A stretch of DNA of 61,866 bases, the filler included, from Candidatus Woesearchaeota archaeon (GTDB taxonomy: Archaea > Nanobdellota > Nanobdellia > Woesearchaeales > GCA-2687795): assembly GCA_030753365.1 (NCBI GenBank). It is 5 parts of 5 records of this genome, joined end to end, with 100 filler letters (N's around TTAATTAATTAA, not from the genome) between each part and the next. Parts side by side here need not be neighbours in the genome. Positions count along the whole stretch, not along the records: positions 29,766 to 45,325 come from JASMCJ010000047.1; 4 more parts are not named here. One strand, given 5' to 3'. A program made the translations under genes and the position numbers. Shown piece after piece: positions 1 through 61,866 of this stretch. The notes under the pieces were generated by a model. The model did no database searches. It was not told the origin of the DNA and worked only from the letters and a program-made list of their open reading frames with translations. Position 1 is the first letter of the stretch. Every line of letters starts with the position of its first letter.

Positions 1-451
1 CATAATTGTGTTATATTCCCTCTCTGGCTGGAGCCAAAGGCGACCCGAGAGAGGTCGAGGAGCGGAACGAAGTGAGCACCGCAGAAGTAAGCCGCAGGAA
101 TTTGCCAATCTTAAGGGGGTGGAGGGGGATATTCCCCACCAAACTTTTCTATCCTTATCAATGCAAATTCTGAGGATTTATTGAATATAATACTATATAT
201 ACGACAATCGCAATATTTTGGGGTTAGAGGTTCTGTAAGCTAAGAATTTCAATGTCCATAACCTGTTTTTTCGTATTTACTCTTGAATGAAAATGTTACC
301 CACTGGTCAACCCTATTTGTCCAGTGGTTTTCATCAATATAGAGCTTCTAATCCTAAAATTATTAACTTTAGCTTACCACTGGTCACTGGACAGATGTCC
401 CAGTGAGCTATATAAAGGAATTGCTGTAATCCAATAAAACAGGTAATCAAA

Positions 452-1282
452 ATGGACATACCAGAATTAATAAGGAAAACTGCTCTTAGAAGAGGCTTAA
501 GTCCAAGGACAATTAAAACATACAGAGAATGTGTTAAACGATTCTTCAGAGCATGTGATAAGAATCCTAAAAATGTTAACAAGAAAGATATACAGGATTT
601 TCTAGACAGATTGATTGAAAAAGATGCACCAGGAAATACAATCAATGTTTATCTTAATGCTCTCAAGTTCTTCTATAATGAAATATTAAATAAAAGGCTT
701 ATGATTAGAATAAGGTTTTCCAAGACTCCAAGAAAGATAGCAGAGTTCATGACAAGAGAAGAGACCATAAGGCTTATTGAAGCCATAGAAAACCCTGCTC
801 ATCAGCTAATGGTCAAGCTTATGTATTCTGCAGGCTTAAGAGTAAGTGAATTAGTAAATCTAAAGCCTAAAAACTTTGAGTTCGATAATAACTATGGCTG
901 GGTAAGGAACGGTAAAGGCAGCAAGGACAGGCTCTTCATTATAGCTAAGTTTCTTAAGCAGGAATTAACAGAACATATTGAAAAAGAATGCTCTTATCCT
1001 GATTCATGGCTTTTCAAGGGACGGAAAGGCCATATTTCAGTAAGGTCAATACAAAAGATAGTTGAAAAAGCCAATAAAAAAGCGCACATTAACAAGAACA
1101 TTCATCCTCATACATTAAGGCATACATTTGCAACGCATTTAATCAGTAATAAATATGACATTACCTCTGTCCAGAGTTTATTAGGTCATTCAAGAATAGA
1201 GACAACATTTGATTATGTTCATATAGCCTCACCAAGAATGATTTATGTTAGTAGCCCTTTTGACAGTTTATATAAAAAATAG
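452..1282 (+). CDS. Tyrosine recombinase (XerA/integron-integrase-like, 276 aa)
   Basis: Catalytic set R (GLRVSEL), K (GKGSKDR), HxxR (HTLRH), H (LGH), Y (FDYVH); N-terminal S.RTIKTY motif; C-terminal SPFD. Seems too short to contain the IntI-specific insertion. Confidence 0.9.
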   Translation: MDIPELIRKTALRRGLSPRTIKTYRECVKRFFRACDKNPKNVNKKDIQDFLDRLIEKDAPGNTINVYLNALKFFYNEILNKRLMIRIRFSKTPRKIAEFMTREETIRLIEAIENPAHQLMVKLMYSAGLRVSELVNLKPKNFEFDNNYGWVRNGKGSKDRLFIIAKFLKQELTEHIEKECSYPDSWLFKGRKGHISVRSIQKIVEKANKKAHINKNIHPHTLRHTFATHLISNKYDITSVQSLLGHSRIETTFDYVHIASPRMIYVSSPFDSLYKK

Positions 1283-1346
1283 AGCAGGTTCAGGGATTGC
1301 ATTTTAAGGCAACATATATAAACATAAAAGATTCTGATTTCTTTTA

Positions 1347-2570
1347 ATGATAAAAGACTATTTCCTTATTGCTATTACAAGCCTGAAGAACAGGAAATTG
1401 AGAAGCTGGCTTACTATGATAGGAATAGTCATAGGAATTGCCACTGTTGTTTCCTTGATTGGGCTTGGAGAAGGCCTTAGATATGCTATTAATTCTCAGT
1501 TTGGCTTTTTAGGTGCAGACCTTATAAGCGTTAATATTGGAAGCACTGCAGGCATGCCAGGCACAACTACTGTTGAAGAGCCGTTGACTAAGAGCAATGT
1601 TGGCCAGATTAAGAGGATTCAGGGTGTTAAGATGGCTGCCGGCAGAGTTTTAGATGATGGCAAGATAGAGTTTAATGATAAAACCGATTTTACTGTTTTT
1701 ACAAGCATGCCAAGCGGAGAGTCAAGGCAGGGCATAGAAGAGGTTATTAACTATGAAGCTGCAAGGGGCAGGCTTTTGAAGGATGGTGACAAGTATCTGA
1801 CTGTGGTTGGCTCAAGCCTTGCTGATGAGGATACTTTTGGTAAAGAAATAGTACCTGGAAGTAAGGTAAAGATTGAAGATAAGGATTTTAAGGTTGTTGG
1901 TATTCTTAAAAAGAAAGGAAATTTCATGCTTGATTCATCTGTGTTGATGAATGAAGATGTTCACAGAGAAATATTTGACCTGCCTGCAGGAGAATATGAT
2001 ATGATTGGTGTAAGAGTTAAGGAAGAGAGCAATATTGACAAAATAAAGGAAGATATTGAAAAATTGTTAAGGAAGAAGAGGGATGTTAAGGAAGGTGAAG
2101 AAGATTTTACTGTTGAGACTGCCCAGAATGTTGTGGAGAATCTGAATAATATACTAATGTCTGTTAATATTTTTGTCTGGATTATTGCAGGCATTTCCCT
2201 TGTTGTTGGCGGCATTGGAATCATGAATACTATGTACACCTCTGTTCTTGAGAGAACTAAAGAGGTTGGCATAATGAAGTCTATTGGAGCAAGGAATAGC
2301 ACAATTTTCACCTTCTTTTTTATTGAGTCAGGGTTATTGGGAACTATAGGAGGGATTATTGGCATTTTGTTGGGCGTTTTTTTTGCTACAAGCCTGGCTA
2401 CAGTTGGAAGGGCTGCCTTAGACTCAGATTTAATCTCAGCTCATTTTAGCCCTATACTTATTTTTGGGGCATTACTTTTTTCATTTAGCTTAGGGGTAAT
2501 TTTTGGTGTTATACCTGCATATAAAGCTTCAAAGCTTAACCCTGTGGACGCATTGAGGTTTGTAAAATGA
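1347..2570 (+). CDS. ABC transporter permease, MacB/FtsX family
   Basis: RSWLTMIGIVIGIA start, large extracytoplasmic domain, GIMNTMYTSVLERTKEVGIMKSIGA motif, C-terminal PVDALR. Confidence 0.9.
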   Translation: MIKDYFLIAITSLKNRKLRSWLTMIGIVIGIATVVSLIGLGEGLRYAINSQFGFLGADLISVNIGSTAGMPGTTTVEEPLTKSNVGQIKRIQGVKMAAGRVLDDGKIEFNDKTDFTVFTSMPSGESRQGIEEVINYEAARGRLLKDGDKYLTVVGSSLADEDTFGKEIVPGSKVKIEDKDFKVVGILKKKGNFMLDSSVLMNEDVHREIFDLPAGEYDMIGVRVKEESNIDKIKEDIEKLLRKKRDVKEGEEDFTVETAQNVVENLNNILMSVNIFVWIIAGISLVVGGIGIMNTMYTSVLERTKEVGIMKSIGARNSTIFTFFFIESGLLGTIGGIIGILLGVFFATSLATVGRAALDSDLISAHFSPILIFGALLFSFSLGVIFGVIPAYKASKLNPVDALRFVK

Positions 2571-3787
2571 ATCCTGATCTAGTGATATATTCATTGAAGA
2601 ATTTGTTGAGTAGAAAGACGAGAACCTGGCTTACTATACTTTCTATTCTTATTGGCATCATGGCAATTTTTGCATTGGTAAGCTTTGGCCAGGGCATTGC
2701 AAAATATATGGATGATATGTTCCAGAAGATGGGCACTGATAAGCTGATGATTATGCCTAGAGGAGCTGGCGTGCCTGGAACAGGAAATGTGAAGTTCTAT
2801 GAGGATGATATTGATTTTATCAGAAAAATTAATGGTGTTGGAGAGATTATTGGGTATATGATGGTTAACGGTGAGGTTAAGATTAAGGATGATAAAAAGC
2901 CCAAATACCCCTATGTGATGGGGCTTCCTACAGATCCTGACGAGAGAATGCTTTTTGAGGAAATGGCTGCAGGGTTTGAAGTGGTTGAAGGCAGAGGTTT
3001 GAAAAAAGGTGATAAGCTGAAAGCAAATTTAGGGCATAATTACAGAACTGCAAACAAGGTTTTTAAGAAGGCTCTTAATGTAGGGGATAAGATAATCGTT
3101 AATGGCATTGACGTGGATATTGTAGGTTTTTATGATGAAGTGGGAAACCCTGAAGATGACAGGAATGTTTATCTTACTTTTGAAGGTTTTAAAGAGATTT
3201 TTGATAAAGGAGATGAATACCAAACAATTGTTATACGAGCAGCAGATGATCAAAGCCCCACAGAGCTTGCCGAGAAAATTGGAGATAAGTTCAGGAAGAG
3301 AAAAGGCCAGAAAGAAGGACAGGAAGATTTCCATGTGCAGACTTTTGAGCAAATGATGGAAACTTTTGGCACAGTGATTATTGTTTTGAACGCTGTTCTT
3401 GTTATTATTGCACTGATTTCTTTGGTTGTTGCAGCTGTTAATATTATGAACACTATGTATACTGCTGTTCTTGAAAGAACAAAAGAGATTGGCATAATGA
3501 AAGCTATTGGCTCAAGGAATAGTGATATTCTCTTTGTTTTTGTTTTTGAGTCTGGCTTATTAGGCCTGGTTGGAGGAATTCTTGGTGTTTTGCTTGGTTA
3601 TGGCATTGCCAAGTTTGGAGAGCTTATGGCCAGGCAATCTGGATTGGCAATGTTAAAGCCTTATTTTCCCTGGTGGCTTACTATTGGCTGTTTAATGTTT
3701 GCTTTCTTGGTTGGAGCTGGCTCAGGCTTACTACCTGCAATCCATGCTTCAAAGCAGAAACCCGTGGATGCGTTGCGTTACGAATAG
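2567..3787 (+). CDS. ABC transporter permease, MacB/FtsX family (tandem paralog)
   Basis: Same motifs (NIMNTMYTAVLERTKEIGIMKAIG, PVDALRYE); ATGA overlap with the previous gene. Confidence 0.9.
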   Translation: MNPDLVIYSLKNLLSRKTRTWLTILSILIGIMAIFALVSFGQGIAKYMDDMFQKMGTDKLMIMPRGAGVPGTGNVKFYEDDIDFIRKINGVGEIIGYMMVNGEVKIKDDKKPKYPYVMGLPTDPDERMLFEEMAAGFEVVEGRGLKKGDKLKANLGHNYRTANKVFKKALNVGDKIIVNGIDVDIVGFYDEVGNPEDDRNVYLTFEGFKEIFDKGDEYQTIVIRAADDQSPTELAEKIGDKFRKRKGQKEGQEDFHVQTFEQMMETFGTVIIVLNAVLVIIALISLVVAAVNIMNTMYTAVLERTKEIGIMKAIGSRNSDILFVFVFESGLLGLVGGILGVLLGYGIAKFGELMARQSGLAMLKPYFPWWLTIGCLMFAFLVGAGSGLLPAIHASKQKPVDALRYE

Positions 3788-3835
3788 TAGCGCTAATGTC
3801 AAGAAATGAGCAAAGCGAATGACAGACTCTGAGGT

Positions 3836-4081
3836 ATGAGTAACGCTAAAATGACAAATAAATATTGGTTTACACGAAAAAGGTACGGTTATGGCGCAAC
3901 GCCAGTTACATGGGAAGGTTGGTTGCTTACACTAGGGTTTATTATTATTGTGACTTCGCGAGTCTTAGATGCTGAGAAAAGACCATTCCAATTTACTATG
4001 GAACTAATTGTATTAATATTTGTTCTAATAATAGTAGCAATAAAAAAGACTGAAGGTGGATTTAAGTGGCAATGGGGATAA
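3836..4081 (+). CDS. Small 2-TM membrane protein
   Basis: WF.RKRYGYGATPVTWEGW motif, two hydrophobic helices, GAGGT upstream. Confidence 0.65.
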   Translation: MSNAKMTNKYWFTRKRYGYGATPVTWEGWLLTLGFIIIVTSRVLDAEKRPFQFTMELIVLIFVLIIVAIKKTEGGFKWQWG

Positions 4082-4416
4082 AAGGTAAGATTCAAAGAAC
4101 GCAAGTAATAGATACTACGTTATGAATAAAATCCAATCTATCTCTTAAAAGCAAGAATGTTTGGCTTGTCTTCTCTATATTCAGGCCAAGGTATAGTTAG
4201 ATACTTCATGCATCTTCTAAGACTTTCCATAGCATCAGGCTTTAAGAACATTAATTTCTGAAAATATTCTATCATTCTCTCCCATAGAAACCCATGACAT
4301 TTTGATTAATATAATCCTAAATAATATATAAATATTTATGTGATATAAGGAATTTAATTATTTACTACTTCTTAAAATTACAAAACTCTTATAAAACATT
4401 TACCTTCATTCTGTTT

Positions 4417-5787
4417 ATGAAACGAGATCTCACCAAGGGCAGCATCACTAAAAACATCTTTGCACTATCATTACCTATGATGCTTGCTTTTCTGCTGCAT
4501 ACTGGCTTTAACATAATTGATACTATTTATGTTGGAAAGTTGTCTGCTTTAGCTCTTGCAGCTATTTCTATAACATTTCCTGTTATTTTTCTTATCATTG
4601 CATTAGCTTCTGGTATTGGCATTGGCGTTACTTCGCTTATTGCAAGGCTTTTAGGAGCTGGAAGAAAGAGAGATGCAGATAACGCTGCAGAACATTCATT
4701 ACTGCTTGCTCTTATCCTAAGCATCTTCTTTACAACATTCGGATTAACACTGTCTAAACCATTATTCATTCTGATTGGCACAACTCCTGAAATGATGCCT
4801 CTTGTAATGGATTATGTTAAAATAATTTTTGGCGGCTCTTTTTTCATGTTTCTTGCTTTTATGAGTAATTCAATTTTAAGAGGAGAGGGTGATATGAAAA
4901 CTCCTATGAAAGCTATGATGCTTGGCACTATCCTTAACATTATTCTTGATCCTCTTTTGATTTTCGGTATTGGAATTTTCCCCAGATTAGAAATGGCTGG
5001 CGCTGCGCTGGCAACCATCATAGCTAGGTCAATTTCTTCAGTGTTCGTGTTTTCTCATTTATTAAGAAATAGGGCCCATATTAAGCTTGATTTAAAGAAT
5101 TTTAAGTTTAAGTTTAGCATTATAAAAGACATTTTTTCAATAGGCATTCCCGCATCCTTATCTCAGGCCGTTATGTCCTTTGGCATGTTCTTTATGATGA
5201 AGATTATTTCCAATTTCGGGCCTTTTGCAATAGCTGCTTATGGCCTGGCTAACAGATTGGATATGGTTGCGCTGCTGCCAGCTATAGGCATTTCAACTGC
5301 TGTTATAACTATTGTTGGCCATAATGTTGGTGCTGGAAATTTTAAAAGAGCTGAAAAGACAACCTGGACTGGTGTTTTGATAACAATGATTTTCATGGAA
5401 GTTATAGGATTAATGTTTTTTCTATTCCCTGAGTTCTGGATAAGCATTTTTAACACTAACCCTGATATACTTGCTTATGGTGTATCTTATATTAGGATTA
5501 TCAGCCTTTTGTATATGCTGATTGGTATTAGTATGATTATCCCTTCCGCATTCCAAGGTGCAGGGATAGGTTATCCTTCAATAGTATTATCAGTATTAAG
5601 ATTGCTTGTATTATCTGTGCCGCTTGCTTACTTTTTATCTAAACCTTATGGGGTTACTGGTGTTTGGTATGGTATCGCTATTTCTATAATCGTTACATCT
5701 ATTGTATCTGCCTTATGGTTTAGGGCAGGCACATGGAAGAAAGGCAAGCATCTTGAAGAGAAAGAGATTCCAGAGGTTTCTGGTTAG
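4417..5787 (+). CDS. MATE family efflux transporter
   Basis: DLTKGSI start, about 12 TM, RGEGDMKTPM and NIILDPLLI motifs. Confidence 0.92.
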   Translation: MKRDLTKGSITKNIFALSLPMMLAFLLHTGFNIIDTIYVGKLSALALAAISITFPVIFLIIALASGIGIGVTSLIARLLGAGRKRDADNAAEHSLLLALILSIFFTTFGLTLSKPLFILIGTTPEMMPLVMDYVKIIFGGSFFMFLAFMSNSILRGEGDMKTPMKAMMLGTILNIILDPLLIFGIGIFPRLEMAGAALATIIARSISSVFVFSHLLRNRAHIKLDLKNFKFKFSIIKDIFSIGIPASLSQAVMSFGMFFMMKIISNFGPFAIAAYGLANRLDMVALLPAIGISTAVITIVGHNVGAGNFKRAEKTTWTGVLITMIFMEVIGLMFFLFPEFWISIFNTNPDILAYGVSYIRIISLLYMLIGISMIIPSAFQGAGIGYPSIVLSVLRLLVLSVPLAYFLSKPYGVTGVWYGIAISIIVTSIVSALWFRAGTWKKGKHLEEKEIPEVSG

Positions 5788-5797
5788 AAACAAAATC

Positions 5798-6751
5798 TTA
5801 TTTTTTCTTAGACTTTTTACTTTTTTTAACTTTCTTCACAACTTTTGTTTTAGGCTTAGCACTGCTTTTCGTCATTTTCCCAGCCAATTTCTCTATATAC
5901 TTCTCTTCCTTCTCAACCTTTTTCTCTTCTTTTTTTATCATCTTTTCTTCCTTGCCTATGATAGCTTCTTCTTTCTTAAATTCCCTGAAGAATGCCTGGA
6001 AGTTTGAGATATAAACAAACAGTATTGCAACGAATATAACATTTACTATTGCTCCTATTAAAGCCTCTGTGCTAACCAAAAACCTTGCAATAGCTGTTAC
6101 AGGCGTTATGTCACCATATCCAATAGTTGCAAATGTGATTATACTGAAATAGATATATTGAGAATATACAATTGGCTTATCAACAGCATATGAAAATGCA
6201 CCTGGATCTGATGCTGCAATATTAAAGAATATCCATCCAAAACCAAATGTATAGAATATTAGTATGCTTACATACACTAATATCACCATCAACTGTTTAT
6301 ACTGTTTGAACCATTTGCTTATATCAACATCCATCCCCAATACTTCAGGACAGTATATGAATGTAAGCAGTATGTATGTTGCTAGATGAGGCATTTCTAT
6401 GAAAAAGAGTGAAGGATTGCGTTTTATGATAAGCATTGGAAGGGTAAGGCCTACTGCTACTATAAGAAAGCCTATTAATGAATATCTTACTCCTTTCACA
6501 CTTTCTCTGTTCCTTATAAAAGGGATAAGAAAGAAGAATATAATCATTGTTACAAATACCATAATCACTTGAACCATTATGTTCACTGTTGTCTCAAATT
6601 TCTCATGTATTCTGACTGCTATGAGCCTTGATAACATAACTGAGAGAACAATAGGCACAATGAAGAGCAAATTATAGAGAATAAGCTTTGTTATTGTAAT
6701 TTCTCCTGTACCATAGCCTGCGCTAAATATATCACCACCTTTTTTTTCCAT
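5798..6751 (-). CDS. Potassium channel family protein (pore domain, N-terminal TM region, Lys-rich tail)
   Basis: Pore helix and filter YFSIITFATIGYGDITP; no RxxRxxR S4 segment visible. Confidence 0.85.
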   Translation of the reverse strand: MEKKGGDIFSAGYGTGEITITKLILYNLLFIVPIVLSVMLSRLIAVRIHEKFETTVNIMVQVIMVFVTMIIFFFLIPFIRNRESVKGVRYSLIGFLIVAVGLTLPMLIIKRNPSLFFIEMPHLATYILLTFIYCPEVLGMDVDISKWFKQYKQLMVILVYVSILIFYTFGFGWIFFNIAASDPGAFSYAVDKPIVYSQYIYFSIITFATIGYGDITPVTAIARFLVSTEALIGAIVNVIFVAILFVYISNFQAFFREFKKEEAIIGKEEKMIKKEEKKVEKEEKYIEKLAGKMTKSSAKPKTKVVKKVKKSKKSKKK

Positions 6752-6893
6752 TTTTATAATAGTCTACCTTTTAGTATATATATTTTTATAACATATCTTA
6801 TAAATATTTATCTTTTTGTAAGAATAAAATATTCCAAATATTTATATATTATCATTGTTAGAAAAATTAACTATAAAAAGAGGGTGAATTACT

Positions 6894-9230
6894 ATTTCAA
6901 GGAACAAGCTAGATGAAATAATACAAAATATTATTCCACCTGCTCTAGTGCTGCTTCTTACTGTTACCATTTTTGAATCATTCTATGACATTTCAAGGTA
7001 TAGTGCTCTTATAGACATTTTTGATCTTGTAGTTATTATCATCTTTGCCATAGATTTGTATTTCAGATGGCTAGAAACCCCGCATTTTATTCCTTATGTT
7101 AAAAAACACTACCTTGACATTATTGCAACTATCCCTTTTAACTATATATTCATGGGCATAGAATATCTTTCTTTTACACGAGCCCTAAGAGGGATTAGAG
7201 TTATTGCAAGAGTCGCAAAGATGGCAAGATTCGCCCGTTATGGAAAACTTCTCAGGTTGTTCAGGTTTGCTGCAAGAGCTCCCAGGTTCCTTAGGATGCG
7301 TCATCATCTAAAAAAGACAGAGATTAGGAAGGTGCAGCCTCATGAGAAGAAGATGAAAGGTGTGCTAAGCTTTAGAGTTATACTGCTTGTTACCATCAAT
7401 TCAATCATGGGCACTGGCATCTGGTTCCTTACATCAGCTGGCGCAAAGTATGCAGGGCCTGCATCGTTGATCTCATGGGGCATTTTATCAGTTATTGCAG
7501 TTTATATTGCAATGTGCTTCTCAGAGCTTACCAGCATGTTTCCTAAGGCAGGAGGTGTTTATGAGTTCGCAAAACAAACCTATGGAAGGTTCTGGAGCTT
7601 CGTTATTGGCTGGACAACATCCATTGCAGGCAGTGTTACAATCTCTATGCTTTTATTGGGAGCGTTGCAGTATATGATACCTATTGAATATTCAAGATTC
7701 TATATTCCTATAGCTATTGGCCTTGTGGTATTGTTCAACTATATTGCATTCAAAGGCATGCAGACAAGCACTTATATGCTTGTTACATTTGCATTAATCA
7801 CTCTAGGAACAATTACAGCTATCATAGTGCCTGGCTTTTTTAAGTTCAATATTGCAAATTTCTCCCCATTCTTTGTATTCCCAACCATGAACCTGCTTTT
7901 AGCAATCTTCTTTATCGCTGAAACATTCTTTGGCTGGGAGAGCGCTATATTCTTATCTGCAGAGACAAAGAATCCTACTAAGGTCATGCCTAAAGCGCTT
8001 ATTTATGGCACTATAGCAATCGCCGGGTTTGCTCTTCTGCTTTCACTGACTGCAATGGGTGTTATCCCCTGGCAGACTTATGCAGAGTCTTCAGCTCCTT
8101 TAAGGGATTTAGGCAAGGCCTATTTTGGTAATATAGGTGGTATTGTGTTTACACTTCTCGTATCTGTATCTATAATTGGCGCTGTTGCCAGCTGGATTGT
8201 GACTTCACCGAGACTTTTGATGGCTCTTGCAGAGGATAAGCTGTTCTTTGTTCAGTTTGCAAAGATACATCCTAAGCATAAAAGCCCTTATGTGTCTATA
8301 ATATTTCAGGTTCTTATTATCTCTATCCTTGTTGTTATAGGAGCTGGCTCATATGAAAAACTGCTTCATCTTCTAATACCGCTTATATTGATACTTTATT
8401 CAGCCGTGCTTATGAGCGTTGTTATCCTAAGATTCAAAAAGCCAGAGCTTCCAAGACCGTTCAAAGTACCTTTTGGTAAGGTTGGACCATTCTTCATTGT
8501 GCTCTTTATGGTTTTTTTGATGATAATGTTCATCAGGGAAACACATGGCGCAATGGACATTTTAAGGGTTTCAAGCTCATTAATCTTTTTTGGCATCCCT
8601 GCATACTTCGCTATAGAAATATTTTATGACCAAAAATATATCATTATGAGAAAGAACTTTCTTGCAAAGCTTTCCCATCTTTACCATTTAGCTCCTCTCC
8701 CAAAACCTTTGTTCAACCATATCCTTAAGCTTATAGGAACAACTAAGAAGGATCATGTGTTCCTTGACTATGACTGCGGTGTGGGAGGGTTCACAAGAAG
8801 GATTATTAAGAAAAAGCTGCCCTTCAAAAGGATTTATGCTATTGACAAGTCAAGCGAGCAGATAAAAGTATTCAAAGAGAATATTCCAAAAGAATATAAG
8901 AACAAGGTTAAGGTTTCTTATAAGAAATCATGGAAAATCCCTCCTAATATAAGGAACATTGACATATTCTTCTCTTTTAACTCGCTTGGATATATAGATG
9001 ATATTCCAGTATTCCTTAAGCACTTAAGAACTGTTCTTAAGAAGAAAGGAAGGTTTTGCTTCTATATCAAGCACAGTATAATCGATGTAACTCCTAACGC
9101 ATTAATTGTTGAAGATGAAAAGAAAGTAAAAGAATTGTTTTCCAAAGAAAAGTTCAGTGTAACTTATTCTAAAAGAAAGCGAAGTCTTTTCAGCAGACAG
9201 ATATTCATTTATGGGAAAAGGTTGGGTTAA
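6894..9230 (+). CDS. Fusion: voltage-sensor domain + APC amino-acid permease + SAM-methyltransferase-like domain
   Basis: S2 IFAIDLYFR, S3 YLDIIATIPF, S4 RALRGIRVIARVAKMARFAR; APC motifs NSIMGTGIW, GGVYEFAK, FFGWE; C-terminal FLDYDCGVG. ORF track starts at GTG 6948, but the frame is open from 6888 with ATT at 6894 after RBS GAGGGTGA. Confidence 0.8.
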   Translation: MSRNKLDEIIQNIIPPALVLLLTVTIFESFYDISRYSALIDIFDLVVIIIFAIDLYFRWLETPHFIPYVKKHYLDIIATIPFNYIFMGIEYLSFTRALRGIRVIARVAKMARFARYGKLLRLFRFAARAPRFLRMRHHLKKTEIRKVQPHEKKMKGVLSFRVILLVTINSIMGTGIWFLTSAGAKYAGPASLISWGILSVIAVYIAMCFSELTSMFPKAGGVYEFAKQTYGRFWSFVIGWTTSIAGSVTISMLLLGALQYMIPIEYSRFYIPIAIGLVVLFNYIAFKGMQTSTYMLVTFALITLGTITAIIVPGFFKFNIANFSPFFVFPTMNLLLAIFFIAETFFGWESAIFLSAETKNPTKVMPKALIYGTIAIAGFALLLSLTAMGVIPWQTYAESSAPLRDLGKAYFGNIGGIVFTLLVSVSIIGAVASWIVTSPRLLMALAEDKLFFVQFAKIHPKHKSPYVSIIFQVLIISILVVIGAGSYEKLLHLLIPLILILYSAVLMSVVILRFKKPELPRPFKVPFGKVGPFFIVLFMVFLMIMFIRETHGAMDILRVSSSLIFFGIPAYFAIEIFYDQKYIIMRKNFLAKLSHLYHLAPLPKPLFNHILKLIGTTKKDHVFLDYDCGVGGFTRRIIKKKLPFKRIYAIDKSSEQIKVFKENIPKEYKNKVKVSYKKSWKIPPNIRNIDIFFSFNSLGYIDDIPVFLKHLRTVLKKKGRFCFYIKHSIIDVTPNALIVEDEKKVKELFSKEKFSVTYSKRKRSLFSRQIFIYGKRLG

Positions 9231-9279
9231 AGAAAAGTCTTTATATATCTTATGTTTATCTATGTGATAGGTGATAGAT

Positions 9280-9548
9280 ATGGAACAAACAACATTATCT
9301 GGAGATGAATGGGAAGATGGAAAGTATGTATTATTTGGTAAGGGGATAGACTGGCAATAAATCTAAGGAAAAGCATGGTCCAGGCTCTGGGCTTGAAACC
9401 GAGAGACGAAGTTAAGATTTATGTGAAGAAAGTGCGAGAAAATGTTGCAAAAGTAAGGGATCAGCCCAAGAATCCTTTCAACAAGACACCAGAAATTGGT
9501 GATGCTGGAAAACCCAATGCTGCTGACTCAGAGGTAATATCTTATTAA
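9280..9548 (+). pseudogene. Frameshifted AbrB/MazE/SpoVT-type DNA-binding protein
   Basis: RBS AGGTGA then ATG 9280 (MEQTTLSGDEW...FGK). A shifted frame continues GDRLAINLRKSMVQALGLKPRDEVKIYV to TAA 9548; shift near 9340-9345. Confidence 0.55.
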
Positions 9549-9782
9549 CCATTCTTTATAAACTTTTTTGATAATTCCCTAAAAAAGATGAAAAATCATC
9601 AAAAAATACCATTTTTCACGAAAAACCGCAGAAATTCTTCAAAAATCCCAAATATTACTTGAAAGATTTTCTTATCTACTTAGGGATTATAGATGAATCC
9701 GTTTACATGAAAGACGTTTTTGGCTACTGGTTCAAATCTGTTCTTGGTTGGATAATCACTATTTTAGTCACAGGATCTTTTA

Positions 9783-10058
9783 TCAATGTTCCACTAATGT
9801 TACTTTTCTCATTTCCTCTTCTGTAGCACCATACTCAATATGTTCTTCAAACTTGATTTCTATTTTCTCGCTTAGCATCTCGTTTATTTCCTGTCTAAGA
9901 GCATTAGAATGCACTATCATCTGCAGATAGCTTATCTGCCCCATCTCATACTGCTCCCCGTATTTTACAATAGAATTAATTTTACTGTCTATAGATTCAG
10001 CATAAGAAATAGGTATAATAAGTAGAATAATCAATACTAATAATATCTTTTTTACCAT
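9783..10058 (-). CDS. Short secreted protein, possibly the truncated N-terminus of a larger gene
   Basis: Signal peptide MVKKILLVLIILLIIPISYA, GGGGG RBS, abrupt end. Confidence 0.45.
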   Translation of the reverse strand: MVKKILLVLIILLIIPISYAESIDSKINSIVKYGEQYEMGQISYLQMIVHSNALRQEINEMLSEKIEIKFEEHIEYGATEEEMRKVTLVEH

Positions 10059-10168
10059 TAATACCCCCTTTTTAGAACTCTTTTTGATGTTGCTTGTATT
10101 TAAATGTTGTTTTTTCTAAATTCCTTTATAGCAAAGTTTAAAAGCAACTACCCATAATTATTTCCATT

Positions 10169-12904
10169 ATGAAACAAAACTGGTTCATAAGAATTATTCT
10201 TGGCATAATTTTTGCACTAATCATTTCTATCTCAGCTTTGGCTGGGTTATACACTGATTTTCTTTGGTTTGATGCTCTAGGTTTCTCTCAAATTTTCCTG
10301 ATAAGCCTTTTTTCAAGGGTTAAATTGTTTTTTGCAACAGCCTTGTTCCTCTTTTTGTTCCTGATTGCCAACCTTTGGGTTTCATCAAAGATTACTGAAA
10401 AAAATGTTGTGCCCTTCAGGATTAAACTATTCATCGTCACTATAATATCATTCATGGTTGGCCTTACCGCTTCTTCAGGTTGGTTCAAGGTTTTGCAATA
10501 CTTTAACCAAATATCTTTTAATCTCAATGACCCAATTTTCATAAAAGATGTGTCTTTCTATGTATTTTCACTTCCTTTCTATTTATTAGTATGGAACTTT
10601 CTAATGGGTTGTGTTGTTATTACAATAGTTTTAGTTCTGTTAGATTACTTTCAGTCTGCTATTTCAGCAGCTGTTAAGCCAAAGAAGCCCGTTGTTGACA
10701 CTGTAACACCAATGTCTCCAACCGTTGATTTCAAGGCTGTTTTTTCAAAGATAAAGACCAAGGCAGTAGCTCATCTGGGCATTTTAGTTTCTTTTGCTTT
10801 TGTTTTACTGGCGGTTAGGCATTATCTTTCAAGGTTTTCAATTATGTATTCAGAGCAAGGCATTGTTGTTGGCGCTGGTTATTCTGATGTTGTTGCCTTT
10901 TTGCCTATGATTAAGATTATGATGGTTTTGGCAGTTTGTGTTGCCGTAGTTTTGCTAATTTGGGTGTTTTATATCTCAAAGCAACCCAAATTGAAAAAAC
11001 GCCATATTCTGGGTTATGCATTAATCCTTTATTTCCTATTTGGGTTTGTAGGCCCTACAATGATTCCTGGCATTGTGCAGGCTTTGAAGGTTTCTCCTAA
11101 TGAGATTAATCTTGAGAAACCTTATATTGAGAATAACATAAAGTTTACCCGTTTGGCTTATGGCTTATCTGAAGTTGAAGAGAAAGATTTCCCTGCTGAC
11201 ATGAAACTGACTTCTGAGATGCTTGATGAAGCTTCAGAGACTATTGATAATGTGAGAATCCTTGACAGAAGACCTTTGACAAAAACATACAAACAAACGC
11301 AGGAGATTAGATTGTATTATGACCTTGCAGGCATTGATATTGACAGATATAATATTAATGGTAAGTATACTGCTGTCATGCTTGCCCCCAGAGAGCTTGA
11401 CCAAAGGCAGATAACTGAGAATGCAAAGACCTGGGTTAACCTTCACATGGTTTATACCCACGGTTTTGGGATTGTTATGAGCCCAGTTAACAAGGTTACA
11501 AAGCAGGGTCTGCCGGACTATTTTATTAAGGATATTCCACCAATTTATACTATTGATGAAGAAAATCTAAAGGTTTCAAGGCCGCAGATGTATTATGGAG
11601 AGAAGGATAACGATTTTGTTCTTGTTAACACCAAAACAAACGAGTTTGATTATCCTAAGGGCAATACTAATGAATATATTAACTATGACGGAAAAGGTGG
11701 AGTAGTGTTAGATTCTTTCTTAAAGAAACTATTGATGGCTATAAGATTTGCAGACATTAAGATACTTTTATCTTCAGATATTGCTCCTGATAGCAAGGTA
11801 ATGTTCGCTAGAGAGATTACAAGAAGAGTTTCAAAGCTTACACCATTTTTAGAGCTTGATGGTGATCCTTACATTGTTATTGATAAAAGCGGAAATCTAA
11901 AGTGGATACTGGATGCATATACCACCACTGGAAATTACCCTTACTCTGAGAAGATTGGGCAGATTAATTATATAAGAAACTCAGTCAAAATTGTTGTTGA
12001 TGCTTATGACGGCACTGTTACTTATTATGTTATGGACATTTCCGATCCTTTAATGCTTACTTATGCAAAGATCTTCCCTAAACAGTTCAAACGGTTTGAG
12101 GACATGCCCGCTGACCTGAAAGAGCATATTAGATATCCTAAGGATTTGTTTAAGGTACAGTCTCATATCTATAGCACTTATCACATGGATGATATTAAAG
12201 TGTTCTATAACAAGGAAGATGCCTGGCAGATCCCTAACGAAGTTTACGGCGTTGGCCAGCAGGTTATGGTAGAGCCTTACCATATTATAATGAAACTTCC
12301 TGATGAGGCTAAGGAAGAGTTTGTTTTGATGACTAGTTTTAGTCCTATCAAGAAGGACAACATGGTAGCATGGATGGCTGCCCGCTCTGATGGACAGGAT
12401 TATGGGAAATTAATATTGTATAAGTTCCCTAAGGATAAATTGATTTATGGTCCTTTACAGATTGAAGCAAAGATTGACCAGGACTCTGAGATTTCAAAAC
12501 AGCTTACTTTATGGAGTCAGCAGGGTTCAAGGGTTACAAGAGGTAATTTGCTTGTTATTCCTATTGAAGATAGTATTATTTATATCGAGCCTTTATATAT
12601 CCAGGCAGAGACTGGGCAGCTCCCTGAGCTGAAAAGGGTTTTAGTTTCTGATGGTATTAGTGTTGTTATGGAAGAGAATCTTGCTGAAGCTTTGGAAGTT
12701 CTGTTCGGAAAAAGCAAGAGAGTTGTTGAAGAGAAAGGAGAACTGATAGAGGAAGGAACTTTAGAAGTTAAAACAACTTCTGAACTTATTGAAGAAGCCC
12801 AAAATTATTATGATCTTATTGAGAATTCTATGAAAGAAGGCGACTGGTCTGGCATTGGAAACAATCTTGGCAAGTTAGGGAATGTTCTAGAAAGCTTGAG
12901 TTAG
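10169..12904 (+). CDS. UPF0182 family membrane protein
   Basis: YTDFLWF, DIDRY, WVNLHMVYTHGFG, NYIRNSVK, RGNLLVIP and EPLY motifs. Confidence 0.92.
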   Translation: MKQNWFIRIILGIIFALIISISALAGLYTDFLWFDALGFSQIFLISLFSRVKLFFATALFLFLFLIANLWVSSKITEKNVVPFRIKLFIVTIISFMVGLTASSGWFKVLQYFNQISFNLNDPIFIKDVSFYVFSLPFYLLVWNFLMGCVVITIVLVLLDYFQSAISAAVKPKKPVVDTVTPMSPTVDFKAVFSKIKTKAVAHLGILVSFAFVLLAVRHYLSRFSIMYSEQGIVVGAGYSDVVAFLPMIKIMMVLAVCVAVVLLIWVFYISKQPKLKKRHILGYALILYFLFGFVGPTMIPGIVQALKVSPNEINLEKPYIENNIKFTRLAYGLSEVEEKDFPADMKLTSEMLDEASETIDNVRILDRRPLTKTYKQTQEIRLYYDLAGIDIDRYNINGKYTAVMLAPRELDQRQITENAKTWVNLHMVYTHGFGIVMSPVNKVTKQGLPDYFIKDIPPIYTIDEENLKVSRPQMYYGEKDNDFVLVNTKTNEFDYPKGNTNEYINYDGKGGVVLDSFLKKLLMAIRFADIKILLSSDIAPDSKVMFAREITRRVSKLTPFLELDGDPYIVIDKSGNLKWILDAYTTTGNYPYSEKIGQINYIRNSVKIVVDAYDGTVTYYVMDISDPLMLTYAKIFPKQFKRFEDMPADLKEHIRYPKDLFKVQSHIYSTYHMDDIKVFYNKEDAWQIPNEVYGVGQQVMVEPYHIIMKLPDEAKEEFVLMTSFSPIKKDNMVAWMAARSDGQDYGKLILYKFPKDKLIYGPLQIEAKIDQDSEISKQLTLWSQQGSRVTRGNLLVIPIEDSIIYIEPLYIQAETGQLPELKRVLVSDGISVVMEENLAEALEVLFGKSKRVVEEKGELIEEGTLEVKTTSELIEEAQNYYDLIENSMKEGDWSGIGNNLGKLGNVLESLS

Positions 12905-13198
12905 ATTTATTATCTTAAAAACATAACCAGAAATATATAAAGATTAATCTAAATATTCCTCTCCTGGAATATATTCATCACTAGCAGGCAAACAAACAAC
13001 AACATCAAATTTCCTTGCTATTTCTTTAGTTAACCTTTCTGCTTCAATACAAGAAGGGTCTCTAAGATGATAATTTACATTTAATTCTGAAACAACTTTA
13101 AAACCTGAATTCTCCCAATCAGAAACTTCCTCTTCTTCTATTGTATGAGGAAAATAGAATAGATGAGGCCAATCGTCTTTTTTATTATAGTAAAATAT

Positions 13199-13298
13199 NN
13201 NNNNNNNNNNNNNNNNNNNNNNNNNNNNNNNNNNNNNNNNNNTTAATTAATTAANNNNNNNNNNNNNNNNNNNNNNNNNNNNNNNNNNNNNNNNNNNN
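13199..13298. other. Artificial contig linker (N-TTAATTAATTAA-N)
   Basis: 100-nt N run containing an all-frame stop linker. Confidence 0.97.
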
Positions 13299-13320
13299 AA
13301 AAAAAAGAAAAAAAAAGAGG

Positions 13321-14382
13321 ATGAACTTAAACTTAGACTTTTTACCCTGGCTAAATGATTTAGTTGGGAACGTATACATTCAAGCACTATTAGTTTTTAT
13401 ATTATTCTTGTTTCTGGCTTCTGTAATGTTGGTTGTTTATAGAAAATATGTTAAAAAAATAGCTTCAAAAACTAAAACAAAAGTGGATGATATTATACTT
13501 GAGAAATCAGAAATGCCTTTGTTTTATATGCTGATTCTTTTTGGAATAAAGCTGGCTATAAAGCCTTTAAATATAACTAACTCATCTATCCAAAAAGGAA
13601 TTAACACTGTTGTGGTAATTATAATGGGTTATATAGTTGTCAGCTTTGTGAACACTGTAATCAAACTATGGGGGAAAAAGATTGCGGAAAGAACAAAGTC
13701 AACGTTTGATGATGAAGTGCTTCCTCTCATTCAGTCGCTTTCAAAAATTTTTGTGGGAATAATAGTATTGCTTATTGTGCTTGACATATGGAGCATAAAG
13801 ATAGGGCCGTTGCTTGCAAGCTTGGGTATAGCTGGCTTAGCAGTTGCATTTGCAATGCAGACTTCTCTTGGAAACATATTTGGGAGCATATCTCTTATAC
13901 TTGACAAGACGTTTAAAGTAAAAGATGTAATCCAGCTTGAATCAGGAGAAATAGGACAGATTGTTGGAATAGGGTTAAGGAGCACTAAGATAAAGACTTT
14001 TGATAATGAATTATTGATTGTTCCTAATGGAATGCTGGCAACAAGCAAGATAAAGAATTTGGCAAAGCCAAACAATGTGTTAAGATTAGTTCTGCCTATA
14101 GGAGTAGCTTATGGCTCGGATATAGATAAGGTTAAGAAAACTCTTCTTACTACGCTTAAGAATGTTAAAGGAGTGGTGCATGGAAATGAGAAGCGCAAAC
14201 CCTTGGTAAGGTTCAATAAGATGAATGATTTCTCATTAGACTTTGATTTAGTGTTTTTTATAGAAGATTACAAGGAAAGATTTGACATTTCAGACGAGAT
14301 TCTTACAAAGGCTTATAATGAGCTGAATAAGAAGAAGATAGACATACCATTCCCTACAAGAACGGTTTATTTGAAGAAGTGA
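13321..14382 (+). CDS. mscS: Small-conductance mechanosensitive channel (MscS family)
   Basis: LLASLGIAGLAVAFAMQ, IGLRSTKIKT, VPNG, VAYGSD, IPFPTR. Confidence 0.92.
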   Translation: MNLNLDFLPWLNDLVGNVYIQALLVFILFLFLASVMLVVYRKYVKKIASKTKTKVDDIILEKSEMPLFYMLILFGIKLAIKPLNITNSSIQKGINTVVVIIMGYIVVSFVNTVIKLWGKKIAERTKSTFDDEVLPLIQSLSKIFVGIIVLLIVLDIWSIKIGPLLASLGIAGLAVAFAMQTSLGNIFGSISLILDKTFKVKDVIQLESGEIGQIVGIGLRSTKIKTFDNELLIVPNGMLATSKIKNLAKPNNVLRLVLPIGVAYGSDIDKVKKTLLTTLKNVKGVVHGNEKRKPLVRFNKMNDFSLDFDLVFFIEDYKERFDISDEILTKAYNELNKKKIDIPFPTRTVYLKK

Positions 14383-14452
14383 GCTTGTACTGATTAGCTG
14401 ATTTTTGATAGATTATAGATATTTTTATAAAACCTCTAGGATTCTTGTTGAT

Positions 14453-15982
14453 ATGAGCGAGGAGAAGACTAGAGTTGTCTGGAGAGATCCTGAGAGATAT
14501 TTCAAAGAGATTGGTCATGACTTTGATCTTGAATTCCAGAATAATGGAAAGTTTATGAGATATATGAAAGGTAGAGCTGTTAAACCTTTTCTGATGGGAG
14601 ATTTGTTTAAAAAATTAAGTCTAGTAGAGTTTGATGAAACGAAAGACAGGCAAGTCTATCATAGTGATAAAAGCTGCTTATTCTCAAGGTTTGAAGTAGA
14701 AGGAATTACTAGGTATAAGGAGATTGTAAAAGATCCTGATATCAGTGTTGCTTGGTGTCCTAGGCATAGGTTCACTGGGGATTATATAGGCATGCAACCA
14801 TTGCTTGTTGATTGTGTTTATAAGTCGTTGGATGAATCTTCTGAAAGTATGGAAGGTGAGAAACAGTCTCATAAATATTTGATGATTCCAGGAGGGGATA
14901 ATCTTTTTGTCCGAGGTTTTAGTACAATATTAAAGAAGTTTGGAACATTTATGTTTCTTAGGAAAGATAAGGCATTTTCTCTTAAAAAAAAGGATATAGA
15001 AGAAATAAATCAAAATATGCCTCTTGTTAAATATTTTATAGATAAGGATGGGAAAAGAAGGATGATTGATTCTGAACATGAAGAAAATGTTGGTGAGTTA
15101 GAGACATTGCTTGCAGATAAGAAAGTAGAGCAGTTTTTGGATGAAAGATATTATTTGACTAATGTATTGCCTTCATATCTTGAACAGCAAATGTTTGAAG
15201 GTGTAAATGGGAGAACATATGATATTATGCCTTTTGTAGAATATAAGATTGGCGTTAATGGGAAGGTGAGCACAGGCAGATCAAAAACAGGAGAATTAGG
15301 AGACATGAGCCCGCTTTTTTTTAAACATCTTTATAGGATTTTGCAGAGGCATAAGGGTGAAAAAGAGCTGTTAATTGTTCCTAGTAATATGTCTGGGTCT
15401 AAATATCCTGATGCCTTAAATTTTGTTGGCAAACCATCCTTTTTATTGGGGTTAAGCAGAAGCCTGAAATATATTATGGATTCAAATTATTTTTGGATTA
15501 GGTATCCGCATTATGCAGAAAAACATCCTGAAGCAAAGATTGAGGCAACTGTAAAATTTGGTGAACCAATCTCACTTTCAGAGTTTAATAAAAAGTCTGT
15601 TGTGGACGATCTTCCTGGAATACTTAGGAAAAGAATTGGGCTTCTTGAGACACCTTATCCTGTAGCAGTCCTTTGTAAGTTAATGGAGGGTGAAAGTGAA
15701 GTTCTTTATTCTGTATTGAATGAAAGGTTTAAGCCTCTTCTTGAATATTATCAGAAGCTTGGTATAGATGTTTCTAAGATTACTAGTCCAAATGGGAATC
15801 CTTTGGATGCAGAAGATTTGACAGAAAGAGTTGCTCTTACTCTTAATAGTAATCCTAGGATATATTCTAAAGGTGGGAACTATTCTAAAAAGATTATTGA
15901 GCCAAGACAGTTTTCTGTGAGAAGCAATAACAGTGATTTGCAAGTATGGTATGCAAATATGTTGAAACATCTTGAGATTTAG
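14453..15982 (+). CDS. Glycerolipid acyltransferase-like protein (PlsB/PlsC/LPLAT superfamily)
   Basis: HxxxxD (PRHRFTGDY), GGDNL, GTFMFLRK, GRSKTGEL and FGEPISL blocks; ATG start chosen over TTG 14405. Confidence 0.6.
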   Translation: MSEEKTRVVWRDPERYFKEIGHDFDLEFQNNGKFMRYMKGRAVKPFLMGDLFKKLSLVEFDETKDRQVYHSDKSCLFSRFEVEGITRYKEIVKDPDISVAWCPRHRFTGDYIGMQPLLVDCVYKSLDESSESMEGEKQSHKYLMIPGGDNLFVRGFSTILKKFGTFMFLRKDKAFSLKKKDIEEINQNMPLVKYFIDKDGKRRMIDSEHEENVGELETLLADKKVEQFLDERYYLTNVLPSYLEQQMFEGVNGRTYDIMPFVEYKIGVNGKVSTGRSKTGELGDMSPLFFKHLYRILQRHKGEKELLIVPSNMSGSKYPDALNFVGKPSFLLGLSRSLKYIMDSNYFWIRYPHYAEKHPEAKIEATVKFGEPISLSEFNKKSVVDDLPGILRKRIGLLETPYPVAVLCKLMEGESEVLYSVLNERFKPLLEYYQKLGIDVSKITSPNGNPLDAEDLTERVALTLNSNPRIYSKGGNYSKKIIEPRQFSVRSNNSDLQVWYANMLKHLEI

Positions 15983-16033
15983 ATTAAAGAAATATTAATA
16001 TAAGACATAAGTTTATCTAAATCTTCTAAGAAA

Positions 16034-17374
16034 ATGATATCGTTAAGCATGCTTCTTAAGCATTATAAAAGAAAAGAGATTCAGGAAGAAATAGTCAGGA
16101 ATGCGAACGGCAGGGAAGTTGCAGTCAAGTTCGGAGAAAAAGGATTTGGGAAAAGGCCGGATGTTCTACAGTATCCTAATGATGTATTAAATCTTGCGAA
16201 GAAAGGCGCTACATCTTTTCATGTCTCAGAAGAGCATTGGGGAAATGTTCTGCAGTTAAGCACAGGGATGAAAAAAAGCGAGCAGGATGAGATGAGAACA
16301 GGGTTTGACCTTGTATTAGATATAGACTGCCATAACCTTGAGTACAGCAAAATAGCAGGAGACTTAGTTGTCAAGGCGTTGAAGCATAATGGGATTAATT
16401 CTTTATCATGCAAATTCTCAGGCAATAAAGGGCTGCATATTGCAGTGCCTTTCAAAGCATTTCCTAAATTGATAAATAATATTGAGACAAAAAAACTTTT
16501 CCCTGAACTGCCAAGAAGAATAACAATGTATCTAAAGGCAATGATAAAAGAGCCTTTGAGCAGGGCAATACTTGAATATGAAAATAATGATTTCTCTAGA
16601 ATTGTTGAAAATGTTGGCAAGAAAGCTGAAGAGATTATGATAAAAGAGAAAAATGAATCAGGAAGCATGGTTAATAAGCTTAACACAGAATCTTTCCTTG
16701 ACATAGACACTGTACTTATATCGAGCAGGCATCTTTACAGAAGTGTTTACTCGTTCAATGAAAAATCAGGGTTAATTTCTGTGCCTGTAAAGCATGATGA
16801 AATTTTATCGTTTGACAAAGAAATGGCAAAGCCTGAGAATGTAAAATTAGGTGAATTAAAATTTCTTGATGAAAATAGAGTAATAGAAGAGGATGCAAGA
16901 AGACTTGTTATGCAGGCATATGAGTTTGTTGAGAAAGAAGGTGAAAAGCCTGAAGGAAATAATAAAAACTATGGGAAGCCCATGGAAATCAAGCTGGATG
17001 CCCCCATGCCTGAAAAGTTCTTTCCTCCGTGTATCAATTTTGTGTTAAACAATGGGCTGGATGATGGGAAAAAAAGAGTATTGTTTATACTCGTTAACTT
17101 TCTTACAAGCCTTGGCTGGGATCATGAAAAAGTGGAGAAGAGGTTGGGTGAATGGAACAAAAAGAATCCTGAAGCAATAAGGGAAACTTACATGGTTGGA
17201 CAGATAAGGTATCATAAGTATAAGAAGAAGAATATACTTCCACCAAACTGTAGCAATAAAGATTATTATCATGACATTGGAATATGCAAGCCTGATAATC
17301 TATGCAATAAGATAAAGAATCCTGTTAATTATTCATTGAGGAAGGTTAAGTTCTTGAAGAATAAGAAAAATTAG
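16034..17374 (+). CDS. priSL: Fused DNA primase PriS-PriL (DPANN type)
   Basis: N-terminal DLVLDID and FSGNKGLH catalytic motifs; C-terminal FPPC...PPNC...C...C Fe-S ligands. Confidence 0.88.
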   Translation: MISLSMLLKHYKRKEIQEEIVRNANGREVAVKFGEKGFGKRPDVLQYPNDVLNLAKKGATSFHVSEEHWGNVLQLSTGMKKSEQDEMRTGFDLVLDIDCHNLEYSKIAGDLVVKALKHNGINSLSCKFSGNKGLHIAVPFKAFPKLINNIETKKLFPELPRRITMYLKAMIKEPLSRAILEYENNDFSRIVENVGKKAEEIMIKEKNESGSMVNKLNTESFLDIDTVLISSRHLYRSVYSFNEKSGLISVPVKHDEILSFDKEMAKPENVKLGELKFLDENRVIEEDARRLVMQAYEFVEKEGEKPEGNNKNYGKPMEIKLDAPMPEKFFPPCINFVLNNGLDDGKKRVLFILVNFLTSLGWDHEKVEKRLGEWNKKNPEAIRETYMVGQIRYHKYKKKNILPPNCSNKDYYHDIGICKPDNLCNKIKNPVNYSLRKVKFLKNKKN

Positions 17375-18000
17375 TTTTTGTGTTTGCTCTTCTTCCTCTT
17401 ATACCTGCCTCTTTTCTCAACAGTTTCTAACCTTTCTATCACAGCATCATAATGTTCTGAGATTGACTTGTAACCTTCTAACACGTATTTGAAACATTCC
17501 TCCCAAATCTTATAATGCTTTGATTCCAAGGCCTGTTTCAATAAGTGCAAATCAACAGCTTTATCTTCCACTTTAAGTGAGGAGACGCTAAGCCCAAAAT
17601 CAATAAAATAAACTCTTTCTTTGTCGTCATCCTTGAGAATCATGTTTGATGTTGTTAAATCTCCATGGATAATCTCATTGTTATGCATGATGGCAATGTT
17701 TTTTCCTATCTCATTGCAGAGGAACTTGTAATCACTCTTTTCAAGGATGTTTCTTATGCTGTCTCCTTTGAGGAATTCTATCTCTAATAGCTCTTTGTCA
17801 TCTGACCTGATTAGTTTAGGGCAAGGAAATCCTAAAATGTTGAGTTTTTTAATGACTTTTGCCTCTTTCTTTGTTCTTCTCTTTCTTAGTTTTTCATCTA
17901 TTTCACTAATTCTATAAGATTTCTTTATTCTGTCCTTTATTATTACATTGTTATCTAAGAAAAGCTTTGCTTCAGCTCCCTGGGCAATAAGTTTTTTCAT
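17371..18000 (-). CDS. bud32: KEOPS complex kinase Bud32
   Basis: QGAEA, HGDLTTSN, IDFGL, EDKAVDL and RGRY motifs. Confidence 0.93.
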   Translation of the reverse strand: MKKLIAQGAEAKLFLDNNVIIKDRIKKSYRISEIDEKLRKRRTKKEAKVIKKLNILGFPCPKLIRSDDKELLEIEFLKGDSIRNILEKSDYKFLCNEIGKNIAIMHNNEIIHGDLTTSNMILKDDDKERVYFIDFGLSVSSLKVEDKAVDLHLLKQALESKHYKIWEECFKYVLEGYKSISEHYDAVIERLETVEKRGRYKRKKSKHKN

Positions 18001-18069
18001 ATTATGCTTTAAAATATGGATAGTATATAAAAAATATCTCTTAAAAATGGTTAAATCTGTGATCTTAAT

Positions 18070-18167
18070 TATTTAGTTTGGGTTTTATACCCCGATGCTT
18101 GCATCGGCTTAATACGCAAACTAAATACTAAAAATACCCCGCAGCTTGCTGCGATTGGGATTTTTTA
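18070..18167. repeat. Tandem REP/PATE-like palindromes
   Basis: Related hairpins ATACCCCGATGCTTGCATCGG and ATACCCCGCAGCTTGCTGCG; the first is enclosed by IR TATTTAGTTTG/CAAACTAAATA. Confidence 0.6.
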
Positions 18168-18364
18168 TTTGTGAAAAAGAGCGCTTTTTTAGGCTGAAAA
18201 TCCCTTCAAATTTAGAGGTAAAATACACATAATATAATCTGCTTTGTCTATATTCTATTACCATAACTTTTATTAATGAGAGCATATATATCTATATAAA
18301 AGTAGTTAAAAATGGCTAAAATGCCTTAACATGGCTCAGAGAGGGGTTTATTTGGTGATATAAC

Positions 18365-20227
18365 TTGGCAGAAGACGACGTAAAAGTTCATTATGATTGG
18401 GAATCTGAAGACATAGAAGACAGTGAAATTGCAGTAGATAAAGCTGTAATTAAGGAGAAAAGTTCTAATAAAAAAGCTGCTAAGAAATCTAAGAAAAAAA
18501 CTACTCCTCTAAAGAAAAAGGAAGCAAAAGAAGAAACTGCTCAAACTACGTCCGATACTAATTTAGTTGGCAAGGAAGAGATAAAAGAAGAAGCCAAACC
18601 TGAAAAAGTGGAGAAAGAAGCTCCAGTTGTTGCTGCTGAAGAGATGGATAAACCTGGTGAAGTTGTTGAAGAAGAAAAATTACAGCAGCCTGCTGAAGAA
18701 AAGGAAAAAGAAGATATAATTATTGAAGAAGAGAAAAAGGAAGTAAAATTAGAACAGAGACCTGAAGATAAGCCTAAAGAAGATGTGTATGAGCAGAAAC
18801 CTGAAGAAAAGCCTTTTACTCCAGAAAGTTCTACTTTTGCAGGAGGAGAACAGCAATATGGAGAAGAAGAGCCAAAACCTAATTATATGATTGCTTTTGT
18901 TGCTGTCGTAGTTATAATCATTCTTTCAATTTTCATATTAAAAACAAAAGATATTTTCCCATCTTCAGGGAATGATAATGTTGTTGCTATGGTTAATGGC
19001 GAAATAATTACTCTAGAAGAACTGGAAAGTGTATATAAGGCTACTGTGCCTGTTGAATATTCTGCTTTTATAACTAAAGAAGACTTTTTGAATCAGTCGC
19101 TTGTGCCTGAGAAGGTTTTATTGCAGGAAGCTGGAAAGAAGGGCATAAAGGTATCTGAGCTGGAACTGCAGGATGGCCTGAAAAAGTTTCTAATGGAAAA
19201 TACTATGACAGAGGAACAACTAAAGAGCAGGCTTGAGTCTGATGGCGTAGATTTTGAGAGTTTTAGAGTAAATTTTAAGACAAGATTAATTATAACAAAA
19301 CTCCTTGATGAAGAAGTTGTGTCACAGATAAAAATTAATGATTTTGAGATTATAGATTATTATGAAAGTAATAGTGATAAGTTCGTTGCAAAGCCAGGCC
19401 AAATAAGAGCAAGGCATATTCTAGTGGATTCAAAGGACTTAGCCGAAGAACTTTTAGAGGAGATTAATAATGGAGAAGATTTTGAGGAATTGGCTAAAGA
19501 AAATTCTATAGGCCCTTCAGCTCCTTTTGGCGGTGAACTCGGATTCTTTGGAGAAGGTATGATGGTTGAAGAATTTGAAGATGTAGCATTTGGGCTTGAG
19601 GCTGGTGAAGTATCAGATATTGTTGAAACAAATTTTGGTTATCATATTATTAAGAGAGAAGAAAATGAGATGACTCTTGAAGAAGCAAAGGAGAAGATAA
19701 GAACAACATTACAGACTTCTAAGCAATCAGCAGCAGTCGAAGTTTATATTAATAAACTTGTTAGTAATGCTGATGTAGTATTTAAGCTGGATAAAGCTCC
19801 TGAAGCTACAGGTTTTACCCCAGCGGAAACTACAAGTAAAAGGACATTTGTAGATACAGGGGATGAAGTGTATAAGATAGATGGGAAACCAGTTATAAGG
19901 CTTTATACGACAACGTGGTGCCCGCATTGTGTATGGGTAAAGGATACTTTTGATAAAGTAGCTAGGGAATATATTGCACAGGGAAAGATAGTTGCATATC
20001 ATTGGGATGTTGACAGTGGGGATAACACTTTAACCCCTGAAATAGAGACAAATATTCCTCCTGAAGAGATAGAAATATTCAAGAAGTATAATTCTAAAGG
20101 CTCTATTCCTACGTTTGTGTTTGGTAACAAGTATAAGAGGATAGGCAATGGTTATGAAGCAGAAGATGATCTTGGAGCAGAAGAAGCTGAGTTTAGGGCA
20201 ATTATTGAAGAATTGATTGCAGAATAA
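18365..20227 (+). CDS. Membrane-anchored foldase: acidic N-region + SurA-N + parvulin PPIase + thioredoxin domain
   Basis: TM helix, VAMVNGEII, RARHILV, GGELG, GYHII, then WCPHC; TTG start after GGTGA. Confidence 0.85.
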   Translation: MAEDDVKVHYDWESEDIEDSEIAVDKAVIKEKSSNKKAAKKSKKKTTPLKKKEAKEETAQTTSDTNLVGKEEIKEEAKPEKVEKEAPVVAAEEMDKPGEVVEEEKLQQPAEEKEKEDIIIEEEKKEVKLEQRPEDKPKEDVYEQKPEEKPFTPESSTFAGGEQQYGEEEPKPNYMIAFVAVVVIIILSIFILKTKDIFPSSGNDNVVAMVNGEIITLEELESVYKATVPVEYSAFITKEDFLNQSLVPEKVLLQEAGKKGIKVSELELQDGLKKFLMENTMTEEQLKSRLESDGVDFESFRVNFKTRLIITKLLDEEVVSQIKINDFEIIDYYESNSDKFVAKPGQIRARHILVDSKDLAEELLEEINNGEDFEELAKENSIGPSAPFGGELGFFGEGMMVEEFEDVAFGLEAGEVSDIVETNFGYHIIKREENEMTLEEAKEKIRTTLQTSKQSAAVEVYINKLVSNADVVFKLDKAPEATGFTPAETTSKRTFVDTGDEVYKIDGKPVIRLYTTTWCPHCVWVKDTFDKVAREYIAQGKIVAYHWDVDSGDNTLTPEIETNIPPEEIEIFKKYNSKGSIPTFVFGNKYKRIGNGYEAEDDLGAEEAEFRAIIEELIAE

Positions 20228-20294
20228 TTAGAATACTTTTTCTTTGAATGTTAACACTAAAATAGATAATATAATAAAAAAGAAGAATAAAATC

Positions 20295-21602
20295 TTATAA
20301 ATCATTACTAGTCAAAAGCCCTACGTTTGTTGAGTTTGACTTTATTCTTGTGTCCATTCCAATCAGGTATCTTATGTTTGTCTTCTCAGCTACCTGAACA
20401 AGGTCACGTTCTATGATTCCGTCAAAGACAATGGAATATACTCCTGTTGCCAAGCTTCTGACAGTGGAAACAAGCTCTATTGTAGGAACCTTGCCTAGAA
20501 TGTTAAGCTTTTCGTCCAATATAAAAGCGCCTCTTGTGCCAATAAGTTCTTCTAACATAGTGTTAAAAGTCTTTTTTTCGTTCATAGATAACTGTTTTTT
20601 TTCATATTTGTTAACAGTAGTACTGGGAGAAGTGTTTTTGGCAACAGTTGTAGGTGGTTGCTGTCTTGTACTCTGTGATGGTCTTACAGGTGCTGCGGCA
20701 GGAGATGTTCTTTTTATCTGAACACCTTTCTTTCCATTATGGCCATAATTGTCTTTGCCTAACTCAAATGCGGCCTGTTCTGCGGAAACCCTGTTTCTAA
20801 GAGCTTTATGTATCTCTTTCTTTGTTATCTCTTCAACTTCTTTTCCGTCAGGAGCTTTTGTTACATAGTCTATCTCACATGTTTCAAATAGCTCTTTTAG
20901 TATAAGGTTACCTCCTCTGTCTCCATCAACAAAAGCAGTCATAACCTTTTTCTTGCTAAGATCTATTATTGTTTGAGGTACATTTGTTCCGTTAAGAGCA
21001 ATAGTGTTCTTAAATGAATGCTTTAAGAGGTTAACTACATCTGCTCTTCCTTCAACTAATATAATGTCATCTGACTCATCAACGGCTGGACCGGCAGGAA
21101 GCCTGTCATTACCATAAGTCTTGATTTCCATAACTCTTACGGAATATGCTACTTCATCAGCAAGTTCCTGTGAGTCTGGAAGAACGCCGTCTTGTAGTTC
21201 TTTTAATAGTTCTTTAGCTCTTTCAATCACGAAATTTCTTTTTGAAATTCTTACATCTTCGATTTTGCTTACTTTTATTCTTGAATTACAAGGACCTATT
21301 CTTTGAATAATTTCTAATGCAGCTCCAACTATGGATGTTTCTGCTTTGTCTAAAGAAGAAGGAACTGTTATTGTACCGGTTGTTTTACCGCTCACAGTGT
21401 CAACATTTACTTCTATTCTGCCTATTCTGCCGCTTCTTTGTAATTCTCTTAATTCTAATTCAGAGCCTAACAATCCTTCTGTCTGGCCGAATATAGCTCC
21501 AATTACATCAGGTCTGTCTACGATTCCGTCAATATCTATGCTTGTGTGTATGATATATTTTGCTGATACAGGACTTATTTTTCCCATTTTTATGACCTCC
21601 AC
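20295..21602 (-). CDS. dnaG: Archaeal DnaG (TOPRIM)
   Basis: DVIGAIFGQTEGLLG, VEGRADV, DGDRGG. Confidence 0.95.
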   Translation of the reverse strand: MEVIKMGKISPVSAKYIIHTSIDIDGIVDRPDVIGAIFGQTEGLLGSELELRELQRSGRIGRIEVNVDTVSGKTTGTITVPSSLDKAETSIVGAALEIIQRIGPCNSRIKVSKIEDVRISKRNFVIERAKELLKELQDGVLPDSQELADEVAYSVRVMEIKTYGNDRLPAGPAVDESDDIILVEGRADVVNLLKHSFKNTIALNGTNVPQTIIDLSKKKVMTAFVDGDRGGNLILKELFETCEIDYVTKAPDGKEVEEITKKEIHKALRNRVSAEQAAFELGKDNYGHNGKKGVQIKRTSPAAAPVRPSQSTRQQPPTTVAKNTSPSTTVNKYEKKQLSMNEKKTFNTMLEELIGTRGAFILDEKLNILGKVPTIELVSTVRSLATGVYSIVFDGIIERDLVQVAEKTNIRYLIGMDTRIKSNSTNVGLLTSNDL

Positions 21603-21636
21603 GTGATATTTAATTGTTAAAGACGTATGTCTATGG

Positions 21637-21870
21637 TTAAATCCCTGGTTTTAGAACAAGTTTCCATAACTATATACTGAAATACTTTAGTGATAGTGAT
21701 AAATGAATGTAAACTTGTTCTTTAAGGATTTAAAAGATGTAGCCCGTAACACTAACTCTCTGTCTCATTGCCTGAATCCTCAAAAACAAGGTCTTTAAGG
21801 CCTTAAAAAAGGTAGCGTATCTTTTTTAAAGTTAATTCGTGAGCTCTGCAGAGTTCTCTCGTGACGGGCT
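21637..21870. ncRNA. Candidate structured RNA or leader upstream of dnaG
   Basis: IRs AGAACAAGTTT/AAACTTGTTCT and AGCCCGTAAC/GTGACGGGCT, the latter closing three internal hairpins. Confidence 0.35.
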
Positions 21871-22034
21871 TGTAATCATGCTTTGTTTTGAAAAAAGAAC
21901 CTTAAAATACTCTTCTCATAACGTATTAAGCCCAATTAATTAATGATAATAATACATTAATAGAATGATGGTGAATTTATAAAACTATCGTATTTTTAAG
22001 GATTTGAGAGTGAACAAAAGGGTTTTTTTGTTTT

Positions 22035-23792
22035 TTACACTTTCTCCTGCCCTTTGTAGAAGTCCTTAACCATGCTTAAAGTAGAGCATTCGTCAGGTTT
22101 ACGGTCTTCCCTGATTCTTGCTAATCTTGGGAATCTTAAAGCAAAACCAGAGGAATAAGTAGGGCTTTTCTGGATTTCTTCATATTTGATTTCTATCACA
22201 ACCTTTGGCTTGAGCTTTATTGATCTGCCTTTTTCTGCTATAATATGAGGTTTTAGCAGCTTTGTTAGTTGTTTAAAGCTTACTCCCTCTTCTTCTTTTT
22301 CTTTTATGCCTGTTCCTACTTTGCCAATTTCAAGGAAACTGCCTTCTTCGTCAATACAAGCTACCGTGAAGGAGCTCATCCATTTAGCTCTTTTGCCTTC
22401 CCCCCAGTCTGCTCCTACTATGGTTAAGTCAAGAGTTTCCATTACAGGCTTTAACTTTATCATAAAACCAACCCTTGCGCCTGGTTTATAGGGTGCATCA
22501 AGAGTTTTTAGCATAATACCTTCATTGCCAGCTTTTAATGATTGTTGGTAGAACTTTTCAACTTCCTTTTTATTAGATGTGATTATCTTTTTTGCTAATA
22601 CGATCCTTCTTTCAGATGGCTTGATGATTTTTTCTAATAACTCTCTTCTTTTTTTGAAACTTTCATTAATCATGCTCTTATTATTGTAAAAGATTATATC
22701 GAAAACATTGAGCTCAACAGGAAACTCTTTTGTCATTCTTTCTATCTCAAACTTTCTCCTGATTCTCTGGGAAATATTCTGGAAAGGAAGACATTTGTTT
22801 GTTTTAGGGTTAAAGCCTATTGCTTCAGAGTCAAGTATGAAAGAATCACCTTCTACATTGCTTTTTACATAAGAAACAACTTCAGGGAACTGGTTGGTTA
22901 CGTTTTCAAGCCTTCTTGTAAAAAGGGTTATTTTATTATTGTGCTTATGGCACTGAATTCTGAAGCCATCATATTTCTGTTCTATCTCAGCAGGTGTGCC
23001 TACTTTCTTAAAACCTTCTTCAATAGTGTTCACTTTTAATGCTAGCATGACTTTTATTGGATGACCTGGCTTGAGTTCTATGTCATTTAAGCCTTTTAAT
23101 CCTTTTTTTCTGATAGTTTCAACTATTTCAGAGAAATCGTTGGTTATATCATAAGCCTGCTGGACAGAATCAATATATGTGTTATACTTCTTTCTATCTT
23201 CAACTTTGAAATCATTTTCTTTTTTGTTGTAAGTAAATCCTATGTCCTTTGAGAAAAAAGCCCAAACAATAGCATCCCTTATGCTTCCATCTCCTACGCC
23301 AACCCTTAAATCGTTAAGCACAGTTCTTGTTATATATTTAGCTTCAATTGGTTTAGCTAAGAGCAATAGTTCTGAAATTAACTGCAATTTCTTTTCAACA
23401 GTGCCCTTGCCTTCCAGCTCTGCCAGCTTTCTAAGGTTATCAAAAACCTTAATTATGGTAAGCTCACTGCTGAACAAGGTTTCCTGCTTGTTGGATTTTA
23501 TAACTTCTTCTGCAACACTACCTAAATCGCCAGTCTTTTTCCAGCGGTCTTCAATACCTTTTGCTGAAACACCAGTAGCAGTTGTGATAGCCTTGATAAC
23601 TAATCTTGAAGCAACTCCTGTTTCTCTTTCATCCCATTGTGGGAATAATCTGCCCTGGAGCAAAAGAGTAAGGGTTGGAAGCTCAGTTGCTGGAGCTGAC
23701 TTAAGAAATTCTGATATAATTAAGGTTTTTTTAAGCCTTTTTGAGGTGCTTTCTAACTCTGTGTATACCTTGGCTAATTCTTTATATAACAT
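22035..23792 (-). CDS. lig: ATP-dependent DNA ligase
   Basis: KYDGFR, EGIMLK, LRFPR. Confidence 0.95.
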   Translation of the reverse strand: MLYKELAKVYTELESTSKRLKKTLIISEFLKSAPATELPTLTLLLQGRLFPQWDERETGVASRLVIKAITTATGVSAKGIEDRWKKTGDLGSVAEEVIKSNKQETLFSSELTIIKVFDNLRKLAELEGKGTVEKKLQLISELLLLAKPIEAKYITRTVLNDLRVGVGDGSIRDAIVWAFFSKDIGFTYNKKENDFKVEDRKKYNTYIDSVQQAYDITNDFSEIVETIRKKGLKGLNDIELKPGHPIKVMLALKVNTIEEGFKKVGTPAEIEQKYDGFRIQCHKHNNKITLFTRRLENVTNQFPEVVSYVKSNVEGDSFILDSEAIGFNPKTNKCLPFQNISQRIRRKFEIERMTKEFPVELNVFDIIFYNNKSMINESFKKRRELLEKIIKPSERRIVLAKKIITSNKKEVEKFYQQSLKAGNEGIMLKTLDAPYKPGARVGFMIKLKPVMETLDLTIVGADWGEGKRAKWMSSFTVACIDEEGSFLEIGKVGTGIKEKEEEGVSFKQLTKLLKPHIIAEKGRSIKLKPKVVIEIKYEEIQKSPTYSSGFALRFPRLARIREDRKPDECSTLSMVKDFYKGQEKV

Positions 23793-23881
23793 AAATATAA
23801 GATGGGGTTGATTATTTATAAATCTAATGAAATTTTTTGGAATACGTTAAATATAAATACTAGCAAACTAAGTAATTTTGT

Positions 23882-24523
23882 ATGGATGTCAGAGAATGTA
23901 TTTACACAAGGCGCTCTGTAAGGAAATTCCTTGACCAACATGTGGAATGGGATAAAGTGGGTGAGATACTTGAAGCTGGCAGAGTTGCGCCTTCAGCAGG
24001 TAATCTTCAGAACTGGAAGTTTATTGTAGTTCTTGAAAAGGATACAAGGAAGAAGATAGCAGATGTCTGCCTTCAACAATATTGGATGACAGATGCGCCA
24101 GTTCATATTATTATTTGTTCAGAGCCAATAAAAGGCAAAAGGTTCTATGGAGTAAGAGGAGAAAGGCTTTATTCTGTGCAGAACTGCGCAGCTGCAGCTG
24201 AAAATATGCTGTTGATGGCTCACTCTCTTGGATTAGGAGGATGTTGGATAGGAGCTTTTGATGAGGATGGATTAAGCAGCACATTAGGCATAATAGAAGA
24301 AGTAAGACCACAGATAGTGCTTACTATTGGATATACAAATGTAAAACCTTTGATGCCTACAAGATATAAGCTTGAAAATGTAGTTTTCTTAGAGAAATAT
24401 GGAAACAGAATGAAAGATGCAGCAGCAACAATGGGGTTGCATTATGCAAAAATCCAAAGAGGTATTGGTAAAACTAAAGATATATTGGATAAGGTTAATA
24501 AGAAGGTTTTTAGGAGAGAATAG
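23882..24523 (+). CDS. Nitroreductase family protein
   Basis: RRSVRKF, APSAGNLQNW, AHSLGLGGCWIG. Confidence 0.92.
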   Translation: MDVRECIYTRRSVRKFLDQHVEWDKVGEILEAGRVAPSAGNLQNWKFIVVLEKDTRKKIADVCLQQYWMTDAPVHIIICSEPIKGKRFYGVRGERLYSVQNCAAAAENMLLMAHSLGLGGCWIGAFDEDGLSSTLGIIEEVRPQIVLTIGYTNVKPLMPTRYKLENVVFLEKYGNRMKDAAATMGLHYAKIQRGIGKTKDILDKVNKKVFRRE

Positions 24524-24630
24524 TTCTTAGATTAGTAGAATTCTAATTATATTTTTAAAAAAATAAAAAAAAAGCCTTCACAAAATATTTTGGGGGTATT
24601 TAATGAAGGCCAAGAACTCATAAGAGTTAT

Positions 24631-25704
24631 TTACCTTATAATCTCTATCCCCAGCTCTTCGCTTATTTCCTGAGCCTGAGGAGTTGGTTTTGAGTAATCT
24701 TGTTTGCCTAGTATCCAAGGAGATTCTACGCCGGTTATGATGGTCATAACACTTAGCTTACCTTTCATGTCATCTCCAACTCTGGCACCCCAGATAACAT
24801 TTGCATCATCATCAAGGCTTTCAGTAACCAATTCACCTACTCTGTTTATATCGTCCAAAGTAAGATCAGGACCTCCTGACACATGAATCAATGCGCCGGT
24901 TGCGCCTTTATAGCTTATGTCCAGTAATGGGTTAGATAATGCTCCCTTTACAGCTTCATCTACTTTGTTATTTGTATCTGAAGAGCCTACGCCAATGGCA
25001 GCAACACCGCCATTAGTCATTATAGTCTTAACATCAGCATAATCCAGATTAACTAAAGATGGAATTGCTATTGTCTCAACAATGCCTTTAATCATAGTAG
25101 ATACCAATTCGTTAGCTACAGCAAAAGCCTGAGTGATAGGCAGATTTCCTGCTATGTTAACAAGCCTGTTATTATCTATTACAATTACTGTATCGCTTAC
25201 CTGCCTTAACTGCTGTAATCCAAACTCTGCCTTGTCAACTCTTGCCCGTTCTATCTTGAATGGCATAGTTACAGTTCCAATGACAATTGAACCAGTATCT
25301 CTTGCGATTTGAGCAATAACTGGGGCTGCTCCTGTTCCTGTTCCTCCACCCATGCCTGCGCAGACAAAAACCATGTCAGAACCTTTCAATGATTCTTTTA
25401 TTTCCTGCACACTTTCCTGGGCAGATTCAGCACCCTTTTCCGGAAAGCCGCCGCAGCCTAAGCCTTTAGTAAGATCTTTTCCAATTATGAATTTTCTGTC
25501 AGCTTCAATACTGTCAACATGCTGTTTATCAGTGTTGCATGCAACAATCTCAGCACCCTTTACACCTTTCTTATATAACCAGTTGACCATGTTATTCCCA
25601 GCACCGCCAACACCTATAACTCTTATGTTTGCTTTACCAACGAATACATCGTCAGTAGTTTTTTCCTCGTAATTGTTTAATGCGTTTTCTACAATTAAAT
25701 CCAT
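24631..25704 (-). CDS. ftsZ: Cell division protein FtsZ
   Basis: [22 protein letters not shown]. Confidence 0.97.
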
Positions 25705-25983
25705 TTTATCTCAACCCCCTTTTTTTGTTTTTTTTAATATTTTCATATATTTTACACTAACGAAAAGTTTATATACTACTTACCCTCCATTATCTCTTAA
25801 GAAACAGTTGTATTACGCCAATGATACCTAACTGTGTATGAGGGGAAAAATAACTCATAAGCCAAATTTTCTGTGTTTAAGAGACAGACTAAAATATTAA
25901 TTGCGCCAACAATTAATTATTTTTATGAACACAATCATATATAAATACTTCTATAGTGGAAACTATATATCTTAGAATACTAT

Positions 25984-26523
25984 TTATCGCTCAAAAAGAG
26001 TTTTTCTCTTCCCAGAATATAATCCCATGTTACTCATTTGTTCGAATTGTGCTTTTGCGAGTGTAAGGGCTGAAACCGTAAAATTATACTCTTCCTTGAT
26101 TTCTCCGCAGATATTTTTGACAAGGTTGCTGTCAATATTTTCTCCTATAATAAGAACATTAGCCCTATCTTTCAGTTCAGATCCATGCAATATTAAAGAT
26201 TCAACATTTGGCATCTTAGAGGCTGATTCCACAAATATTTCAACAATGCGCTTGTCTTCCTTGATAAAAGATTCTAAGAATTCTGTGCTTTTATTTTGTT
26301 TTATTTTGTATAATTTGAATTTCTTGATCTTCTTTTCATCTATTATGTTAAGAGCAATAAGCTTGGTAATTATCCTATATGTAGAAGCTACAGGCACTTT
26401 AGAGAGCTTTGCGATCTCTCTTAAATAGAACTCATTTCCTTTGTCAGCAAGGAAAAGCTTTAGGACTTTGAGAACTTTTTTGTCAAACAATTCTTCTAGT
26501 AGCTTGATGTTGTCAATTTCCAT
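25984..26523 (-). CDS. Winged-HTH protein with degenerate nucleotidyltransferase-like C-domain
   Basis: FYLREIAKLSKVPVASTYR HTH; ILHGS motif without catalytic DxD. Confidence 0.6.
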   Translation of the reverse strand: MEIDNIKLLEELFDKKVLKVLKLFLADKGNEFYLREIAKLSKVPVASTYRIITKLIALNIIDEKKIKKFKLYKIKQNKSTEFLESFIKEDKRIVEIFVESASKMPNVESLILHGSELKDRANVLIIGENIDSNLVKNICGEIKEEYNFTVSALTLAKAQFEQMSNMGLYSGKRKTLFER

Positions 26524-26670
26524 TAGATGTTCTTAATCTATGTTATATATAAATGTTATCAAAATTGGAAAAGTGTTTCAAATTTGGAACAATGAGTTTT
26601 TGGTTTGAGTTTGATGAAGAATAGACTGAAAAGAAATCCTAAGATAATAAGCAGAAAGAATTGTATGCTT

Positions 26671-27045
26671 TTATATCAAAACAGCATTAACAGCGCCATC
26701 CTGGCCAGGCCTTGAGGTAACTCTTGCATTGCCTTTGTCTGTGTTTATGATCGCACCTTTTGTTATGATATTTCTTCTTATGAATTGCTTGTTAGCAGAA
26801 TTGTCTATGATTGAGAGTATCTTTGCCTTTGAATATTTGTTTGTCTTTTTGTCAAGAACGTTAGCAGTATCAATACCTAAAAGCCTAAGCTTCTGGTTTC
26901 CGCCCCTTGTCTTGATTTTTTTGAGCTTTTTCTCTTCAACCTTTGTGTGAGATGGTATTCTACCTGCTTCAAAGAGCCTCTTCTTTCTGATAGCTTTATA
27001 CCTTCCACCAGTTGATTTTCTTAGTGATTTTGCTTGACTTATCAT
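26671..27045 (-). CDS. rps8e: 30S ribosomal protein S8e
   Basis: RKSTGG, TRGGN, ITKGAII, VTSRPGQDGAVNA. Confidence 0.96.
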   Translation of the reverse strand: MISQAKSLRKSTGGRYKAIRKKRLFEAGRIPSHTKVEEKKLKKIKTRGGNQKLRLLGIDTANVLDKKTNKYSKAKILSIIDNSANKQFIRRNIITKGAIINTDKGNARVTSRPGQDGAVNAVLI

Positions 27046-27123
27046 CTTAAAATATAGAAAATTGGTTTTAGTTTATATTTGTTTCTAAATATTTATAAAT
27101 TTTCATTGTTTCTCTCTAAAATA

Positions 27124-27782
27124 ATGATAAAAATATCAGCTTCTTTGATGTGCGCGGATTATTCTAATCTTGCTGAGCAGGTTAAATTGTTAGAAAAGGC
27201 AGGAGTTGATATGCTGCATTTTGATATAATGGATGGGGATTTTGTTCCTAACTTTGCGATGAGCCAGCTTGAAATGAAGGCTTTAAGGTCATTGACAAGC
27301 CTTACCTTTGATGTGCACCTTATGATTAAAGAACCTATAAGGTATATAAAGCAATTCGCGGATGCTGGAGCTGATATACTAACTGTTCATGCTGAGGCTT
27401 GTGAACACCTAGGAGAAACAATACAAGGGATTAAAGAGCATGGGAAGAAGGCAGCGGTTGCGTTAAATCCTTCAACACCTTTGTTTGCAATACAACATAT
27501 GTTTGGTGAATTATGGTACTGTTAATGACAGTAAACCCTGGCTTTTCAGGCCAAAAATATATTCCTTCTGTTATTCCAAAGATTAAAGAATTAAGAGAAC
27601 TGTTGAATAAGAAGGCTCTTACTATGGATATACAAGTTGATGGAGGTGTTAGCCCAGAGTCAATAAAGCTTATGGCAAGTAATGGAGCAAATGTGTTTGT
27701 TGGCGGCTCATCAGGAGTGTTTGTTAAAGAAAAAAAGTTTGAAGATAGTGTAAACACTCTAAGAGGGCTGGCAAATATTTAA
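27124..27782 (+). pseudogene. rpe: Ribulose-phosphate 3-epimerase, split by a frameshift near 27510
   Basis: HFDIMDGDFVPN, DVHLM and LNPSTP in one frame; [10 protein letters not shown] and VDGG in another. Confidence 0.85.
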
Positions 27783-27797
27783 GTTATAAATTGTCAA

Positions 27798-28829
27798 TTA
27801 CACTTCTTCTTCCATTTCTTCTTTATATTTGCCTTTTGTTGCAAGACTGTTCAATTTTGCCCTAAAAATAAAAGCTTTCTGGGCAGCAAGAAGGTTTTCA
27901 TCTTTTCCTTGCCAAACCTTTAATGCAGGTCCTTGTAAGGCCCTTGCATAAGAGAAGCTTACATTCCAGGGAAATTCTTTTCCTAAAGTGTGTATCCTGT
28001 TCAAGTGTGCTGTTGCTTCTAAAGGAGTCTGTCCTCCTGATAAGAAATTAATGCTCGGCAACTCAGGTGGGACAACTTTCTTTAATAATTGAGCAGTTCT
28101 TTTTGCAACTTCATCAACACTAGCACGATTGTTAGCTTGGTTACCTGAAATTATCATGCTTGTCTTTAGAATAAGTGTCTTAATGTCAACTTCTTCTTCT
28201 TCCAATGCTTCAAACACTTTGATAAGAACTTTCTCATTAACCTCTTCAGATTTGTCAATAGAGTGTGTTCCATCAATAAGCACTTCAGGTTCAATAATTG
28301 GAACAATTCCATGCTCTTGGCAAACTTTTGCATATCTTGCAAGATCCTGGGCGTTTATTTCGATAATCTCATCACTTGGTGTATTTTTAGAAATAAGATA
28401 AACAACACGCCATTTGGCAAACCTGCAACCCATTTTCTTGTATTCTTCTAATCTTTCGCCTAATCCTTCAAGACCTTTTGTTGTAATTTGTTCGTCTTTA
28501 TCATTAATATCCTCCAAACCTTTGTCAACCTTAATTCCTGGGACAATTCCAAGTTTTGCGAGAAATTCTGGAAACAACACGCCATCATTAGATTTTTGGC
28601 TTAATGTTTCTTCAAATAAAATAACTCCTAAAATATATTTTTCAATTCCAGGAGAAGTTAGTATCATATTCCTGTATTGTCTTCTTGTCTCTTCTGTTGA
28701 TTCAGTATTAATAGCAACCAATCTTTTAGTAGCTGTTTTAACACTTTCATCCGCAGCTAAAATACCTTTACCTACAGTCACAATCTCTTTAATAGTTTGT
28801 TTAAGTTCTTCATTAGTCAAGTTTACCAC
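27798..28829 (-). CDS. Fructose-bisphosphate aldolase, class I (eukaryote/bacterial glycolytic type)
   Basis: GKGILAADES, GIKVDKG, FAKWR, PIIEPEV, FLSGGQ, FSYARALQ. Confidence 0.95.
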   Translation of the reverse strand: MVNLTNEELKQTIKEIVTVGKGILAADESVKTATKRLVAINTESTEETRRQYRNMILTSPGIEKYILGVILFEETLSQKSNDGVLFPEFLAKLGIVPGIKVDKGLEDINDKDEQITTKGLEGLGERLEEYKKMGCRFAKWRVVYLISKNTPSDEIIEINAQDLARYAKVCQEHGIVPIIEPEVLIDGTHSIDKSEEVNEKVLIKVFEALEEEEVDIKTLILKTSMIISGNQANNRASVDEVAKRTAQLLKKVVPPELPSINFLSGGQTPLEATAHLNRIHTLGKEFPWNVSFSYARALQGPALKVWQGKDENLLAAQKAFIFRAKLNSLATKGKYKEEMEEEV

Positions 28830-28848
28830 CTCTTAGGTTTTTATATAA

Positions 28849-29665
28849 TTAATCAAATCTATGAAAAGCCTCAATAAATCTTATAGTGCCTGTCCTAGAC
28901 CGCATAACAATAGAATGGGTTATGGTTTTGTCTTCTTCAAACCTTACCCCTCTTAACATTGGGCCATCTGTGACTCCTGTTGCAACAAACATATGAATAT
29001 TGCCCTTTGCTAAGTCGTCTGTATGAAATATTCTTTCTTCTGGTTTGTCTATTCCCATTTCCTCTGCTTTTTGCTTTTCTTTTTTATCCTTAAACACAAA
29101 CCTTGCCTGGATTTCTCCACCTAGGCATTTAAGCGCTGATGCAGCAATAACGCCTTCAGGCGCTTTTCCTATGCCCATCAGGATATCAATGCCTGAACCT
29201 TCTACTGAAGGAGAAATTGCTCCAGATATGTCTCCGTCTGTTATAAGTTTTATTCTTGCTCCTGTTTCTCTTATTTCTTCTATAAGCTGTTCATGCCTTG
29301 GCCTGTCAAGCACTACAACAGTTATCTCTCCAATCTCTTTATTAAGTTTTCTGGCAACAGCAGTAATATTTTCTTTAACAGAAGAATCAATATTAATACT
29401 TCCTTTTGCATTTGGACCAACTGCTATCTTATTCATATAAACCTCAGGTGCATGCAACAGACATCCTTTAGGTGATGCCGCAAACACACAAATCGCATTT
29501 CCTCTGCCATAAGCTACACTATCAGGACATTCAAGAGGGTCAACTGCTATATCAAAACTAACGCCATTCTTTTTTCCAACTTCTTCACCAATATATAACA
29601 TAGGCGCTTCATCAATTTCTCCCTCGCCTATTACAATCTTACCATGAAAATCAATATCATTGAGC
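28849..29665 (-). CDS. glpX: Fructose-1,6-bisphosphatase class II (5' end cut by contig gap)
   Basis: IGEGE.DEAPMLYIGE, DIAVDPLE, LDRPRH, APEGV, TGVTDG. Confidence 0.93.
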
Positions 29666-29765
29666 NNNNNNNNNNNNNNNNNNNNNNNNNNNNNNNNNNN
29701 NNNNNNNNNTTAATTAATTAANNNNNNNNNNNNNNNNNNNNNNNNNNNNNNNNNNNNNNNNNNNN
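29666..29765. other. Artificial contig linker
   Basis: N run with TTAATTAATTAA. Confidence 0.97.
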
Positions 29766-30165
29766 TTAACTTGCTTAAATGACAATATTTACTTTTGAGC
29801 ATGATAGGGAGATTCCCAATTTGGGTTATGAAACTTTCTCTCTGGACACCATTGGTGTGAGAGCTGATTTCAATAAAGACAGGAGAAGAATAAGTAAGTT
29901 TTCTGAGCCGGGCTTCGATGGGAAAAATATCTCTTTTTGAGCCGTCAGCTTCTATGATTTCTGGTTTTGTTACCCATATCTTGTCAAGCTTTATCTTAAA
30001 ATCATCTACATTATGAGGAATTATTGTTGGCTCTATCTCTTTATTTTCTTCTATGATTGCCTGTAATTCTTTATCAATGAAATTATTAAAAGATTCTATG
30101 TCGGAGCCAACAAAACTATTCTCTTCAAAAAATTTCTTGAGAAGAAGCTTGTGAGGATTGGTCAT
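29766..30165 (-). CDS. rpoB: RNA polymerase subunit B/B'' N-terminus (partial)
   Basis: SFNNF, EARLRKLTYS, IGNLPIMLKS; follows rpoH. Confidence 0.93.
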
Positions 30166-30405
30166 TTATTCTATTACCCCCTTAAATATAATAGCTTCCC
30201 CGGCAGTAGGACTTTCTCTAATGACTTTAATAATATCTCCTGCTTTAACTTTTAATTCTTTAAGAGAAGGATCGTTTTTGAATAAAAAAGGAAGCTCGTT
30301 GAAAGAAATGTTATATTTATCAAAAAGAGCTTGTTTCTCTTGTTCTGTAACTTTTGCATATTTAGGTATTAATATATGCTTTGTAATGTCTACTTTTTCT
30401 TTCAT
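30166..30405 (-). CDS. rpoH: RNA polymerase subunit H (Rpo5)
   Basis: HILIPK, LP...DP, GDIIKVIRESPTAG. Confidence 0.93.
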   Translation of the reverse strand: MKEKVDITKHILIPKYAKVTEQEKQALFDKYNISFNELPFLFKNDPSLKELKVKAGDIIKVIRESPTAGEAIIFKGVIE

Positions 30406-30435
30406 TTAACTGTTTCCCTCGATTAGTATAAAAAA

Positions 30436-30582
30436 TGGGCCGGACGAGATTTTCTTTGTAAAGCTTCGAACTCGCGACCACATCATTACTTTCAGCCTGT
30501 TGAAAGTTCGAAAACTTTCAGTTTTCGTTAAAAGTGATGTGCTCTATTGCCCAAAATGATTTCCAGGCTGAGCTACCGGCCC
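30436..30582 (-). tRNA. tRNA-Lys(UUU) with three introns (D-loop about 15 nt, 37/38 42 nt, T-loop 15 nt)
   Basis: Acceptor GGGCCGG/CCGGCCC, D stem GCTC/GAGC, anticodon stem CATCA/TGATG with CT-TTT-A, BHB helix CTTT/AAAG, T stem GCGAG/CTCGT. Confidence 0.85.
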
Positions 30583-30607
30583 GTGATTGTATAGTATATG
30601 ATAAAAA

Positions 30608-30733
30608 CGCCCTGGCCGGGACTTTCAAATCAAATTTTTGAACTATGATATTTTTTGAACCCGGGTCAAAGCCTAACTGCTGAACCCCTGTTCAGCGACA
30701 GGGCTTTATGCTAGGCCGCTACACTACCAGGGC
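30608..30733 (-). tRNA. tRNA-Asp(GUC) with two introns (37/38 21 nt, 59/60 32 nt)
   Basis: Acceptor GCCCTGG/CCAGGGC, anticodon stem AAGCC/GGCTT with CT-GTC-G, BHB helices CTGT/GCAG and TTCA/TGAA; 73+21+32=126 nt. Confidence 0.9.
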
Positions 30734-30749
30734 ATTAAATGCGATTTTG

Positions 30750-30910
30750 TCAAGAACCACCCGTCAGAGATGGGTGAAATGTAATGGTTCATATGCTTTA
30801 TTATTCCATCCATTGGTGGTTCTTGAGCATGCTCAGAATTTTCCAGTGTTCTGACATCAGAAGCAAGTGGAACTTGCCATTAATCAGAGATATATAATGG
30901 AAAATTCTGA
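30750..30910. ncRNA. Candidate two-hairpin ncRNA upstream of tRNA-Asp
   Basis: Perfect 12-bp (TCAAGAACCACC/GGTGGTTCTTGA) and 13-bp (TCAGAATTTTCCA/TGGAAAATTCTGA) closing stems with internal helices. Confidence 0.4.
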
Positions 30911-31145
30911 CATTTGATAGCATTATCTCTAAACATGGGTTTTTTTGTGTCTAGAGAAAGGTTTTGAACATTAAATGTAGGATTCGCTTTTCATTTATAA
31001 ATGTTGCGTATTTTGGAGCATATTTTAGAGGAGAACTGGATTTTAGTGCGATTTTACCACTACTTTATCACAGGGAATGCCTTTTTTAACTAATATAAGA
31101 GTTTTTCGCAAATAATATGAGGAAAAGATGAAAAAAGAAAAAAAG

Positions 31146-31329
31146 TCCCCACCCCCGGATTTGAACCAGGAACCTATACCGGATTAATTCTTTCGGTGTT
31201 GGCTGGCTCTCTATCATTCCTTGCTTAAACGCATAAGGTCATAGAGCGCATCTTTGGCTCCTTTATAAAGGCACAGCCGAACGCTCTAGCCACTGCTCCT
31301 TGTTATTCACAAGATTGAGCTAGGTGGGG
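31146..31329 (-). tRNA. tRNA-Tyr(GUA) with four introns (15/16, 35/36, 37/38, 43/44)
   Basis: C1:G72 and A73 Tyr identity; acceptor CCCCACC/GGTGGGG; intact T arm; removing 22+19+54+16 nt leaves an exact 73-nt cloverleaf. Confidence 0.8.
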
Positions 31330-31363
31330 AAGGGACTATTTGATTAAAAAGTAGACTTTGTTT

Positions 31364-32164
31364 TTAAACTTTATCAATTTGTTCCTTTTTACGTAGATAT
31401 ACAAATTTATTTGTATTATAAATGCTTTTCAATTTTTTAATGTTTTTTCTTGTTGCAATTTTTAATTCAAATGTTTCTGACTTCTTACTTTTGTATATTT
31501 TTCCAGATGAAATTGTCAGACTTATTAATAATTCTTTTAAACTTCTTATAAATTTTTCTGAGCCAGAATTAATCTTAATCTGATTTGGTTGGATAGAACC
31601 ATCTCCATCGATTACCCCTCTTAAGAAAGCTATTCTTATTTTAATAGAATTATCCATTATTTTCTTAGGAATATCAACTATTAAAGATTTAGGCCCTGCT
31701 GGGATTTCATATTCAGAGATTATAATCTCAGCCAATTTTTTAGAAGATATCCTTATTTCATAATTTGGTTTTTTGTTAAAACCATATCTTCTTGAACTTA
31801 TGCCAGGAGTATAACTGAACAAATGTTGGATTAATTTTAGAATCATTTCCTTTTCTTCAGGGTAACTTGTATAAATTGCAACTTTATAATTTTTAATCTT
31901 TTTGTTGAAATATATATGTCCATCTGTGATTAATAATCCTAAAAAATAAGCAGAATCTTCATTTAAATCCATAAAATTAATCTTTTGGTAATATATTACT
32001 TTATAACCCGCTGATTTCATTAAATTATTCCATGAACCAAACAACTTTCTTGAATAACAATATAAAGTATTATCATCCCTTTTCTTTGGTTTTCTATTTA
32101 ACTTATTCTCTAGAATTTTTACTCTTTTTATTAATTCATTTTTTGAAATTTTTATTTTTTTCAT
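31364..32164 (-). CDS. Free-standing LAGLIDADG homing-endonuclease-like protein
   Basis: Two motifs, YFLGLLITDG and FLRGVIDGDG; N-terminal FGSWNNLM repeat-like motif. Confidence 0.85.
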   Translation of the reverse strand: MKKIKISKNELIKRVKILENKLNRKPKKRDDNTLYCYSRKLFGSWNNLMKSAGYKVIYYQKINFMDLNEDSAYFLGLLITDGHIYFNKKIKNYKVAIYTSYPEEKEMILKLIQHLFSYTPGISSRRYGFNKKPNYEIRISSKKLAEIIISEYEIPAGPKSLIVDIPKKIMDNSIKIRIAFLRGVIDGDGSIQPNQIKINSGSEKFIRSLKELLISLTISSGKIYKSKKSETFELKIATRKNIKKLKSIYNTNKFVYLRKKEQIDKV

Positions 32165-33198
32165 AAAATCGTAGGCTGGATACCCATCCCTTTATGGTTG
32201 GGAGGAAAGCCGTGCCTCCTTTGTGTTTTCTTCGAGAGGCTTGATGAATTAACCTCTGGTTTGTTTAATAGTTTAGTCTTAATACATTTTTCACATCTAT
32301 TTCCAATATATCCAATAAGATTACTATTTTCGTAAATCTGTGTAATCTCACATTGATTACTACACCCTACTCCAAAATAAGTTTTTGTTTCAAATTCTGA
32401 ATTAATCAAATTAAATCCTTTAAAATTAGTAATTTTGGGATGTTCTTCCATAGTTGCGATAGCAACACCTATTGCACCCATTAAATCTGGATTCTTAGGA
32501 ACTAAAACATTATGAGATAATTCTTTTTCAAAACAATATAACAATGCTTTATTCTTAGCTGTAGCACCTTGAAAAACATAGGGTGGTTGTAATTTTATTC
32601 CTTTTCCAAGCATAGCAAAATAATTTCCTATCAATCCACGACAAACACCCATGAGTATATCTGATTTATTCATTCCTTTATTTAATTTTGATACAACAGC
32701 AGACTGACAAAAAACACCACATTTTGACGGTAAAGCTATTTTATTATTTCCCCTTAATGCAATATCCCCAATATCATCTAAATTTATATCCATCCTATTT
32801 GCTATTGATTCTATCATAGCACCAGTTCCCCCCCCACAATCTCTATTCATAACAAAATTAGTAATAGTTTTTCCATCTAATTGAATAAGTTTACAATCTT
32901 CACCACCAATATCAAAGATAGTTTTAACGTCTGGAAACATTGAAGTTGTGGCAATATAATGTGCAATAATTTCAGATTCAATTTTATCCCCTCCAATTAA
33001 TGTTGAAATAAACTCTCTTCCAGAACCAGTTATACCAACACCTTTTATTTTTTTTTCAGTTTTTATATCTTCTAAAACAATTTTAATTGTTTCAATAAGT
33101 CCAAAATTCTTCCGATATGTAGATTTAATAATATTCTTGTTATCATCTAATAATGTTGCTTTCATTGAAACGCTACCACAATCTATCCCAATATACAT
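32161..33198 (-). CDS. Acyl-CoA dehydratase activase (BadF/BadG/BcrA/BcrD ATPase family)
   Basis: GIDCGSVS, DIGGED.K, MNRDCGGGTG, KCGVF, C-terminal Cys cluster. Confidence 0.88.
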   Translation of the reverse strand: MYIGIDCGSVSMKATLLDDNKNIIKSTYRKNFGLIETIKIVLEDIKTEKKIKGVGITGSGREFISTLIGGDKIESEIIAHYIATTSMFPDVKTIFDIGGEDCKLIQLDGKTITNFVMNRDCGGGTGAMIESIANRMDINLDDIGDIALRGNNKIALPSKCGVFCQSAVVSKLNKGMNKSDILMGVCRGLIGNYFAMLGKGIKLQPPYVFQGATAKNKALLYCFEKELSHNVLVPKNPDLMGAIGVAIATMEEHPKITNFKGFNLINSEFETKTYFGVGCSNQCEITQIYENSNLIGYIGNRCEKCIKTKLLNKPEVNSSSLSKKTQRRHGFPPNHKGMGIQPTIL

Positions 33199-34103
33199 TT
33201 TTTCTTCCTCCTTAAAACTGATATAAAAGTTTCTATCCTTGTATCGAATCCTGCTTCAAATCTGTTTTCATCTATAGGGAAACGATAAATAGGTATTTTA
33301 TATTTCTGACCTACCCTATTCATAAGCATTTCAATAGTTGTTTCTGGCATACAACTTAGAGGTAATAAATGTATAATTCCATCAAAATCTTTTTTACAAT
33401 ATTCTATAGAAGAATAAAGACTATATTTACCATGACCTCCTACATCCCCCCATATATAAGGTTTTAGTTCTTTTTTTTCTTTTCTTCTTTCAGAAATATT
33501 ATAATTATGAGTTAGAAAATTAGAAAGTTTTGTTGAAACATCTACAGCTACACCCATATTCTGTAATTTGTGGACAATATTATAATTTATGTATGGGTCT
33601 AAAAGTGTATAAATTTCACCAGTAATTCCAATCTTTAAATCTGCATTTTCATCAAATGGAAAATTCTTTTTTTCCTCTTTTAATATAATTTTATAATATT
33701 TGTATATCTTTTTCGTAACAGTTAATGGGTTTTTCCCACTAAGTTTACAAAAAGAACTTACTACCCCTTTAAAGGTAGGAGGTATATTAATCATTTCGAA
33801 ATTATAACCTAAATCTTTAAGAATTTGTCCAGCAATATTATAATATTGACCTATCCTACATAACGTATTTTGTTCTCCCCACATCATTGTTGTATTAGCC
33901 CCCCTTTCTAAACCATCAATAAAACAGCCCAAAACTACTTTAAACGGAAAACACATCATATCGCTACTATATTTAACCCCCTTTTTAATTATTTCTTGAT
34001 TTATTTGTTTTGTTTTTAAAACATTAATATCTAATTCCTTTAGTAAATCTTCTAATATATCTGTGTAAAATCCCATTCTTGGTATTGTCACGATTCTCTC
34101 CAT
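33183..34103 (-). CDS. CoA-enzyme-activase partner / 2-hydroxyacyl-CoA dehydratase D-component-like protein
   Basis: MCFPFKV, CRIGQY, ITGEIY, DGIIHLLPLSCMPE, TRIETF. Confidence 0.78.
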   Translation of the reverse strand: MERIVTIPRMGFYTDILEDLLKELDINVLKTKQINQEIIKKGVKYSSDMMCFPFKVVLGCFIDGLERGANTTMMWGEQNTLCRIGQYYNIAGQILKDLGYNFEMINIPPTFKGVVSSFCKLSGKNPLTVTKKIYKYYKIILKEEKKNFPFDENADLKIGITGEIYTLLDPYINYNIVHKLQNMGVAVDVSTKLSNFLTHNYNISERRKEKKELKPYIWGDVGGHGKYSLYSSIEYCKKDFDGIIHLLPLSCMPETTIEMLMNRVGQKYKIPIYRFPIDENRFEAGFDTRIETFISVLRRKKKCILG

Positions 34104-34105
34104 TC

Positions 34106-34657
34106 TTAACCTCTTGTAAAATCACCTATCTTCATCTGTCCTTTCAACTCTTTAGGACAGTTATAAACATCATACTCAAACACAGGTTTACCTTCCTGTT
34201 CTGAAATGTATCTCTTAACTTGTTCTTGACTTACATGACCTGCTGAACCACAATAATATCCAGTAGCCCATAATGCTTTGAATCCAGAGCCATAATGATT
34301 CTTGAATCCTAAGTATCTTAGGAAAGGAAAACATCTTCTAAGTTGAATCGAAGTGTTACCCTTGAGTTGATTAACTATCTTAAAAGGTGTTGAAGTTGGT
34401 CTTACACCTACAAATAAATGCAGATGGTCTGGCATTATCTCTAATGCTAATGGGTTAATCTTCATGTTGTAACATTGTCCTTCAATGATTTGTTTTAGCA
34501 CTTCTTTCACCTTGCCTGTTAGTATCTGTTTTCGATACTTTGGTATCCATATAATGTGATAGTTGATGTTAAACTTGCAGTGATGTCCTCGTCTAACAGT
34601 TGCTATCTTTGATTCAATCTTGTATTTTTCTGGATTGAAATGTTTGTATTTAGTCAT
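34106..34657 (-). CDS. tnpA: IS200/IS605 Y1 (HUH) transposase
   Basis: YHIIWIPKYR, PDHLHL (HUH), LWATGYY, VKRYISEQ; ATG 34657 follows GAGGTGG. Confidence 0.95.
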   Translation of the reverse strand: MTKYKHFNPEKYKIESKIATVRRGHHCKFNINYHIIWIPKYRKQILTGKVKEVLKQIIEGQCYNMKINPLALEIMPDHLHLFVGVRPTSTPFKIVNQLKGNTSIQLRRCFPFLRYLGFKNHYGSGFKALWATGYYCGSAGHVSQEQVKRYISEQEGKPVFEYDVYNCPKELKGQMKIGDFTRG

Positions 34658-35006
34658 TGCGACCACCTCAACTTTAAGGTGGTTGCTCGTTTGGTGAGGT
34701 TTTCCGTTTGAGTGGAAGCCCTCTTATAGCTTTCGGATTTTCTCCGAATGATTTAAGTTGGGGCTTCTGCGTGGGAAACCCCACCCTTTAGGGTAATTTA
34801 TTTTGGGAGGAGGTCATTTTCAAACAAATATTTTATTGTGAGACTATGTAAATAATTTCGCTTTAGATGAAATAACAATTTGAAAGTTGAACTTTTCTTA
34901 ATTTGAAATGTATAAACAATTTCTAAATAGTTAATGATATTTTCTAGGTGGGGATATACATAAGAAAATCAAAGAGTTTATAAATATTATTGATTAAATT
35001 GATGAA

Positions 35007-36296
35007 ATGCTTGATATAAACTTTATTAGGGAGAATCCTAAGCTTGTTAAGGAGAATATTAAGAAGAAGTTTCAGAGTGAGAGAGTTAAGAAGGTTGATG
35101 AACTGCTGGAGAAGGATAAGAAGTATAGAGAGTTGTTGCAGAAGTCTGAGAAGCTGAGGGCAGAGAGGAATAATATTACTTCTGAGATTAATTTACTTAA
35201 GAAGCAGGGAGAGGATATTTCTAAGACGGTAAAGAAGGCGAAGGAAATTCCTGACAAAATTAAGAAGATTGAGGATGTTCAAGATAAGCTGAAGGAAGAG
35301 ATTAGAGAGCTTTTATTTGATATTCCTAATATGATTCATAAGTCTGTGCCTATTGGCAAGGATGATAAGGAGAATATTGTTAGAGAGAAAATTGGAGAAC
35401 CTAAGAAGTTAGGCTTTGATGTTAAGAGCCATGTTGAGATTGCTGAGAAGTTAGGTGTTGTTGATTTTGATATTTCTGCTAAGACTTCAGGGAATGGGTT
35501 TTATTATCTTAAAGGTGATTTAGCCTTATTGAATATGGCTTTGGTTAATTTTGCAAGGGATTACATGGTGAAGCAAGGATATGAGTATGTTGAGCCTCCG
35601 CTGATGATTAGAGAGAATGTTCTTAGAGGAGTTTATTCACATGAGGAGATTGAGGAGATGGCTTATAAGATTGAGGATGAAGATTTGTTTTTGATTGCTA
35701 CTTCAGAGCATCCGTTGATTGGGATGTTTATTAACAAGATTATTGATAAGGATGAGTTGCCTATAAAGATTACAGGGTTTTCTTCATGTTTTAGGAAGGA
35801 GATTGGAAGCCATGGCATTGACGAGAAGGGTTTGTTTAGGACGCATCAGTTTAATAAGCAGGAGATGGTTGTGATTTGCGAGCCTGAAGATTCTTACAAA
35901 TTTTATGATGAGATGCTTGGTCATTCTAAAGCAATTTTTAAGAAATTGGGGTTGCCTATTAGGGAGAGAGAGTGTTGTTCAGGTGACCTTGCTGATTTGA
36001 AGGCGAAGTCTGCTGATTTGGAAGCATGGTCTCCCCGTAAAAAGGAGTATTTTGAGATTACTTCCTGCACTAATATGGAGGCTGCGCAGGCGAGAAGGCT
36101 GAATATAAAAGTTACAGATGGGAAGGTTAAGTGGCATGCGCATACTTTGAATAATACAGTGATTGCTACTTCTAGAGCGATGGTTGCTATTCTTGAGAAT
36201 TTTCAGCAGAGGGATGGGAGTGTTAAGATTCCTAAAGTTTTGCAGAGTTATATGGGCGGTAAGGAAAGGATTGAAGTAAAGAAAAAAATTAATTAA
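35007..36296 (+). CDS. serS: Seryl-tRNA synthetase
   Basis: MLDINFIRENP, LIATSEHP, FRKE.GSHG, LFRTHQF, HTLNNT. Confidence 0.97.
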   Translation: MLDINFIRENPKLVKENIKKKFQSERVKKVDELLEKDKKYRELLQKSEKLRAERNNITSEINLLKKQGEDISKTVKKAKEIPDKIKKIEDVQDKLKEEIRELLFDIPNMIHKSVPIGKDDKENIVREKIGEPKKLGFDVKSHVEIAEKLGVVDFDISAKTSGNGFYYLKGDLALLNMALVNFARDYMVKQGYEYVEPPLMIRENVLRGVYSHEEIEEMAYKIEDEDLFLIATSEHPLIGMFINKIIDKDELPIKITGFSSCFRKEIGSHGIDEKGLFRTHQFNKQEMVVICEPEDSYKFYDEMLGHSKAIFKKLGLPIRERECCSGDLADLKAKSADLEAWSPRKKEYFEITSCTNMEAAQARRLNIKVTDGKVKWHAHTLNNTVIATSRAMVAILENFQQRDGSVKIPKVLQSYMGGKERIEVKKKIN

Positions 36297-38490
36297 ATGT
36301 TCTTTCTACAGCAACTTCCATGATAGGGAAGTGGTCCTTGTTCTCCACTTCATAAGGAAGTTTTATTTCGTTGAGCTCTTCTTTGATGTTGTCTAGGTTG
36401 TTCATTTTTATCTTTTTTGCTGAGATTGTGTAGAGGGTGTTGTCCATGTATAATGATCTTCTTACTGCTGATGGCGAACCATAGTAGTAATAGTTGGTGT
36501 CTTCTTCATCGTCTTCGTGAGTTATTGTTCCCTTGACTTCGAAGCCGTCTTCTGGTGTTAGGCCGAATACATAAGCGCCTTGCCAGATTTTGTTTCTGTA
36601 GTATCCTAGTTTGTTGTCAAAGTATCTGTCTTTCATTTCTCTTACAGGGATTACTAAGAGATTCTTTTCTTTGTCAAAGAGGAATGCTTTATGCTCGTTT
36701 AATGCTTCTGAGTCTGTTCCTGATTGTCCTATTTCATAAGTGTCAATTTGGGTTGGATTAGTTACATCGCTTACATCGAATAGTGCTAGTTTTACACCTT
36801 TGGTTGAGATGCCGCCCCATTGGTTTGATTCGGTTTCTTTTCCTATGCCTATGATATGGTTTTCGTCATAAGGGTGGAGGTAGTCTGAATAGCCAGGTAT
36901 TTTTAATTCTCCTAATATTTCAGGATTGCTTGGGTTGGATAGGTCTATTACAAATAAAGGGTCAACTCTTTTGAAGGTTACCATGTATAGCCTGTCTCCT
37001 AAGAATCTTGTTGAATAGATTCTTTCTTCAGGAGCTATGTCTTCTATTTTTCCAACTTGTTCTAGATTTTCGTCTAAGATGTAGACGTTGTTGTACATTG
37101 TGTTGTCTCTTCTGGTGTAGATATATGTTGTGGTTGCTACTCTGAAGTATCCTGCATGCTCGTCCATGGAGAATTGGTTTAATAGATAGCCGTGCACTTC
37201 CCCTTTTATGTCATAGTCTATGTAACCATCATCTATCTTGATTTTATGGATTACAGTTTTTCTTCTTTCTGCTTCGATTTTTGCTTCATAGTCAGTTATT
37301 GCGTTTTCTATTTTTTCAATGAGGGTTAACTTTTCTTTTTCTTCCATGGTGTTGTACATGTCTTCTAAGATTGAAGATATTGTGTCCCATTTTTCATAGG
37401 AAGTTAGTTCGATGTTGTTTCTTATGCTGTTTATTTTGTTTTGGATGTCTAATGGCAGTAGAGGGACTACTACTTTGTAGAATCTGTCTTCGTTGTGCTC
37501 TTTGTAATATGTGTAAGGCAGATTTTTTTGATAAGTGATGTAAATATTGTTTCTTGAGACATAAAGGTTGTTTGAGTAACCCATCATAAAGGTTTTTGCA
37601 CTGATGCTGTCATCACTTTTTATGTTGAAGGATGCGATTGTGTTGAAGTTGTAGTTGTTTTCAGGGTTGTCAAAGTAGTAGATTTCAGGTGAGATGAGCT
37701 TTTCTGAGCTTTCTCTGATTACTGGCATGTCTATTACATTGTTGTAATAGTATACATTTTCGTTTACAATGAAATAGACGTAGTTGCCTATCATTCTTGA
37801 TTCATAATAGTTTCCATTTAGGTTGTAGTCTTTTATTTGTGTTGGGTTGGCTCTGTCAGAGATGTCATAGATGAGCGCGTGAGTTTTTGAGGTGTATCTT
37901 GGCCTTGGAGCAAAGTCGTATTCTGCAAAGACAGGTGTCTGGTCATTTGTTAGAGTGAATATTATCAATCTGTCATCGTTGATGAACATGTTTCTGGTTG
38001 TACCTTTGATTTCTGTTTCTGATAGAATGTCTGCATCTTCGGCTGGGTATGCGTCTATTATTACAAGATTGTTTCCTGTTAAGGTGTAGATGTATTTGTT
38101 GTCGTTTTTTACAATGTCTGCCTCGTCAACGCCTTTGACCTGAACGTTTGTTTGAGAGTAGTCTTCCGCACCTCCTGCTGTGGATGATTTTGCAGCTGGT
38201 GTGCCTAAAGCGGATGCTTCTGAAAAGTCACTTACTGCTGCTTCAACCATCATAGTGGATCTTATTCCACCAGAGTATGCTGAAACATAGTTTGCATTAG
38301 AGGCTGCGTCTTTTAGGAATTCCAAGAGCTCGGTTTTTGATGAAAATTTCTTTAGTTCCTGATTGGTTTCTTTATCTGATAAAATATCTGTCTCTGTATC
38401 ATAATCCACCGGAGAGCAGGATACTAGCAGCACTGCTAGCATTAATAATGATAGTATGTAAAATCTTAGTGTTAGTTTTTGAGGTTTCAT
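36289..38490 (-). CDS. Secreted beta-propeller domain protein (probable lipoprotein)
   Basis: LVSC lipobox-like, YSQTNVQVKGVDEADIVK, LNQFSMDE, ERIYSTRF, GELKIPGYSDYLHP. Confidence 0.88.
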   Translation of the reverse strand: MKPQKLTLRFYILSLLMLAVLLVSCSPVDYDTETDILSDKETNQELKKFSSKTELLEFLKDAASNANYVSAYSGGIRSTMMVEAAVSDFSEASALGTPAAKSSTAGGAEDYSQTNVQVKGVDEADIVKNDNKYIYTLTGNNLVIIDAYPAEDADILSETEIKGTTRNMFINDDRLIIFTLTNDQTPVFAEYDFAPRPRYTSKTHALIYDISDRANPTQIKDYNLNGNYYESRMIGNYVYFIVNENVYYYNNVIDMPVIRESSEKLISPEIYYFDNPENNYNFNTIASFNIKSDDSISAKTFMMGYSNNLYVSRNNIYITYQKNLPYTYYKEHNEDRFYKVVVPLLPLDIQNKINSIRNNIELTSYEKWDTISSILEDMYNTMEEKEKLTLIEKIENAITDYEAKIEAERRKTVIHKIKIDDGYIDYDIKGEVHGYLLNQFSMDEHAGYFRVATTTYIYTRRDNTMYNNVYILDENLEQVGKIEDIAPEERIYSTRFLGDRLYMVTFKRVDPLFVIDLSNPSNPEILGELKIPGYSDYLHPYDENHIIGIGKETESNQWGGISTKGVKLALFDVSDVTNPTQIDTYEIGQSGTDSEALNEHKAFLFDKEKNLLVIPVREMKDRYFDNKLGYYRNKIWQGAYVFGLTPEDGFEVKGTITHEDDEEDTNYYYYGSPSAVRRSLYMDNTLYTISAKKIKMNNLDNIKEELNEIKLPYEVENKDHFPIMEVAVERTFN

Positions 38491-38542
38491 TTGAACATCA
38501 CCTGATTTAATGTATATTGTAGGCTATATAAATAACTGTTTA

Positions 38543-38568
38543 TAGGTTTGAATTGGGTTGAAGTTATT
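38543..38568. promoter_or_regulatory. 26-bp operator-like motif, copy 1
   Basis: TAGGTTTGAATTGGGTTGAAGTTATT; 25/26 identical to 40980-41005; upstream of a minus-strand TATA box. Confidence 0.65.
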
Positions 38569-38645
38569 AATCAAATAAACTGATTGACTATTAAGTAGTA
38601 GTTAAAACCATAAACCTTATAAATGATTAATAGTTCTTTTTCTAT

Positions 38646-40280
38646 ATGGAACTAACTGAATTTATAGAAGATAGAGGAATTACTTCAGAGAGTGTGATAG
38701 ATAGTCTTAGGACTATTGATAGCTGTTTTGAGCAAGAAGAAGCGAAAGTACCACAAAAATTTGTTGTGCCTTATAGAGAGGGTTATTTCTTGTTTCAAGA
38801 GTATTGCGCTATTAAAATCAAAGAGGAGAGAGGAGTTAATTGCTGGGAAGAACTATCTACACCAGTGTTTGGAGAGTATAATATAACATCACAGCATAGG
38901 AAACTGGAGGATACTGTAAAAAGGATTGAGCCTGAATATGAATTTTTTGTATTGACAGAAGAGAAAGTAGAAGGAATCCTTAAAGACAAAGAAGAAAAAA
39001 ATATAGTTTATTTTCCAGAAGGGTTTTTTGATGAAAAGAGAATAGGCAGGGAAGCAGTGTCAAAAAATTATAGTATTCTATTGAATTATATTAAAACAAA
39101 AGAAGGATTATCTTGTTGGGAGGAGTTAACAACTACTATATTATCAGAGAAATATCATTTACCAAGTATTTTTCATAAGTTACCTCAAATTATTGAAAGG
39201 ATTGACCCAGAATATGAGTTAGGCGTATTGATAAAAGAAAAGATGGAAGGTGTATTAGAAAGGCTTAGCAAATTTTCAAAGCATGTGCTTAAATTTCCTT
39301 ATCGTTTTTTGTCAGGAAATTGTTCTTTAAAAGATAATTTAAATATGTTGGAAGAATATATAAGAGAAGAAAACGAATTAGGAAAAGAGGATAAAATTTT
39401 TCCTGAGCATGTTTCAATCATTGCAAATTTTGGCCATATGAATCCGATAGTTGAAAAGCATTTTGGCTTTGAAAGGGATTCGATTGAAAGGGCTTTAATA
39501 AGAAATTCAAATTCTCAGACACATGAATGGTCAAAAGAGGAAGAGGAAAAACTAAGAGATTATTTTGTGAATATTAATAGTGAAGTAGAGAGAGGAGAAT
39601 TCTTTGAAGAGTTTAAAGATGATTTAATTGATGAGTTTAAGGTCAATGGAAGCCAGTTATTATGGAAGATGCAGTATATGAAGTTACTGCCAAAATCCAA
39701 AGGGAATGGACATGAGAATAAGGGAAATAAAAGGAGAATACAAAGAATAAATTTTCCTACGTTTATATGGGAAGCAACAAAGATAGATTACAGACCTGAT
39801 TTCAGAAGGATGTCAGATGAGATTCGTGATTCAAATGAAGGATATCAGCATATTCCAGGGGTTATCTATGAGTCAGCAGATGGCCAACATATTAATGTGT
39901 TATTGCCTGTACAATATGCAGGCATATTTAAAGGAAAGTCTTCAGAGTATAATGACAAAGAAAAAGATGTAATTACAGCGATTGCTCAATATTTATGCAG
40001 GCCTGGTTCATTTGAAGAGGTTGATGTTCAAACAGAATCAGGGGTTTCCACAAAATTTCTTACTCCATGCAGTATATCCAAAAATTTTCTTGATTTACTT
40101 GCGATAGTTCCTGTTATTGATGGAAATAATCAATATATAAGAATGTCTTATAGAAAAAGGATACTTCCAAATCAGGAACTTAAGAGAGTTCCAACACTTA
40201 TGGGAGATAACTTTTCAATCAGCCTGAGTAGGTTTGATGTAAAAGAATATACATTAGAGAATACAGGGTCGCATTCTTGA
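38646..40280 (+). CDS. Hypothetical protein with internal repeats and a Myb/SANT-like segment
   Basis: Duplicated C-W-E-E-L...RI.PEYE...EK.EG.L block; later WSKEEEEKL. Confidence 0.6.
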   Translation: MELTEFIEDRGITSESVIDSLRTIDSCFEQEEAKVPQKFVVPYREGYFLFQEYCAIKIKEERGVNCWEELSTPVFGEYNITSQHRKLEDTVKRIEPEYEFFVLTEEKVEGILKDKEEKNIVYFPEGFFDEKRIGREAVSKNYSILLNYIKTKEGLSCWEELTTTILSEKYHLPSIFHKLPQIIERIDPEYELGVLIKEKMEGVLERLSKFSKHVLKFPYRFLSGNCSLKDNLNMLEEYIREENELGKEDKIFPEHVSIIANFGHMNPIVEKHFGFERDSIERALIRNSNSQTHEWSKEEEEKLRDYFVNINSEVERGEFFEEFKDDLIDEFKVNGSQLLWKMQYMKLLPKSKGNGHENKGNKRRIQRINFPTFIWEATKIDYRPDFRRMSDEIRDSNEGYQHIPGVIYESADGQHINVLLPVQYAGIFKGKSSEYNDKEKDVITAIAQYLCRPGSFEEVDVQTESGVSTKFLTPCSISKNFLDLLAIVPVIDGNNQYIRMSYRKRILPNQELKRVPTLMGDNFSISLSRFDVKEYTLENTGSHS

Positions 40281-40292
40281 ATCCTAGTATAA

Positions 40293-40940
40293 TTATTCTT
40301 TATCTTTTTTTATGCAGCTTATTAAAAGATATATTCCTAATGCGAATACTGCGCCTATTAAGAACCAGAATGCGATGTTGGTTGTTAGGTTAGGCAGTAA
40401 TGATACTGCTTTGTCTGTTATTATTTCTTGTGCTGCTGGAATTGCCTTTTCCATGATGGGAGCACCAGCGCCTACTGCTTGTTCTGCCATTGCTGCTGGA
40501 GCTCTTGCGAGCATTGTGTCTGAAGCTGCTGAATTTTTTCCTGGGAAGTATTTTGAAGCATATTGGATTATGCCTGCGGTTGCAATTGCTGCCAAGCCTA
40601 CTGGAAGGATGCTTCTTAGCTTTTCTGTTATGCCTGTTACTTTCTTTGGTGTTATGATTATGTATTTGTTTGCTAGCTTGTAATGGCTTACTTCTTTGCC
40701 TTTTTTGCTGTAATGAAATTCTTCTGTGATTATAAGATCGGATTCCTTTAACTGTTGGAGATTGTAATGGATTGTTGAGATTGGGATGTTGAGTTCTGTG
40801 GCAAGCTCTGATTCTGTTGAAGTTTCATGCTCTGATAAGTAGTCAAGGATTTTTCTGCATGAGTCGTTGCTTACTATGTTTGCTACTTTTTTTGCTTTTG
40901 AGTCCTCTAATGAAAGTAAGAGGAAATTTTTCTTTGCCAT
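40293..40940 (-). CDS. Membrane-anchored ArsR-type wHTH regulator
   Basis: RKILDYL, SELATELNIPISTIHYNLQQL, YSKKGKEV, then two TM helices. Confidence 0.85.
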   Translation of the reverse strand: MAKKNFLLLSLEDSKAKKVANIVSNDSCRKILDYLSEHETSTESELATELNIPISTIHYNLQQLKESDLIITEEFHYSKKGKEVSHYKLANKYIIITPKKVTGITEKLRSILPVGLAAIATAGIIQYASKYFPGKNSAASDTMLARAPAAMAEQAVGAGAPIMEKAIPAAQEIITDKAVSLLPNLTTNIAFWFLIGAVFALGIYLLISCIKKDKE

Positions 40941-40979
40941 AAGAAGGTAATATGATATATGCTTATAAATAGTTTTCCT

Positions 40980-41005
40980 TAGGTTTGAATTGAGTTGAAG
41001 TTATT
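40980..41005. promoter_or_regulatory. 26-bp operator-like motif, copy 2
   Basis: TAGGTTTGAATTGAGTTGAAGTTATT upstream of the ArsR gene TATA box. Confidence 0.65.
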
Positions 41006-41104
41006 GTTTAATTCTGTTTTTTCTAGAGGTAATAAGTGTCCATTACTACTTTAAAGGCGTTACAAATAGAAAGCTTTAAAAGGCATAAAACGTTCTTATT
41101 AGCT

Positions 41105-41698
41105 ATGAGAGCAAGAAACATAATATTGGTATTAACCTTAATAGGTATAATTATGGCATCTTCTGCATTTGTTTTTATTAAAGGAACAGATAAAGATACT
41201 AATAATATAAAACCATTGAGCATTATTAAATCAAAGGTATCTTCATTATTTTTACAGCAGGAAAACCTTGATAATGAACATTTATCTGAAGAAACAGAAA
41301 CAATTTCTCTGGAAGTTATTCCAGATAAATATAAAGGGTATATAGAGAATGCAGATTCAATTATAGATGAAACAAACAAATTTCTTGAAGACAAAACTCA
41401 ATTTATAGATATTGTAAAAAGTATTGATGAACAAGGCATTAATCTAATTGCAGATGATGTTTCATTTTATGTGGAATTTGATGAAGAAGGGCTTATTGAT
41501 AGTGTTGTTTTAGGGATAAATAATGAGTATGATTCTATAGTTGTTCAGAATGATCTTGATATATTTGTAGAATCTGCATTGAACGCAAAGGAAACATCAG
41601 ATTATATGGATCTTTTGTCAGATGTTGATATTCCTTTGAAGTATTATCTTAAGGTTCCTAAAATTATAAAGGTTGTTATGGATATGCAGAGTTTATAA
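41105..41698 (+). CDS. Hypothetical secreted or membrane-anchored acidic protein
   Basis: N-terminal hydrophobic helix after MRAR; ATG start preferred. Confidence 0.55.
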   Translation: MRARNIILVLTLIGIIMASSAFVFIKGTDKDTNNIKPLSIIKSKVSSLFLQQENLDNEHLSEETETISLEVIPDKYKGYIENADSIIDETNKFLEDKTQFIDIVKSIDEQGINLIADDVSFYVEFDEEGLIDSVVLGINNEYDSIVVQNDLDIFVESALNAKETSDYMDLLSDVDIPLKYYLKVPKIIKVVMDMQSL

Positions 41699-41768
41699 AT
41701 TAAATTCCTAAATTTCTTTTTGAATTAAAACCAAAACCCTTAAAACAATTAAACTAATTCTTTATGGT

Positions 41769-42761
41769 ATGAATATAATTGAGAAAGCTAACAAAGTTTA
41801 TCTGGGGAACTTTAAGCCTGTTACATGGTTTGAGAGGGCTTTGTTCTTTTCATGGTATTGCAAGATTGCTGACTGTAAGTATTGTTATATGAGTACTCAG
41901 CCTAATAAGAATAAAGAGGCTGTGAGGTCAATTGCTTCTATATTAGCTGAGACTATTATCTGCAAGAAGTTGGGATGGAAGATAGGGTTTATTTCTTCAG
42001 GGCATAATGCGTATTCTACTGAGAAGCTTTTGCTTTTGATGAAGAATATTAATAAGATTACTGGGAAGAAAGTGTGGCTTAATATTGGGGTTTTGGAGGA
42101 AGATGAGCTTACGCTGTTTTCTCCTTATATTGAGGGTGTTGTGGGAGCGATTGAGACTATTAATCCTAAATTGCATGATGAATTGTGCCCGTCTAAGCCT
42201 GTTGAGCCTTTTACTAAGATGTTTGAGGTTAGTAGAAAATTAGGAATTAAGAATGCTATGACTATTATTACAGGGTTGGGGGAGACTATTAAGGATTTTG
42301 ATTTGCTTAAGGAGTTTATTGAGAAGTATGATATTGAGAAGATTCATATTTATGGGCTTAATCCGCAGAAGGGTACAATGTTTGAGGATGTGAAGCCGCC
42401 TACTGCGGAGTATCAGAGCGAGTGGATTGCCAGGACTAGGATTGCTTTCCCTAAGATTGATATTCAGGCAGGCATTTGGGATGATAAGGTGGAGAATGTT
42501 TCTGCTTTGCTGGAAGCAGGAGCTAATAGCATTAGTAAGTTTCCCGCGATTAGAAAGTTTAATTCTAAGGAAGCGTTGAGGATAGAAGAGGAGAGTGAGA
42601 AAGCTGGGAGAGTGTTTGATGGTTCTCTGGTAAAACTGCCTAAGGAAGAGGAGTTTAGCAAGGAGTTGGAGAAAATACCAAACAATTTAAAAAGAGAGGT
42701 TGATATAAAATTAATAAAGTATATTAAATTGATGAAGAAGAGAAAGAGTAAAGATAAATAA
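41769..42761 (+). CDS. Radical SAM protein (biotin-synthase-like archaeal family)
   Basis: CKIADCKYC cluster motif, GAIET, ITGLGET, AGAN. Confidence 0.85.
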   Translation: MNIIEKANKVYLGNFKPVTWFERALFFSWYCKIADCKYCYMSTQPNKNKEAVRSIASILAETIICKKLGWKIGFISSGHNAYSTEKLLLLMKNINKITGKKVWLNIGVLEEDELTLFSPYIEGVVGAIETINPKLHDELCPSKPVEPFTKMFEVSRKLGIKNAMTIITGLGETIKDFDLLKEFIEKYDIEKIHIYGLNPQKGTMFEDVKPPTAEYQSEWIARTRIAFPKIDIQAGIWDDKVENVSALLEAGANSISKFPAIRKFNSKEALRIEEESEKAGRVFDGSLVKLPKEEEFSKELEKIPNNLKREVDIKLIKYIKLMKKRKSKDK

Positions 42762-42771
42762 TAAGAAAAAG

Positions 42772-43386
42772 GTGAGAAAGAGAATGGTTGTTTTTCATAA
42801 ATTACAGAGAGTGAGTGTTTTAGTTGATGTGCAGAATTTGTATTATTCTGGGAAGCATTTGTATAATTCAAAGGTTAATTTCAAGGCTGTGCTTAAAGAA
42901 GCTGTGAAAGGAAGAGGGCTTATTAGGGCTATTGCTTATGTTATTAGAGCTGATGTTAAAGAGGAGAATAATTTCTTTGATGCTTTAGAAATGATGGGTT
43001 ATGAGATTAAGGCAAAGGATTTGCAGGTTTTCTATGGCGGTGCTAAGAAGGGTGATTGGGATATTGGGATTGCAATGGATGCTATTGAGCTTGCGCCTAA
43101 GACTGATACTATTGTGATTGTTAGCGGTGATGGAGATTTTGTTGCATTGGTGGAGCATCTGAAGAGAGGGATGGGATGCAGGGTCGAAGCTATGGCTTTT
43201 GGAAGGAGCGCATCGTCAATGCTTAAGGAAGCTGTTGATATGTTTTCTGATATGGATAAGGATAAGAAGAAGTATCTTATACCTTCTTCTTATAGAAATA
43301 ATTCTTCTCAAAGTAGGACTACAAGCACAACAAAGGCTATTAGTAAAACACCTACAAGGGCAGTGAGTGCAGTGCAGAAGAAGTAG
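42772..43386 (+). CDS. NYN domain protein (LabA/DUF88, PIN-like)
   Basis: VDVQNLY, KGDWDIGIAMD, SGDGDF. Confidence 0.9.
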   Translation: MRKRMVVFHKLQRVSVLVDVQNLYYSGKHLYNSKVNFKAVLKEAVKGRGLIRAIAYVIRADVKEENNFFDALEMMGYEIKAKDLQVFYGGAKKGDWDIGIAMDAIELAPKTDTIVIVSGDGDFVALVEHLKRGMGCRVEAMAFGRSASSMLKEAVDMFSDMDKDKKKYLIPSSYRNNSSQSRTTSTTKAISKTPTRAVSAVQKK

Positions 43387-43441
43387 AGTTGTTTTTGGAG
43401 AGAAAGGTTTTTTAAATTTCTTTGTTTTTATAAATTTTAAA

Positions 43442-44092
43442 ATGGATAAGATTGAGCAGATTATAAGTATTCTAAAAAGGGATTATCCTAAATTCAGAAC
43501 TCCGATTGTGACAGAATTTGCAGAAAGAACAAGAGACCCTTTCAAGGTTCTGATTTCTTGTTTGTTGAGTTTGAGGACGAAGGATGAGACTACTGCAAAG
43601 GCTTCTAAGAGATTGTTTGAATTAGGGGAAAGTCCTGAAGAGATGGTTAAGTTGAGTGAGGAGAGGATTAGGGATGCTATTTATCCTGTTGGGTTTTATA
43701 AGACAAAAGCGAAGAGGATTAAAGAGATTTGTAAGAGGTTGATTGAGGAGTATGAGAGCAAGGTTCCTGATACTATTGATGAATTGTTGAAGTTTAAGGG
43801 GGTTGGGAGGAAGACTGCTAATCTTGTGGTGACACAGGGTTATGGGAAGTTAGGGATTTGTGTTGATACTCATGTACATAGGATTTCTAATAGATTAGGA
43901 CTGGTTAAGACTAAGACTCCTGAGAAGACTGAGTTTGCTCTTAGAGAATTGTTGCCTAAGGAGTATTGGATTGTTTATAATGATTTATTAGTTAGTTATG
44001 GGCAGAATGTTTGTGTTCCGATTTCACCTTTTTGTTCTAAGTGCAGTATTAGGGAATACTGTGAGAGAGTTGGAGTGGAGAGAAGTAGGTAA
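43442..44092 (+). CDS. nth: Endonuclease III
   Basis: LLSLRTKD, HhH GVGRKTAN, VDTHVHR, C-x6-C-x2-C-x5-C. Confidence 0.95.
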   Translation: MDKIEQIISILKRDYPKFRTPIVTEFAERTRDPFKVLISCLLSLRTKDETTAKASKRLFELGESPEEMVKLSEERIRDAIYPVGFYKTKAKRIKEICKRLIEEYESKVPDTIDELLKFKGVGRKTANLVVTQGYGKLGICVDTHVHRISNRLGLVKTKTPEKTEFALRELLPKEYWIVYNDLLVSYGQNVCVPISPFCSKCSIREYCERVGVERSR

Positions 44093-44134
44093 TAGAAAGT
44101 TTTATTTATTTCTAAGATTGTAAGATATGCTAAA

Positions 44135-44971
44135 ATGACTTTCAACAACCTATTATTCGGCACTGCAGGGATTCCTATTGGTACGCCTGACAGGAATACA
44201 TTGAATGGAGTTGCTTTTGTAAGGAAGCTTGGGCTGGATGTTATGGAGCTTGAGTTTGTGAGGATGATTAACATAAGTAAACAAGTTGCTCCTGATGTTA
44301 AGGAGGTTGCCAAGAAGAATGATGTTACATTGACTTGCCATGCGCCTTATTATATTAATCTTAGCTCGAATGAGAAAGCTAAGGCAAGGGCTAGTGTTGG
44401 CAGGATTCTTAATTCTGCAAGGATTGCTAAGCTTTGCGGAGCGTTTTCTGTGTGCTTTCATGCTGCGTTTTATCAGAAGAGTGAGCCTGAAAAGGTTTAT
44501 GGTAATGTGAAGGATGCTATGGAAGAGATTATTGAGACTTTGAAGGATGAAGGTAATGATATTTGGATTAGGCCTGAGACGACTGGAAAGGCTACTCAGT
44601 TTGGGTCTTTGAAGGAGATTCTTAATTTAAGTGCAGAGCTTGATAATGTTATGCCTTGTATTGATTTTTCTCATCTTTGCGCAAGAGAGAATGGGAAGGT
44701 TAATTCTTATTCTGAGTTTTCTAAGGTTTTGGAAGAGGTTGAGAAGGTGTTGGGGAGGAAAGGGTTGGAGAATATGCATGCGCATATTTCAGGGATTGAG
44801 TATGGAGAAAAGGGAGAGAGAAAACATCTTGTGCTTAAGGATTCTGAGTTTAGATATGAAGAGTTGTTGAAAGCGTTGAAGGAGTTTAAAGTGAAGGGTG
44901 TGGTTATTTGTGAGAGCCCTAATATTGAAGAGGATGCTTTGCTGATGAAGAAAACTTTTGAAAGGTTTTAA
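44135..44971 (+). CDS. Endonuclease IV / AP endonuclease 2 TIM barrel
   Basis: HAPYYINL, ETTGK, DFSH, HAHISG, ICESP. Confidence 0.9.
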   Translation: MTFNNLLFGTAGIPIGTPDRNTLNGVAFVRKLGLDVMELEFVRMINISKQVAPDVKEVAKKNDVTLTCHAPYYINLSSNEKAKARASVGRILNSARIAKLCGAFSVCFHAAFYQKSEPEKVYGNVKDAMEEIIETLKDEGNDIWIRPETTGKATQFGSLKEILNLSAELDNVMPCIDFSHLCARENGKVNSYSEFSKVLEEVEKVLGRKGLENMHAHISGIEYGEKGERKHLVLKDSEFRYEELLKALKEFKVKGVVICESPNIEEDALLMKKTFERF

Positions 44972-44998
44972 ATAAAAGTTTATTCTAGATTAAGGATT

Positions 44999-45325
44999 AT
45001 GAGTAAAAGAAGAGGTCAGATACAGGTTCAGTTTAATTGGATTTTTGTGCTTATTGTAGGAGGTTTAATCCTCTTGTTTTTTCTTGGTGTTGTGAGGACA
45101 CAGAAGAAATTGTCAGATACAAAGATTTCTGCAACGATTTCGACTGACCTTAGAGCTATTCTTAGCGGTGTTGAGGTGAGTACGCAGACTGCTGCTTTGA
45201 TTGATATTCCTAAGACAGAGATTGATTTTAATTGTGAGGGATATAGTGTAGGAGGATTGGCAGGAATGAGGCCAACGGCTAGCTTTTCCCCTAATGTTAT
45301 CAAAGGGAATAGGCTTATGTCATGG
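44999..45325 (+). CDS. Class III signal peptide (pilin-like) protein, partial
   Basis: MSKRRG|QIQVQFNWIFVLIVGG; runs into the gap. Confidence 0.7.
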
Positions 45326-45425
45326 NNNNNNNNNNNNNNNNNNNNNNNNNNNNNNNNNNNNNNNNNNNNTTAATTAATTAANNNNNNNNNNNNNNNNNNN
45401 NNNNNNNNNNNNNNNNNNNNNNNNN
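45326..45425. other. Artificial contig linker
   Basis: N run with TTAATTAATTAA. Confidence 0.97.
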
Positions 45426-45886
45426 TGATTTTTGAGATTAAGTGAATGAAGCATGAAGAAAACAACACTCTCTAGAGGACTAAGATTTCTATTCTTAAAA
45501 ATCTTCAAAGGAATATTAACTTCAGCTTTTCTAACCAAAAAAGCCCTCTTCCGTTTCTTAATCGCTTTCTGATAAGTTGTCCATATAGTTCTCTCATCCC
45601 TTCCAAGTAGCTTAGAAATTTCTCTATATCTTAACCCAAGTTTCTCTTTAAGATATTTGACAACAGCCTCCAAAGTGCTCAATTTACCTTTAAAAATATG
45701 ATTAGGAACCTGAATATTGTCTCTTTCAGCCAGAAGAAGCTTGTTTACCTTCCCCAAGGAATATTTATGCTCTTCCTGAAGGTGATCAATGAAAACATCA
45801 AGAATCTGCTGCGACTCAGCATTTTTAGAGGGGTAGGACTGTATATTTCTGCCTACATCAGTCCTTTTCTTCCTCTTTTTATACAT
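45426..45886 (-). CDS. Tandem-HTH DNA-binding protein, partial
   Basis: LSTLEAVVKYLKE..GLRYREISKLLGRDERTIWTTY, and start of a second repeat LSPLESVV. Confidence 0.7.
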
Positions 45887-46014
45887 ATTATGTAGAAATA
45901 TACCTCATTATGTAGAACTAATATATAAAGATAATGAAAAATAAGCAGAAATAGCAACGAAAACAAGTATTTTAAGGATAATACTTACTATGTAGAACAG
46001 GGAAAGAAATATCA

Positions 46015-46159
46015 TAAAAATCTGCCGCAGGTGTCCTACCCCACACTAAAGTGTAGGGTTTGTTCGGACACCTGCTCTAATAGGCAGATTTTTAGGATGC
46101 CAGAGTCGGTGCTAAAACCCAAGCCTTTAGGCTTGGGATACAGCACCGACTCTCAGCAT
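46015..46159. repeat. Two long palindromes with IS200/IS605-end-like apical hairpins
   Basis: TAAAAATCTGCC/GGCAGATTTTTA + GCAGGTGTCC/GGACACCTGC; AGAGTCGGTGCT/AGCACCGACTCT around CCCAAGCC-TTTA-GGCTTGGG. Confidence 0.7.
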
Positions 46160-46247
46160 AAAATAAAACAAAAGAAAACACAAATAATTTAAACAATCTA
46201 AACAACCTAACAAATAGATTATAACAAATAACCAATTACAATCAAAA

Positions 46248-48023
46248 ATGAAAGCAAAAGAGCTCAAAAAGAAATACATAAAATTCTTCAAGGAAAAAGG
46301 TCATGCTATAATAGAATCAGCTTCATTAATCCCTGACAATGATCCCACAGTACTATTCACAACAGCAGGCATGCATCCATTAGTTCCTTTCTTAGTAGGA
46401 CAACCCCATCCTTTAGGAAAAAGGATTGTTGACGCTCAGAGATGCATAAGAACACAGGACATAGACGAAGTAGGCGATGACATCCACACAACATTCTTTG
46501 AAATGCTAGGCAACTGGTCATTAGGAGACTATTTCAAGAAAGAAGCAATAGAATGGAGCTATGAATTTTTAACATCAAAAAAATGGTTAGGGCTTGACTC
46601 AAAAAGGATCTCAATAACATGCTTCAAAGGAGACAAAGACGCTCCTAAGGACAATGAAGCTTCAGAAATCTGGAAATCTGTAGGAATACCAAATGAAAGA
46701 ATCGCTTTCTTAGGAAAAAAAGACAACTGGTGGGGCCCTGCAGGAGAAACCGGCCCATGCGGTCCTGACACTGAAATGTTCTATTGGTCACCTAACAATA
46801 TCCCTGCTCCAAAGAAATTCAACCCTGAAGACAAAAGATGGGTAGAAATATGGAACGATGTATTCATGCAGTATAACAAAACAAAAGAAGGCAAGTTTGA
46901 GCCCTTAAAACAAAAAAATGTTGACACAGGCATGGGCCTTGAAAGAGTTGCCATGGTTCTGCAGGGAAAAACAGACCTCTTTGAAATAGAACTCTTCAAG
47001 CCAATCATAAACAAAATAAAAACAATTTCAGGGAAAGATATCACAAAAGCAAACAAGCAATCTTTCAGAATAATAACAGACCACACAAAAGCCGCAACCT
47101 TCATACTAGGAGATGAACGAGGAGTTCCACCTTCAAACCTTGACCAGGGCTATATCTTAAGGAGGTATATAAGAAGAAGCTTAAGACACTTAAGATTATT
47201 AGGTGTAGACTTACTAAGCATGGACACAACTGTTGAACTTGCAAAAGTTGTTATCGAAATATATAAAGAAGACTATCCCTTACTAAAACAGAAAAAAGAT
47301 TTCATCTTTGATGAACTAAAAAAAGAGGAAGACAAATTCCAGAAAACTCTTGACAAAGGCTTAAAAGAATTCAGGAAAATGGTTGACAAAGACAGCCAGA
47401 TAACAGCTAAAGAAGCTTTCTTACTATACCAGAGCTATGGATTCCCCATAGAAATGATAGAAGAATTAGCAAAAGAAAAAAATGTTCCGATAGACACCAA
47501 AGGCTTCAACAAAGAATTCCAGAAACATCAGGAACTCTCAAGAAAAGGCGCAGAGCAAAGGTTCAAAGGCGGCCTATCAGAAGCATCTGAAATAACATCA
47601 AAACTTCATACAGCAACTCATATACTAGGAGAAGCTATCCGTAGTGTGCTAAAAAATCCTGATATAAAACAAAAAGGCAGCAACATAACCTCTGAAAGGT
47701 TAAGATATGACTTCAACTTTGACAGAAAGCTAACAGAAGAAGAATTAAAAGCCATAGAAGATGAAGTCAACAACATTATCAAGCAAAGTATCGAAATAAA
47801 AAAACAGGAAATGCCCACAGAAAAAGCAATCAAATCAGGTGCGCAGGCAGAGTTCGGCACAAAATACCCTCCAAAAGTCTGGGTTTATCAAATAGGCAAC
47901 TACACAAAAGATATCTGCATGGGCCCTCATGCAAGTAATACATCTGAACTAGGAAAATTTAAAATCATCAAAGAAGAGTCAAGCTCTGCTGGGATTAGGC
48001 GTATCAAAGCTATTTTAGAATAA
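46248..48023 (+). CDS. alaS: Alanyl-tRNA synthetase (short form lacking the C-Ala domain)
   Basis: LFTTAGM, FFEMLGN, GPCGP, DTGMGLER, editing HTATH and CMGPH. Confidence 0.95.
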   Translation: MKAKELKKKYIKFFKEKGHAIIESASLIPDNDPTVLFTTAGMHPLVPFLVGQPHPLGKRIVDAQRCIRTQDIDEVGDDIHTTFFEMLGNWSLGDYFKKEAIEWSYEFLTSKKWLGLDSKRISITCFKGDKDAPKDNEASEIWKSVGIPNERIAFLGKKDNWWGPAGETGPCGPDTEMFYWSPNNIPAPKKFNPEDKRWVEIWNDVFMQYNKTKEGKFEPLKQKNVDTGMGLERVAMVLQGKTDLFEIELFKPIINKIKTISGKDITKANKQSFRIITDHTKAATFILGDERGVPPSNLDQGYILRRYIRRSLRHLRLLGVDLLSMDTTVELAKVVIEIYKEDYPLLKQKKDFIFDELKKEEDKFQKTLDKGLKEFRKMVDKDSQITAKEAFLLYQSYGFPIEMIEELAKEKNVPIDTKGFNKEFQKHQELSRKGAEQRFKGGLSEASEITSKLHTATHILGEAIRSVLKNPDIKQKGSNITSERLRYDFNFDRKLTEEELKAIEDEVNNIIKQSIEIKKQEMPTEKAIKSGAQAEFGTKYPPKVWVYQIGNYTKDICMGPHASNTSELGKFKIIKEESSSAGIRRIKAILE

Positions 48024-48036
48024 GAAGTTAATAAAA

Positions 48037-48147
48037 ATGCCAAAAAGAGAAAAGAAAACCGATATATGGGGAATTATAGTTTATGTCTTAGGTATTTCTG
48101 CAATAATTATTACAGTTACAGCAATACTATATATGGCTTTAAGATGA
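48037..48147 (+). CDS. 36-aa single-TM peptide
   Basis: MPKREKKTDIWGIIVYVLGISAIIITVTAILYMALR; its TGA overlaps the ATG of the next ORF. Confidence 0.5.
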   Translation: MPKREKKTDIWGIIVYVLGISAIIITVTAILYMALR

Positions 48148-48329
48148 ACAAGAAAACCCTTTTGTTTATTTCTCTATTGCTAAGCAGCCTAACCTTACTA
48201 TATCTCCTTGCAGCCAGTATATTTCGTGATACATTTATCTTAACTGATTGGGTAATTATTGCGTTTGATTTAATGGTTAAAACGATAATTGAATGGTACA
48301 TCTTATTTAAAAAGAGAGTTTATCACTAG
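48144..48329 (+). CDS. 61-aa two-TM peptide
   Basis: MNKKTLLFISLL...; ATGA coupling to the upstream peptide. Confidence 0.5.
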   Translation: MNKKTLLFISLLLSSLTLLYLLAASIFRDTFILTDWVIIAFDLMVKTIIEWYILFKKRVYH

Positions 48330-48423
48330 TCTCTCCATTAACCCATATTCAATAAACTTAACACCATCCAATTAGAAAACTATAAATACTTCGAATTCTA
48401 AATTTAAAAAAGAGGTGATTTAA

Positions 48424-48942
48424 ATGGCCATTAAACCTAATCTAATAGTAACACATGAGCCTTCTCATATAGGAACAGCTAAAAAGGAAGTAGAAAGCTT
48501 GATGGAAGCTATTAAGCACGATGCGAAATTTCTTAAATCTGATGTAGACGGAATATTTCATCTCAAAGTAAAAGACCCAAGAGATACAGTAAAAAAGCTA
48601 AACAAGCTTGCAAAGAAGCAAATAGAGATGTTTGACACAACATTCCATTGGACTCCTATTGATAAATGGTGCAAATCAACAATAAAAGATATGCAGAAAA
48701 CCGCAAAAAGCCTTGCTAAAGACATAAAGAAGACAGATAAATGGAAAATGGAGATTAAAAAGAGGAAAACAAACAAGCATGAGCAGGACCTCATAATGAA
48801 ACTGACCTCTGTCATTGACAGAGCCAATGTTGACCTCAAAAATCCAAAGAAGATAGTCAAAGTAGAGATTATAGGAAACAAGGCAGGATTTAGCCTTCTC
48901 AAAGCAGACGAACTCCTAAAAACAGCTAAATTAAAGAAATAA
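48424..48942 (+). CDS. THUMP domain RNA-binding protein
   Basis: PIDKW, VDLKNPKKIVKVEIIG; RBS GAGGTGA. Confidence 0.8.
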   Translation: MAIKPNLIVTHEPSHIGTAKKEVESLMEAIKHDAKFLKSDVDGIFHLKVKDPRDTVKKLNKLAKKQIEMFDTTFHWTPIDKWCKSTIKDMQKTAKSLAKDIKKTDKWKMEIKKRKTNKHEQDLIMKLTSVIDRANVDLKNPKKIVKVEIIGNKAGFSLLKADELLKTAKLKK

Positions 48943-48960
48943 TTAAGAACCCTAACTCAT

Positions 48961-50255
48961 TTACTTTACCAATTCAGATTCAATAATCTGCTCAAATACT
49001 TCAAATGGTTGCGCACCAGAAACAAATTTTCCATTAATAAAGAACGCTGGTGTTCCTGATACACCTGCTATTTGACCATCTTGTAAGTCTTTTTTAACTT
49101 CATCAGCCTGTTCACCATTATCTAAGCATTCATTAAACGTCTCTATATCTAAGTCCAACTCACCAGCCCATGTTTTAAAATTAGCTATACCTAAACTCTC
49201 TTGATTCTCAAATAACTTATCATGATACTCATAATACATTCCCTGTTCTCCTGCACACTCGGCTGCTTCTGCTGCTTTCTGAGCATTTCTATGAAAACCT
49301 AGTGGAAAATCTCTAAACACTAATCTAACTTTTCCTGTTTTGACATATTTCTCTTCTATTTGAAGTAATGTCTGTAAAGCAAACTTAGCACAATATGGAC
49401 ATTCATAATCACTAAATTCTATTAGTGTAACAGGCGCATCAGGATCTCCTTTAACTTCATCATCATCTATACTAATATCTACTCTTGGTTGTTCACAGTT
49501 TCACTCGCAACCTTAGCCTGCTCTTGTGTAGCAACACCTGCTTCATCGCAAACAGCTTCATTATTAGTCACATCACAAATCTGTTTTGTTAAAGCAGCTT
49601 CATTCTCAATCCCACTGATAGTCAATTCTCCATCATTAATAAGCACAAACCCAGGTATATCCGCTGACTGTGTAAACTTCAATTTTCTGAAGTTAAGTCC
49701 AGCTTTTTCTGCAATTTCTCTAGCAATAGGCTCCATCTTATCACATGCTGTTGTACAGCTATCAGAATCCATATATATAAACTCATTTTCAGATATTTCA
49801 GAATTAAATACTTCAGACTCTTTAACAACTCCTCCAGTAATTCCAAAGCCTTGTGTAAAAATAGAAGCAACCAATAAAACAGAAAGTATCAAAGTTGACG
49901 CAATCCACATAGATGACTTAGATTCAGAGTCATCAGAATCATCATCATAATTCTCTCCAAAATCATTTTCCTTATTTGACTTAAAAGAATCTGTTTTTTC
50001 TTCTTGATGTGCATCTTCTTTACGCAAATCTTTATGTTCTTGGAAAGTATCTTTAGGTACATTCCTTTCTTCATCAAAAGACTTATTCATACTCTCTTTA
50101 TTCTTATGTTCTGGTTCATTATGCTCAGATATTTTATCTTCTGGCCTTCTATCAAAAGAACTTATATCATGACTATTATGGTTATCTGAATGACTATTAA
50201 TTGAATCAGAATTATCTTTCCCAAAAGAAGAATCGTTGTCCTTCACATCATCCAT
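48961..50255 (-). pseudogene. Membrane-anchored DsbA/BdbD-like oxidoreductase, frameshifted near 49495
   Basis: Acidic N-terminus + TM + thioredoxin-like part in one frame; KGDPDAPVTLIEFSDYECPYC, FRDFPL, GVSGTPAFFING in the adjacent frame. Confidence 0.8.
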
Positions 50256-50345
50256 TGTAGAAAGAATGAATATGGGTTTTTTTATAAACTTTTTGTAGGA
50301 TTGTTGCAAATGTTTAAATACCTCTCCCTTAACCATATATATACT

Positions 50346-52421
50346 ATGCCAAAAAAACAAAAAATTCTCATAACAGCAGGACTGCCCTATGCAAACGGCC
50401 CTATCCATATAGGACATTTAGTGGAATACATAGGAACAGACATATACACAAGAGCTTTAAAGCTTATGGGAGAAGACGCCATCTTCTGCTGTGGTGATGA
50501 TGCCCATGGAGCGCCTATAGAAATCAAAGCAAAAGAACAAGGCATAAAGCCTGAACAACTAATTAAAAAGGTATTCAAAGAGCATGTAAGGGATTTCAAG
50601 GCATTTAACATAGAATTCGATTCATATTATACAACCAACAGCAAGGAAAACAAGTTCTACTCAGACTTCATATTCAATCAGGCAAAAAAAAGCGGTCATA
50701 TATACCAAAAAGACATTGAAGTAACTTACTGCAACAAATGCAAAAGAACTCTCCCAGACAGATATGTCAAAGGCAAATGCCCAAAATGCAAAGCAGAAGA
50801 CCAATATGGCGATGTCTGTGAAAAATGCAACGCAACCTATAAAACAACAGACCTTATAGAACCTTACTGCACTCTTTGCAAATCCAAGCCAATAAGAAAA
50901 CTATCAAACCATTATTTCTTTAGGTTAAGCGCCTTCTCTTTCAAGCTAAAGAAATGGCTTGAAACAAACAAAGAATTACAACCAGAAATTAAGAATTACA
51001 TATTCGATTGGATAGAAAAAGGCTTAGAAGACTGGTGCATTTCAAGAGACGCTCCTTATTTCGGCTTTAACATACCTGGTGAGAAAGACAAATACTACTA
51101 TGTTTGGCTCGATGCTCCTATTGGATATATAGCATCAACAGCTAACTACTGCAAAAAGCATAACAAAAAAGCAGACATCTACTGGAAAAGCAAAACCAGC
51201 AAAATAATCCAGTTCATAGGCAAAGATATCATCTACTTCCATTTCCTATTCTGGCCTGCCATGTTAATGGCCGCTGATTTCACACTACCATCATCATTGA
51301 TAGTCCACGGCTTCCTAACAGTAAACAAGGAAAAGATGAGCAAGAGCAGAGGAACACTCTACACAGCAGAAGAGTTCTCTAAACTGCACAACCCTGAATA
51401 CCTTAGATTCTATTTCGCAAGAAATCTTTCCAAAGACATAAACGACATTGACCTAAGTTTCAACGACTTTGAAAAAGTTACAAACAATGAACTCATAGCA
51501 AACATAGGCAACTTTTGTTATAGAGTCACAAGCTTCCTAGACAAGAATTTCAAAGGCACTATAAAAGACACAGACAAAAACAAGAAACTAACAGAACAAA
51601 TAACTAAAAAGATAGAAAAAGTCAAAGAAAATTATTCAAAATTCAACCTCAAAGAAGCAGTCAGGAACATACTAGAAATCAGTGACCTTGGTAACAAATA
51701 TTTCCAGGAGAAAGAACCTTGGAAACTAATCAAAAGAGATAAAAAGAAAACTCAGGAAGTGTTAGGTTTGTGCATCAACATAGTAAATGTACTCGCAACC
51801 TTAATCAGTCCTATAACACCAAAATACAGCGAAGAATTAAGAAAACAGTTATCATTAAAAGAACTAAAACTAAAAGATTTAAAATTTAATCTTAAAAACC
51901 ATAAAACAAGCAAGCCAAAAATAATAATAAGCAAGATTGAGGTAAAAAAAATGAACCAAACATTTCCTTTAAACCTTAAAGTAGCCAAAATAATAGATGT
52001 AAAAGAACATCCTGACGCAGACAAACTAATAATACTAGACATTGACTTAGGCTCAGAAAAAAGAACATTAGTCGCAGGACTAAAAAATCATTACGCTGAA
52101 GAAGAACTAAAAGATAAGCTAATAATAGTTGTAACCAATCTAAAACCTGCAAAACTACGAGGCGTAGAAAGCAACGGCATGCTCTTAGCAGGCGATGATG
52201 GAGACAATGTAAGCGTTCTAACCGTAAACAAAAGCAAGCCAGGAGATTCAGTTTACTTTGACGATTATGACAATTCAACCGCCCAAATCACTTATGACGA
52301 ATTTCTAAAAGTAAGCATGAAAGTCAAAAACGGAAAAGTAATTTATAATAACAAAACCTTAAAGACAGATAATGAAGAAATCACCGTTGAAAAGGTTAAA
52401 GATGGAGCAAACGTAAGGTAA
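50346..52421 (+). CDS. metG: Methionyl-tRNA synthetase with C-terminal tRNA-binding domain
   Basis: LPYANGPIHIGH, Zn knuckles, YVWLDAP, KMSKS, HPDADKL. Confidence 0.97.
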   Translation: MPKKQKILITAGLPYANGPIHIGHLVEYIGTDIYTRALKLMGEDAIFCCGDDAHGAPIEIKAKEQGIKPEQLIKKVFKEHVRDFKAFNIEFDSYYTTNSKENKFYSDFIFNQAKKSGHIYQKDIEVTYCNKCKRTLPDRYVKGKCPKCKAEDQYGDVCEKCNATYKTTDLIEPYCTLCKSKPIRKLSNHYFFRLSAFSFKLKKWLETNKELQPEIKNYIFDWIEKGLEDWCISRDAPYFGFNIPGEKDKYYYVWLDAPIGYIASTANYCKKHNKKADIYWKSKTSKIIQFIGKDIIYFHFLFWPAMLMAADFTLPSSLIVHGFLTVNKEKMSKSRGTLYTAEEFSKLHNPEYLRFYFARNLSKDINDIDLSFNDFEKVTNNELIANIGNFCYRVTSFLDKNFKGTIKDTDKNKKLTEQITKKIEKVKENYSKFNLKEAVRNILEISDLGNKYFQEKEPWKLIKRDKKKTQEVLGLCINIVNVLATLISPITPKYSEELRKQLSLKELKLKDLKFNLKNHKTSKPKIIISKIEVKKMNQTFPLNLKVAKIIDVKEHPDADKLIILDIDLGSEKRTLVAGLKNHYAEEELKDKLIIVVTNLKPAKLRGVESNGMLLAGDDGDNVSVLTVNKSKPGDSVYFDDYDNSTAQITYDEFLKVSMKVKNGKVIYNNKTLKTDNEEITVEKVKDGANVR

Positions 52422-52448
52422 TTATAAGTTAACTATCTTAAGTAAGAA

Positions 52449-52787
52449 TCATCTGCAATACTTCTCTACAAATCCAGACAATTTTTCATAAGATATAACT
52501 GTATCAGTCACTATTTCAGCCATCGTTCTTTCAGGAGAACAATCTCCTAAATAGACTAAAGGCACAGAAGGATATTTTGCATTAATCAGTTTAATAAAAG
52601 ACTCATAATCTTTAATAGGTTTATTACAACCAAAAAGGATTAATGCGATATCATCACAAGACTTCAATACATTAACACCTTCAGTCTCATTATGAACCGC
52701 TATAGCTCTACAACCTTCATCCTCTATAACACCAGAGAACGCACTTCTCCAGCCTTCTTTATTATCAATTATTAAGACTTTTTTCAT
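52449..52787 (-). CDS. Degenerate single-domain response-regulator receiver
   Basis: KKVLIID, alternating beta/alpha pattern; phospho-acceptor Asp not evident. Confidence 0.55.
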   Translation of the reverse strand: MKKVLIIDNKEGWRSAFSGVIEDEGCRAIAVHNETEGVNVLKSCDDIALILFGCNKPIKDYESFIKLINAKYPSVPLVYLGDCSPERTMAEIVTDTVISYEKLSGFVEKYCR

Positions 52788-52892
52788 TTTATTTTCCTTA
52801 AAACACATAAAATACCTCTTTATATATAAATAAAATTGTTTTTTGACTGCCAAACGACAACTTTATATACTAAAATACTCAGGAAATTATTA

Positions 52893-53681
52893 ATGAGCTC
52901 TCAACAAAAACCTCAGCAAAGTCATCAGCAGCAAATCTTCCAATTATTATTTGAAAACGATGAAGTAACCTGGAAATCTATCATCTTTGATCTCATAAAA
53001 TCTGAAGAAATGGATCCATGGGACATCAATATATCCTTATTAGCAAAGAAATATCTAACAACACTAAAGAAAATAAAAGAGATGAATTTTAGGGTCTCAG
53101 GAAAAGTAGTGCTTGCTGCAGCCATCCTTCTAAAAATCAAATCAAACAGATTAGTAGGCAGAGACCTTGACGAGCTTGACAGATTGATTTCTGCAGGCGA
53201 AGAAGCTGAAGAAGGCTTCCTTGAAGATTATGATCCCAGCCAGGAAGACTACCTAAACCAAAGAAAGCGTGACATACCAGGCCTTATCCCAAGAACACCT
53301 CAGCCAAGGAAAAGGAAAGTATCTGTCTATGACCTCATGAACGCATTACAGAAAGCACTTGAAGTCAAAAAAAGAAGAGTAATCAATTCCATACCCATCG
53401 GCAGCCTAAAAGCTCCAGATAAAGGCGTGGACATCAGTCAGATTATTCATGAATTACACTTGAAAATAAGAACATTCTTCTCAGGTGGGAAAAAACAGTT
53501 AATGTTCTCAAATCTTATACCGTCAGACAAAAAAGAAGACAAAGTATTAACATTTATCCCATTGCTACACCTAACCAACCAAAGAAAAATAGGCCTCTTC
53601 CAGTCACAGCACTTTGAAGATATCCAAGTCAGCCTTCTAAGCACAAAAAAAGAGATAGATCAAGAATTAGGCTCAGAATAA
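52893..53681 (+). CDS. scpA: Segregation and condensation protein A (kleisin)
   Basis: MDPWDINI, AAILLKIKS, FIPLLHL, Q..FEDI. Confidence 0.9.
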   Translation: MSSQQKPQQSHQQQIFQLLFENDEVTWKSIIFDLIKSEEMDPWDINISLLAKKYLTTLKKIKEMNFRVSGKVVLAAAILLKIKSNRLVGRDLDELDRLISAGEEAEEGFLEDYDPSQEDYLNQRKRDIPGLIPRTPQPRKRKVSVYDLMNALQKALEVKKRRVINSIPIGSLKAPDKGVDISQIIHELHLKIRTFFSGGKKQLMFSNLIPSDKKEDKVLTFIPLLHLTNQRKIGLFQSQHFEDIQVSLLSTKKEIDQELGSE

Positions 53682-53760
53682 AGTCAACAACCGCCTTATT
53701 TCATATTAACCCATAATACAAAAAACTATTTAAACTCCTAAAGCTTTTTCTCATATTAAC

Positions 53761-53925
53761 ATGACATTTACACAAAAAGAGAAGGAATTAGTAAAATATT
53801 TAGTAAAAAAAGAGCTGAAAACCTTCGAAAACGAAGAAAAAGAAATAAGGCCAAGCCTTCCTTTCCTCAAAGGAGAAGAAGAATATGACCTATTCCTTAA
53901 AGCGTTACTAAAGAAACTTGAATAA
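53761..53925 (+). CDS. 54-aa hypothetical protein
   Basis: Clean ORF MTFTQKEKELVKYLVKKEL... between a TATA-like site and pfdA. Confidence 0.55.
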   Translation: MTFTQKEKELVKYLVKKELKTFENEEKEIRPSLPFLKGEEEYDLFLKALLKKLE

Positions 53926-53937
53926 AGGAGTGATCAC

Positions 53938-54354
53938 ATGAAAGCAGAAGAACAGCAAGCATTGCAACAGAGATACATGGAACTACAGATGATAAACAAT
54001 CAGATAAAGCAATATCAAAAGCAGATTCAATTATTTGAAAATCAGTTAATAGAACTGGACACACTAAACCAAGGTATTATTAACATAGGCAGCACAAAGC
54101 CAGGAACAGAAATTCTTGCTTCATTAGGCCCAGGCATATTTGTTAAAGCAGAGTTAAAAGACAACAAAAATTTCCTAGTTAATGTAGGCTCTGGCACAAA
54201 CGTAAAGAAAGATGCCTCCTCAACACAGGAATTGATCAATAACCAAGCAGAACAATTAAAAAAACTATTAGAACAAAGCATGGGAGAATTACAAAATCTC
54301 ACATTGCAAGCAAGAACAATAGAACAAGACATCAGCACAACGCTAAAAGAATAA
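53938..54354 (+). CDS. pfdA: Prefoldin alpha subunit
   Basis: Coiled coils flanking EILASLGPGIFVKA..FLVNVGSG; precedes ftsY. Confidence 0.92.
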   Translation: MKAEEQQALQQRYMELQMINNQIKQYQKQIQLFENQLIELDTLNQGIINIGSTKPGTEILASLGPGIFVKAELKDNKNFLVNVGSGTNVKKDASSTQELINNQAEQLKKLLEQSMGELQNLTLQARTIEQDISTTLKE

Positions 54355-54363
54355 AAAACCAAA

Positions 54364-56199
54364 ATGTTTAATTTCTTAAAAAAAAAATTAAAAGACACCA
54401 TTTCAAAGTTTTCTGAAAAGGTTAAAGAAGAGGGCAAAGAGGAAGAAGTTTCTCCAGAAGACATAAAGAAAGAAGAATTAGAAAGCCTAGAACAAAAAGA
54501 AATTAAAAAGACAGAAGAAAAAGAGAAAACAGAAACTTCAAAGAAAGAAACTCCCAAACCAACCACAACGGACATACTTAAAGAAATTGAAGAAGAAGAA
54601 AAGGAAAGCAAAAGAAAATCAGAAGCTAAAGAACAAAAGCCTGAAAAGCAAGCAGAACCACAAGAAACCAAAAAGCAAGACATATGTGAAACACTCCCTC
54701 TCTCCAGAGAAGAAGCCTGGGAATTAATTCTTAAACATAACAAAGATAAATCTGACTTAAACCATTATCTTGAATCAGAAGCTATCATGAAAGCTTTGGC
54801 AAAAAAGCTAGGGCGTGACGAAGAATATTGGAGCATGTTAGGATTACTTCATGACGTTGACTGGGGAACAACAAAAGAAGATACTCCAACTCATCTCACA
54901 AAAGCCCCTGAAATCCTTAAAAATGTTGGATTCTCAGACGAATTTGTTTCTGTTGTAGTATCACACGGCTATGGTTTTGACTGTGCTGGATTAAAAGACA
55001 AAGCCAGAAGCAAAGAAATAGAACACGCCTTATCATGTTCTGAAACAATAACAGGATTAATTCACACTTATGCCCTAATGAAAGGCTCAGTTGATGACAT
55101 GAAAGCTAAGGGTCTAAAGAAAAAGTTCAAAGACAAAAGATTTGCTGCCGCAATAAACCGAGACATAATAAAAGAATCTGAAAAGCTTGGCCTAAGCCTT
55201 GAAGAATTCTTTGAGTTATCAATAAAAGCAGTGCAAGGTATCAAAAATCAGGTTGGCCTTGGAGAGAAAGAAGAGATTAAAGAAGCTGAAACAAAAGAAA
55301 CTCCAGAACAGGAACAGCCTGAAAAAAAGAAATTCTTTGAAAAGATAAAAGAAAAAATAACCACCACAAAAATAGACGAAAAACAATTCGAAAAACTGTT
55401 CTGGGACATGGAAGTAGCTCTCCTTGAAAGTAATATTGCAGTAGAAGTAATAACCAAAATCAAAGAAGACATAAAAGAAAGGATAGTCAACAAGCCAATC
55501 ATAAGAAACACAGTAGAAAAAGAAATAATAAGCACATTAAGAAACTCTCTTGAAGAAACTCTTACAGTTAAACAAATTAACATAATAGACGAAATAAAGA
55601 AAAAAAGCCCATATGTAATCTGCTTTGTCGGCATAAACGGCTCAGGCAAAACAACAACCATTTCAAAGATTGCCAGCTTACTCCTAAAAAACAACATAAA
55701 AAGCATTCTTGCTGCAGGAGACACATGGAGAAAAGCAGCAATCGAACAATTAGAAGTGCATGGAAAAAAGCTCAACCTCCCTGTAGTCAAGCAGGATTAT
55801 GGTGCAGACCCTGCCGCAGTCGCCTACGATGCAATAGCCATGGCAAAAGCAAGAAACTATGAAGCAGTCCTAATAGACACAGCCGGAAGAATGCACTCCA
55901 ACCAAAACCTCATGGATGAATTAAAAAAAGTGGTAAGAATAGCCAAGCCGGACATGACAATCTTTGTAGGTGAATCAATCACAGGAAACGACTGCACAAA
56001 CCAGGCAAAGCAATTCAATGAAGCAGTAGGCATTGACGGAATCATATTATCTAAAGCAGACATAGACGAAAAAGGCGGAGCAGCAATATCAATATCTTAC
56101 ATCACAAAGAAACCAATTCTCTACTTAGGAACAGGTCAGACATTAGATTCTTTAGAAGAATTTAACAAAGAAAAACTCATTGAAAGCATGGGATTATAG
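54364..56199 (+). CDS. ftsY: SRP receptor FtsY with an inserted HD (HDIG-like) domain
   Basis: GINGSGKTT, DTAGR, KADID.KGG; residues about 111-299 carry H...LLHDVD...H...SHG. Confidence 0.9.
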   Translation: MFNFLKKKLKDTISKFSEKVKEEGKEEEVSPEDIKKEELESLEQKEIKKTEEKEKTETSKKETPKPTTTDILKEIEEEEKESKRKSEAKEQKPEKQAEPQETKKQDICETLPLSREEAWELILKHNKDKSDLNHYLESEAIMKALAKKLGRDEEYWSMLGLLHDVDWGTTKEDTPTHLTKAPEILKNVGFSDEFVSVVVSHGYGFDCAGLKDKARSKEIEHALSCSETITGLIHTYALMKGSVDDMKAKGLKKKFKDKRFAAAINRDIIKESEKLGLSLEEFFELSIKAVQGIKNQVGLGEKEEIKEAETKETPEQEQPEKKKFFEKIKEKITTTKIDEKQFEKLFWDMEVALLESNIAVEVITKIKEDIKERIVNKPIIRNTVEKEIISTLRNSLEETLTVKQINIIDEIKKKSPYVICFVGINGSGKTTTISKIASLLLKNNIKSILAAGDTWRKAAIEQLEVHGKKLNLPVVKQDYGADPAAVAYDAIAMAKARNYEAVLIDTAGRMHSNQNLMDELKKVVRIAKPDMTIFVGESITGNDCTNQAKQFNEAVGIDGIILSKADIDEKGGAAISISYITKKPILYLGTGQTLDSLEEFNKEKLIESMGL

Positions 56200-56200
56200 T

Positions 56201-56557
56201 TTATTCAATCCTTCTTATTCTCTCAGCAATAATTTCCATCTCCCCCTCATAATCCTCAATTTTGCCTATAATCTCAACATAATCATTATCTTCTAACCCT
56301 AACGCATTGTCATCCTTTTCCCTAAAAATAACAACCTTTGCAGTAGAGGGCTGCGAAACATCAATAAAAGTAACCTTATCAAGCTCTGTAACCCTCTCCA
56401 CCTTTCCCAGAACCTTTACCATATTGCCAATAGCCTCATCATTAATCTCATCCAAACTTAACTCTTTAATCTTAATATTATCAGAAATCACATACAAAAC
56501 AAATATTCCCAACAATGTAGTAATTAAGGCAATCTTTAATAAAAGAGATTCTTTCAT
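56201..56557 (-). CDS. Membrane-anchored OB-fold protein
   Basis: N-terminal TM, VKVLGKV, VEIIGKIEDYEGEMEI. Confidence 0.7.
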   Translation of the reverse strand: MKESLLLKIALITTLLGIFVLYVISDNIKIKELSLDEINDEAIGNMVKVLGKVERVTELDKVTFIDVSQPSTAKVVIFREKDDNALGLEDNDYVEIIGKIEDYEGEMEIIAERIRRIE

Positions 56558-56671
56558 TAAACTTCGTTAATAAGCATTAATTTAAATATATTACTAAGGT
56601 TAGCAAGCATATCTTAAGTATATCTTATAATAAGCAAACCTTTTTAAGATTATACACTTTTCCCTATAAAA

Positions 56672-59374
56672 ATGGTTGAAGAAGATAAAGAAAAAGAAGA
56701 TGATGAAGAATTAGACATAGATTTCAGTAAAATAAAAAAATTCTTCAAAAACCTCTTTAAAGAAGACAAAGAGGAAGAAAAGAAAGAGCTCAAAAAAGAG
56801 ATAAAAGAAGTAGATAAAGAGCTAAAAGAAGATATCAAAGAAAAGAAAGAAGATTTAAAAGAGATAAAAGAAGAAGAACAAGAAATCAAGGAAATAAAAC
56901 AAGATATTGAAGGAAAATCTTCTGGAAAAGAGCTTGAAAATGCAAAAAAAGATCTCAAAGAGCTAAAAGAAGACATTGAAGAAGAAAAAGATGAAGAAGA
57001 TATATCCATTGACTTTAGCAAAATAAAAGGAGTATTCAAAAACATAGGAAAAAGCCTAAAAGAAGGAAACAAAGAAGAAAAAGCTAAAGAAGACGAAGAA
57101 GAAATATCCTTTGATATCTCCAAAGCAAAAACCTTCTACACAAAATATAAACATTACATAATACCTATATTTTTCATACTAATCGCAGGTTTTTTCTCAG
57201 TTTATTTGAGAGTAATGCCAGCTTATCTTCCTATCACAGATGATTGGGCTGCAAACTCAGTTCATAACAGTATCAGATCGCAAATACGCGGCGAAATAAG
57301 TCAGCAATATCCAAACCTGCCAGATGCTAATAAAAATGCGTTAGTTGAAGCAGAATTCAAAAAAATACTAAAAGCCCAAAAAGGTCCAATACAACAACAA
57401 ATAGATGGTACCTCCCAATTCTTCAAATCAAATCTCAAGAATGAAAAAGGAACAACATATTTGCTAGCAATAGATCCCTATTACTGGTATAGATATTCAA
57501 GAAATGTAATTGAAAAAGGAACAACTGCAGACATAGTTAAAGACGGTATCCTTTGGGACGATCATATGCTAGCTCCTTTAGGCAGAGGAGCTGACAGGAA
57601 CTTCCATATATATTTTGAAGTCTTCTTATATAAGATAACTTCCTTCTTTAACAAAGACATCGACCTAATGAAAGTTGCTTTTTATATTCCAGTTATAATA
57701 TCCTTACTATCAGTAATACCAAGTTTTTTCATCGCAAGAAGAATGGGAGGGAATTTAGGCGGCTTGATTGCAGCATTAATGGTTGCTATTCATCCAACAC
57801 TACTTGGAAGAACCGCTGGAGGATTCTCTGACACTGACGCATACAATGTATTCTTCCCCTTAGTTATAACATGGTTATTCCTAGAAGCCTTTGAATCAAA
57901 AAACTTAAAAAATAAGATCACGCTTGCCTCTCTTGCAGGCTTCTTCGTTGGCTTATTTTCATTCTCCTGGATGGGCTGGTGGTACATATTTGACTTTATC
58001 ATAGCTTCTTTATTATTTTACATTGTATACTTCACCCTTGTTCACAGAGAACAGCTAAAAAAAGGTGTTTCACACTTTATATTCAACACACCACTTAAAA
58101 GTACATTATTCCTACTCATCACATTTGTAGTTGCATCAGGCATATTTGTAACCATATTCACAGATTTTAACATCTTCAGAATAGCACCTCTACAACCTCT
58201 CAGCTTTACTCAAATGAAAGTGGTAGGCGTTGCAAAAATCTGGCCTAATGTTCTCACAACAGTAGCCGAACAGAACGAAGCCTCTTTAAACAATGTCATT
58301 AATCAGATAGGAATAGGAAAACGACTCTTCTTTTTAATAAGTTTAATAGGAATAGTTCTCATGCTAGTAAGAAAACGTAATAAGAGGAGAAGCGACTTAT
58401 GGTTCATCTCTCTTTCAAGCTTATGGTATTTTATTCTCCTTGCTTTTAAGCCTCAGGACCTCCACACATTCATCATCTTAATCTGTTTACCAATAATAGC
58501 CAAAATATTACTAGCCTTAAAAGAAAAAGACACAAAAATAGACATAAAACTTGCAATCATACTAATCATATGGTTTATAGCCACGATTTATGCAAGTACC
58601 AAAGGCATCAGATTCTTATTATTATTTGTACCTGCATTCAGCCTAGCATTTGGTATTGCATTAGGAATTATTTATGAATACAGCTCCAAGCTAATATCCA
58701 AAAGCCTGAATATACATCCCATTATCACAAGAACAGCATTACTATTGTTAATATTCTTCTTATTCATATTAAATCCTATAAATGCTGCAAAAGCAACAGC
58801 TAAAAGCGAAATACCATCAATGAACGATGCCTGGTACTCATCATTAGAAAAAATCAGGCTTGAATCAGAGCCAGATGCAATTGTTAATTCCTGGTGGGAC
58901 TTTGGTCATTGGTTCAAAGCTATTGCAGACAGGACAGTCACATTTGACGGCACAACCCAAGACACTCCTCAAGCGCACTGGATAGGTAACACTCTTCTAA
59001 CAAACGATGAAGACACTGCCATAGGCATTCTAAGAATGCTTGACTGCGGCGCAACCAACGCCTTTGACGAACTTGACAAAGTCATCAACGAAGGAGCCAC
59101 ATCAGTAGATATACTATATGAAATCATCGTTCAAGACAAAGAAACTGCAGAAGAAACATTAACCACCAAATACAGCCTCACACAAGAACAATCTACTAAA
59201 GTCCTTCAAAACACCCATTGTGATCCTCCTGAAAATTATTTCATAACCTCAGAAGACATGATAGGTAAAAGCGGGGTATGGGGCCACTTTGGCTCATGGA
59301 ACTTTGACAGGGCAACCATCTACAACACTCTAGTCAAAAAAGAATACAAAGATAACAAGGAAAAAGGTATTCAG
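56672..59374 (+). CDS. aglB: Oligosaccharyltransferase AglB/STT3 (partial)
   Basis: IDPYY, GFSDTD, TVAEQ, SWWDFGH; runs into the gap. Confidence 0.93.
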
Positions 59375-59474
59375 NNNNNNNNNNNNNNNNNNNNNNNNNN
59401 NNNNNNNNNNNNNNNNNNTTAATTAATTAANNNNNNNNNNNNNNNNNNNNNNNNNNNNNNNNNNNNNNNNNNNN
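59375..59474. other. Artificial contig linker
   Basis: N run with TTAATTAATTAA. Confidence 0.97.
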
Positions 59475-59620
59475 TCATCCTTAACCTGCTCCTTCAGCAG
59501 CGAAATAATCTCTTTCTTCTCGTTAGGAGGCAAAGAACTCAATATAGAAAGAAGGATATCTCTATTCTGTGCTAAAAAAGATTTCTCTATTTGCAGCTTT
59601 TTTCTCTCAGTTTTGGCCAA
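59475..59620 (-). CDS. Hypothetical protein N-terminus (partial)
   Basis: TTG-start ORF running into the gap, TATA box upstream. Confidence 0.4.
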
Positions 59621-59625
59621 AATAT

Positions 59626-59695
59626 CTTACTATGTAATCCTATAATATATAAACCTTTTCCTAATATTCATTAAAAACCTTATTATGTAATCCTA
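59626..59695. promoter_or_regulatory. 17-bp direct repeat CTTAYTATGTAATCCTA flanking a TATA box
   Basis: Copies at 59626-59642 and 59679-59695 with one mismatch. Confidence 0.55.
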
Positions 59696-59784
59696 AACAC
59701 TTATTAATTAATCCTTTAAACCTCTCCAAAATTAAACCACTCAAAGAAACATTTAAATAAGTCTGAAAACAGAAAATACCTGTA

Positions 59785-60402
59785 ATGGCCGCAGAAATAA
59801 AACATGCTGACACAGACAGGATATATATCAAAGCTGCAAACTTTACAATAAAGCATAGGGATTACTTCAGTCTTCCCAATCTTTACAGGTTGATGTACTT
59901 TTGGCTCGTTGATGAAGGCTTTGTAAGCAAATCAGGTTCAGCCTTCCCTGAAACATTCTATTTAAACAGGGAAAACCAAAAAAAAGGGGGGGAAGTAATA
60001 GTCTGGTGGAGAATAAAAAAGGATGTTGACAAATATTATAGGTATATTCTAAACTTAAACCTCACAGTACTAATGCTAAGAACTGAGCAGGTAATGCATC
60101 AGGGGCAGAAATTCAAGTCAAACTGGGGTGAAGTAACAATCCAGCTTGACTCCAAGCTTGAGCTGGACTATCAGTATGAAAGCGGCAATGGCTGGAGAAA
60201 CCATCCCATATTAAAGAACTTTAACACCTTATTTGCTAAAAGAATCATTAAAAGAGACATAGAATTCGCCAAACTAGACCTCTACAGATACTCCTACAGG
60301 TTCCAGGATGCAATCAAAGGCTACATTCAAAAGCCATCATACCTCCCAGAGAAAGAAGACAGAATGCTCTGGCCTGAAGCAGGCTTAGGAGAAACTAAGT
60401 GA
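59785..60402 (+). CDS. Hypothetical protein
   Basis: 205-aa ORF, no recognised motif. Confidence 0.7.
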   Translation: MAAEIKHADTDRIYIKAANFTIKHRDYFSLPNLYRLMYFWLVDEGFVSKSGSAFPETFYLNRENQKKGGEVIVWWRIKKDVDKYYRYILNLNLTVLMLRTEQVMHQGQKFKSNWGEVTIQLDSKLELDYQYESGNGWRNHPILKNFNTLFAKRIIKRDIEFAKLDLYRYSYRFQDAIKGYIQKPSYLPEKEDRMLWPEAGLGETK

Positions 60403-60546
60403 TTTCTTAGAAAAAGTATCTCACAGCCAATAATACCTCTAGCACTATTGATATAGTTCTTCAAGTGCAACTCCAGTGTTAGGGGAGGGACACGCGAGAA
60501 GTTGTGCGATAGTGGGGAGGAAATAAATGCAAATACCTATTTACAT

Positions 60547-61269
60547 TTATCCTACATAACTCAGCTTCTTCTTATCCTGCAAACCTTTAGACTCCTTGCT
60601 TTTGGATAAAATGCCCTTAATCTTGCTCTCGAACACTTCAGCCTGCTTAAGCAGTGGCTTAGAATCAACCTTCAATCCAAGATATTTATCCAAAGCCTCA
60701 ATCACTCTTGCTGCAGCCTTACTATCAGGCAGCTCAGAATGCGTCTCAGCGAAAATGCATGAAATAGGCATATTACCCATGCTCACAAGCACTGTGCCTG
60801 TAACACCCATAATTATGCCCTCCTTTAAAGGCTCTATCCCTATCTTAGAAAATTTCTTAATATTCTTCTGAGCATTTGCATAATAAAACGTTCTTGGATC
60901 CTTTGTTCCAACATTAACACTTCCCACTCCTTCAATGCTAATAATTTCTTTAGCCTTCAGCATCTTAGCAAGCTGTGCCAAAGCCTTTGAAATCTTCCAT
61001 TCAATGCCTGTAACAGGGCTTATAACATGTAAAATGATAAGATTATACTTCTTGCTATAAAATATGCCCATTGGCTCAACAACCTTTGAATCATGTATAG
61101 CCACCATTGGCGGCAGTTCATCCATCATAATCTTTCCAATCTGCTCAGTCTTCAGATGATCTATCAAGAACTCAGTAGTAATAGTACCAATCAATCCAAA
61201 TCCTGGAAAACCTTCAATAATCGTTGGACTCTTAGGTTTCTTCTTAAGTATAACTTCCATTAAAAACAC
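60547..61269 (-). CDS. PAC2 family proteasome assembly chaperone
   Basis: IEGFPGFGLIG, G.IMGVTG, PDSKAAA. Confidence 0.88.
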   Translation of the reverse strand: MFLMEVILKKKPKSPTIIEGFPGFGLIGTITTEFLIDHLKTEQIGKIMMDELPPMVAIHDSKVVEPMGIFYSKKYNLIILHVISPVTGIEWKISKALAQLAKMLKAKEIISIEGVGSVNVGTKDPRTFYYANAQKNIKKFSKIGIEPLKEGIIMGVTGTVLVSMGNMPISCIFAETHSELPDSKAAARVIEALDKYLGLKVDSKPLLKQAEVFESKIKGILSKSKESKGLQDKKKLSYVG

Positions 61270-61392
61270 CTCATAAGTTTTTTAAAATCATTATTAAAAA
61301 AATATAAACCTTAATTCTATTTAAACTTAATGTTTTAACAATGTTTAGGTTTACAAAGATTTTTAAATAAAAACCTTCTAACCACTAACCTA

Positions 61393-61866
61393 ATGGTAGA
61401 CTATCAAAAACTCAGCTTCAAATGCGGCCTTGAAATCCATCAGCAATTATCAGGCAAAAAGCTCTTCTGCGACTGTCCAACAATCAACAGCGATGAAAAG
61501 TCTGACATAAAAATAGAAAGAAAGCTAAGGGCAGTAGCCGGTGAAACCGGTGAAATAGACATAGCTGCAAAGCATGAAACCCAAAAAGGCAAGAAATTCA
61601 TCTACGTCTCAAACTCTGAAGACACCTGCTTAGTAGAATACGATGAAAGCCCCCCACTGCCAATGAACAATGAAGCATTAGAAACAGCATTGCAAATATC
61701 TTTATTATTAAACGCCCAAATCACCAATGAAATCCAGATAATGAGAAAAACAGTAGTAGACGGCTCAAACACCTCAGGCTTTCAAAGAACTTCTTTAGTA
61801 GCAACAAACGGTTACATAGAAACATCAAAAGGAAAAGTAAACATTCCAATCATCTGCCTTGAAGAA
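61393..61866 (+). CDS. gatE: Glu-tRNA(Gln) amidotransferase subunit E (partial, runs off the window)
   Basis: Own translation: MVDYQKLSFKCGLEIHQQL..KLFC.CP, LRAVAGETGEID.AA, MRKTVVDGSNTSGFQRT. Confidence 0.93.
   Translation, partial: MVDYQKLSFKCGLEIHQQLSGKKLFCDCPTINSDEKSDIKIERKLRAVAGETGEIDIAAKHETQKGKKFIYVSNSEDTCLVEYDESPPLPMNNEALETALQISLLLNAQITNEIQIMRKTVVDGSNTSGFQRTSLVATNGYIETSKGKVNIPIICLEE

Follow-up and report, generated by a model that had tools for sequence, protein, structure and literature searches.

Textbooks present voltage sensors as components of ion channels. A locus in a Woesearchaeota genome raises the question of whether such a sensor may be built into an amino-acid carrier and govern it. 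The window, i.e. the whole stretch of DNA analysed, comprises 61,866 nucleotides (filler included) from Candidatus Woesearchaeota archaeon (GCA_030753365.1), and one ORF on its plus strand, running from ATT 6894 to TAA 9230, encodes a 778-aa protein in three parts: a voltage-sensor domain (VSD), a permease and a methyltransferase (MTase)-like domain. We hold with moderate confidence that the gene product is an amino-acid carrier regulated by the membrane potential in a DPANN archaeon of the Woesearchaeales type. In the available text of PMC10620092 and PMC13095418, the animal sperm protein SLC9C1 is the only secondary transporter described as VSD-regulated; the 778-aa protein would be a second, independent and prokaryotic case of a VSD-carrier. 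Our literature search found no paper describing a VSD–permease fusion.

No stop interrupts the plus-strand frame between 6888 and the TAA at 9228–9230, and the nearest in-frame stop 5′ of ATT 6894 is the TGA at 6885–6887. The automated ORF call begins at GTG 6948 and yields 760 aa. Homologue N-termini read M-x-[RK]-[NS]-K-L-D-x-x-I-Q-x-L-I-P-P, with which the window’s I-S-R-N-K-L-D-E-I-I-Q-N-I-I-P-P, encoded 5′ of GTG 6948, aligns, and in the closest relative (L002), GAGGTG and ATA take the places of GAGGGTGA and ATT 6894. Because the homologue N-termini align upstream of GTG 6948 and the Shine–Dalgarno-like GAGGGTGA is present, ATT 6894 is the best start for the 778-aa ORF.

Independent Logan contigs bridged the VSD/permease junction in 4/4 runs (four studies) and the permease/MTase junction in 3/4 runs, with no differences, indels or joints over the gene, and the stretch carrying it was present in 20 runs of 15 studies. 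The original prediction had read a continuous ORF from 6894, which the open frame, the homologues and GAGGGTGA bear out; the strings that it quoted (FAIDLYFR, YLDIIATIPF, an S4 string, NSIMGTGIW, FFGWE and FLDYDCGVG) are each found in the ORF, and the junction check that it proposed rules out a chimera, as contigs of four studies cross the junctions without differences. Although the window consists of contigs concatenated with N spacers and the gene caller chose a GTG further downstream, the notion that the gene is an artefact, produced by chimeric assembly or by reading through two or three genes, is refuted for practical purposes, since the entire gene lies inside one contig (C44) with no internal stop, contigs of four runs from four studies cover it identically, bridging the junctions, and the same architecture recurs in other genomes (below). 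No RNA runs are listed among those carrying the stretch; three metatranscriptome runs from the same sample as one carrier run contained next to none of the gene’s words and are uninformative on expression.

Table 1 Features of the 778-aa ORF and its 5′ flank, with positions counted from the first letter of the window.
Feature	Position	Strand	Basis or remarks
Shine–Dalgarno-like GAGGGTGA	6880..6887	+	Read directly; 6 nt before ATT 6894
Probable non-canonical start codon ATT	6894..6896	+	M/V/I at the aligned position in homologues
Pre-S1 helix and S1, residues 5–30, KLDEIIQNIIPPALVLLLTVTIFESF	6906..6983	+	Helix in both AF2 models, pLDDT 73–82
S2, residues 34–61	6993..7076	+	D41/D44 outer acidic pair; F51-x-x-D54 charge-transfer motif; R58
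S2–S3 loop and S3, residues 65–94, YLDIIATIPFN	7086..7175	+	D75, P81
S4 and extension, residues 95–136	7176..7301	+	Basic at 96, 99, 102; 106, 109, 112, 115, 118, 121, 124; 128, 131, 134, 136
Linker in the cytoplasm joining S4 with permease TM1, residues 137–159, HHLKKTEIRKVQPHEKKMKGVLS	7302..7370	+	
APC/SLC7-like permease core, ~12 TM helices, residues 160–596	7371..8681	+	pLDDT mostly 80–93
Cytoplasmic class-I methyltransferase-like Rossmann domain, residues 604–778	8703..9227	+	Pfam; pLDDT 75–93
Motif I FLDYDCGVGGF, imperfect glycine-rich SAM loop	8760..8792	+	Aligns with vvDvGCGsGG of CbiT
Post-I strand IYAIDKS, acidic residue retained	8832..8852	+	Family comparison, CbiT alignment

The architecture of VSD, permease and MTase-like domain was found in more than 100 protein clusters of Woesearchaeota/Nanoarchaeota and in 22 of the 301 sampled genomes, one of which (G034) ends at a contig edge at residue 604. 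Among the best 120 homologues, identity was 60–82%, and 99 were at least 760 aa long. The earlier claims on architecture and host thus hold: the three domains are real, with Pfam and profile matches and the same arrangement across the clusters; the suggested search of DPANN genomes returned the same arrangement; and the host is a DPANN archaeon, the homologues being named Woesearchaeota/Nanoarchaeota and the genome measuring 897 kb. In this genome (94.5% complete), the sole APC match found with the carrier query is this protein. The suggested HMM scan placed AA_permease_2 and methyltransferase models above their cut-offs and Ion_trans, for the N-terminal domain of the ORF alone, below it. The mean top-residue fraction was 0.78 for the VSD, 0.79 for the linker, 0.85 for the permease and 0.60 for the MTase-like domain; conservation of VSD and linker comes close to that of the permease and exceeds that of the MTase-like domain.

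Profile comparisons identify the N-terminal module as a pore-less S1–S4 VSD homologous to the sensors of Kv/Nav/HCN channels, as originally predicted, and this homology is significant at the profile level only. The 160 N-terminal residues alone matched Pfam Ion_trans with E 0.0017 and 18 bits, under the cut-off of 25, over profile positions 15–117 of 241, i.e. S1–S4; across the family, Ion_trans was matched over S1–S4 in 49/79 members (best E 2.6e-10), some above the cut-off. All PDB matches of the single sequence (40/40) were channel voltage sensors. Profile A1 matched the KvAP sensor 1ors with E 5.8e-5, all 28 of its matches being channel VSDs, and profile A3 matched KvAP 6uwm with E 7.9e-7 (18/18 matches channel VSDs), as well as Shaker, a bacterial Nav and Kv1.2. 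The VSDs of KvAP and other Kv, Nav and HCN channels share with the module the S2 Phe/Leu-x-x-Asp, the S3 acidic residue and the i+3 basic ladder, whereas the S5-P-S6 pore of these channels is absent after the VSD of the 778-aa protein. We rejected a degenerate Kv channel that has lost its pore, as a pore follows the VSD in none of the best 150 representatives and Ion_trans matches stop near profile position 120 of 241.

In a charge-transfer centre, S2 supplies a hydrophobic or aromatic side chain with an acidic one three places further along, and S3 supplies a further acidic residue. Such a centre was found at the KvAP S2/S3 positions, with F51 and D54 invariant and D75 conserved in at least 90% of alignment A1, where it aligns with the KvAP S3 acidic residue. 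In S2, F43, D44, F51, D54 and R58 are invariant in 22/22 sequences, and in the profile alignment KvAP S2 has an Asp and an Arg where D54 and R58 align; over 79 fusion and stand-alone VSDs, conservation reaches at least 90% at D44, F51 and D54, and P81 is invariant (79/79). The pre-S1 helix and S1 hold the invariant D7, I14, P15 and P16 (22/22 sequences) and a conserved Glu28.

The S4 region (42 aa) contains 14 basic residues, compared with 4–6 in channels, and follows a minimal S3–S4 loop. Its 10 i/i+3 basic pairs were reached in 10 of 200,000 shuffles, and with basic pairs counted across the family, lag 3 gave 777 and lags 1, 2 and 5 zero. S4 length varied in steps of 3 with the register kept in 97/110 parsed sequences. 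Conservation reaches at least 90% at R99, R102, R115, R121 and R128, and R96, R99 and R102 align to three consecutive KvAP S4 arginines. These patterns suggest that selection preserves the sensor residues, namely the S2 Phe-x-x-Asp, the S3 Asp and the i+3 register. Much of S4 must sit outside the field, because 42 residues with 14 charges far exceed the membrane span; the long S4 could instead act as a basic cytoplasmic or interfacial helix. In the linker that follows, K146, P149, H150 and L158 are invariant, with I144, R145, Q148, K152 and K155 kept in at least 90% of sequences. VSD-less paralogues begin inside this linker, with MAELKKVLSF.

Two AF2 models predicted helices at residues 5–30, 34–61, 65–94 and 99–138. 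The model of the isolated VSD had a pLDDT of 67.6, and its helices were not packed as a four-helix bundle; with this model, Foldseek returned nothing at E ≤ 0.001 (top match KvAP sensor 2kyh, E 1.2) and a wide VIA search returned helical hairpins only. The full-length model reached a pTM of 0.81, with pLDDT 44–60 in the S4 region, and its Foldseek search says nothing on the VSD, because only permease matches are among the rows listed. In the ESM Atlas, the best score for residues 1–150 was 0.84, below the trustable level, and Ion_trans was among the top three clusters. A complex prediction pairing VSD and permease scored 0.59 against 0.00 for the best of three controls, with runs agreeing in at least 82% of contacts and partner pLDDT of at least 60. 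The mark applied was attained by 116/157 solved complexes and 2/215 mismatched pairs, and at scores of 0.60 or lower by 18 of those 157 complexes and both mismatches; the prediction thus weakly supports a VSD–permease contact.

The middle part matched Pfam AA_permease_2 with E 7.3e-44 and 150.8 bits (cut-off 27) and AA_permease with 105.8 bits (cut-off 24.6). Foldseek aligned the model with BasC 9h76 (E 3.4e-17, TM-score 0.84 on the target, rmsd 3.6 Å over 438 columns), followed by LAT1, GkApcT and AdiC. The AA_permease_2 score well above cut-off and the BasC fold match agree with the APC/LeuT-fold permease claimed originally, and the modelled carrier has a LeuT-type fold. The top NCBIfam match, the amino acid transporter TIGR00909, had E 3e-55 and 187.9 bits against a cut-off of 556.8; none of the best 25 of 35 NCBIfam matches reached its curated cut-off, and the carrier is therefore placed in no named substrate subfamily. 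The SLC7-type APC carriers BasC, LAT1/LAT2, GkApcT, AdiC and ApcT share its fold at ~20–23% identity but, unlike the 778-aa protein, have neither a VSD nor a methyltransferase-like tail. In NKCC/NCC and KimA, too, a cytoplasmic alpha/beta domain comes after the LeuT-fold core, and the longest Foldseek alignments were those with NKCC1, NCC and KimA with c-di-AMP (rmsd 12–18 Å); the tail of the 778-aa protein is methyltransferase-like, as against the CCC or KimA domains of those carriers. Fifteen carrier positions differ between VSD-bearing (54) and VSD-less (8) sequences and are scattered over TM2–TM12 with no clear patch.

Five Pfam models matched the C-terminal domain above their cut-offs (score/cut-off: Methyltransf_31 34.6/27, _11 34.1/21.2, _12 32.7/30, _25 32.6/27 and _23 28.9/27), which together with the alternating beta/alpha pattern of residues 622–776 in the AF2 model confirms a class-I MTase-like Rossmann domain. 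Its PDB sequence matches were weak and all methyltransferases (best CbiT 2yxd, E 0.0011). In class-I methyltransferases, motif I reads D/E-x-G-x-G-x-G and an acidic residue ends strand 2. The motif I of the 778-aa protein, DYDCGVGG, has Asp instead of the first Gly. Most VSD-bearing relatives have lost both motif I and the post-I acidic residue (consensus DYNSPMGA and IYAANQS), and the eight VSD-less paralogues have near-canonical LEFGCSVG or LDYGSGVG with VYATD. The SAM/SAH regulation originally proposed keeps the post-I acidic residue in its favour and is weakened because the motif is imperfect here and degenerate in most VSD-bearing relatives; regulation of the carrier by SAM/SAH is thus weakly supported. 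The domain is unlikely to work as a methyltransferase throughout the family. It most probably serves for regulation or dimerisation and, in the 778-aa protein, may still bind SAM/SAH.

The permease–MTase protein without a VSD is the ancestral, commoner and wider form. In a quick tree, 21/21 VSD-bearing cores fell on one side of a branch (SH-aLRT 100, stem 1.33), indicating that the VSD was added once, at the N-terminus, in one clade. By sequence relationship, it derives from a large and hitherto unnamed archaeal family, common in the same phylum and brought to light here, whose pore-less proteins consist of a stand-alone VSD: members occur in 139/301 sampled genomes, and stand-alone proteins make up 118 of the best 150 representatives among the nearest relatives of the VSD. 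Fused and stand-alone VSDs have the motifs IPP...LLL, IDL.F.Y/W, WLDIIA..PF and R.PRF in common. The VSD family is also fused to HPP and to unknown 4–5 TM membrane modules. In seven genomes of one family, stand-alone VSD genes lay within 2 kb of permease–MTase genes. K+-channel and stand-alone VSD genes adjoin in some loci.

The intracellular gate of LeuT-fold carriers comprises, among other elements, TM1a and the N-terminal segment. We infer that voltage would control transport in the 778-aa protein via the invariant S4-to-TM1 linker. The topology would fit, with the N-terminus inside, S4 passing from outside to inside and the permease TM1 then from inside to outside. S4 (10–14 basic residues at i+3) would extend past the membrane into the near-invariant basic linker, which would run directly into TM1 of the LeuT-fold core. 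Since this linker joins TM1, part of the intracellular gate, displacement of S4 by voltage would lock or release the carrier. The likely benefit would be that the only detected APC carrier is kept from reversal or leak when the membrane potential collapses.

In SLC9C1, according to the available text of PMC10620092, a VSD whose S4 measures 90 Å gates the carrier. SLC9C1 is likewise a secondary carrier covalently linked to an S4-type VSD and a cytoplasmic ligand-type domain, and its S4 is unusually long, as in the 778-aa protein; the mechanism proposed here would in principle resemble the long SLC9C1 S4, which relieves a cytoplasmic constriction upon hyperpolarisation. However, the metazoan SLC9C1 has a CPA/NhaA-fold exchanger with the VSD C-terminal to the carrier and coupled via a cytoplasmic domain containing a domain that binds cyclic nucleotides (CNBD), whereas the archaeal protein has an APC/LeuT-fold permease, an N-terminal VSD leading straight into TM1 and a methyltransferase-like third domain; no Pfam match to a cyclic-nucleotide-binding domain was found in it. 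By analogy, the 778-aa protein may work like SLC9C1, yet it is no SLC9C1-type exchanger, and the different carrier fold and domain order agree with the earlier proposal of a fusion independent of SLC9C1. An SLC7-family carrier and a VSD are functionally linked in the case of Slc7a5 (LAT1) and Kv1.1/Kv1.2, too: in the available text of PMC7690953, Slc7a5 modulates Kv1 channels and the channel VSD sets the sensitivity. There, separate proteins act in trans and the carrier modulates the channel.

Membrane voltage may thus switch nutrient transport in these DPANN cells. The candidate sensor sits on the LeuT/APC fold, which includes the SLC6/SLC7 drug targets, and is wired directly to TM1. If functional, the protein would offer a compact one-chain system of 778 aa for S4 gating of an alternating-access carrier and a clue to nutrient uptake and membrane energetics in ultra-small symbiotic archaea.

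Alternatively, the VSD might be a structural, targeting or partner-binding module without voltage control of transport, holding the carrier with stand-alone VSD proteins, a K+ channel or particular lipids. There are pore-less VSD proteins that lack a clear voltage output (TMEM266, in the available text of PMC13095418), and the adjacency of K+-channel and stand-alone VSD genes in some loci would suit such a role. As this VSD family is mostly solo and otherwise joined to the unrelated HPP and 4–5 TM modules, it could be a general membrane-association module. An anchor, however, needs neither the S2 Phe-x-x-Asp, the S3 Asp, the i+3 arginines and the three-step indels, all of which are under selection, nor a nearly invariant S4-to-TM1 linker, and we regard this alternative as unlikely.

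We consider it improbable that the VSD is itself a conduction path, i.e. an Hv1-like proton or omega-type cation leak feeding or dissipating the coupling ion. Ci-VSP, Hv1 and TMEM266 also have a VSD without a channel pore that controls another module or stands alone, but they are eukaryotic, their effector is a phosphatase or none, unlike the carrier here, and all three are absent from the single-sequence and profile PDB matches. Hv1 is a VSD alone that conducts protons (available text of PMC13095418), the closest relatives of our VSD are VSD-only proteins without a pore domain that need a function of their own, and acidic residues are conserved in S1 and S2 (E28, D41, D44). The arginine ladder, though, is unbroken, with no i+3 gap of the kind that opens an omega pore; this VSD, unlike an Hv1-type protein, is fused to a 12-TM carrier; and in its available text the review PMC13095418 gives Hv channels as not found in bacteria or archaea.

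There is similarly little likelihood that the protein is a transceptor, in which amino-acid binding, voltage and possibly SAM are converted into a signal via the MTase-like domain. APC-type carriers have turned into receptors elsewhere (Ssy1; available text of PMC12958826), the long stem to the VSD-bearing clade suggests a change of function, and most members have a degenerate MTase-like domain; but the permease core, including the unwound TM1/TM6 motifs NSIMGTGIW and FFGWE, is the most conserved part, and the protein is the only APC match found in the genome of a presumed amino-acid importer.

Beyond voltage control of this one carrier, a wider and rather doubtful proposal is that DPANN archaea of this phylum regulate membrane transport generally by means of a portable pore-less VSD, in cis and in trans. 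This VSD may act in cis through fusions to SLC7-like carriers, HPP-family proteins and the unknown 4–5 TM module, and in trans through stand-alone VSD subunits of 140–250 aa encoded beside VSD-less permease–MTase genes. If this were true, voltage-gated secondary carriers would be a prokaryotic strategy and not a metazoan oddity (SLC9C1), and minimal-energy cells could close importers as the membrane potential falls. The stand-alone VSD family is archaeal; the available text of the review PMC13095418 gives VSD-only Hv channels as not found in bacteria or archaea.

The plus-strand frame of the fusion gene, which joins a voltage-sensor domain (VSD, S1–S4) to an APC permease and a methyltransferase (MTase)-like domain, has no stop between 6888 and the TAA at 9228–9230. 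A mechanical ORF list placed the start at GTG 6948 (760 aa). Homologues keep the 22 residues ahead of this GTG, their N-termini reading M-x-[RK]-[NS]-K-L-D-x-x-I-Q-x-L-I-P-P; an SD-like GAGGGTGA lies 6 nt upstream of ATT 6894, and the closest relative (locus L002) has GAGGTG and then, at the codon aligned to the ATT, ATA (about 3802–3804, −). The start at ATT 6894 (778 aa) of the original prediction was therefore accepted and used for residue numbering; all motifs quoted in that prediction were also found in the translated ORF. The GTG start of the gene caller removes a conserved pre-S1 helix. Non-ATG initiation is apparently common for this gene: the ATT and the ATA each follow an SD-like GAGG(G)TG, and at the aligned start several further relatives show Val or some other residue than Met.

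Homology of the predicted voltage sensor was investigated with single sequences and profiles. The N-terminal 160 residues alone matched Ion_trans over S1–S4 of the profile with E 0.0017 and 18 bits, below the cut-off of 25, and channel voltage sensors were all 40 matches in a single-sequence PDB search. Profile A1, built from 22 orthologous N-domains, matched the isolated sensor of the channel KvAP (E 5.8e-5), VSDs being 28 of 28 matches. Profile A3, from 13 fusion and 66 stand-alone relatives (VSD proteins without another domain; 79 sequences), matched KvAP (E 7.9e-7), Shaker, a bacterial Nav and Kv1.2, with VSDs as 18 of 18 matches, and 49 of its 79 sequences matched Ion_trans individually (best E 2.6e-10). 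On A1, A3 and the individual matches, homology of the N-terminal domain to channel voltage sensors is established at the profile level. The isolated N-domain model (pLDDT 67.6) was unpacked, with the KvAP sensor as best Foldseek match (E 1.2), and a wide VIA structure search returned hairpins only. In the full-length model, pLDDT was 72–84 in S1–S3 and only 44–60 in the S4 region.

All 22 sequences of A1 share Asp44, Phe51, Asp54 and Arg58, and Asp41 and Asp75 reached at least 90%; in the wider set of 79 (fusions plus stand-alone proteins), Pro81 was invariant and Asp44, Phe51 and Asp54 reached at least 90%. HMM alignment to KvAP placed Asp54, Arg58, Asp75 and Pro81 on the S2 Asp, S2 Arg, S3 Glu and S3 Pro, and Arg96, Arg99 and Arg102 on three consecutive S4 arginines. 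Phe51 aligned with the S2 position that holds the charge-transfer Phe in Kv1.2. Between residues 91 and 142 there are zero acidic residues, and the 10 i/i+3 pairs among the 14 S4 basic residues were matched by just 10 of 200,000 shuffles. Family-wide (110 parsable of 120 sequences), basic pairs in the S4 region numbered 777 at lag 3, 201 at lag 4 and zero at lags 1, 2 and 5. The region from the S3 end to RAPRF measured 32, 38, 41 or 44 residues, with a single case of 62 (representative P0115), and was congruent modulo 3 in 97 of the 110 sequences, so that indels occur in whole R-x-x units. Judged from these alignments, the i+3 register itself is under selection. The length polymorphism in R-x-x units (window 7176–7301) suggests that the number of gating charges may be tunable.

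Genes flanking the fusion gene, sensor residues, MTase motifs and architectures of sensor-profile matches
Feature	Position or sample	Strand	Details
Multi-TM protein, 456 aa	4417–5787	+	flanking gene on same contig
K+-channel-like protein, 317 aa	5798–6751	−	divergent neighbour; Pfam Ion_trans_2 E 2.4e-10; TIGYGD signature
Membrane protein, 911 aa	10169–12904	+	flanking gene on same contig
S1	Glu28		majority residue, about 90%
S2	Asp41, Asp44; Phe51-x-x-Asp54; Arg58		Asp41 and Asp44 outer
S3	Asp75, Pro81		
S4 basic residues	96, 99, 102 / 106, 109, 112, 115, 118, 121, 124 / 128, 131, 134, 136		
MTase motifs	VSD-less paralogues (8/8)		motif I LEFGCSVG or LDYGSGVG; post-I strand VYATD in most
MTase motifs	window and near relatives		motif I DYDCGVGG, Asp replacing first Gly; post-I strand IYAIDKS
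MTase motifs	many other VSD-bearing members		motif I e.g. VYNSKMGA; post-I strand IANQSK; both features lost
Stand-alone VSD proteins	118 of best 150		141–246 aa; a few are truncated fusion genes, e.g. P0121, P0123
Fragments	12 of best 150		under 130 aa
Extra N-terminal membrane domain ahead of VSD	17 of best 150		four TM_HPP: P0155, P0211, P0226, P0227
Extra C-terminal sequence	3 of best 150		two are the present permease fusion

The predicted APC permease was confirmed by AA_permease_2 (150.8 bits, cut-off 27) and by matches of the full-length AF2 model (mean pLDDT 81.5, pTM 0.81) to BasC (9h76, E 3.4e-17, TM-score 0.84 on target), LAT1, GkApcT and AdiC. No NCBIfam subfamily cut-off was reached, and the substrate can be specified no more closely than "amino acid or related". 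S4 is followed by R-A-P-R-F-L-R, then H-H-L-K-K-T-E-I-R-K-V-Q-P-H-E-K-K-M-K-G-V-L-S-F and permease TM1. In this linker region Pro130, Arg131, Phe132, Lys146, Pro149, His150 and Leu158 are invariant and many neighbours reach at least 90%. In LeuT-fold carriers TM1a belongs to the intracellular gate, and displacement of S4 would act through the invariant linker on TM1a to lock or release the carrier; the topology is compatible with S4-to-TM1 coupling. The predicted complex of sensor and permease scored 0.59 (best control 0.00), with at least 82% contact agreement among runs and partner pLDDT of at least 60. On benchmark pairs, 116 of 157 solved complexes and 2 of 215 mismatched pairs passed, and passes scoring 0.60 or less comprised 18 of the 157 solved complexes plus both mismatched pairs; the prediction hints, weakly, at direct sensor–permease contact. 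We consider it very probable that a genuine VSD homologue, lacking a pore, is joined here to a carrier, and give regulation of transport by voltage roughly even chances. The likeliest rival is a structural or partner-binding role of the sensor, against which stand the charge register of S4 and the nearly invariant linker.

Searching 1.84 billion representatives with the sensor profile yielded 403 matches at E ≤ 1e-3, of which 109 had E ≤ 1e-10, and the best 150 of the 403 were classified by architecture. None of these best 150 representatives had a pore after the VSD, and Ion_trans matches ended near profile position 120 of 241. A conduction role of the sensor itself is a further, unlikely rival. 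The signature motifs of the fusion sensor are common to the stand-alone proteins, which, where named, are "ion transporter" or "hypothetical protein" of Woesearchaeota, Aenigmarchaeota and one Muiribacteriota bacterium. The TM_HPP fusions (4 representatives, VSD C-terminal) and the 4–5 TM fusions belong to the same VSD clade and are further non-channel VSD fusions. The latter, with the VSD C-terminal to an unassigned 4–5 TM domain of about 135 aa, comprise 13 representatives, including P0146, P0182 and P0188–P0190. The stand-alone family (P0125–P0269) is large, unnamed and pore-less (about 140–250 aa), occurs in the sampled phylum, Aenigmarchaeota and at least one bacterium, and has a long acidic S3–S4 insert (Q..LHEG.E.EKE) and a C-terminal FFEKP.GKHH motif.

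In the phylum sample of 301 genomes, 139 had a VSD of the stand-alone type (G243 is one of them; no claim depends on it alone) and 155 had a match to the fusion protein. The search of DPANN genomes for the same architecture, suggested with the original prediction, found the VSD-bearing three-domain form in 22, including the window's own (the G034 copy stops at residue 604, where its contig ends), all in one order and seven coded families, 15 of them in family f12. Permease–MTase proteins without the VSD filled about 100 listed rows (by-eye count), aligned from query residue about 130–160 to about 770–780 in open frames of about 630–740 aa; the extracted paralogues begin MAELKKVLSF, within the linker. 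Other orders of the class have mostly the permease alone, about 410 aa. From this distribution, permease–MTase is the older and wider form, an evolutionary context that the first reading did not contain. In a quick ML tree of the permease–MTase core (21 VSD-bearing, 8 VSD-less and 2 outgroup rows; truncated L020 omitted), the 21 VSD-bearing sequences lay beyond one branch (SH-aLRT 100, length 1.33), which is consistent with a single VSD gain followed by fast change. L030 (genome G244) is one of the 8 VSD-less comparators in alignment A2, the motif comparison and the tree, and no claim depends on it alone. A stand-alone VSD gene lay less than 2 kb from a permease–MTase-type gene in G064, G121, G261, G138, G257, G263 and G252; these seven genomes are not independent, since all belong to f12. 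Fusion of such neighbouring genes is the simplest origin. With the fusion protein as query, the window's genome had the VSD-bearing copy only. Tandem arrays of three permease–MTase paralogues occur at G287:C14:1925-8371 and G121:C5:72700-80128 (loci L006 and L008), their members being a VSD-less copy (about 49% identity), a VSD-bearing copy and a third (about 33%) with a low-complexity N-terminal extension; the G121 array has a stand-alone VSD gene between the second and third.

The claim of a SAM-MTase-like C-terminal domain was supported: five Pfam methyltransferase models were above cut-off and the model has a Rossmann-like strand/helix alternation. The idea of SAM/SAH regulation is weakened: Asp replaces the first Gly of motif I in this protein, and both motif features are lost in many VSD-bearing relatives (54 VSD-bearing and 8 VSD-less rows plus family consensus compared). 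Within the VSD clade the domain is therefore degenerating as an enzyme. Our reading is that it serves as a tail for regulation or dimerisation, in loose analogy to the cytoplasmic domains of NKCC/NCC and KimA; these had the longest Foldseek alignments, though poor ones. This particular protein may still bind SAM or SAH. Mean conservation (100 sequences) was 0.78 in the sensor, 0.79 in the linker, 0.85 in the permease and 0.60 in the MTase-like domain; the high value of the permease counts against a third rival, a transceptor.

An artefact is the weakest rival: the fusion gene lies entirely inside contig C44 (genome 897 kb, 94.5% complete), 6700–9300 is present in 20 public runs of 15 studies (marine, seawater and hydrothermal-vent metagenomes), and contigs of 4 runs from 4 studies, chosen among those not flagged as possible sources, showed zero differences, indels or joints against the gene. 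All 4 runs bridged the sensor/permease junction; 3 of them also bridged the permease/MTase junction, where the fourth has a low-depth gap. The best 120 of 817 protein-search matches had 60–82% identity, 99 of them being at least 760 aa; where named, they were just "amino acid permease" or "APA family antiporter" of Woesearchaeota/Nanoarchaeota, and none carried a precomputed Ion_trans annotation.

A 2024 review gives the metazoan sperm Na+/H+ exchanger SLC9C1 as the transporter case and Hv channels as absent from bacteria and archaea (PMC13095418). A term search of a 2025 review of VSD diversity matched neither "transporter" nor "archaea", and the fusion was not found in literature on voltage sensors with amino-acid permeases, APC/LeuT, DPANN or prokaryotic architectures, a search whose coverage left out most subscription journals. 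S4 is far longer than a membrane span in the fusion protein, as in HCN channels and SLC9C1, whose S4 is described as 90 Å long (PMC10620092). The fusion protein may work like SLC9C1 but lies outside that family, from which it differs in carrier fold, in domain order and in its third domain. A parallel in trans is the modulation of Kv1 channels by the SLC7 carrier Slc7a5, with sensitivity set by the channel VSD (PMC7690953).

Paired 44-N spacers occur in the window at 13199–13298, 29666–29765, 45326–45425 and 59375–59474 and join at least five contigs, so the neighbourhood of the fusion gene is readable within 1–13198 only. Neither the 456-aa nor the 911-aa flanking gene was seen in the 1.5-kb flanks of the relatives' fusion genes. 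The 317-aa neighbour has several TM segments before the pore, without an S4-like ladder, and a Lys/Glu-rich C-terminal tail; weakly similar pore-containing ORFs adjoin the fusion gene in loci L005, where they are also divergent, and L012.

Follow-up and report, generated by a model that had tools for sequence, protein, structure and literature searches.

tRNA genes carrying several bulge-helix-bulge (BHB) introns have been described in Thermoproteales, ARMAN and Asgard archaea and in C. merolae (PMC3728597), and in the accounts available they have in common short BHB introns, non-canonical intron positions, a removal order in which the 37/38 intron is the last one, and the fact of being missed by standard annotators. 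For C. merolae, ordered removal with the 37/38 intron at the end has been shown, and the same source describes it for archaea as well (PMC3728597). The original prediction of the locus studied here took three introns as the ceiling for an archaeal tRNA, which does not stand in view of a 2026 preprint (bioRxiv 10.64898/2026.10.13.758758) that reports as many as five introns in a single Asgard gene. The tRNA-Tyr(GUA) gene analysed here, with four introns, resembles these systems in all the features above, the late removal of its 37/38 intron being a prediction. Unlike them, it belongs to a Woesearchaeales-type genome in which one EndA subunit was detected, three of its introns (35/36, 37/38 and 43/44) fall within tRNA positions 35-44, and one intron appears to give its neighbour an outer helix.

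The guides within tRNA introns that reviews name, in their available text, are only of the C/D type, in tRNA-Trp (PMC4090602) and tRNA-Met introns, such as that of N. equitans (PMC3491384). Like the tRNA-Tyr intron described below, these are 37/38 introns with an L7Ae-type guide for their own anticodon arm; however, they direct 2'-O-methylation from a guide located 5' of the D box, whereas in the Tyr intron the strand that pairs follows the K-turn stem on its 3' side, which is the H/ACA arrangement. Furthermore, H/ACA-guided modification of U35 in pre-tRNA-Tyr has been proven for Sulfolobales (PMC2651775, PMC11077068), and the stand-alone Psi35 H/ACA sRNAs reported in those papers (Sso1, Sto1, Sac1, Mse2, Ape7 and sR115) have the same target, leave U35 and A36 unpaired and act on the intron-containing precursor. 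Nonetheless, each of them has a gene of its own, two guide strands and an ACA box, and their hosts possess a defective aPus7, whereas here the intron would itself be the guide and a TruD match is present. In structural terms, the atypical guides sR109, sR136, sR148 and sR563 from S. islandicus (PMC11077068) and those from Pyrobaculum (PMC4652768) share with the Tyr intron a K-turn hairpin, a short 3' guide, the lack of lower stem and ACA box, and a GA stem of 10 layers, the latter being reported as the determinant of productive H/ACA guides (PMC4652768). Guides with neither lower stem nor ACA box are reported to work, one of them using the 3' strand only with a 6-bp duplex; Cbf5 acts in cis on two of the atypical guides themselves (sR109 and sR563, from Sulfolobus islandicus), depending less on Gar1 for this modification, and such guides required Gar1 for external substrates in vitro (PMC11077068). 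Unlike the predicted Tyr guide, which is intronic, aimed at its own host tRNA and encoded where Gar1 was not found, the Sulfolobus and Pyrobaculum guides are free RNAs with rRNA targets. The literature search, with subscription journals outside its range, retrieved no H/ACA-like guide inside a tRNA-Tyr intron in the text accessible to it, and the available part of PMC12397907 holds nothing on this archaeal group.

Gene structure and splice sites

The gene lies on the minus strand at 31329-31146 of the window, i.e., the whole stretch of 61,866 nucleotides that was analysed, which is a set of contigs from the genome of a marine archaeon, the host. The 184-nt precursor of this tRNA comprises five exons, interrupted at positions 15/16, 35/36, 37/38 and 43/44 by four introns with lengths of 22, 19, 54 and 16 nt, respectively. 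ARAGORN calls the spliced product of 73 nt as tRNA-Tyr(gta), with a GUA anticodon in a complete cloverleaf, the C1:G72 pair and A73 of archaeal tRNA-Tyr, and the loop CU-GUA-GA, exactly as had been proposed, and all the exon and intron boundaries of the original prediction were found to be correct. It had also been anticipated that standard scanners would miss the gene and, on the unspliced window, neither ARAGORN nor an Rfam search detects a tRNA at this locus.

Exon 1 (31315..31329; tRNA positions 1-15, including C1), delimited by the ARAGORN call on the spliced product and by the orthologs, is followed by the 15/16 intron (31293..31314), whose central helix forms 4/4 pairs with positions 10-13 and whose intron-side helix has 5 bp. 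Exon 2 (31273..31292) covers positions 16-35 and ends in U35 (31273), the predicted modification target. The 35/36 intron (31254..31272) splits the anticodon, pairs 4/4 with positions 30-33 and has an intron-side helix of 4 bp, and behind it comes an exon 3 of 2 nt (31252..31253; A36 and G37). The split anticodon and this minute exon, both part of the original prediction, are real and recur, with exon 3 being identical, in all 8 other carriers of a 35/36 intron. After the 37/38 intron (31198..31251), exon 4 (31192..31197; positions 38-43) leads to the 43/44 intron (31176..31191), with a 4/4 central helix with positions 38-41 and an intron-side helix of 2 bp, and exon 5 (31146..31175; positions 44-73, including G72 and A73) is followed by a T-run. 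The introns at 15/16, 35/36 and 43/44 thus have what the BHB definition requires, i.e., the 4-bp central helix with which they had been described, cuts 2 nt into 3-nt bulges and at least one flanking helix. Apart from this gene, an intron at 15/16 occurs in one ortholog (L010) and an intron at 43/44 in three (L002, L003 and L213).

The 37/38 intron, for which the absence of a textbook BHB had rightly been noted, does not fit the full definition and shows a relaxed motif only: its central helix has 2/4 pairs, with C32.A and U33.C unpaired, the anticodon stem serves as the outer helix, and the intron helix has 2 bp. The pair at C32, absent here, is kept at 37/38 in 68/76 Tyr and 15/15 Asn introns, this gene and five others being among those without it. 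Relaxed canonical sites, with helices of 2/4 or 3/4, are also found in 11/15 Asn introns and in several genes of the host genome.

A functional gene in an intron-rich tRNA set

The four-intron locus is genuine and almost surely functional. A chance origin is dismissed because two intronless orthologs (L019 and L173) have the same mature anticodon loop, a spliced-tRNA search recovers the gene de novo, and three out of three shuffled controls gave no match scoring above 15. The locus is present in 20 DNA runs from 16 studies, one of which may be the source sample; among three runs compared, two, from different studies, span the gene with a single contig and 0 differences, and the third covers it with two overlapping contigs. 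It is highly improbable that we are dealing with a pseudogene which can no longer be spliced, since the features that would suggest it have their counterweights. The central helix at 37/38 is merely 2/4, yet this pattern is shared with 5 other genomes and with the canonical site of the host tRNA-Lys(CUU); a LAGLIDADG gene and an IS200 transposase sit upstream, yet the cloverleaf is flawless, and a related natural variant, whose sequence ends at the 15/16 boundary, has all its listed differences inside introns. Moreover, a second tRNA-Tyr, the search for which had been proposed as a check, was not found in the host genome (897 kb, 94.5% complete), where this is the single Tyr gene among the 30 of the spliced census, a level of completeness at which another one could nevertheless be unassembled.

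That census consisted of a spliced search over the 251 kb of the host genome outside long ORFs. Out of its 30 tRNA genes, 5 are intronless, 8 have one intron, 12 two, 3 three and 2 four (the Tyr gene and tRNA-Ile(GAU)), that is, 25/30 are interrupted, with about 1.6 introns per gene; the scorer took the Tyr 43/44 intron for a long variable arm, and this intron was counted by hand. ARAGORN accepts 30/30 of the spliced products and three shuffles were empty. The census is incomplete, since another, partial spliced search gave two additional genes. Such figures show that DPANN tRNA sets are badly under-annotated. Within the order, 79 Tyr genes were examined, with four introns in 1 (this gene), three in 3, two in 15, one in 58 and none in 2. 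They come from 60 loci and 80 fetched stretches, with 150 of 203 matches (141 genomes) and Tyr-looking rows favoured, which yielded 113 parsed genes (81 Tyr and 32 Asn-like) from which two Tyr rows were left out (L212, atypical; L235, cut off), and the exon pattern used misses genes interrupted within positions 18-35. Four introns are thus extreme and no record, given the up to five in Asgards and the host tRNA-Ile(GAU), which also has four, and the gene is of a known kind.

Regarding the splicing machinery, the host encodes RtcB and one EndA gene of 200 aa matching both Pfam models, with N. equitans as its best structural match. Compared to M. jannaschii (1a79), the host EndA has no insertion, and the N. 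equitans enzyme (3iey) carries 6 additional residues close to the catalytic His. For DPANN, a loop-bearing alpha4 EndA with an L3 loop has been proposed (PMC5829648).

Several other tRNA genes were noticed along the way. In the same window, a tRNA-Asp(GUC) gene (30733-30608, minus strand) has two introns, canonical and in the T-loop, and is missed by ARAGORN and Rfam, and a tRNA-Lys(UUU) gene (30582-30436, minus strand) has three, in the D-loop, at the canonical site and in the T-loop. Just upstream of tRNA-Asp, a 177-nt stretch (30735-30913) is a variable insert, being swapped for 11 other letters in the contigs of all three DNA runs compared. In the four-intron tRNA-Ile(GAU) gene (G000:C28:21201-21033, minus strand) all central helices are 4/4. 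Near-copy T-loop introns are found in tRNA-Gly(UCC) and tRNA-Ile(UAU) (contigs C15 and C13; 103 nt) and in tRNA-Ala(GGC) and tRNA-Ile(GAU) (C3 and C28; 40 nt), which suggests that introns are copied between genes of unrelated tRNAs. The canonical introns of tRNA-Trp (46 nt; G000:C58:1115-960, minus strand) and elongator tRNA-Met (53 nt; C64:3876-4003, plus strand) carry a K-turn-like motif and a 5' strand able to pair with the anticodon loop, in a way that puts C34 five bases from the box, so that by inspection they are likely C/D-type self-guides; a K-turn-like motif is also seen in the 42-nt canonical intron of tRNA-Phe (G000:C18:110-249, plus strand).

A K-turn module in the 37/38 intron

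Among the matches listed for the order, the 37/38 intron is at least 30 nt long in 76/79 Tyr genes, and these 76 introns, of 49-68 nt, share a common layout. A variable 5' arm leads to GA, the capping hairpin and a 3-nt bulge whose last base is U; then come a second GA, a 3' arm of 8 nt, and CAG or UAG followed by YY. In the present gene, the 5' arm of the stem (31242..31249) leads to the predicted K-turn (31214..31240), with the 5' GA at 31240-31239, the capping hairpin, the 3-nt bulge at 31218-31216 and the 3' GA at 31215-31214; the 3' arm (31206..31213), of 8 nt, amounts together with the two G.A pairs to 10 layers, and is followed by the predicted 3' guide strand CAGCC (31201..31205), which pairs with tRNA positions 30-34 and leaves U35 as the first unpaired base. 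By its agreement with the K-turn consensus, this hairpin is taken to be a K-turn, with a predicted L7Ae site.

The conservation of this module is reflected in several measures. The 5' GA is present in 70/71 genes. When anchored only on the best helix with exon positions 34-27, the TGA starts exactly 10 nt upstream of the guide strand in 71/76 genes and 11 nt in 3, the other 2 being mis-anchored; this count was used in place of one that picked the spacer by the longest guide (56 at 8 and 17 at 11-12), which was confounded by overlapping TGA words. The two arms of the stem covary, with a mean duplex energy of -6.5 for own pairs vs -2.0 kcal/mol for cross-genome pairs in 70 genes, the own partner ranking third or better out of 70 for 47 genes, and 71 distinct 3' arms were found among 73 genes. 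A per-layer ungapped count gave a weak contrast (3.5 vs 2.8 pairs) because the stem has bulges, and duplex energies were used instead. The capping hairpin is more stable than its shuffles in 66/73 genes. The strand after the hairpin pairs with position 34 back to 30 or further, over 4-8 bp, in 76/76 genes, so that below the hairpin U35 is the first base left unpaired. Guide strand and splice strand occupy distinct sequences in 15 genes, which means that the guide is more than the splice helix, and a perfect 37/38 splice helix is found in 9 of these 15 vs 1/61 of the others; in most genes, the two strands overlap in one sequence that is used in two registers, offset by three bases. The pairing with the exon shows one compensatory case only (L004), and the slid-register control is partly circular, as the guide strand was chosen by CAG/TAG. 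The module motif occurs in 0/15 tRNA-Asn introns that follow the same GRCTGT exon. Among the matches listed, Tyr genes with the module are also found in a few named Woesearchaeota and Nanoarchaeota records, and three Methanosarcinales-labelled records (L051, L084 and L087) have the same K-turn module in their tRNA-Tyr intron.

The GGCTG/CAGCC helix of the original prediction is thus real and conserved. It had been seen as a competitor of the 35/36 intron helix, which falls short of what it is, since CAGCC is the conserved 3' strand of a module present in 76/79 Tyr genes. The further nested introns that had been suggested were not found. Chance 4-bp helices with flanks do occur inside the 54-nt intron, and nested processing is known in some archaea (PMC3728597); nevertheless, successive 4/4 excisions, up to five of them, never produce a 7-nt GUA loop (33 states when a flank helix is required, 1040 when it is not), no nested motif is conserved among the 76 orthologs, and any internal cut offset is common to at most 17 of them, which makes removal by several nested BHB steps hardly credible.

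A putative self-guide for pseudouridine-35

From the sequence, we lean towards the 37/38 intron being a cis-acting, H/ACA-like guide for the pseudouridylation of U35 in its own tRNA. The features of the atypical guides are found here, i.e., a K-turn in the upper stem, 10 layers from the pocket to the G.A pairs and a 3' guide directly 5' of the target U, with 5 unpaired nt connecting U35 to the stem in this gene, and the module resembles the H/ACA arrangement in view of the 10-layer rule, the working ACA-less guides, one of them with a 3' strand only, and U35 as a proven target. The elements of a classic guide are not found: there is neither a lower stem nor an ACA/ANA box 14-15 nt from the pocket (at 13-16 nt, ANA gives only 16 matches over four offsets in the 76 genes, and ACA none), and no conserved 5' guide, as a two-strand guide would have, is seen among the orthologs. 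The host genome encodes Cbf5, Nop10, L7Ae, EndA and RtcB. Cbf5 is present in 58/61 genomes of the order, and Gar1 was detected in 0/61, the host included, with a profile model that also misses 1/4 archaeal controls. The host Cbf5 frame, with a total of 841 aa (L032:1321-3342, G000:C10), contains an apparent intein that bears LAGLIDADG-like motifs, and the Cbf5 frame of another genome, G050, is also long (812 aa). An intronic C/D guide was considered as well and rejected by inspection, the strand 5' of GA being the variable stem arm and its implied target differing between L001 and L002.

There is a competing account in which the K-turn is a processing element, with L7Ae protecting the intron, blocking wrong cuts and presenting the weak 37/38 site, TruD/aPus7 making Psi35, a modification it can carry out unaided, and the splicing order being the same. 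It draws on a TruD sequence match in 58/61 genomes, this one included, on the P. abyssi aPus7, which makes Psi35 with or without the intron (PMC2651775), on Gar1 and an ACA box not having been found, on a 37/38 splice helix that is imperfect in 66/76 genes, and on the fact that the guide register offers 4/4 helices that, if cut, would lead to dead 6- or 8-nt loops. We regard it as unlikely, albeit worth keeping in mind, for it leaves unexplained the fixed 10-layer spacing (71/76) and the existence, in 15 genes, of a CAG strand apart from the splice strand, and the K-turn motif is absent from Asn introns whose helices are just as weak. Even less probable, to the point of being rather doubtful, is that the intron acts in trans after its excision, on another precursor or another RNA: this is how the tRNA-Trp intron C/D guide works (PMC4090602), the Trp and elongator Met introns of the host look C/D-type and fibrillarin is present, yet the only conserved single strand of the Tyr intron matches positions 30-34 of its own tRNA, the cis helix forms at 0.99, and inspection revealed neither a second box pair nor a consistent D-box target.

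If the self-guide reading is right, it would account for the persistence of a long tRNA-Tyr intron throughout an archaeal order with reduced genomes. In that case, the Tyr intron would be to H/ACA guides what the tRNA-Trp intron is to C/D guides, and a possible root of the intron-dependent Psi35 of eukaryotes.

Predicted order of splicing

It is quite probable that splicing is ordered, with the 37/38 intron leaving last. Ordered splicing had already been suspected in the original prediction. The order would follow from the 37/38 motif, which spans positions 32-37 and by the BHB definition requires this exon to be contiguous, so that the 35/36 intron must leave before. In the fold of the full precursor, the BHB helices of 15/16, 35/36 and 43/44 coexist at 0.95, 0.89 and 0.97, with the D stem and the anticodon stem open; once these three introns are removed, the guide helix forms at 0.99, its fold being more stable by 5.4 kcal/mol than the one in which the anticodon stem is closed, and by 9 than the splice register. 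Across the 76 whole-precursor folds, the guide helix exceeds 0.5 in 49, in a folding model that has no K-turn or protein term.

These folds can be arranged into a pathway that, taken as a whole, we hold to be slightly favoured: three introns with perfect helices first, the guide for U35 afterwards, and the relaxed removal of the 37/38 intron at the end. According to the computed fold, the transcript would initially form its three local BHB helices together, with the start of the 37/38 intron and exon positions 20a-27 as the outer helix of the 35/36 BHB, a pairing that would occupy the 5' arm of the K-turn stem; cleavage at this stage is presumed. EndA and RtcB would then take out the introns at 15/16, 35/36 and 43/44. 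This would let the K-turn hairpin form, with CAGCC pairing with positions 30-34 and U35 lying 10 layers below the K-turn in the computed fold, and the resulting one-sided H/ACA-like guide would likely let Cbf5-Nop10-L7Ae turn U35 into pseudouridine. In the last step, the weakest of all, the guide strand would slide three nt into the splice register, the anticodon stem would close, and EndA would cut at 37/38 despite the 2/4 central pairs. The 184-nt precursor offers a compact test system for a single-subunit EndA at relaxed sites, for Cbf5 working in cis with neither Gar1 nor an ACA box, and for new introns beside functional ones.

The 35/36 intron and its neighbour

The 35/36 intron is present in 9/79 Tyr genes, all with a 4/4 central helix and one of them (L004) with a compensating exon change. 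In these nine genes, the 37/38 intron pairs through its initial 11 nt with exon positions 20a-29, at a mean of -10.4 vs -3.7 kcal/mol in the 67 genes with no 35/36 intron, and a fixed register between exon 27-22 and intron nt 3-8 gives 6/6 pairs in 9/9 vs 0/67 genes, with three pair types (U-G, U-A and C-G) at position 27. The start of the 37/38 intron would therefore be available as the outer helix for the 35/36 BHB; in the present gene, where this helix uses the 5' arm of the K-turn stem, it would mask the guide until 35/36 is spliced. The coupling is a strong lead rather than a result, because the register was defined post hoc on the same nine genes, the intron starts are near-identical in six of the nine carriers, which may share one origin, and the present gene is the only one of the nine in which the computed 35/36 helix dominates (0.89, with 0.01-0.40 in the other eight), its long outer helix lying 1.7 kcal/mol above the MFE.

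On these grounds, a more elaborate scenario can be put forward, tentatively and with rather less than even confidence: a cis-acting and Gar1-independent Psi guide where, in the lineages in which a second intron hit the target site, the 5' arm of the guide intron became the outer helix for the EndA removal of the invader, which would in turn release the guide. If true, this would amount to a clock written in RNA, with splicing, modification and again splicing as its steps and with the excision of one intron depending on another.

The nine carriers belong to nine families and fall at scattered places in a quick RpoA1 tree (28 genomes, G019 being left out and G001 having no marker), with 9 changes, at least 4 of which are forced by well-supported branches, and the 35/36 trait differs within two same-genus pairs. 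Repeated gain with convergence, horizontal replacement and binning error could each contribute to this scatter. In two same-genus pairs (G002 and G130; G050 and G150), the tRNA-Tyr exon letters and the intron types differ, in one pair apparently at the same locus, and whole-gene replacement is a possible explanation for this. An upstream LAGLIDADG gene as the carrier of the gene type was rejected, since, judging N-terminal sequences by eye, a recognisable nuclease is the nearest upstream ORF in only 1 of the nine 35/36 carriers, the present genome. In the window, this LAGLIDADG-family gene (31364-32164, minus strand) ends some 35 nt ahead of tRNA-Tyr and comes after an activase-like pair and the IS200 transposase, and in many relatives a large secreted-looking protein is encoded upstream of tRNA-Tyr in its place.

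Follow-up and report, generated by a model that had tools for sequence, protein, structure and literature searches.

The window considered here is a stretch of 61,866 nt (filler included) from a Candidatus Woesearchaeota archaeon. The locus of interest, positions 32165-34817 (2653 nt, or ~2.65 kb), lies within one contig (JASMCJ010000047.1) of this 0.9-Mb marine Woesearchaeota MAG. Three genes, all co-oriented on the minus strand, are found there: tnpA, which encodes a Y1/HUH transposase of 186 aa (34106-34666), a gene encoding a DUF2229/HGD-D-like protein of 306 aa (33183-34103) and a 345-aa ORF for an HgdC-like activase ATPase of the BcrAD/BadFG type (32161-33198). The gap between tnpA and the 306-aa gene is 2 nt, and the latter overlaps the 345-aa ORF by 16 nt. 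These coordinates agree with an earlier analysis made from the sequence alone (the sequence-only reading), which had described two genes co-oriented with tnpA, with a 2-nt gap and then an overlap. It had also reported that tnpB is lacking and, in fact, there is no further ORF of at least 50 aa inside these limits. The layout is IS605-like, with tnpA on the bottom strand and transcribed in the direction of the left end. The two additional genes, which we refer to as cargo, had been called AT-rich; their GC content is 0.26-0.32, but this is host-like, and that of tnpA is 0.34-0.37. In positions 29766-37000, no tRNA was found, nor any Rfam match at E≤0.1.

The transposase matches the Y1_Tnp profile (PF01797) with an E-value of 6.5e-33, and scores 126.9 bits against NF033573, whose cut-off is 55. 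Its HUH motif (DHLHLF) and tyrosine helix (GYYCGSAG) are intact and align to 2EC2, 2F4F and 2A6M, i.e., the protein has the HUH motif and catalytic tyrosine of the Y1 transposases of the IS200/IS605 family. The closest solved sequences, over residues 27-160, are 2EC2 (E 1.3e-26), the IS200-like transposase of Sulfolobus tokodaii, and 2F4F (E 3.1e-23) of Sulfolobus solfataricus, while 2A6M and 2VJV match with E-values of about 3e-16. The Sulfolobus proteins have the HUH motif and tyrosine helix in common with our TnpA, but they consist of 133-136 aa as opposed to 186 aa, and their elements are not known to carry cargo. A C-terminal extension of ~25 aa is typical of the clade to which the present TnpA belongs. 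The 186-aa reading frame opens with GTG, but translation more likely begins at an ATG at 34657.

The cargo had been read as an activase and a partner resembling a dehydratase component, and profile matches, an alignment to 1HUX and a fold search concur. The activase matches the BcrAD_BadFG profile (E 3.9e-37) and TIGR00241, acyl-CoA dehydratase activase (178 bits; cut-off 125), and its alignment to 1HUX, over residues 3-250, retains both cluster cysteines, as expected of an ASKHA-fold activator ATPase, in which a [4Fe-4S] cluster is bridged by two cysteines. Among solved structures, the cargo matches 1HUX (E 3.4e-34) and chain E of 7YYL (E 4.6e-26). Over its final ~33 codons, the activase ORF is out of frame and reads through the left end of the element; homology to relatives ends near 32250-32285, and the copies in G001 (a congeneric MAG) and at locus L027 stop ~30 codons earlier.

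The 306-aa protein matches DUF2229 (E 1.8e-12) and has 742 homologues at E≤1e-5. Because the DUF2229 profile matched nothing among PDB sequences below E 0.24, a fold search was needed. Using a model with a pLDDT of 92.7, Foldseek retrieved 3O3M, 8S02, 9G87 and 6ENO at E-values of 3e-9 to 6e-7, and assigned a probability of 1.00 to 3O3M, 9G87, 7YZM, 6ENO and 8S02, with TM-scores of only about 0.5 for the fold matches. Based on this model, the protein is predicted to fold like the catalytic subunits found in 2-hydroxyacyl-CoA dehydratase, benzoyl-CoA reductase and DCCP. The conserved cluster-binding cysteines of HgdAB/BcrBC/DCCP-fold subunits also have counterparts in C51, C82 and C251, which are invariant in 57 sequences. 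The predicted cargo, from sequence and model, is thus an HgdC-type [4Fe-4S] activase with an HGD-D/DCCP-like catalytic subunit. No particular substrate is indicated by its sequence or gene context. In combining an HgdC-type activase and a HadBC/BzdNO/DCCP-fold subunit, the cargo resembles HadBC/HadI, HgdAB/HgdC, class I benzoyl-CoA reductases and DCCP with DCCP-R. However, the cargo has one catalytic subunit of 306 aa, whereas those enzymes have two of 375-440 aa, and its activase has an extra C-terminal tail with four cysteines. Both genes are under purifying selection: in comparison with the G001 copies, dN/dS is 0.083 for the activase (82% amino acid identity) and 0.076 for the DUF2229 protein. 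Since the cargo genes are co-oriented with tnpA and tightly packed behind it, they are probably transcribed from the tnpA promoter, which adjoins the right end.

The end features that had been noticed (a flanking TCAT, GATA at +15..+18, hairpins with TTTA loops and a terminal TCAT) are all present where the sequence-only reading had placed them, as are the genes. Coordinates of these features refer to the plus strand. The left tetranucleotide, TCAT (32161-32164), which would serve as target and left cleavage site, is outside the element. The left end (32165-32225) consists of a 14-nt leader, the putative guide GATA (32179-32182), an imperfect hairpin (32183-32202; CCCATCC, loop CTTTAT and GGTTGGG, with one T·T mismatch) and a conserved 3′ block that extends to ~32225. 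The right end, together with the region upstream of tnpA, occupies 34667-34817, which we studied by alignment of relatives, folding and covariation; a structured stretch spans 34693-34785. Here, GAAA (34775-34778) is followed by an outer CCC (34779-34781), a 5-bp stem with a TTTA loop (34782-34795) whose foot pair is C·A, a spacer, an outer GGG (34805-34807) and 10 final nucleotides that close with TCAT (34814-34817). GAAA does precede the right hairpin, as proposed, but CCC separates it from the covarying 5-bp stem, and it abuts the hairpin foot only when the invariant outer CCC/GGG pairing is counted. No terminal inverted repeats were seen at the ends of 32165-34817, and subterminal hairpins without such repeats are characteristic of the IS200/IS605 family. 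As a separate observation, the flanking LAGLIDADG gene, which is on the minus strand, has its start codon in the CAT of the TCAT at 32161-32164.

The hairpins are conserved in related elements. The left stem is 85% paired across relatives, with compensatory changes in 3 of 7 pairs, and the inner right stem is 98% paired, with compensatory changes in 4 of 5. For neither end was the observed covariation score reached by any of 500 shuffles. The outer CCC/GGG pairing of the right end is invariant and therefore has no covariation support. The right end folds with a z-score of -3.07, and the left end, folded alone, is indistinguishable from shuffles (z -0.88), so it is covariation, not folding energy, that supports the left hairpin. 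The T·T mismatch in the left stem and the C·A pair at the right foot occur at positions where relatives pair, and the window copy may therefore be impaired.

The sequence-only reading predicted an empty site at which TTTTTCAT is joined to TTTCAAAC, and contigs with this joint exist in two of the four marine runs examined, from two studies. They connect 32164 to 34818 and skip exactly 2653 nt; the raw joint, 32160 to 34814, is equivalent given a 4-nt ambiguity. The shorter side of the joint measures 26 nt, and sides under 30 nt count as less safe. The depths of the empty and filled forms are 3.7 and 11.9, respectively, in run X6, and 5.5 and about 5 in run X17. The filled form was also assembled independently, in L028, where identity over 34804-30913 is 99.9%. 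Pieces of contigs from X6 and X20 span 32164/32165, and one X20 piece with two short X6 pieces spans 34817/34818. The limits of the element and the sealed, empty form of the donor are thereby shown.

A search for the same ends with different flanks yielded a second insertion. In G001, both cargo genes and both ends follow another TCAT, and the flanking genes differ. The cargo there is 80% identical in nucleotides to window positions 32248-34168, tnpA is reduced to ~60 nt of its 3′ end and 2 nt of the left stem are lost. In contig C65 of the window genome (G000), the G001 flanks adjoin each other at this TCAT, with nothing between them. Both sites therefore have a filled and an empty form, and at both the element lies 3′ of the fixed tetranucleotide with no target duplication. 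Given that the G000 and G001 cargo copies have a dS above 1 and are about as diverged as their flanks (84% nucleotide identity), both insertions are old events. Of the surroundings of the window element, neither serS nor the LAGLIDADG flank nor the right flank was found in G001, which is 75% complete, and their absence there carries no weight as a check for a reciprocal empty site. Among genome and metagenome contigs, only one full copy, with tnpA and cargo, was found. The cargo itself occurs at two loci in genome contigs and three in metagenome contigs; one of these five belongs to the window population, two are G001's and two have no transposon ends (L027, according to inspection of its junctions, and apparently L030). 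No joint of right end to left end, as in a circle, was found in contigs of the runs examined, where such a joint would hardly appear.

A sample of 400 other genomes of the phylum contains 14 with TnpA proteins that are 62-80% identical to that of the window. Of 12 loci of these related TnpAs, nine have the same left end, at 1-4.5 kb from the right end and always distal to the 3′ end of tnpA (five of seven long loci, then four of five more). Distal left ends were located by scanning for a hairpin plus T[CT]AT; earlier, stricter patterns matched none. The left hairpin is accordingly a conserved end of this TnpA clade, which rules out the idea that it is an unrelated remnant. In a pattern search, the right end adjoins tnpA in eight of nine full-length relatives, the ninth (L036) being divergent, and a second copy resembling the right end was sought as the distal end of relatives and not found. 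The cargo enclosed in relatives includes diversity-generating retroelements, restriction-modification methylases and a MUG113 nuclease. The flanks of three copies in genome G102 diverge directly after the TCAT of the right end. Most relatives have TTAT on the left but TCAT at the right terminus, so these tetranucleotides are not a target duplication. One derivative without tnpA (G226:C38; 1044 nt) has kept its ends, and solo end remnants occur in contigs C43 and C22 of G000. A 21-nt end motif occurs three times in the 0.9-Mb genome, as compared with zero for a reversed control. TnpA and the DUF2229 protein are 78-80% and 79% identical, respectively, to those in genomes of other families, where serS has 45-49% identity. 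This difference is evidence, on the basis of sequence comparison, that the element has spread horizontally between families.

The tetranucleotides suggest how the cut sites might be selected. The left guide is AATA with a left flank of TTAT in nine of nine relatives, and GATA with TCAT in the window element and G001, two related copies. At the right end, the guide GAAA accompanies a terminal TCAT in nine elements. However, three copies (G323:C115, G323:C18 and G149:C33) end in TTAT despite a GAAA guide, which does not fit a simple guide rule. In IS608 (ISHp608) of Helicobacter pylori, as here, the first base of the guide is A with targets of the form TT.. and G with TC..; one of its guide/target pairs is GAAT/TCAA. 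The other pair is AAAG/TTAC (PMC3201880). The left cut is 18 nt from the hairpin foot, and the right cut is 10 nt from the outer foot. The corresponding distances in IS608 are 19 nt and 10 nt (PMC3201880), so the spacing of the cuts, at 18-19 nt on the 5′ side of the left hairpin and 10 nt on the 3′ side of the right one, is a shared trait.

Taken together, we consider it highly likely that 32165-34817 is a complete IS200/IS605-type transposon in which a two-gene cargo, between tnpA and the left end, replaces tnpB. That a member of a single-strand family carries an enzyme module, as first proposed from the sequence, is thereby supported, and each of the suggested checks that could be run came out in favor. 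By analogy with IS608, the plus strand would be the active one: when it is single-stranded, a TnpA dimer would bind both subterminal hairpins and make two cuts, one 3′ of the TCAT in the left flank (32164|32165) and one 3′ of the TCAT that closes the element (34817|34818), with the cut sites presumably read, by pairing, by the tetranucleotides 5′ of the hairpins, GATA and GAAA. TnpA would then seal the donor and release a single-strand circle, which would be pasted 3′ of another TCAT without target duplication. The element may still be active at present.

The most serious alternative is that the whole unit transposed in the past, but that what the window contains today is a fossil, either fixed or decaying, and that the empty form is an older allele in co-occurring strains and not an excision product. 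The mismatch in each stem of the window copy, not seen in relatives, the frameshift of the activase C-terminus into the left end, the single copy per genome and the dS of more than 1 that separates the two known insertions are as this account would have it, as are the G001 copy without tnpA and 2 nt of the left stem and the remnants in C43 and C22. We nevertheless regard it as less likely than not, in that tnpA remains intact, catalytic motifs included, both ends are complete, and samples with the filled form also contain the empty one at a comparable depth.

Two further alternatives are far less probable. The activase genes could be native to the locus, with a tnpA-only insertion sequence having landed beside an unrelated left hairpin. 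The cargo's GC content is host-like, there are solo end remnants in G000, and in one relative (G235/L027) the gene pair is accompanied by neither transposon ends nor tnpA. That relative only partly realizes the case that the sequence-only reading took as fatal, i.e., relatives with the pair and no hairpin ends; it shows that the two genes can also be ordinary residents of a chromosome, but it does not make the window copy immobile. Yet what is missing from the empty form is tnpA plus both cargo genes as one block, with its limits exactly at the two ends; the G001 cargo and both ends occupy another site that is empty in G000; the 2-nt gap after tnpA leaves no room for an end; and the same left end lies beyond other cargo at nine loci of relatives. 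A native origin is therefore extremely improbable. It is also very improbable that the Y1 gene is a bystander, and that a classical transposase acting in trans made a 4-bp TCAT duplication or slippage occurred at TCAT microhomology. TCAT is indeed on both sides, and by sequence alone a 4-bp duplication looks the same as the IS200/IS605 pattern, but there are no terminal inverted repeats, most relatives have TTAT on the left versus TCAT on the right, and the asymmetric IS608-type hairpins are always linked to this TnpA clade.

The preferred reading, a complete transposon with cargo, can be compared with known systems. As in IS608 and ISDra2, there is a Y1/HUH TnpA, subterminal imperfect hairpins replace inverted repeats, insertion is 3′ of a fixed tetranucleotide without duplication, and the right end finishes in a tetranucleotide of its own. 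Unlike in those elements, tnpB is missing, tnpA is located beside the right end and directed to the left one, the two hairpins differ from each other in stem length and loop, TnpA has its C-terminal extension and, in this element and its relatives, 1-4 kb of unrelated cargo lies between tnpA and the left end. PATEs and REP-like remnants, which are IS200/IS605 derivatives that lack tnpA, resemble the G001 copy, G226:C38, C43 and C22 in having ends without tnpA. PATEs are not known to contain genes, however, whereas the G001 derivative has kept two protein genes under selection (dN/dS about 0.08). Passenger genes unrelated to transposition are likewise carried by transporter IS (tIS, of DDE families), IS91/ISCR and Helitrons, but these differ in chemistry and ends; here, both ends are the family's own, and skipping of an end is not needed.

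A gene content of two enzyme genes without tnpB departs from the usual description of IS200/IS605 members, which have only tnpA and/or tnpB/iscB. This family is described as the simplest insertion sequences, with only genes for transposition and its control (PMC8612924), and another report names tnpB/iscB and Arc as accessory genes (bioRxiv 10.64898/2026.09.24.754181). According to a 2019 survey, transposons with passenger genes were undetected in archaea (PMC6563490), and in cyanobacteria, IS200/IS605 transposases have been noted near DGR targets, with nothing beyond that (PMC7517822). Our literature search, which covered few subscription journals and no ISfinder/TnPedia texts, turned up no account of IS200/IS605 elements with cargo of this kind. 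The present element would thus be a natural member of the family with an enzyme module, its unity proven by filled and empty sites, and the same ends in relatives enclose DGRs and restriction-modification genes. Natural elements of 1.0-4.5 kb provide a gauge of how much DNA peel-and-paste moves, and AATA/TTAT versus GATA/TCAT may be a natural guide/target switch that is testable. The clade also gives gene flow among DPANN archaea a concrete vehicle. A broader proposal, plausible but tentative, is that this TnpA clade might serve Woesearchaeota, and perhaps DPANN, as a general gene shuttle: with conserved ends and a re-targetable guide, it would move varied and functionally complete cassettes between families of archaea with reduced genomes, without a TnpB to secure its retention, the cargo would be kept by selection after loss of the transposase, and this would be a main route by which accessory genes are gained.

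Some loci contribute little to these comparisons. Contigs with the G038 copies (L007, L014, L057 and L058) end before any left end and so are uninformative on limits, and neither end was found in L073, a fragment in G102:C13. A match at 1766 in L054 was rejected, being coding sequence. A left end within the 3′ coding end of tnpA in tnpA-only relatives was also considered, and dropped once the distal left ends were found. The 3′ coding end of tnpA in relatives does contain a covarying hairpin.

The stretch between positions 32165 and 34817 (2653 nt) is very probably a peel-and-paste element of the IS608 type that transposes together with its cargo genes. Its main interest is that the limits of this unit are defined exactly by filled and empty sites, and it leads to a woesearchaeotal clade of single-strand transposons with cargo. 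The host is a DPANN archaeon, represented by a metagenome-assembled genome (G000) of 0.9 Mb in 78 contigs that is 94.5% complete. The window joins five of these contigs (C44, C46, C47, C49 and C55) with N spacers at 13199-13298, 29666-29765, 45326-45425 and 59375-59474, across which no feature may be read; the element lies entirely within C47 (window 29766-45325). The stretch occurs in seawater, marine and hydrothermal-vent metagenomes, in 20 run rows that come from 15 studies.

Three genes, all on the minus strand, fill the interval. The tnpA gene (34106-34666; Y1_Tnp, E 6.5e-33; NF033573, 127 bits) is followed after 2 nt by a gene for a 306-aa DUF2229 protein (33183-34103), which overlaps by 16 nt a BcrAD/BadFG activase ORF (32161-33198; TIGR00241, 178 bits). 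The element contains no further ORF of at least 50 aa, and hence no tnpB. TnpA aligns to solved IS200/IS605 transposases (2EC2, E 1.3e-26; 2A6M, 3.7e-16) with its HUH motif and tyrosine helix intact. On the + strand, TCAT at 32161-32164 precedes the element and TCAT at 34814-34817 terminates it. The two ends have in common a 21-nt motif in direct orientation with 81% identity, which occurs in three copies in the genome (reversed control: 0). The features listed by a sequence-only reading are each present at their given coordinates.

Support for the unit as a whole comes from metagenomes. Contigs from Logan for four runs, each of a different study, were aligned to window 30900-36300, and in two of these runs (X6 and X17) contigs join 32160 to 34814, which, given four ambiguous letters, equals a joint of 32164 to 34818. 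This joint, which had been predicted, skips exactly the interval 32165-34817. Its shorter side is 26 nt, below the 30 nt considered safe, yet it coincides precisely with the predicted ends in two studies. The word depth of the joined form is 3.7 vs 11.9 for the filled form in X6, and 5.5 vs about 5 in X17. Contigs of X6 also end at 32164 and 34814, which is the pattern of a de Bruijn graph at a presence/absence polymorphism. Contig pieces of X6 and of a further run, X20, span the filled junctions, and a separate public assembly of the same population (L028) is 99.9% identical. At this site the target TCAT is exactly where a free-standing LAGLIDADG/HNH_repeat homing-endonuclease-like gene begins (31364-32164, minus strand); the insertion separates that gene from its upstream region by 2.65 kb, and the TGA of the activase ORF overlaps its ATG.

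A copy with the same ends but different flanks, which the sequence-only reading had proposed to look for, was found in a congeneric genome, G001. Both cargo genes are present there, with 80% nucleotide identity over window 32248-34168, and are flanked by two small membrane-protein genes instead of the LAGLIDADG gene and serS found beside the window element. The block begins after TCAT with sequence alignable to the left end (LE) of the window element, and closes with an alignable right end (RE) whose final letters are TCAT. There is no TnpA match in G001, and of the tnpA gene all that survives is about 60 nt from its 3' end. A second public contig (L029) has the same arrangement at 99.96% identity. 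In contig C65 of G000, G001's two flanking genes (84% and 79% amino acid identity) lie directly side by side, and the sequence reads through the same TCAT with no insert and no duplication. The flanks of the window element were not found in G001, which is 75% complete. The TCAT targeted in G001 corresponds to an ATGA in which the stop of one gene overlaps the start of another. Only 30 nt from the empty TCAT, C65 carries a MITE-like insert of about 160 nt with short inverted termini (~7625-7785), which disrupts the gene homologous to the 76-aa membrane gene of G001. Two remnants occur in G000: in C43 (~4156-4388), a fragment of about 90 nt from the 3' end of a tnpA is fused to an RE of G001's longer type that ends in TCAT and whose stem (GAC/GTC) is compensatory with respect to the window's, and in C22 (2830-2850), a solo hybrid hairpin lies between two KaiC-like ORFs.

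Relatives of this TnpA with 62-80% identity occur in 14 genomes out of a sample of 400 others from the phylum, and mostly belong to the same order. The ends are conserved among them. In a pattern search, the RE adjoins the tnpA start in eight of nine full-length relatives; the ninth (L036) is divergent. The RE alignment (n=9) has a 5-bp stem with a TTTA or TTCA loop and 98% of cells paired; four of the five pairs are changed on both sides, with a covariation score that none of 500 shuffles reached. In three copies of one genome, the flanks diverge straight after the terminal T[CT]AT. Stricter patterns missed the LE. A scan for GC-rich hairpins that follow T[CT]AT and have a TTTA-type loop located it in 5 of 7 long loci (the other two are on contigs of 2.4-2.7 kb, too short to reach it), and a pattern for the conserved LE leader in 4 of 5 further loci, invariably past the tnpA 3' end and 1.0-4.5 kb from the RE. 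The whole LE is strongly conserved, from the leader through the guide and the 7-bp stem to the 3' block (alignment A2); the stem is 85% paired, and 3 of 7 pairs are altered on both sides. Thus, given these nine relatives' loci, the left hairpin is a conserved LE of the TnpA clade and not an unrelated remnant.

Two other structures were observed around tnpA. Its upstream region (34693-34785) can form a long + strand stem (-20.9 kcal/mol, z -3.07, matched by none of 200 shuffles), with alignable blocks in the matching region of relatives; it may be regulatory or part of the RE. Within the final 25 codons of tnpA there is a 5-7-bp hairpin (34137-34161) in which base 3 of a Cys codon pairs with base 3 of a Gly codon; this pair is T-A or C-G in seven of nine relatives and G.T or C.A in two, and the hairpin is also kept in what is left of tnpA in both G001 and C43.

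The right-end guide of IS608 is GAAT. At the LEs of our element and its relatives, and at most REs, guide base 1 stands with target base 2 as A with T or G with C, the same relation as in the two end pairs of IS608. All nine relatives have AATA 5' of the LE hairpin foot and the flank TTAT, and the window and G001 have GATA and TCAT. Since the latter two are one lineage, the G/C switch is a single event. The REs have GAAA, mostly with a terminal TCAT; G323:C115, G323:C18 and G149:C33 end in TTAT with GAAA unchanged. Moreover, GAAA meets the hairpin only via an outer CCC/GGG pairing that is invariant across the aligned REs. The distance from left cut to hairpin foot is 18 nt, and from outer foot to right cut 10 nt, compared to 19 and 10 nt for IS608 in PMC3201880, which also gives the guide/target pair AAAG/TTAC. 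The guide logic suggested earlier agrees with the LE guide/flank pairs, not with the three exceptional REs, and at the RE it depends on the CCC/GGG pairing. We regard it as likely, from sequence comparison, that the tetranucleotides act as cleavage-site guides.

It might be supposed that the activase genes are native to this locus and that the insertion sequence is merely adjacent. This is contradicted by the cargo with both ends in G001, at a site that is empty in C65, by the empty form in X6 and X17, which lacks the whole 2653-nt unit, and by the LE beyond the tnpA 3' end in the long loci of relatives. Another explanation, that TCAT at both sides is a 4-bp target duplication made by a different transposase, is contradicted by those relatives whose left flank TTAT differs from the right terminus TCAT. 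A third view, that this copy no longer moves and the empty form is an old allele, draws on the fact that the window's LE and RE stems each have one mismatch that is absent in relatives; we consider it somewhat unlikely. The stems also vary in the population: A>T at 34783 in the RE stem (X6, at half the depth, and X17; near contig ends) and C>T at 32189 in the LE stem (X20; near a contig end).

We therefore favor an IS200/IS605 transposon with an activase module as cargo, as first read from the sequence, a reading supported by the filled and empty sites, the second insertion and the conserved LE. The data establish the limits of the element, its sealed donor form, insertion at two TCAT sites with no duplication, the hairpins, the intactness of TnpA and selection on the cargo. 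Transposition would proceed via a single-strand circle intermediate with guide pairing at the cleavage sites. The active strand would be the + strand, as only there is the tetranucleotide outside on the left and inside on the right. The cargo would be transcribed from the tnpA promoter, and the element may be active at present.

The activase aligns over residues 3-250 to HgdC (1HUX, E 3.4e-34), with both cluster-bridging cysteines present, and has an additional C-terminal four-cysteine tail. Its final ~33 codons are a frameshifted read-through over the LE; in the homologues of G001 and L027 the stop codon comes about 30 codons sooner. For the 306-aa protein, 742 homologues of like length were found at E<=1e-5, and many of these also carry the annotation HGD-D. 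Its AlphaFold model (57 sequences, pLDDT 92.7) matches 2-hydroxyisocaproyl-CoA dehydratase, BzdNO/MbdON benzoyl-CoA reductase subunits and the double-cubane protein DCCP (E 3e-9 to 6e-7, TM-scores ~0.5), and C51, C82 and C251 are invariant among the 57 sequences. On the HgdC alignment, the fold matches and the invariant cysteines, the pair belongs to the ATP-driven iron-sulfur reductase/dehydratase superfamily as a compact representative. Between G000 and G001, dN/dS is 0.076 and 0.083 with dS >1, from which we infer that selection maintains the cargo even where tnpA is lost, and that the two insertions are old. In a genome of the same order, G235 (locus L027, CAZDZV010000009.1), the pair lies among ordinary genes at 79% amino acid identity, with no tnpA or hairpin ends beside it. 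The serS of G000 is just 45-49% identical to G235, G041, G102 and G192, far below TnpA (78-80%) and the cargo (79%), which indicates horizontal spread.

Of the features that define IS200/IS605, the element shares the Y1 transposase, the hairpin ends lacking inverted repeats, and insertion at a specific tetranucleotide with no duplication. Its gene content and the placement of tnpA set it apart. The family is described as carrying genes for transposition and its control only (PMC8612924), with Arc as a further accessory gene (bioRxiv 10.64898/2026.09.24.754181), and passenger-gene transposons were not detected in archaea (PMC6563490). The literature searched, with most subscription journals and supplements outside its scope, held no description of IS200/IS605 elements with such cargo, and no paper containing both "DUF2229" and "activase".

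Relatives carry other cargo. In G102:C13 (3164 nt; L054 6361-9524), G109:C7 (L055 5943-~9100) and G149:C6 (2933 nt; L056, oriented, 6060-8992; RVT_1 split), a target gene, a TR and RVT_1 lie between LE and tnpA. The target genes contain the VR, and TR/VR differences fall at coding-strand adenines at 19/21 and 13/13 positions, a concentration by which these sets can be classed as true diversity-generating retroelements (DGRs). The tnpA-DGR order also occurs at contig ends in G038 and G102:C6; loci L007 and L014 (both G038) and L048 belong to this DGR set. A TATA-like block between tnpA and the DGR target gene is conserved across genomes. In cyanobacteria, IS200/IS605 transposases have been noted near DGR targets, with no element defined (PMC7517822). 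Remaining cargo comprises a MUG113/T5orf172 protein (G041:C14, 1699 nt), two unknown proteins and a wHTH (G192:C7, 3092 nt), an N6_N4 methylase (N6_N4_Mtase; G323:C18, 4494 nt; L069, oriented, 3653-8146) and an Eco57I-type methylase (Eco57I/N6_Mtase/TaqI_C; G323:C4, 4088 nt; L072 4446-8533). A third tnpA copy in that genome (G323:C115, L033) lies beside methylase-like and HNH-like ORFs, identified from translations, and the copies in G149:C33 (2111 nt) and G226:C38 (1044 nt) have decayed or suffered deletions.
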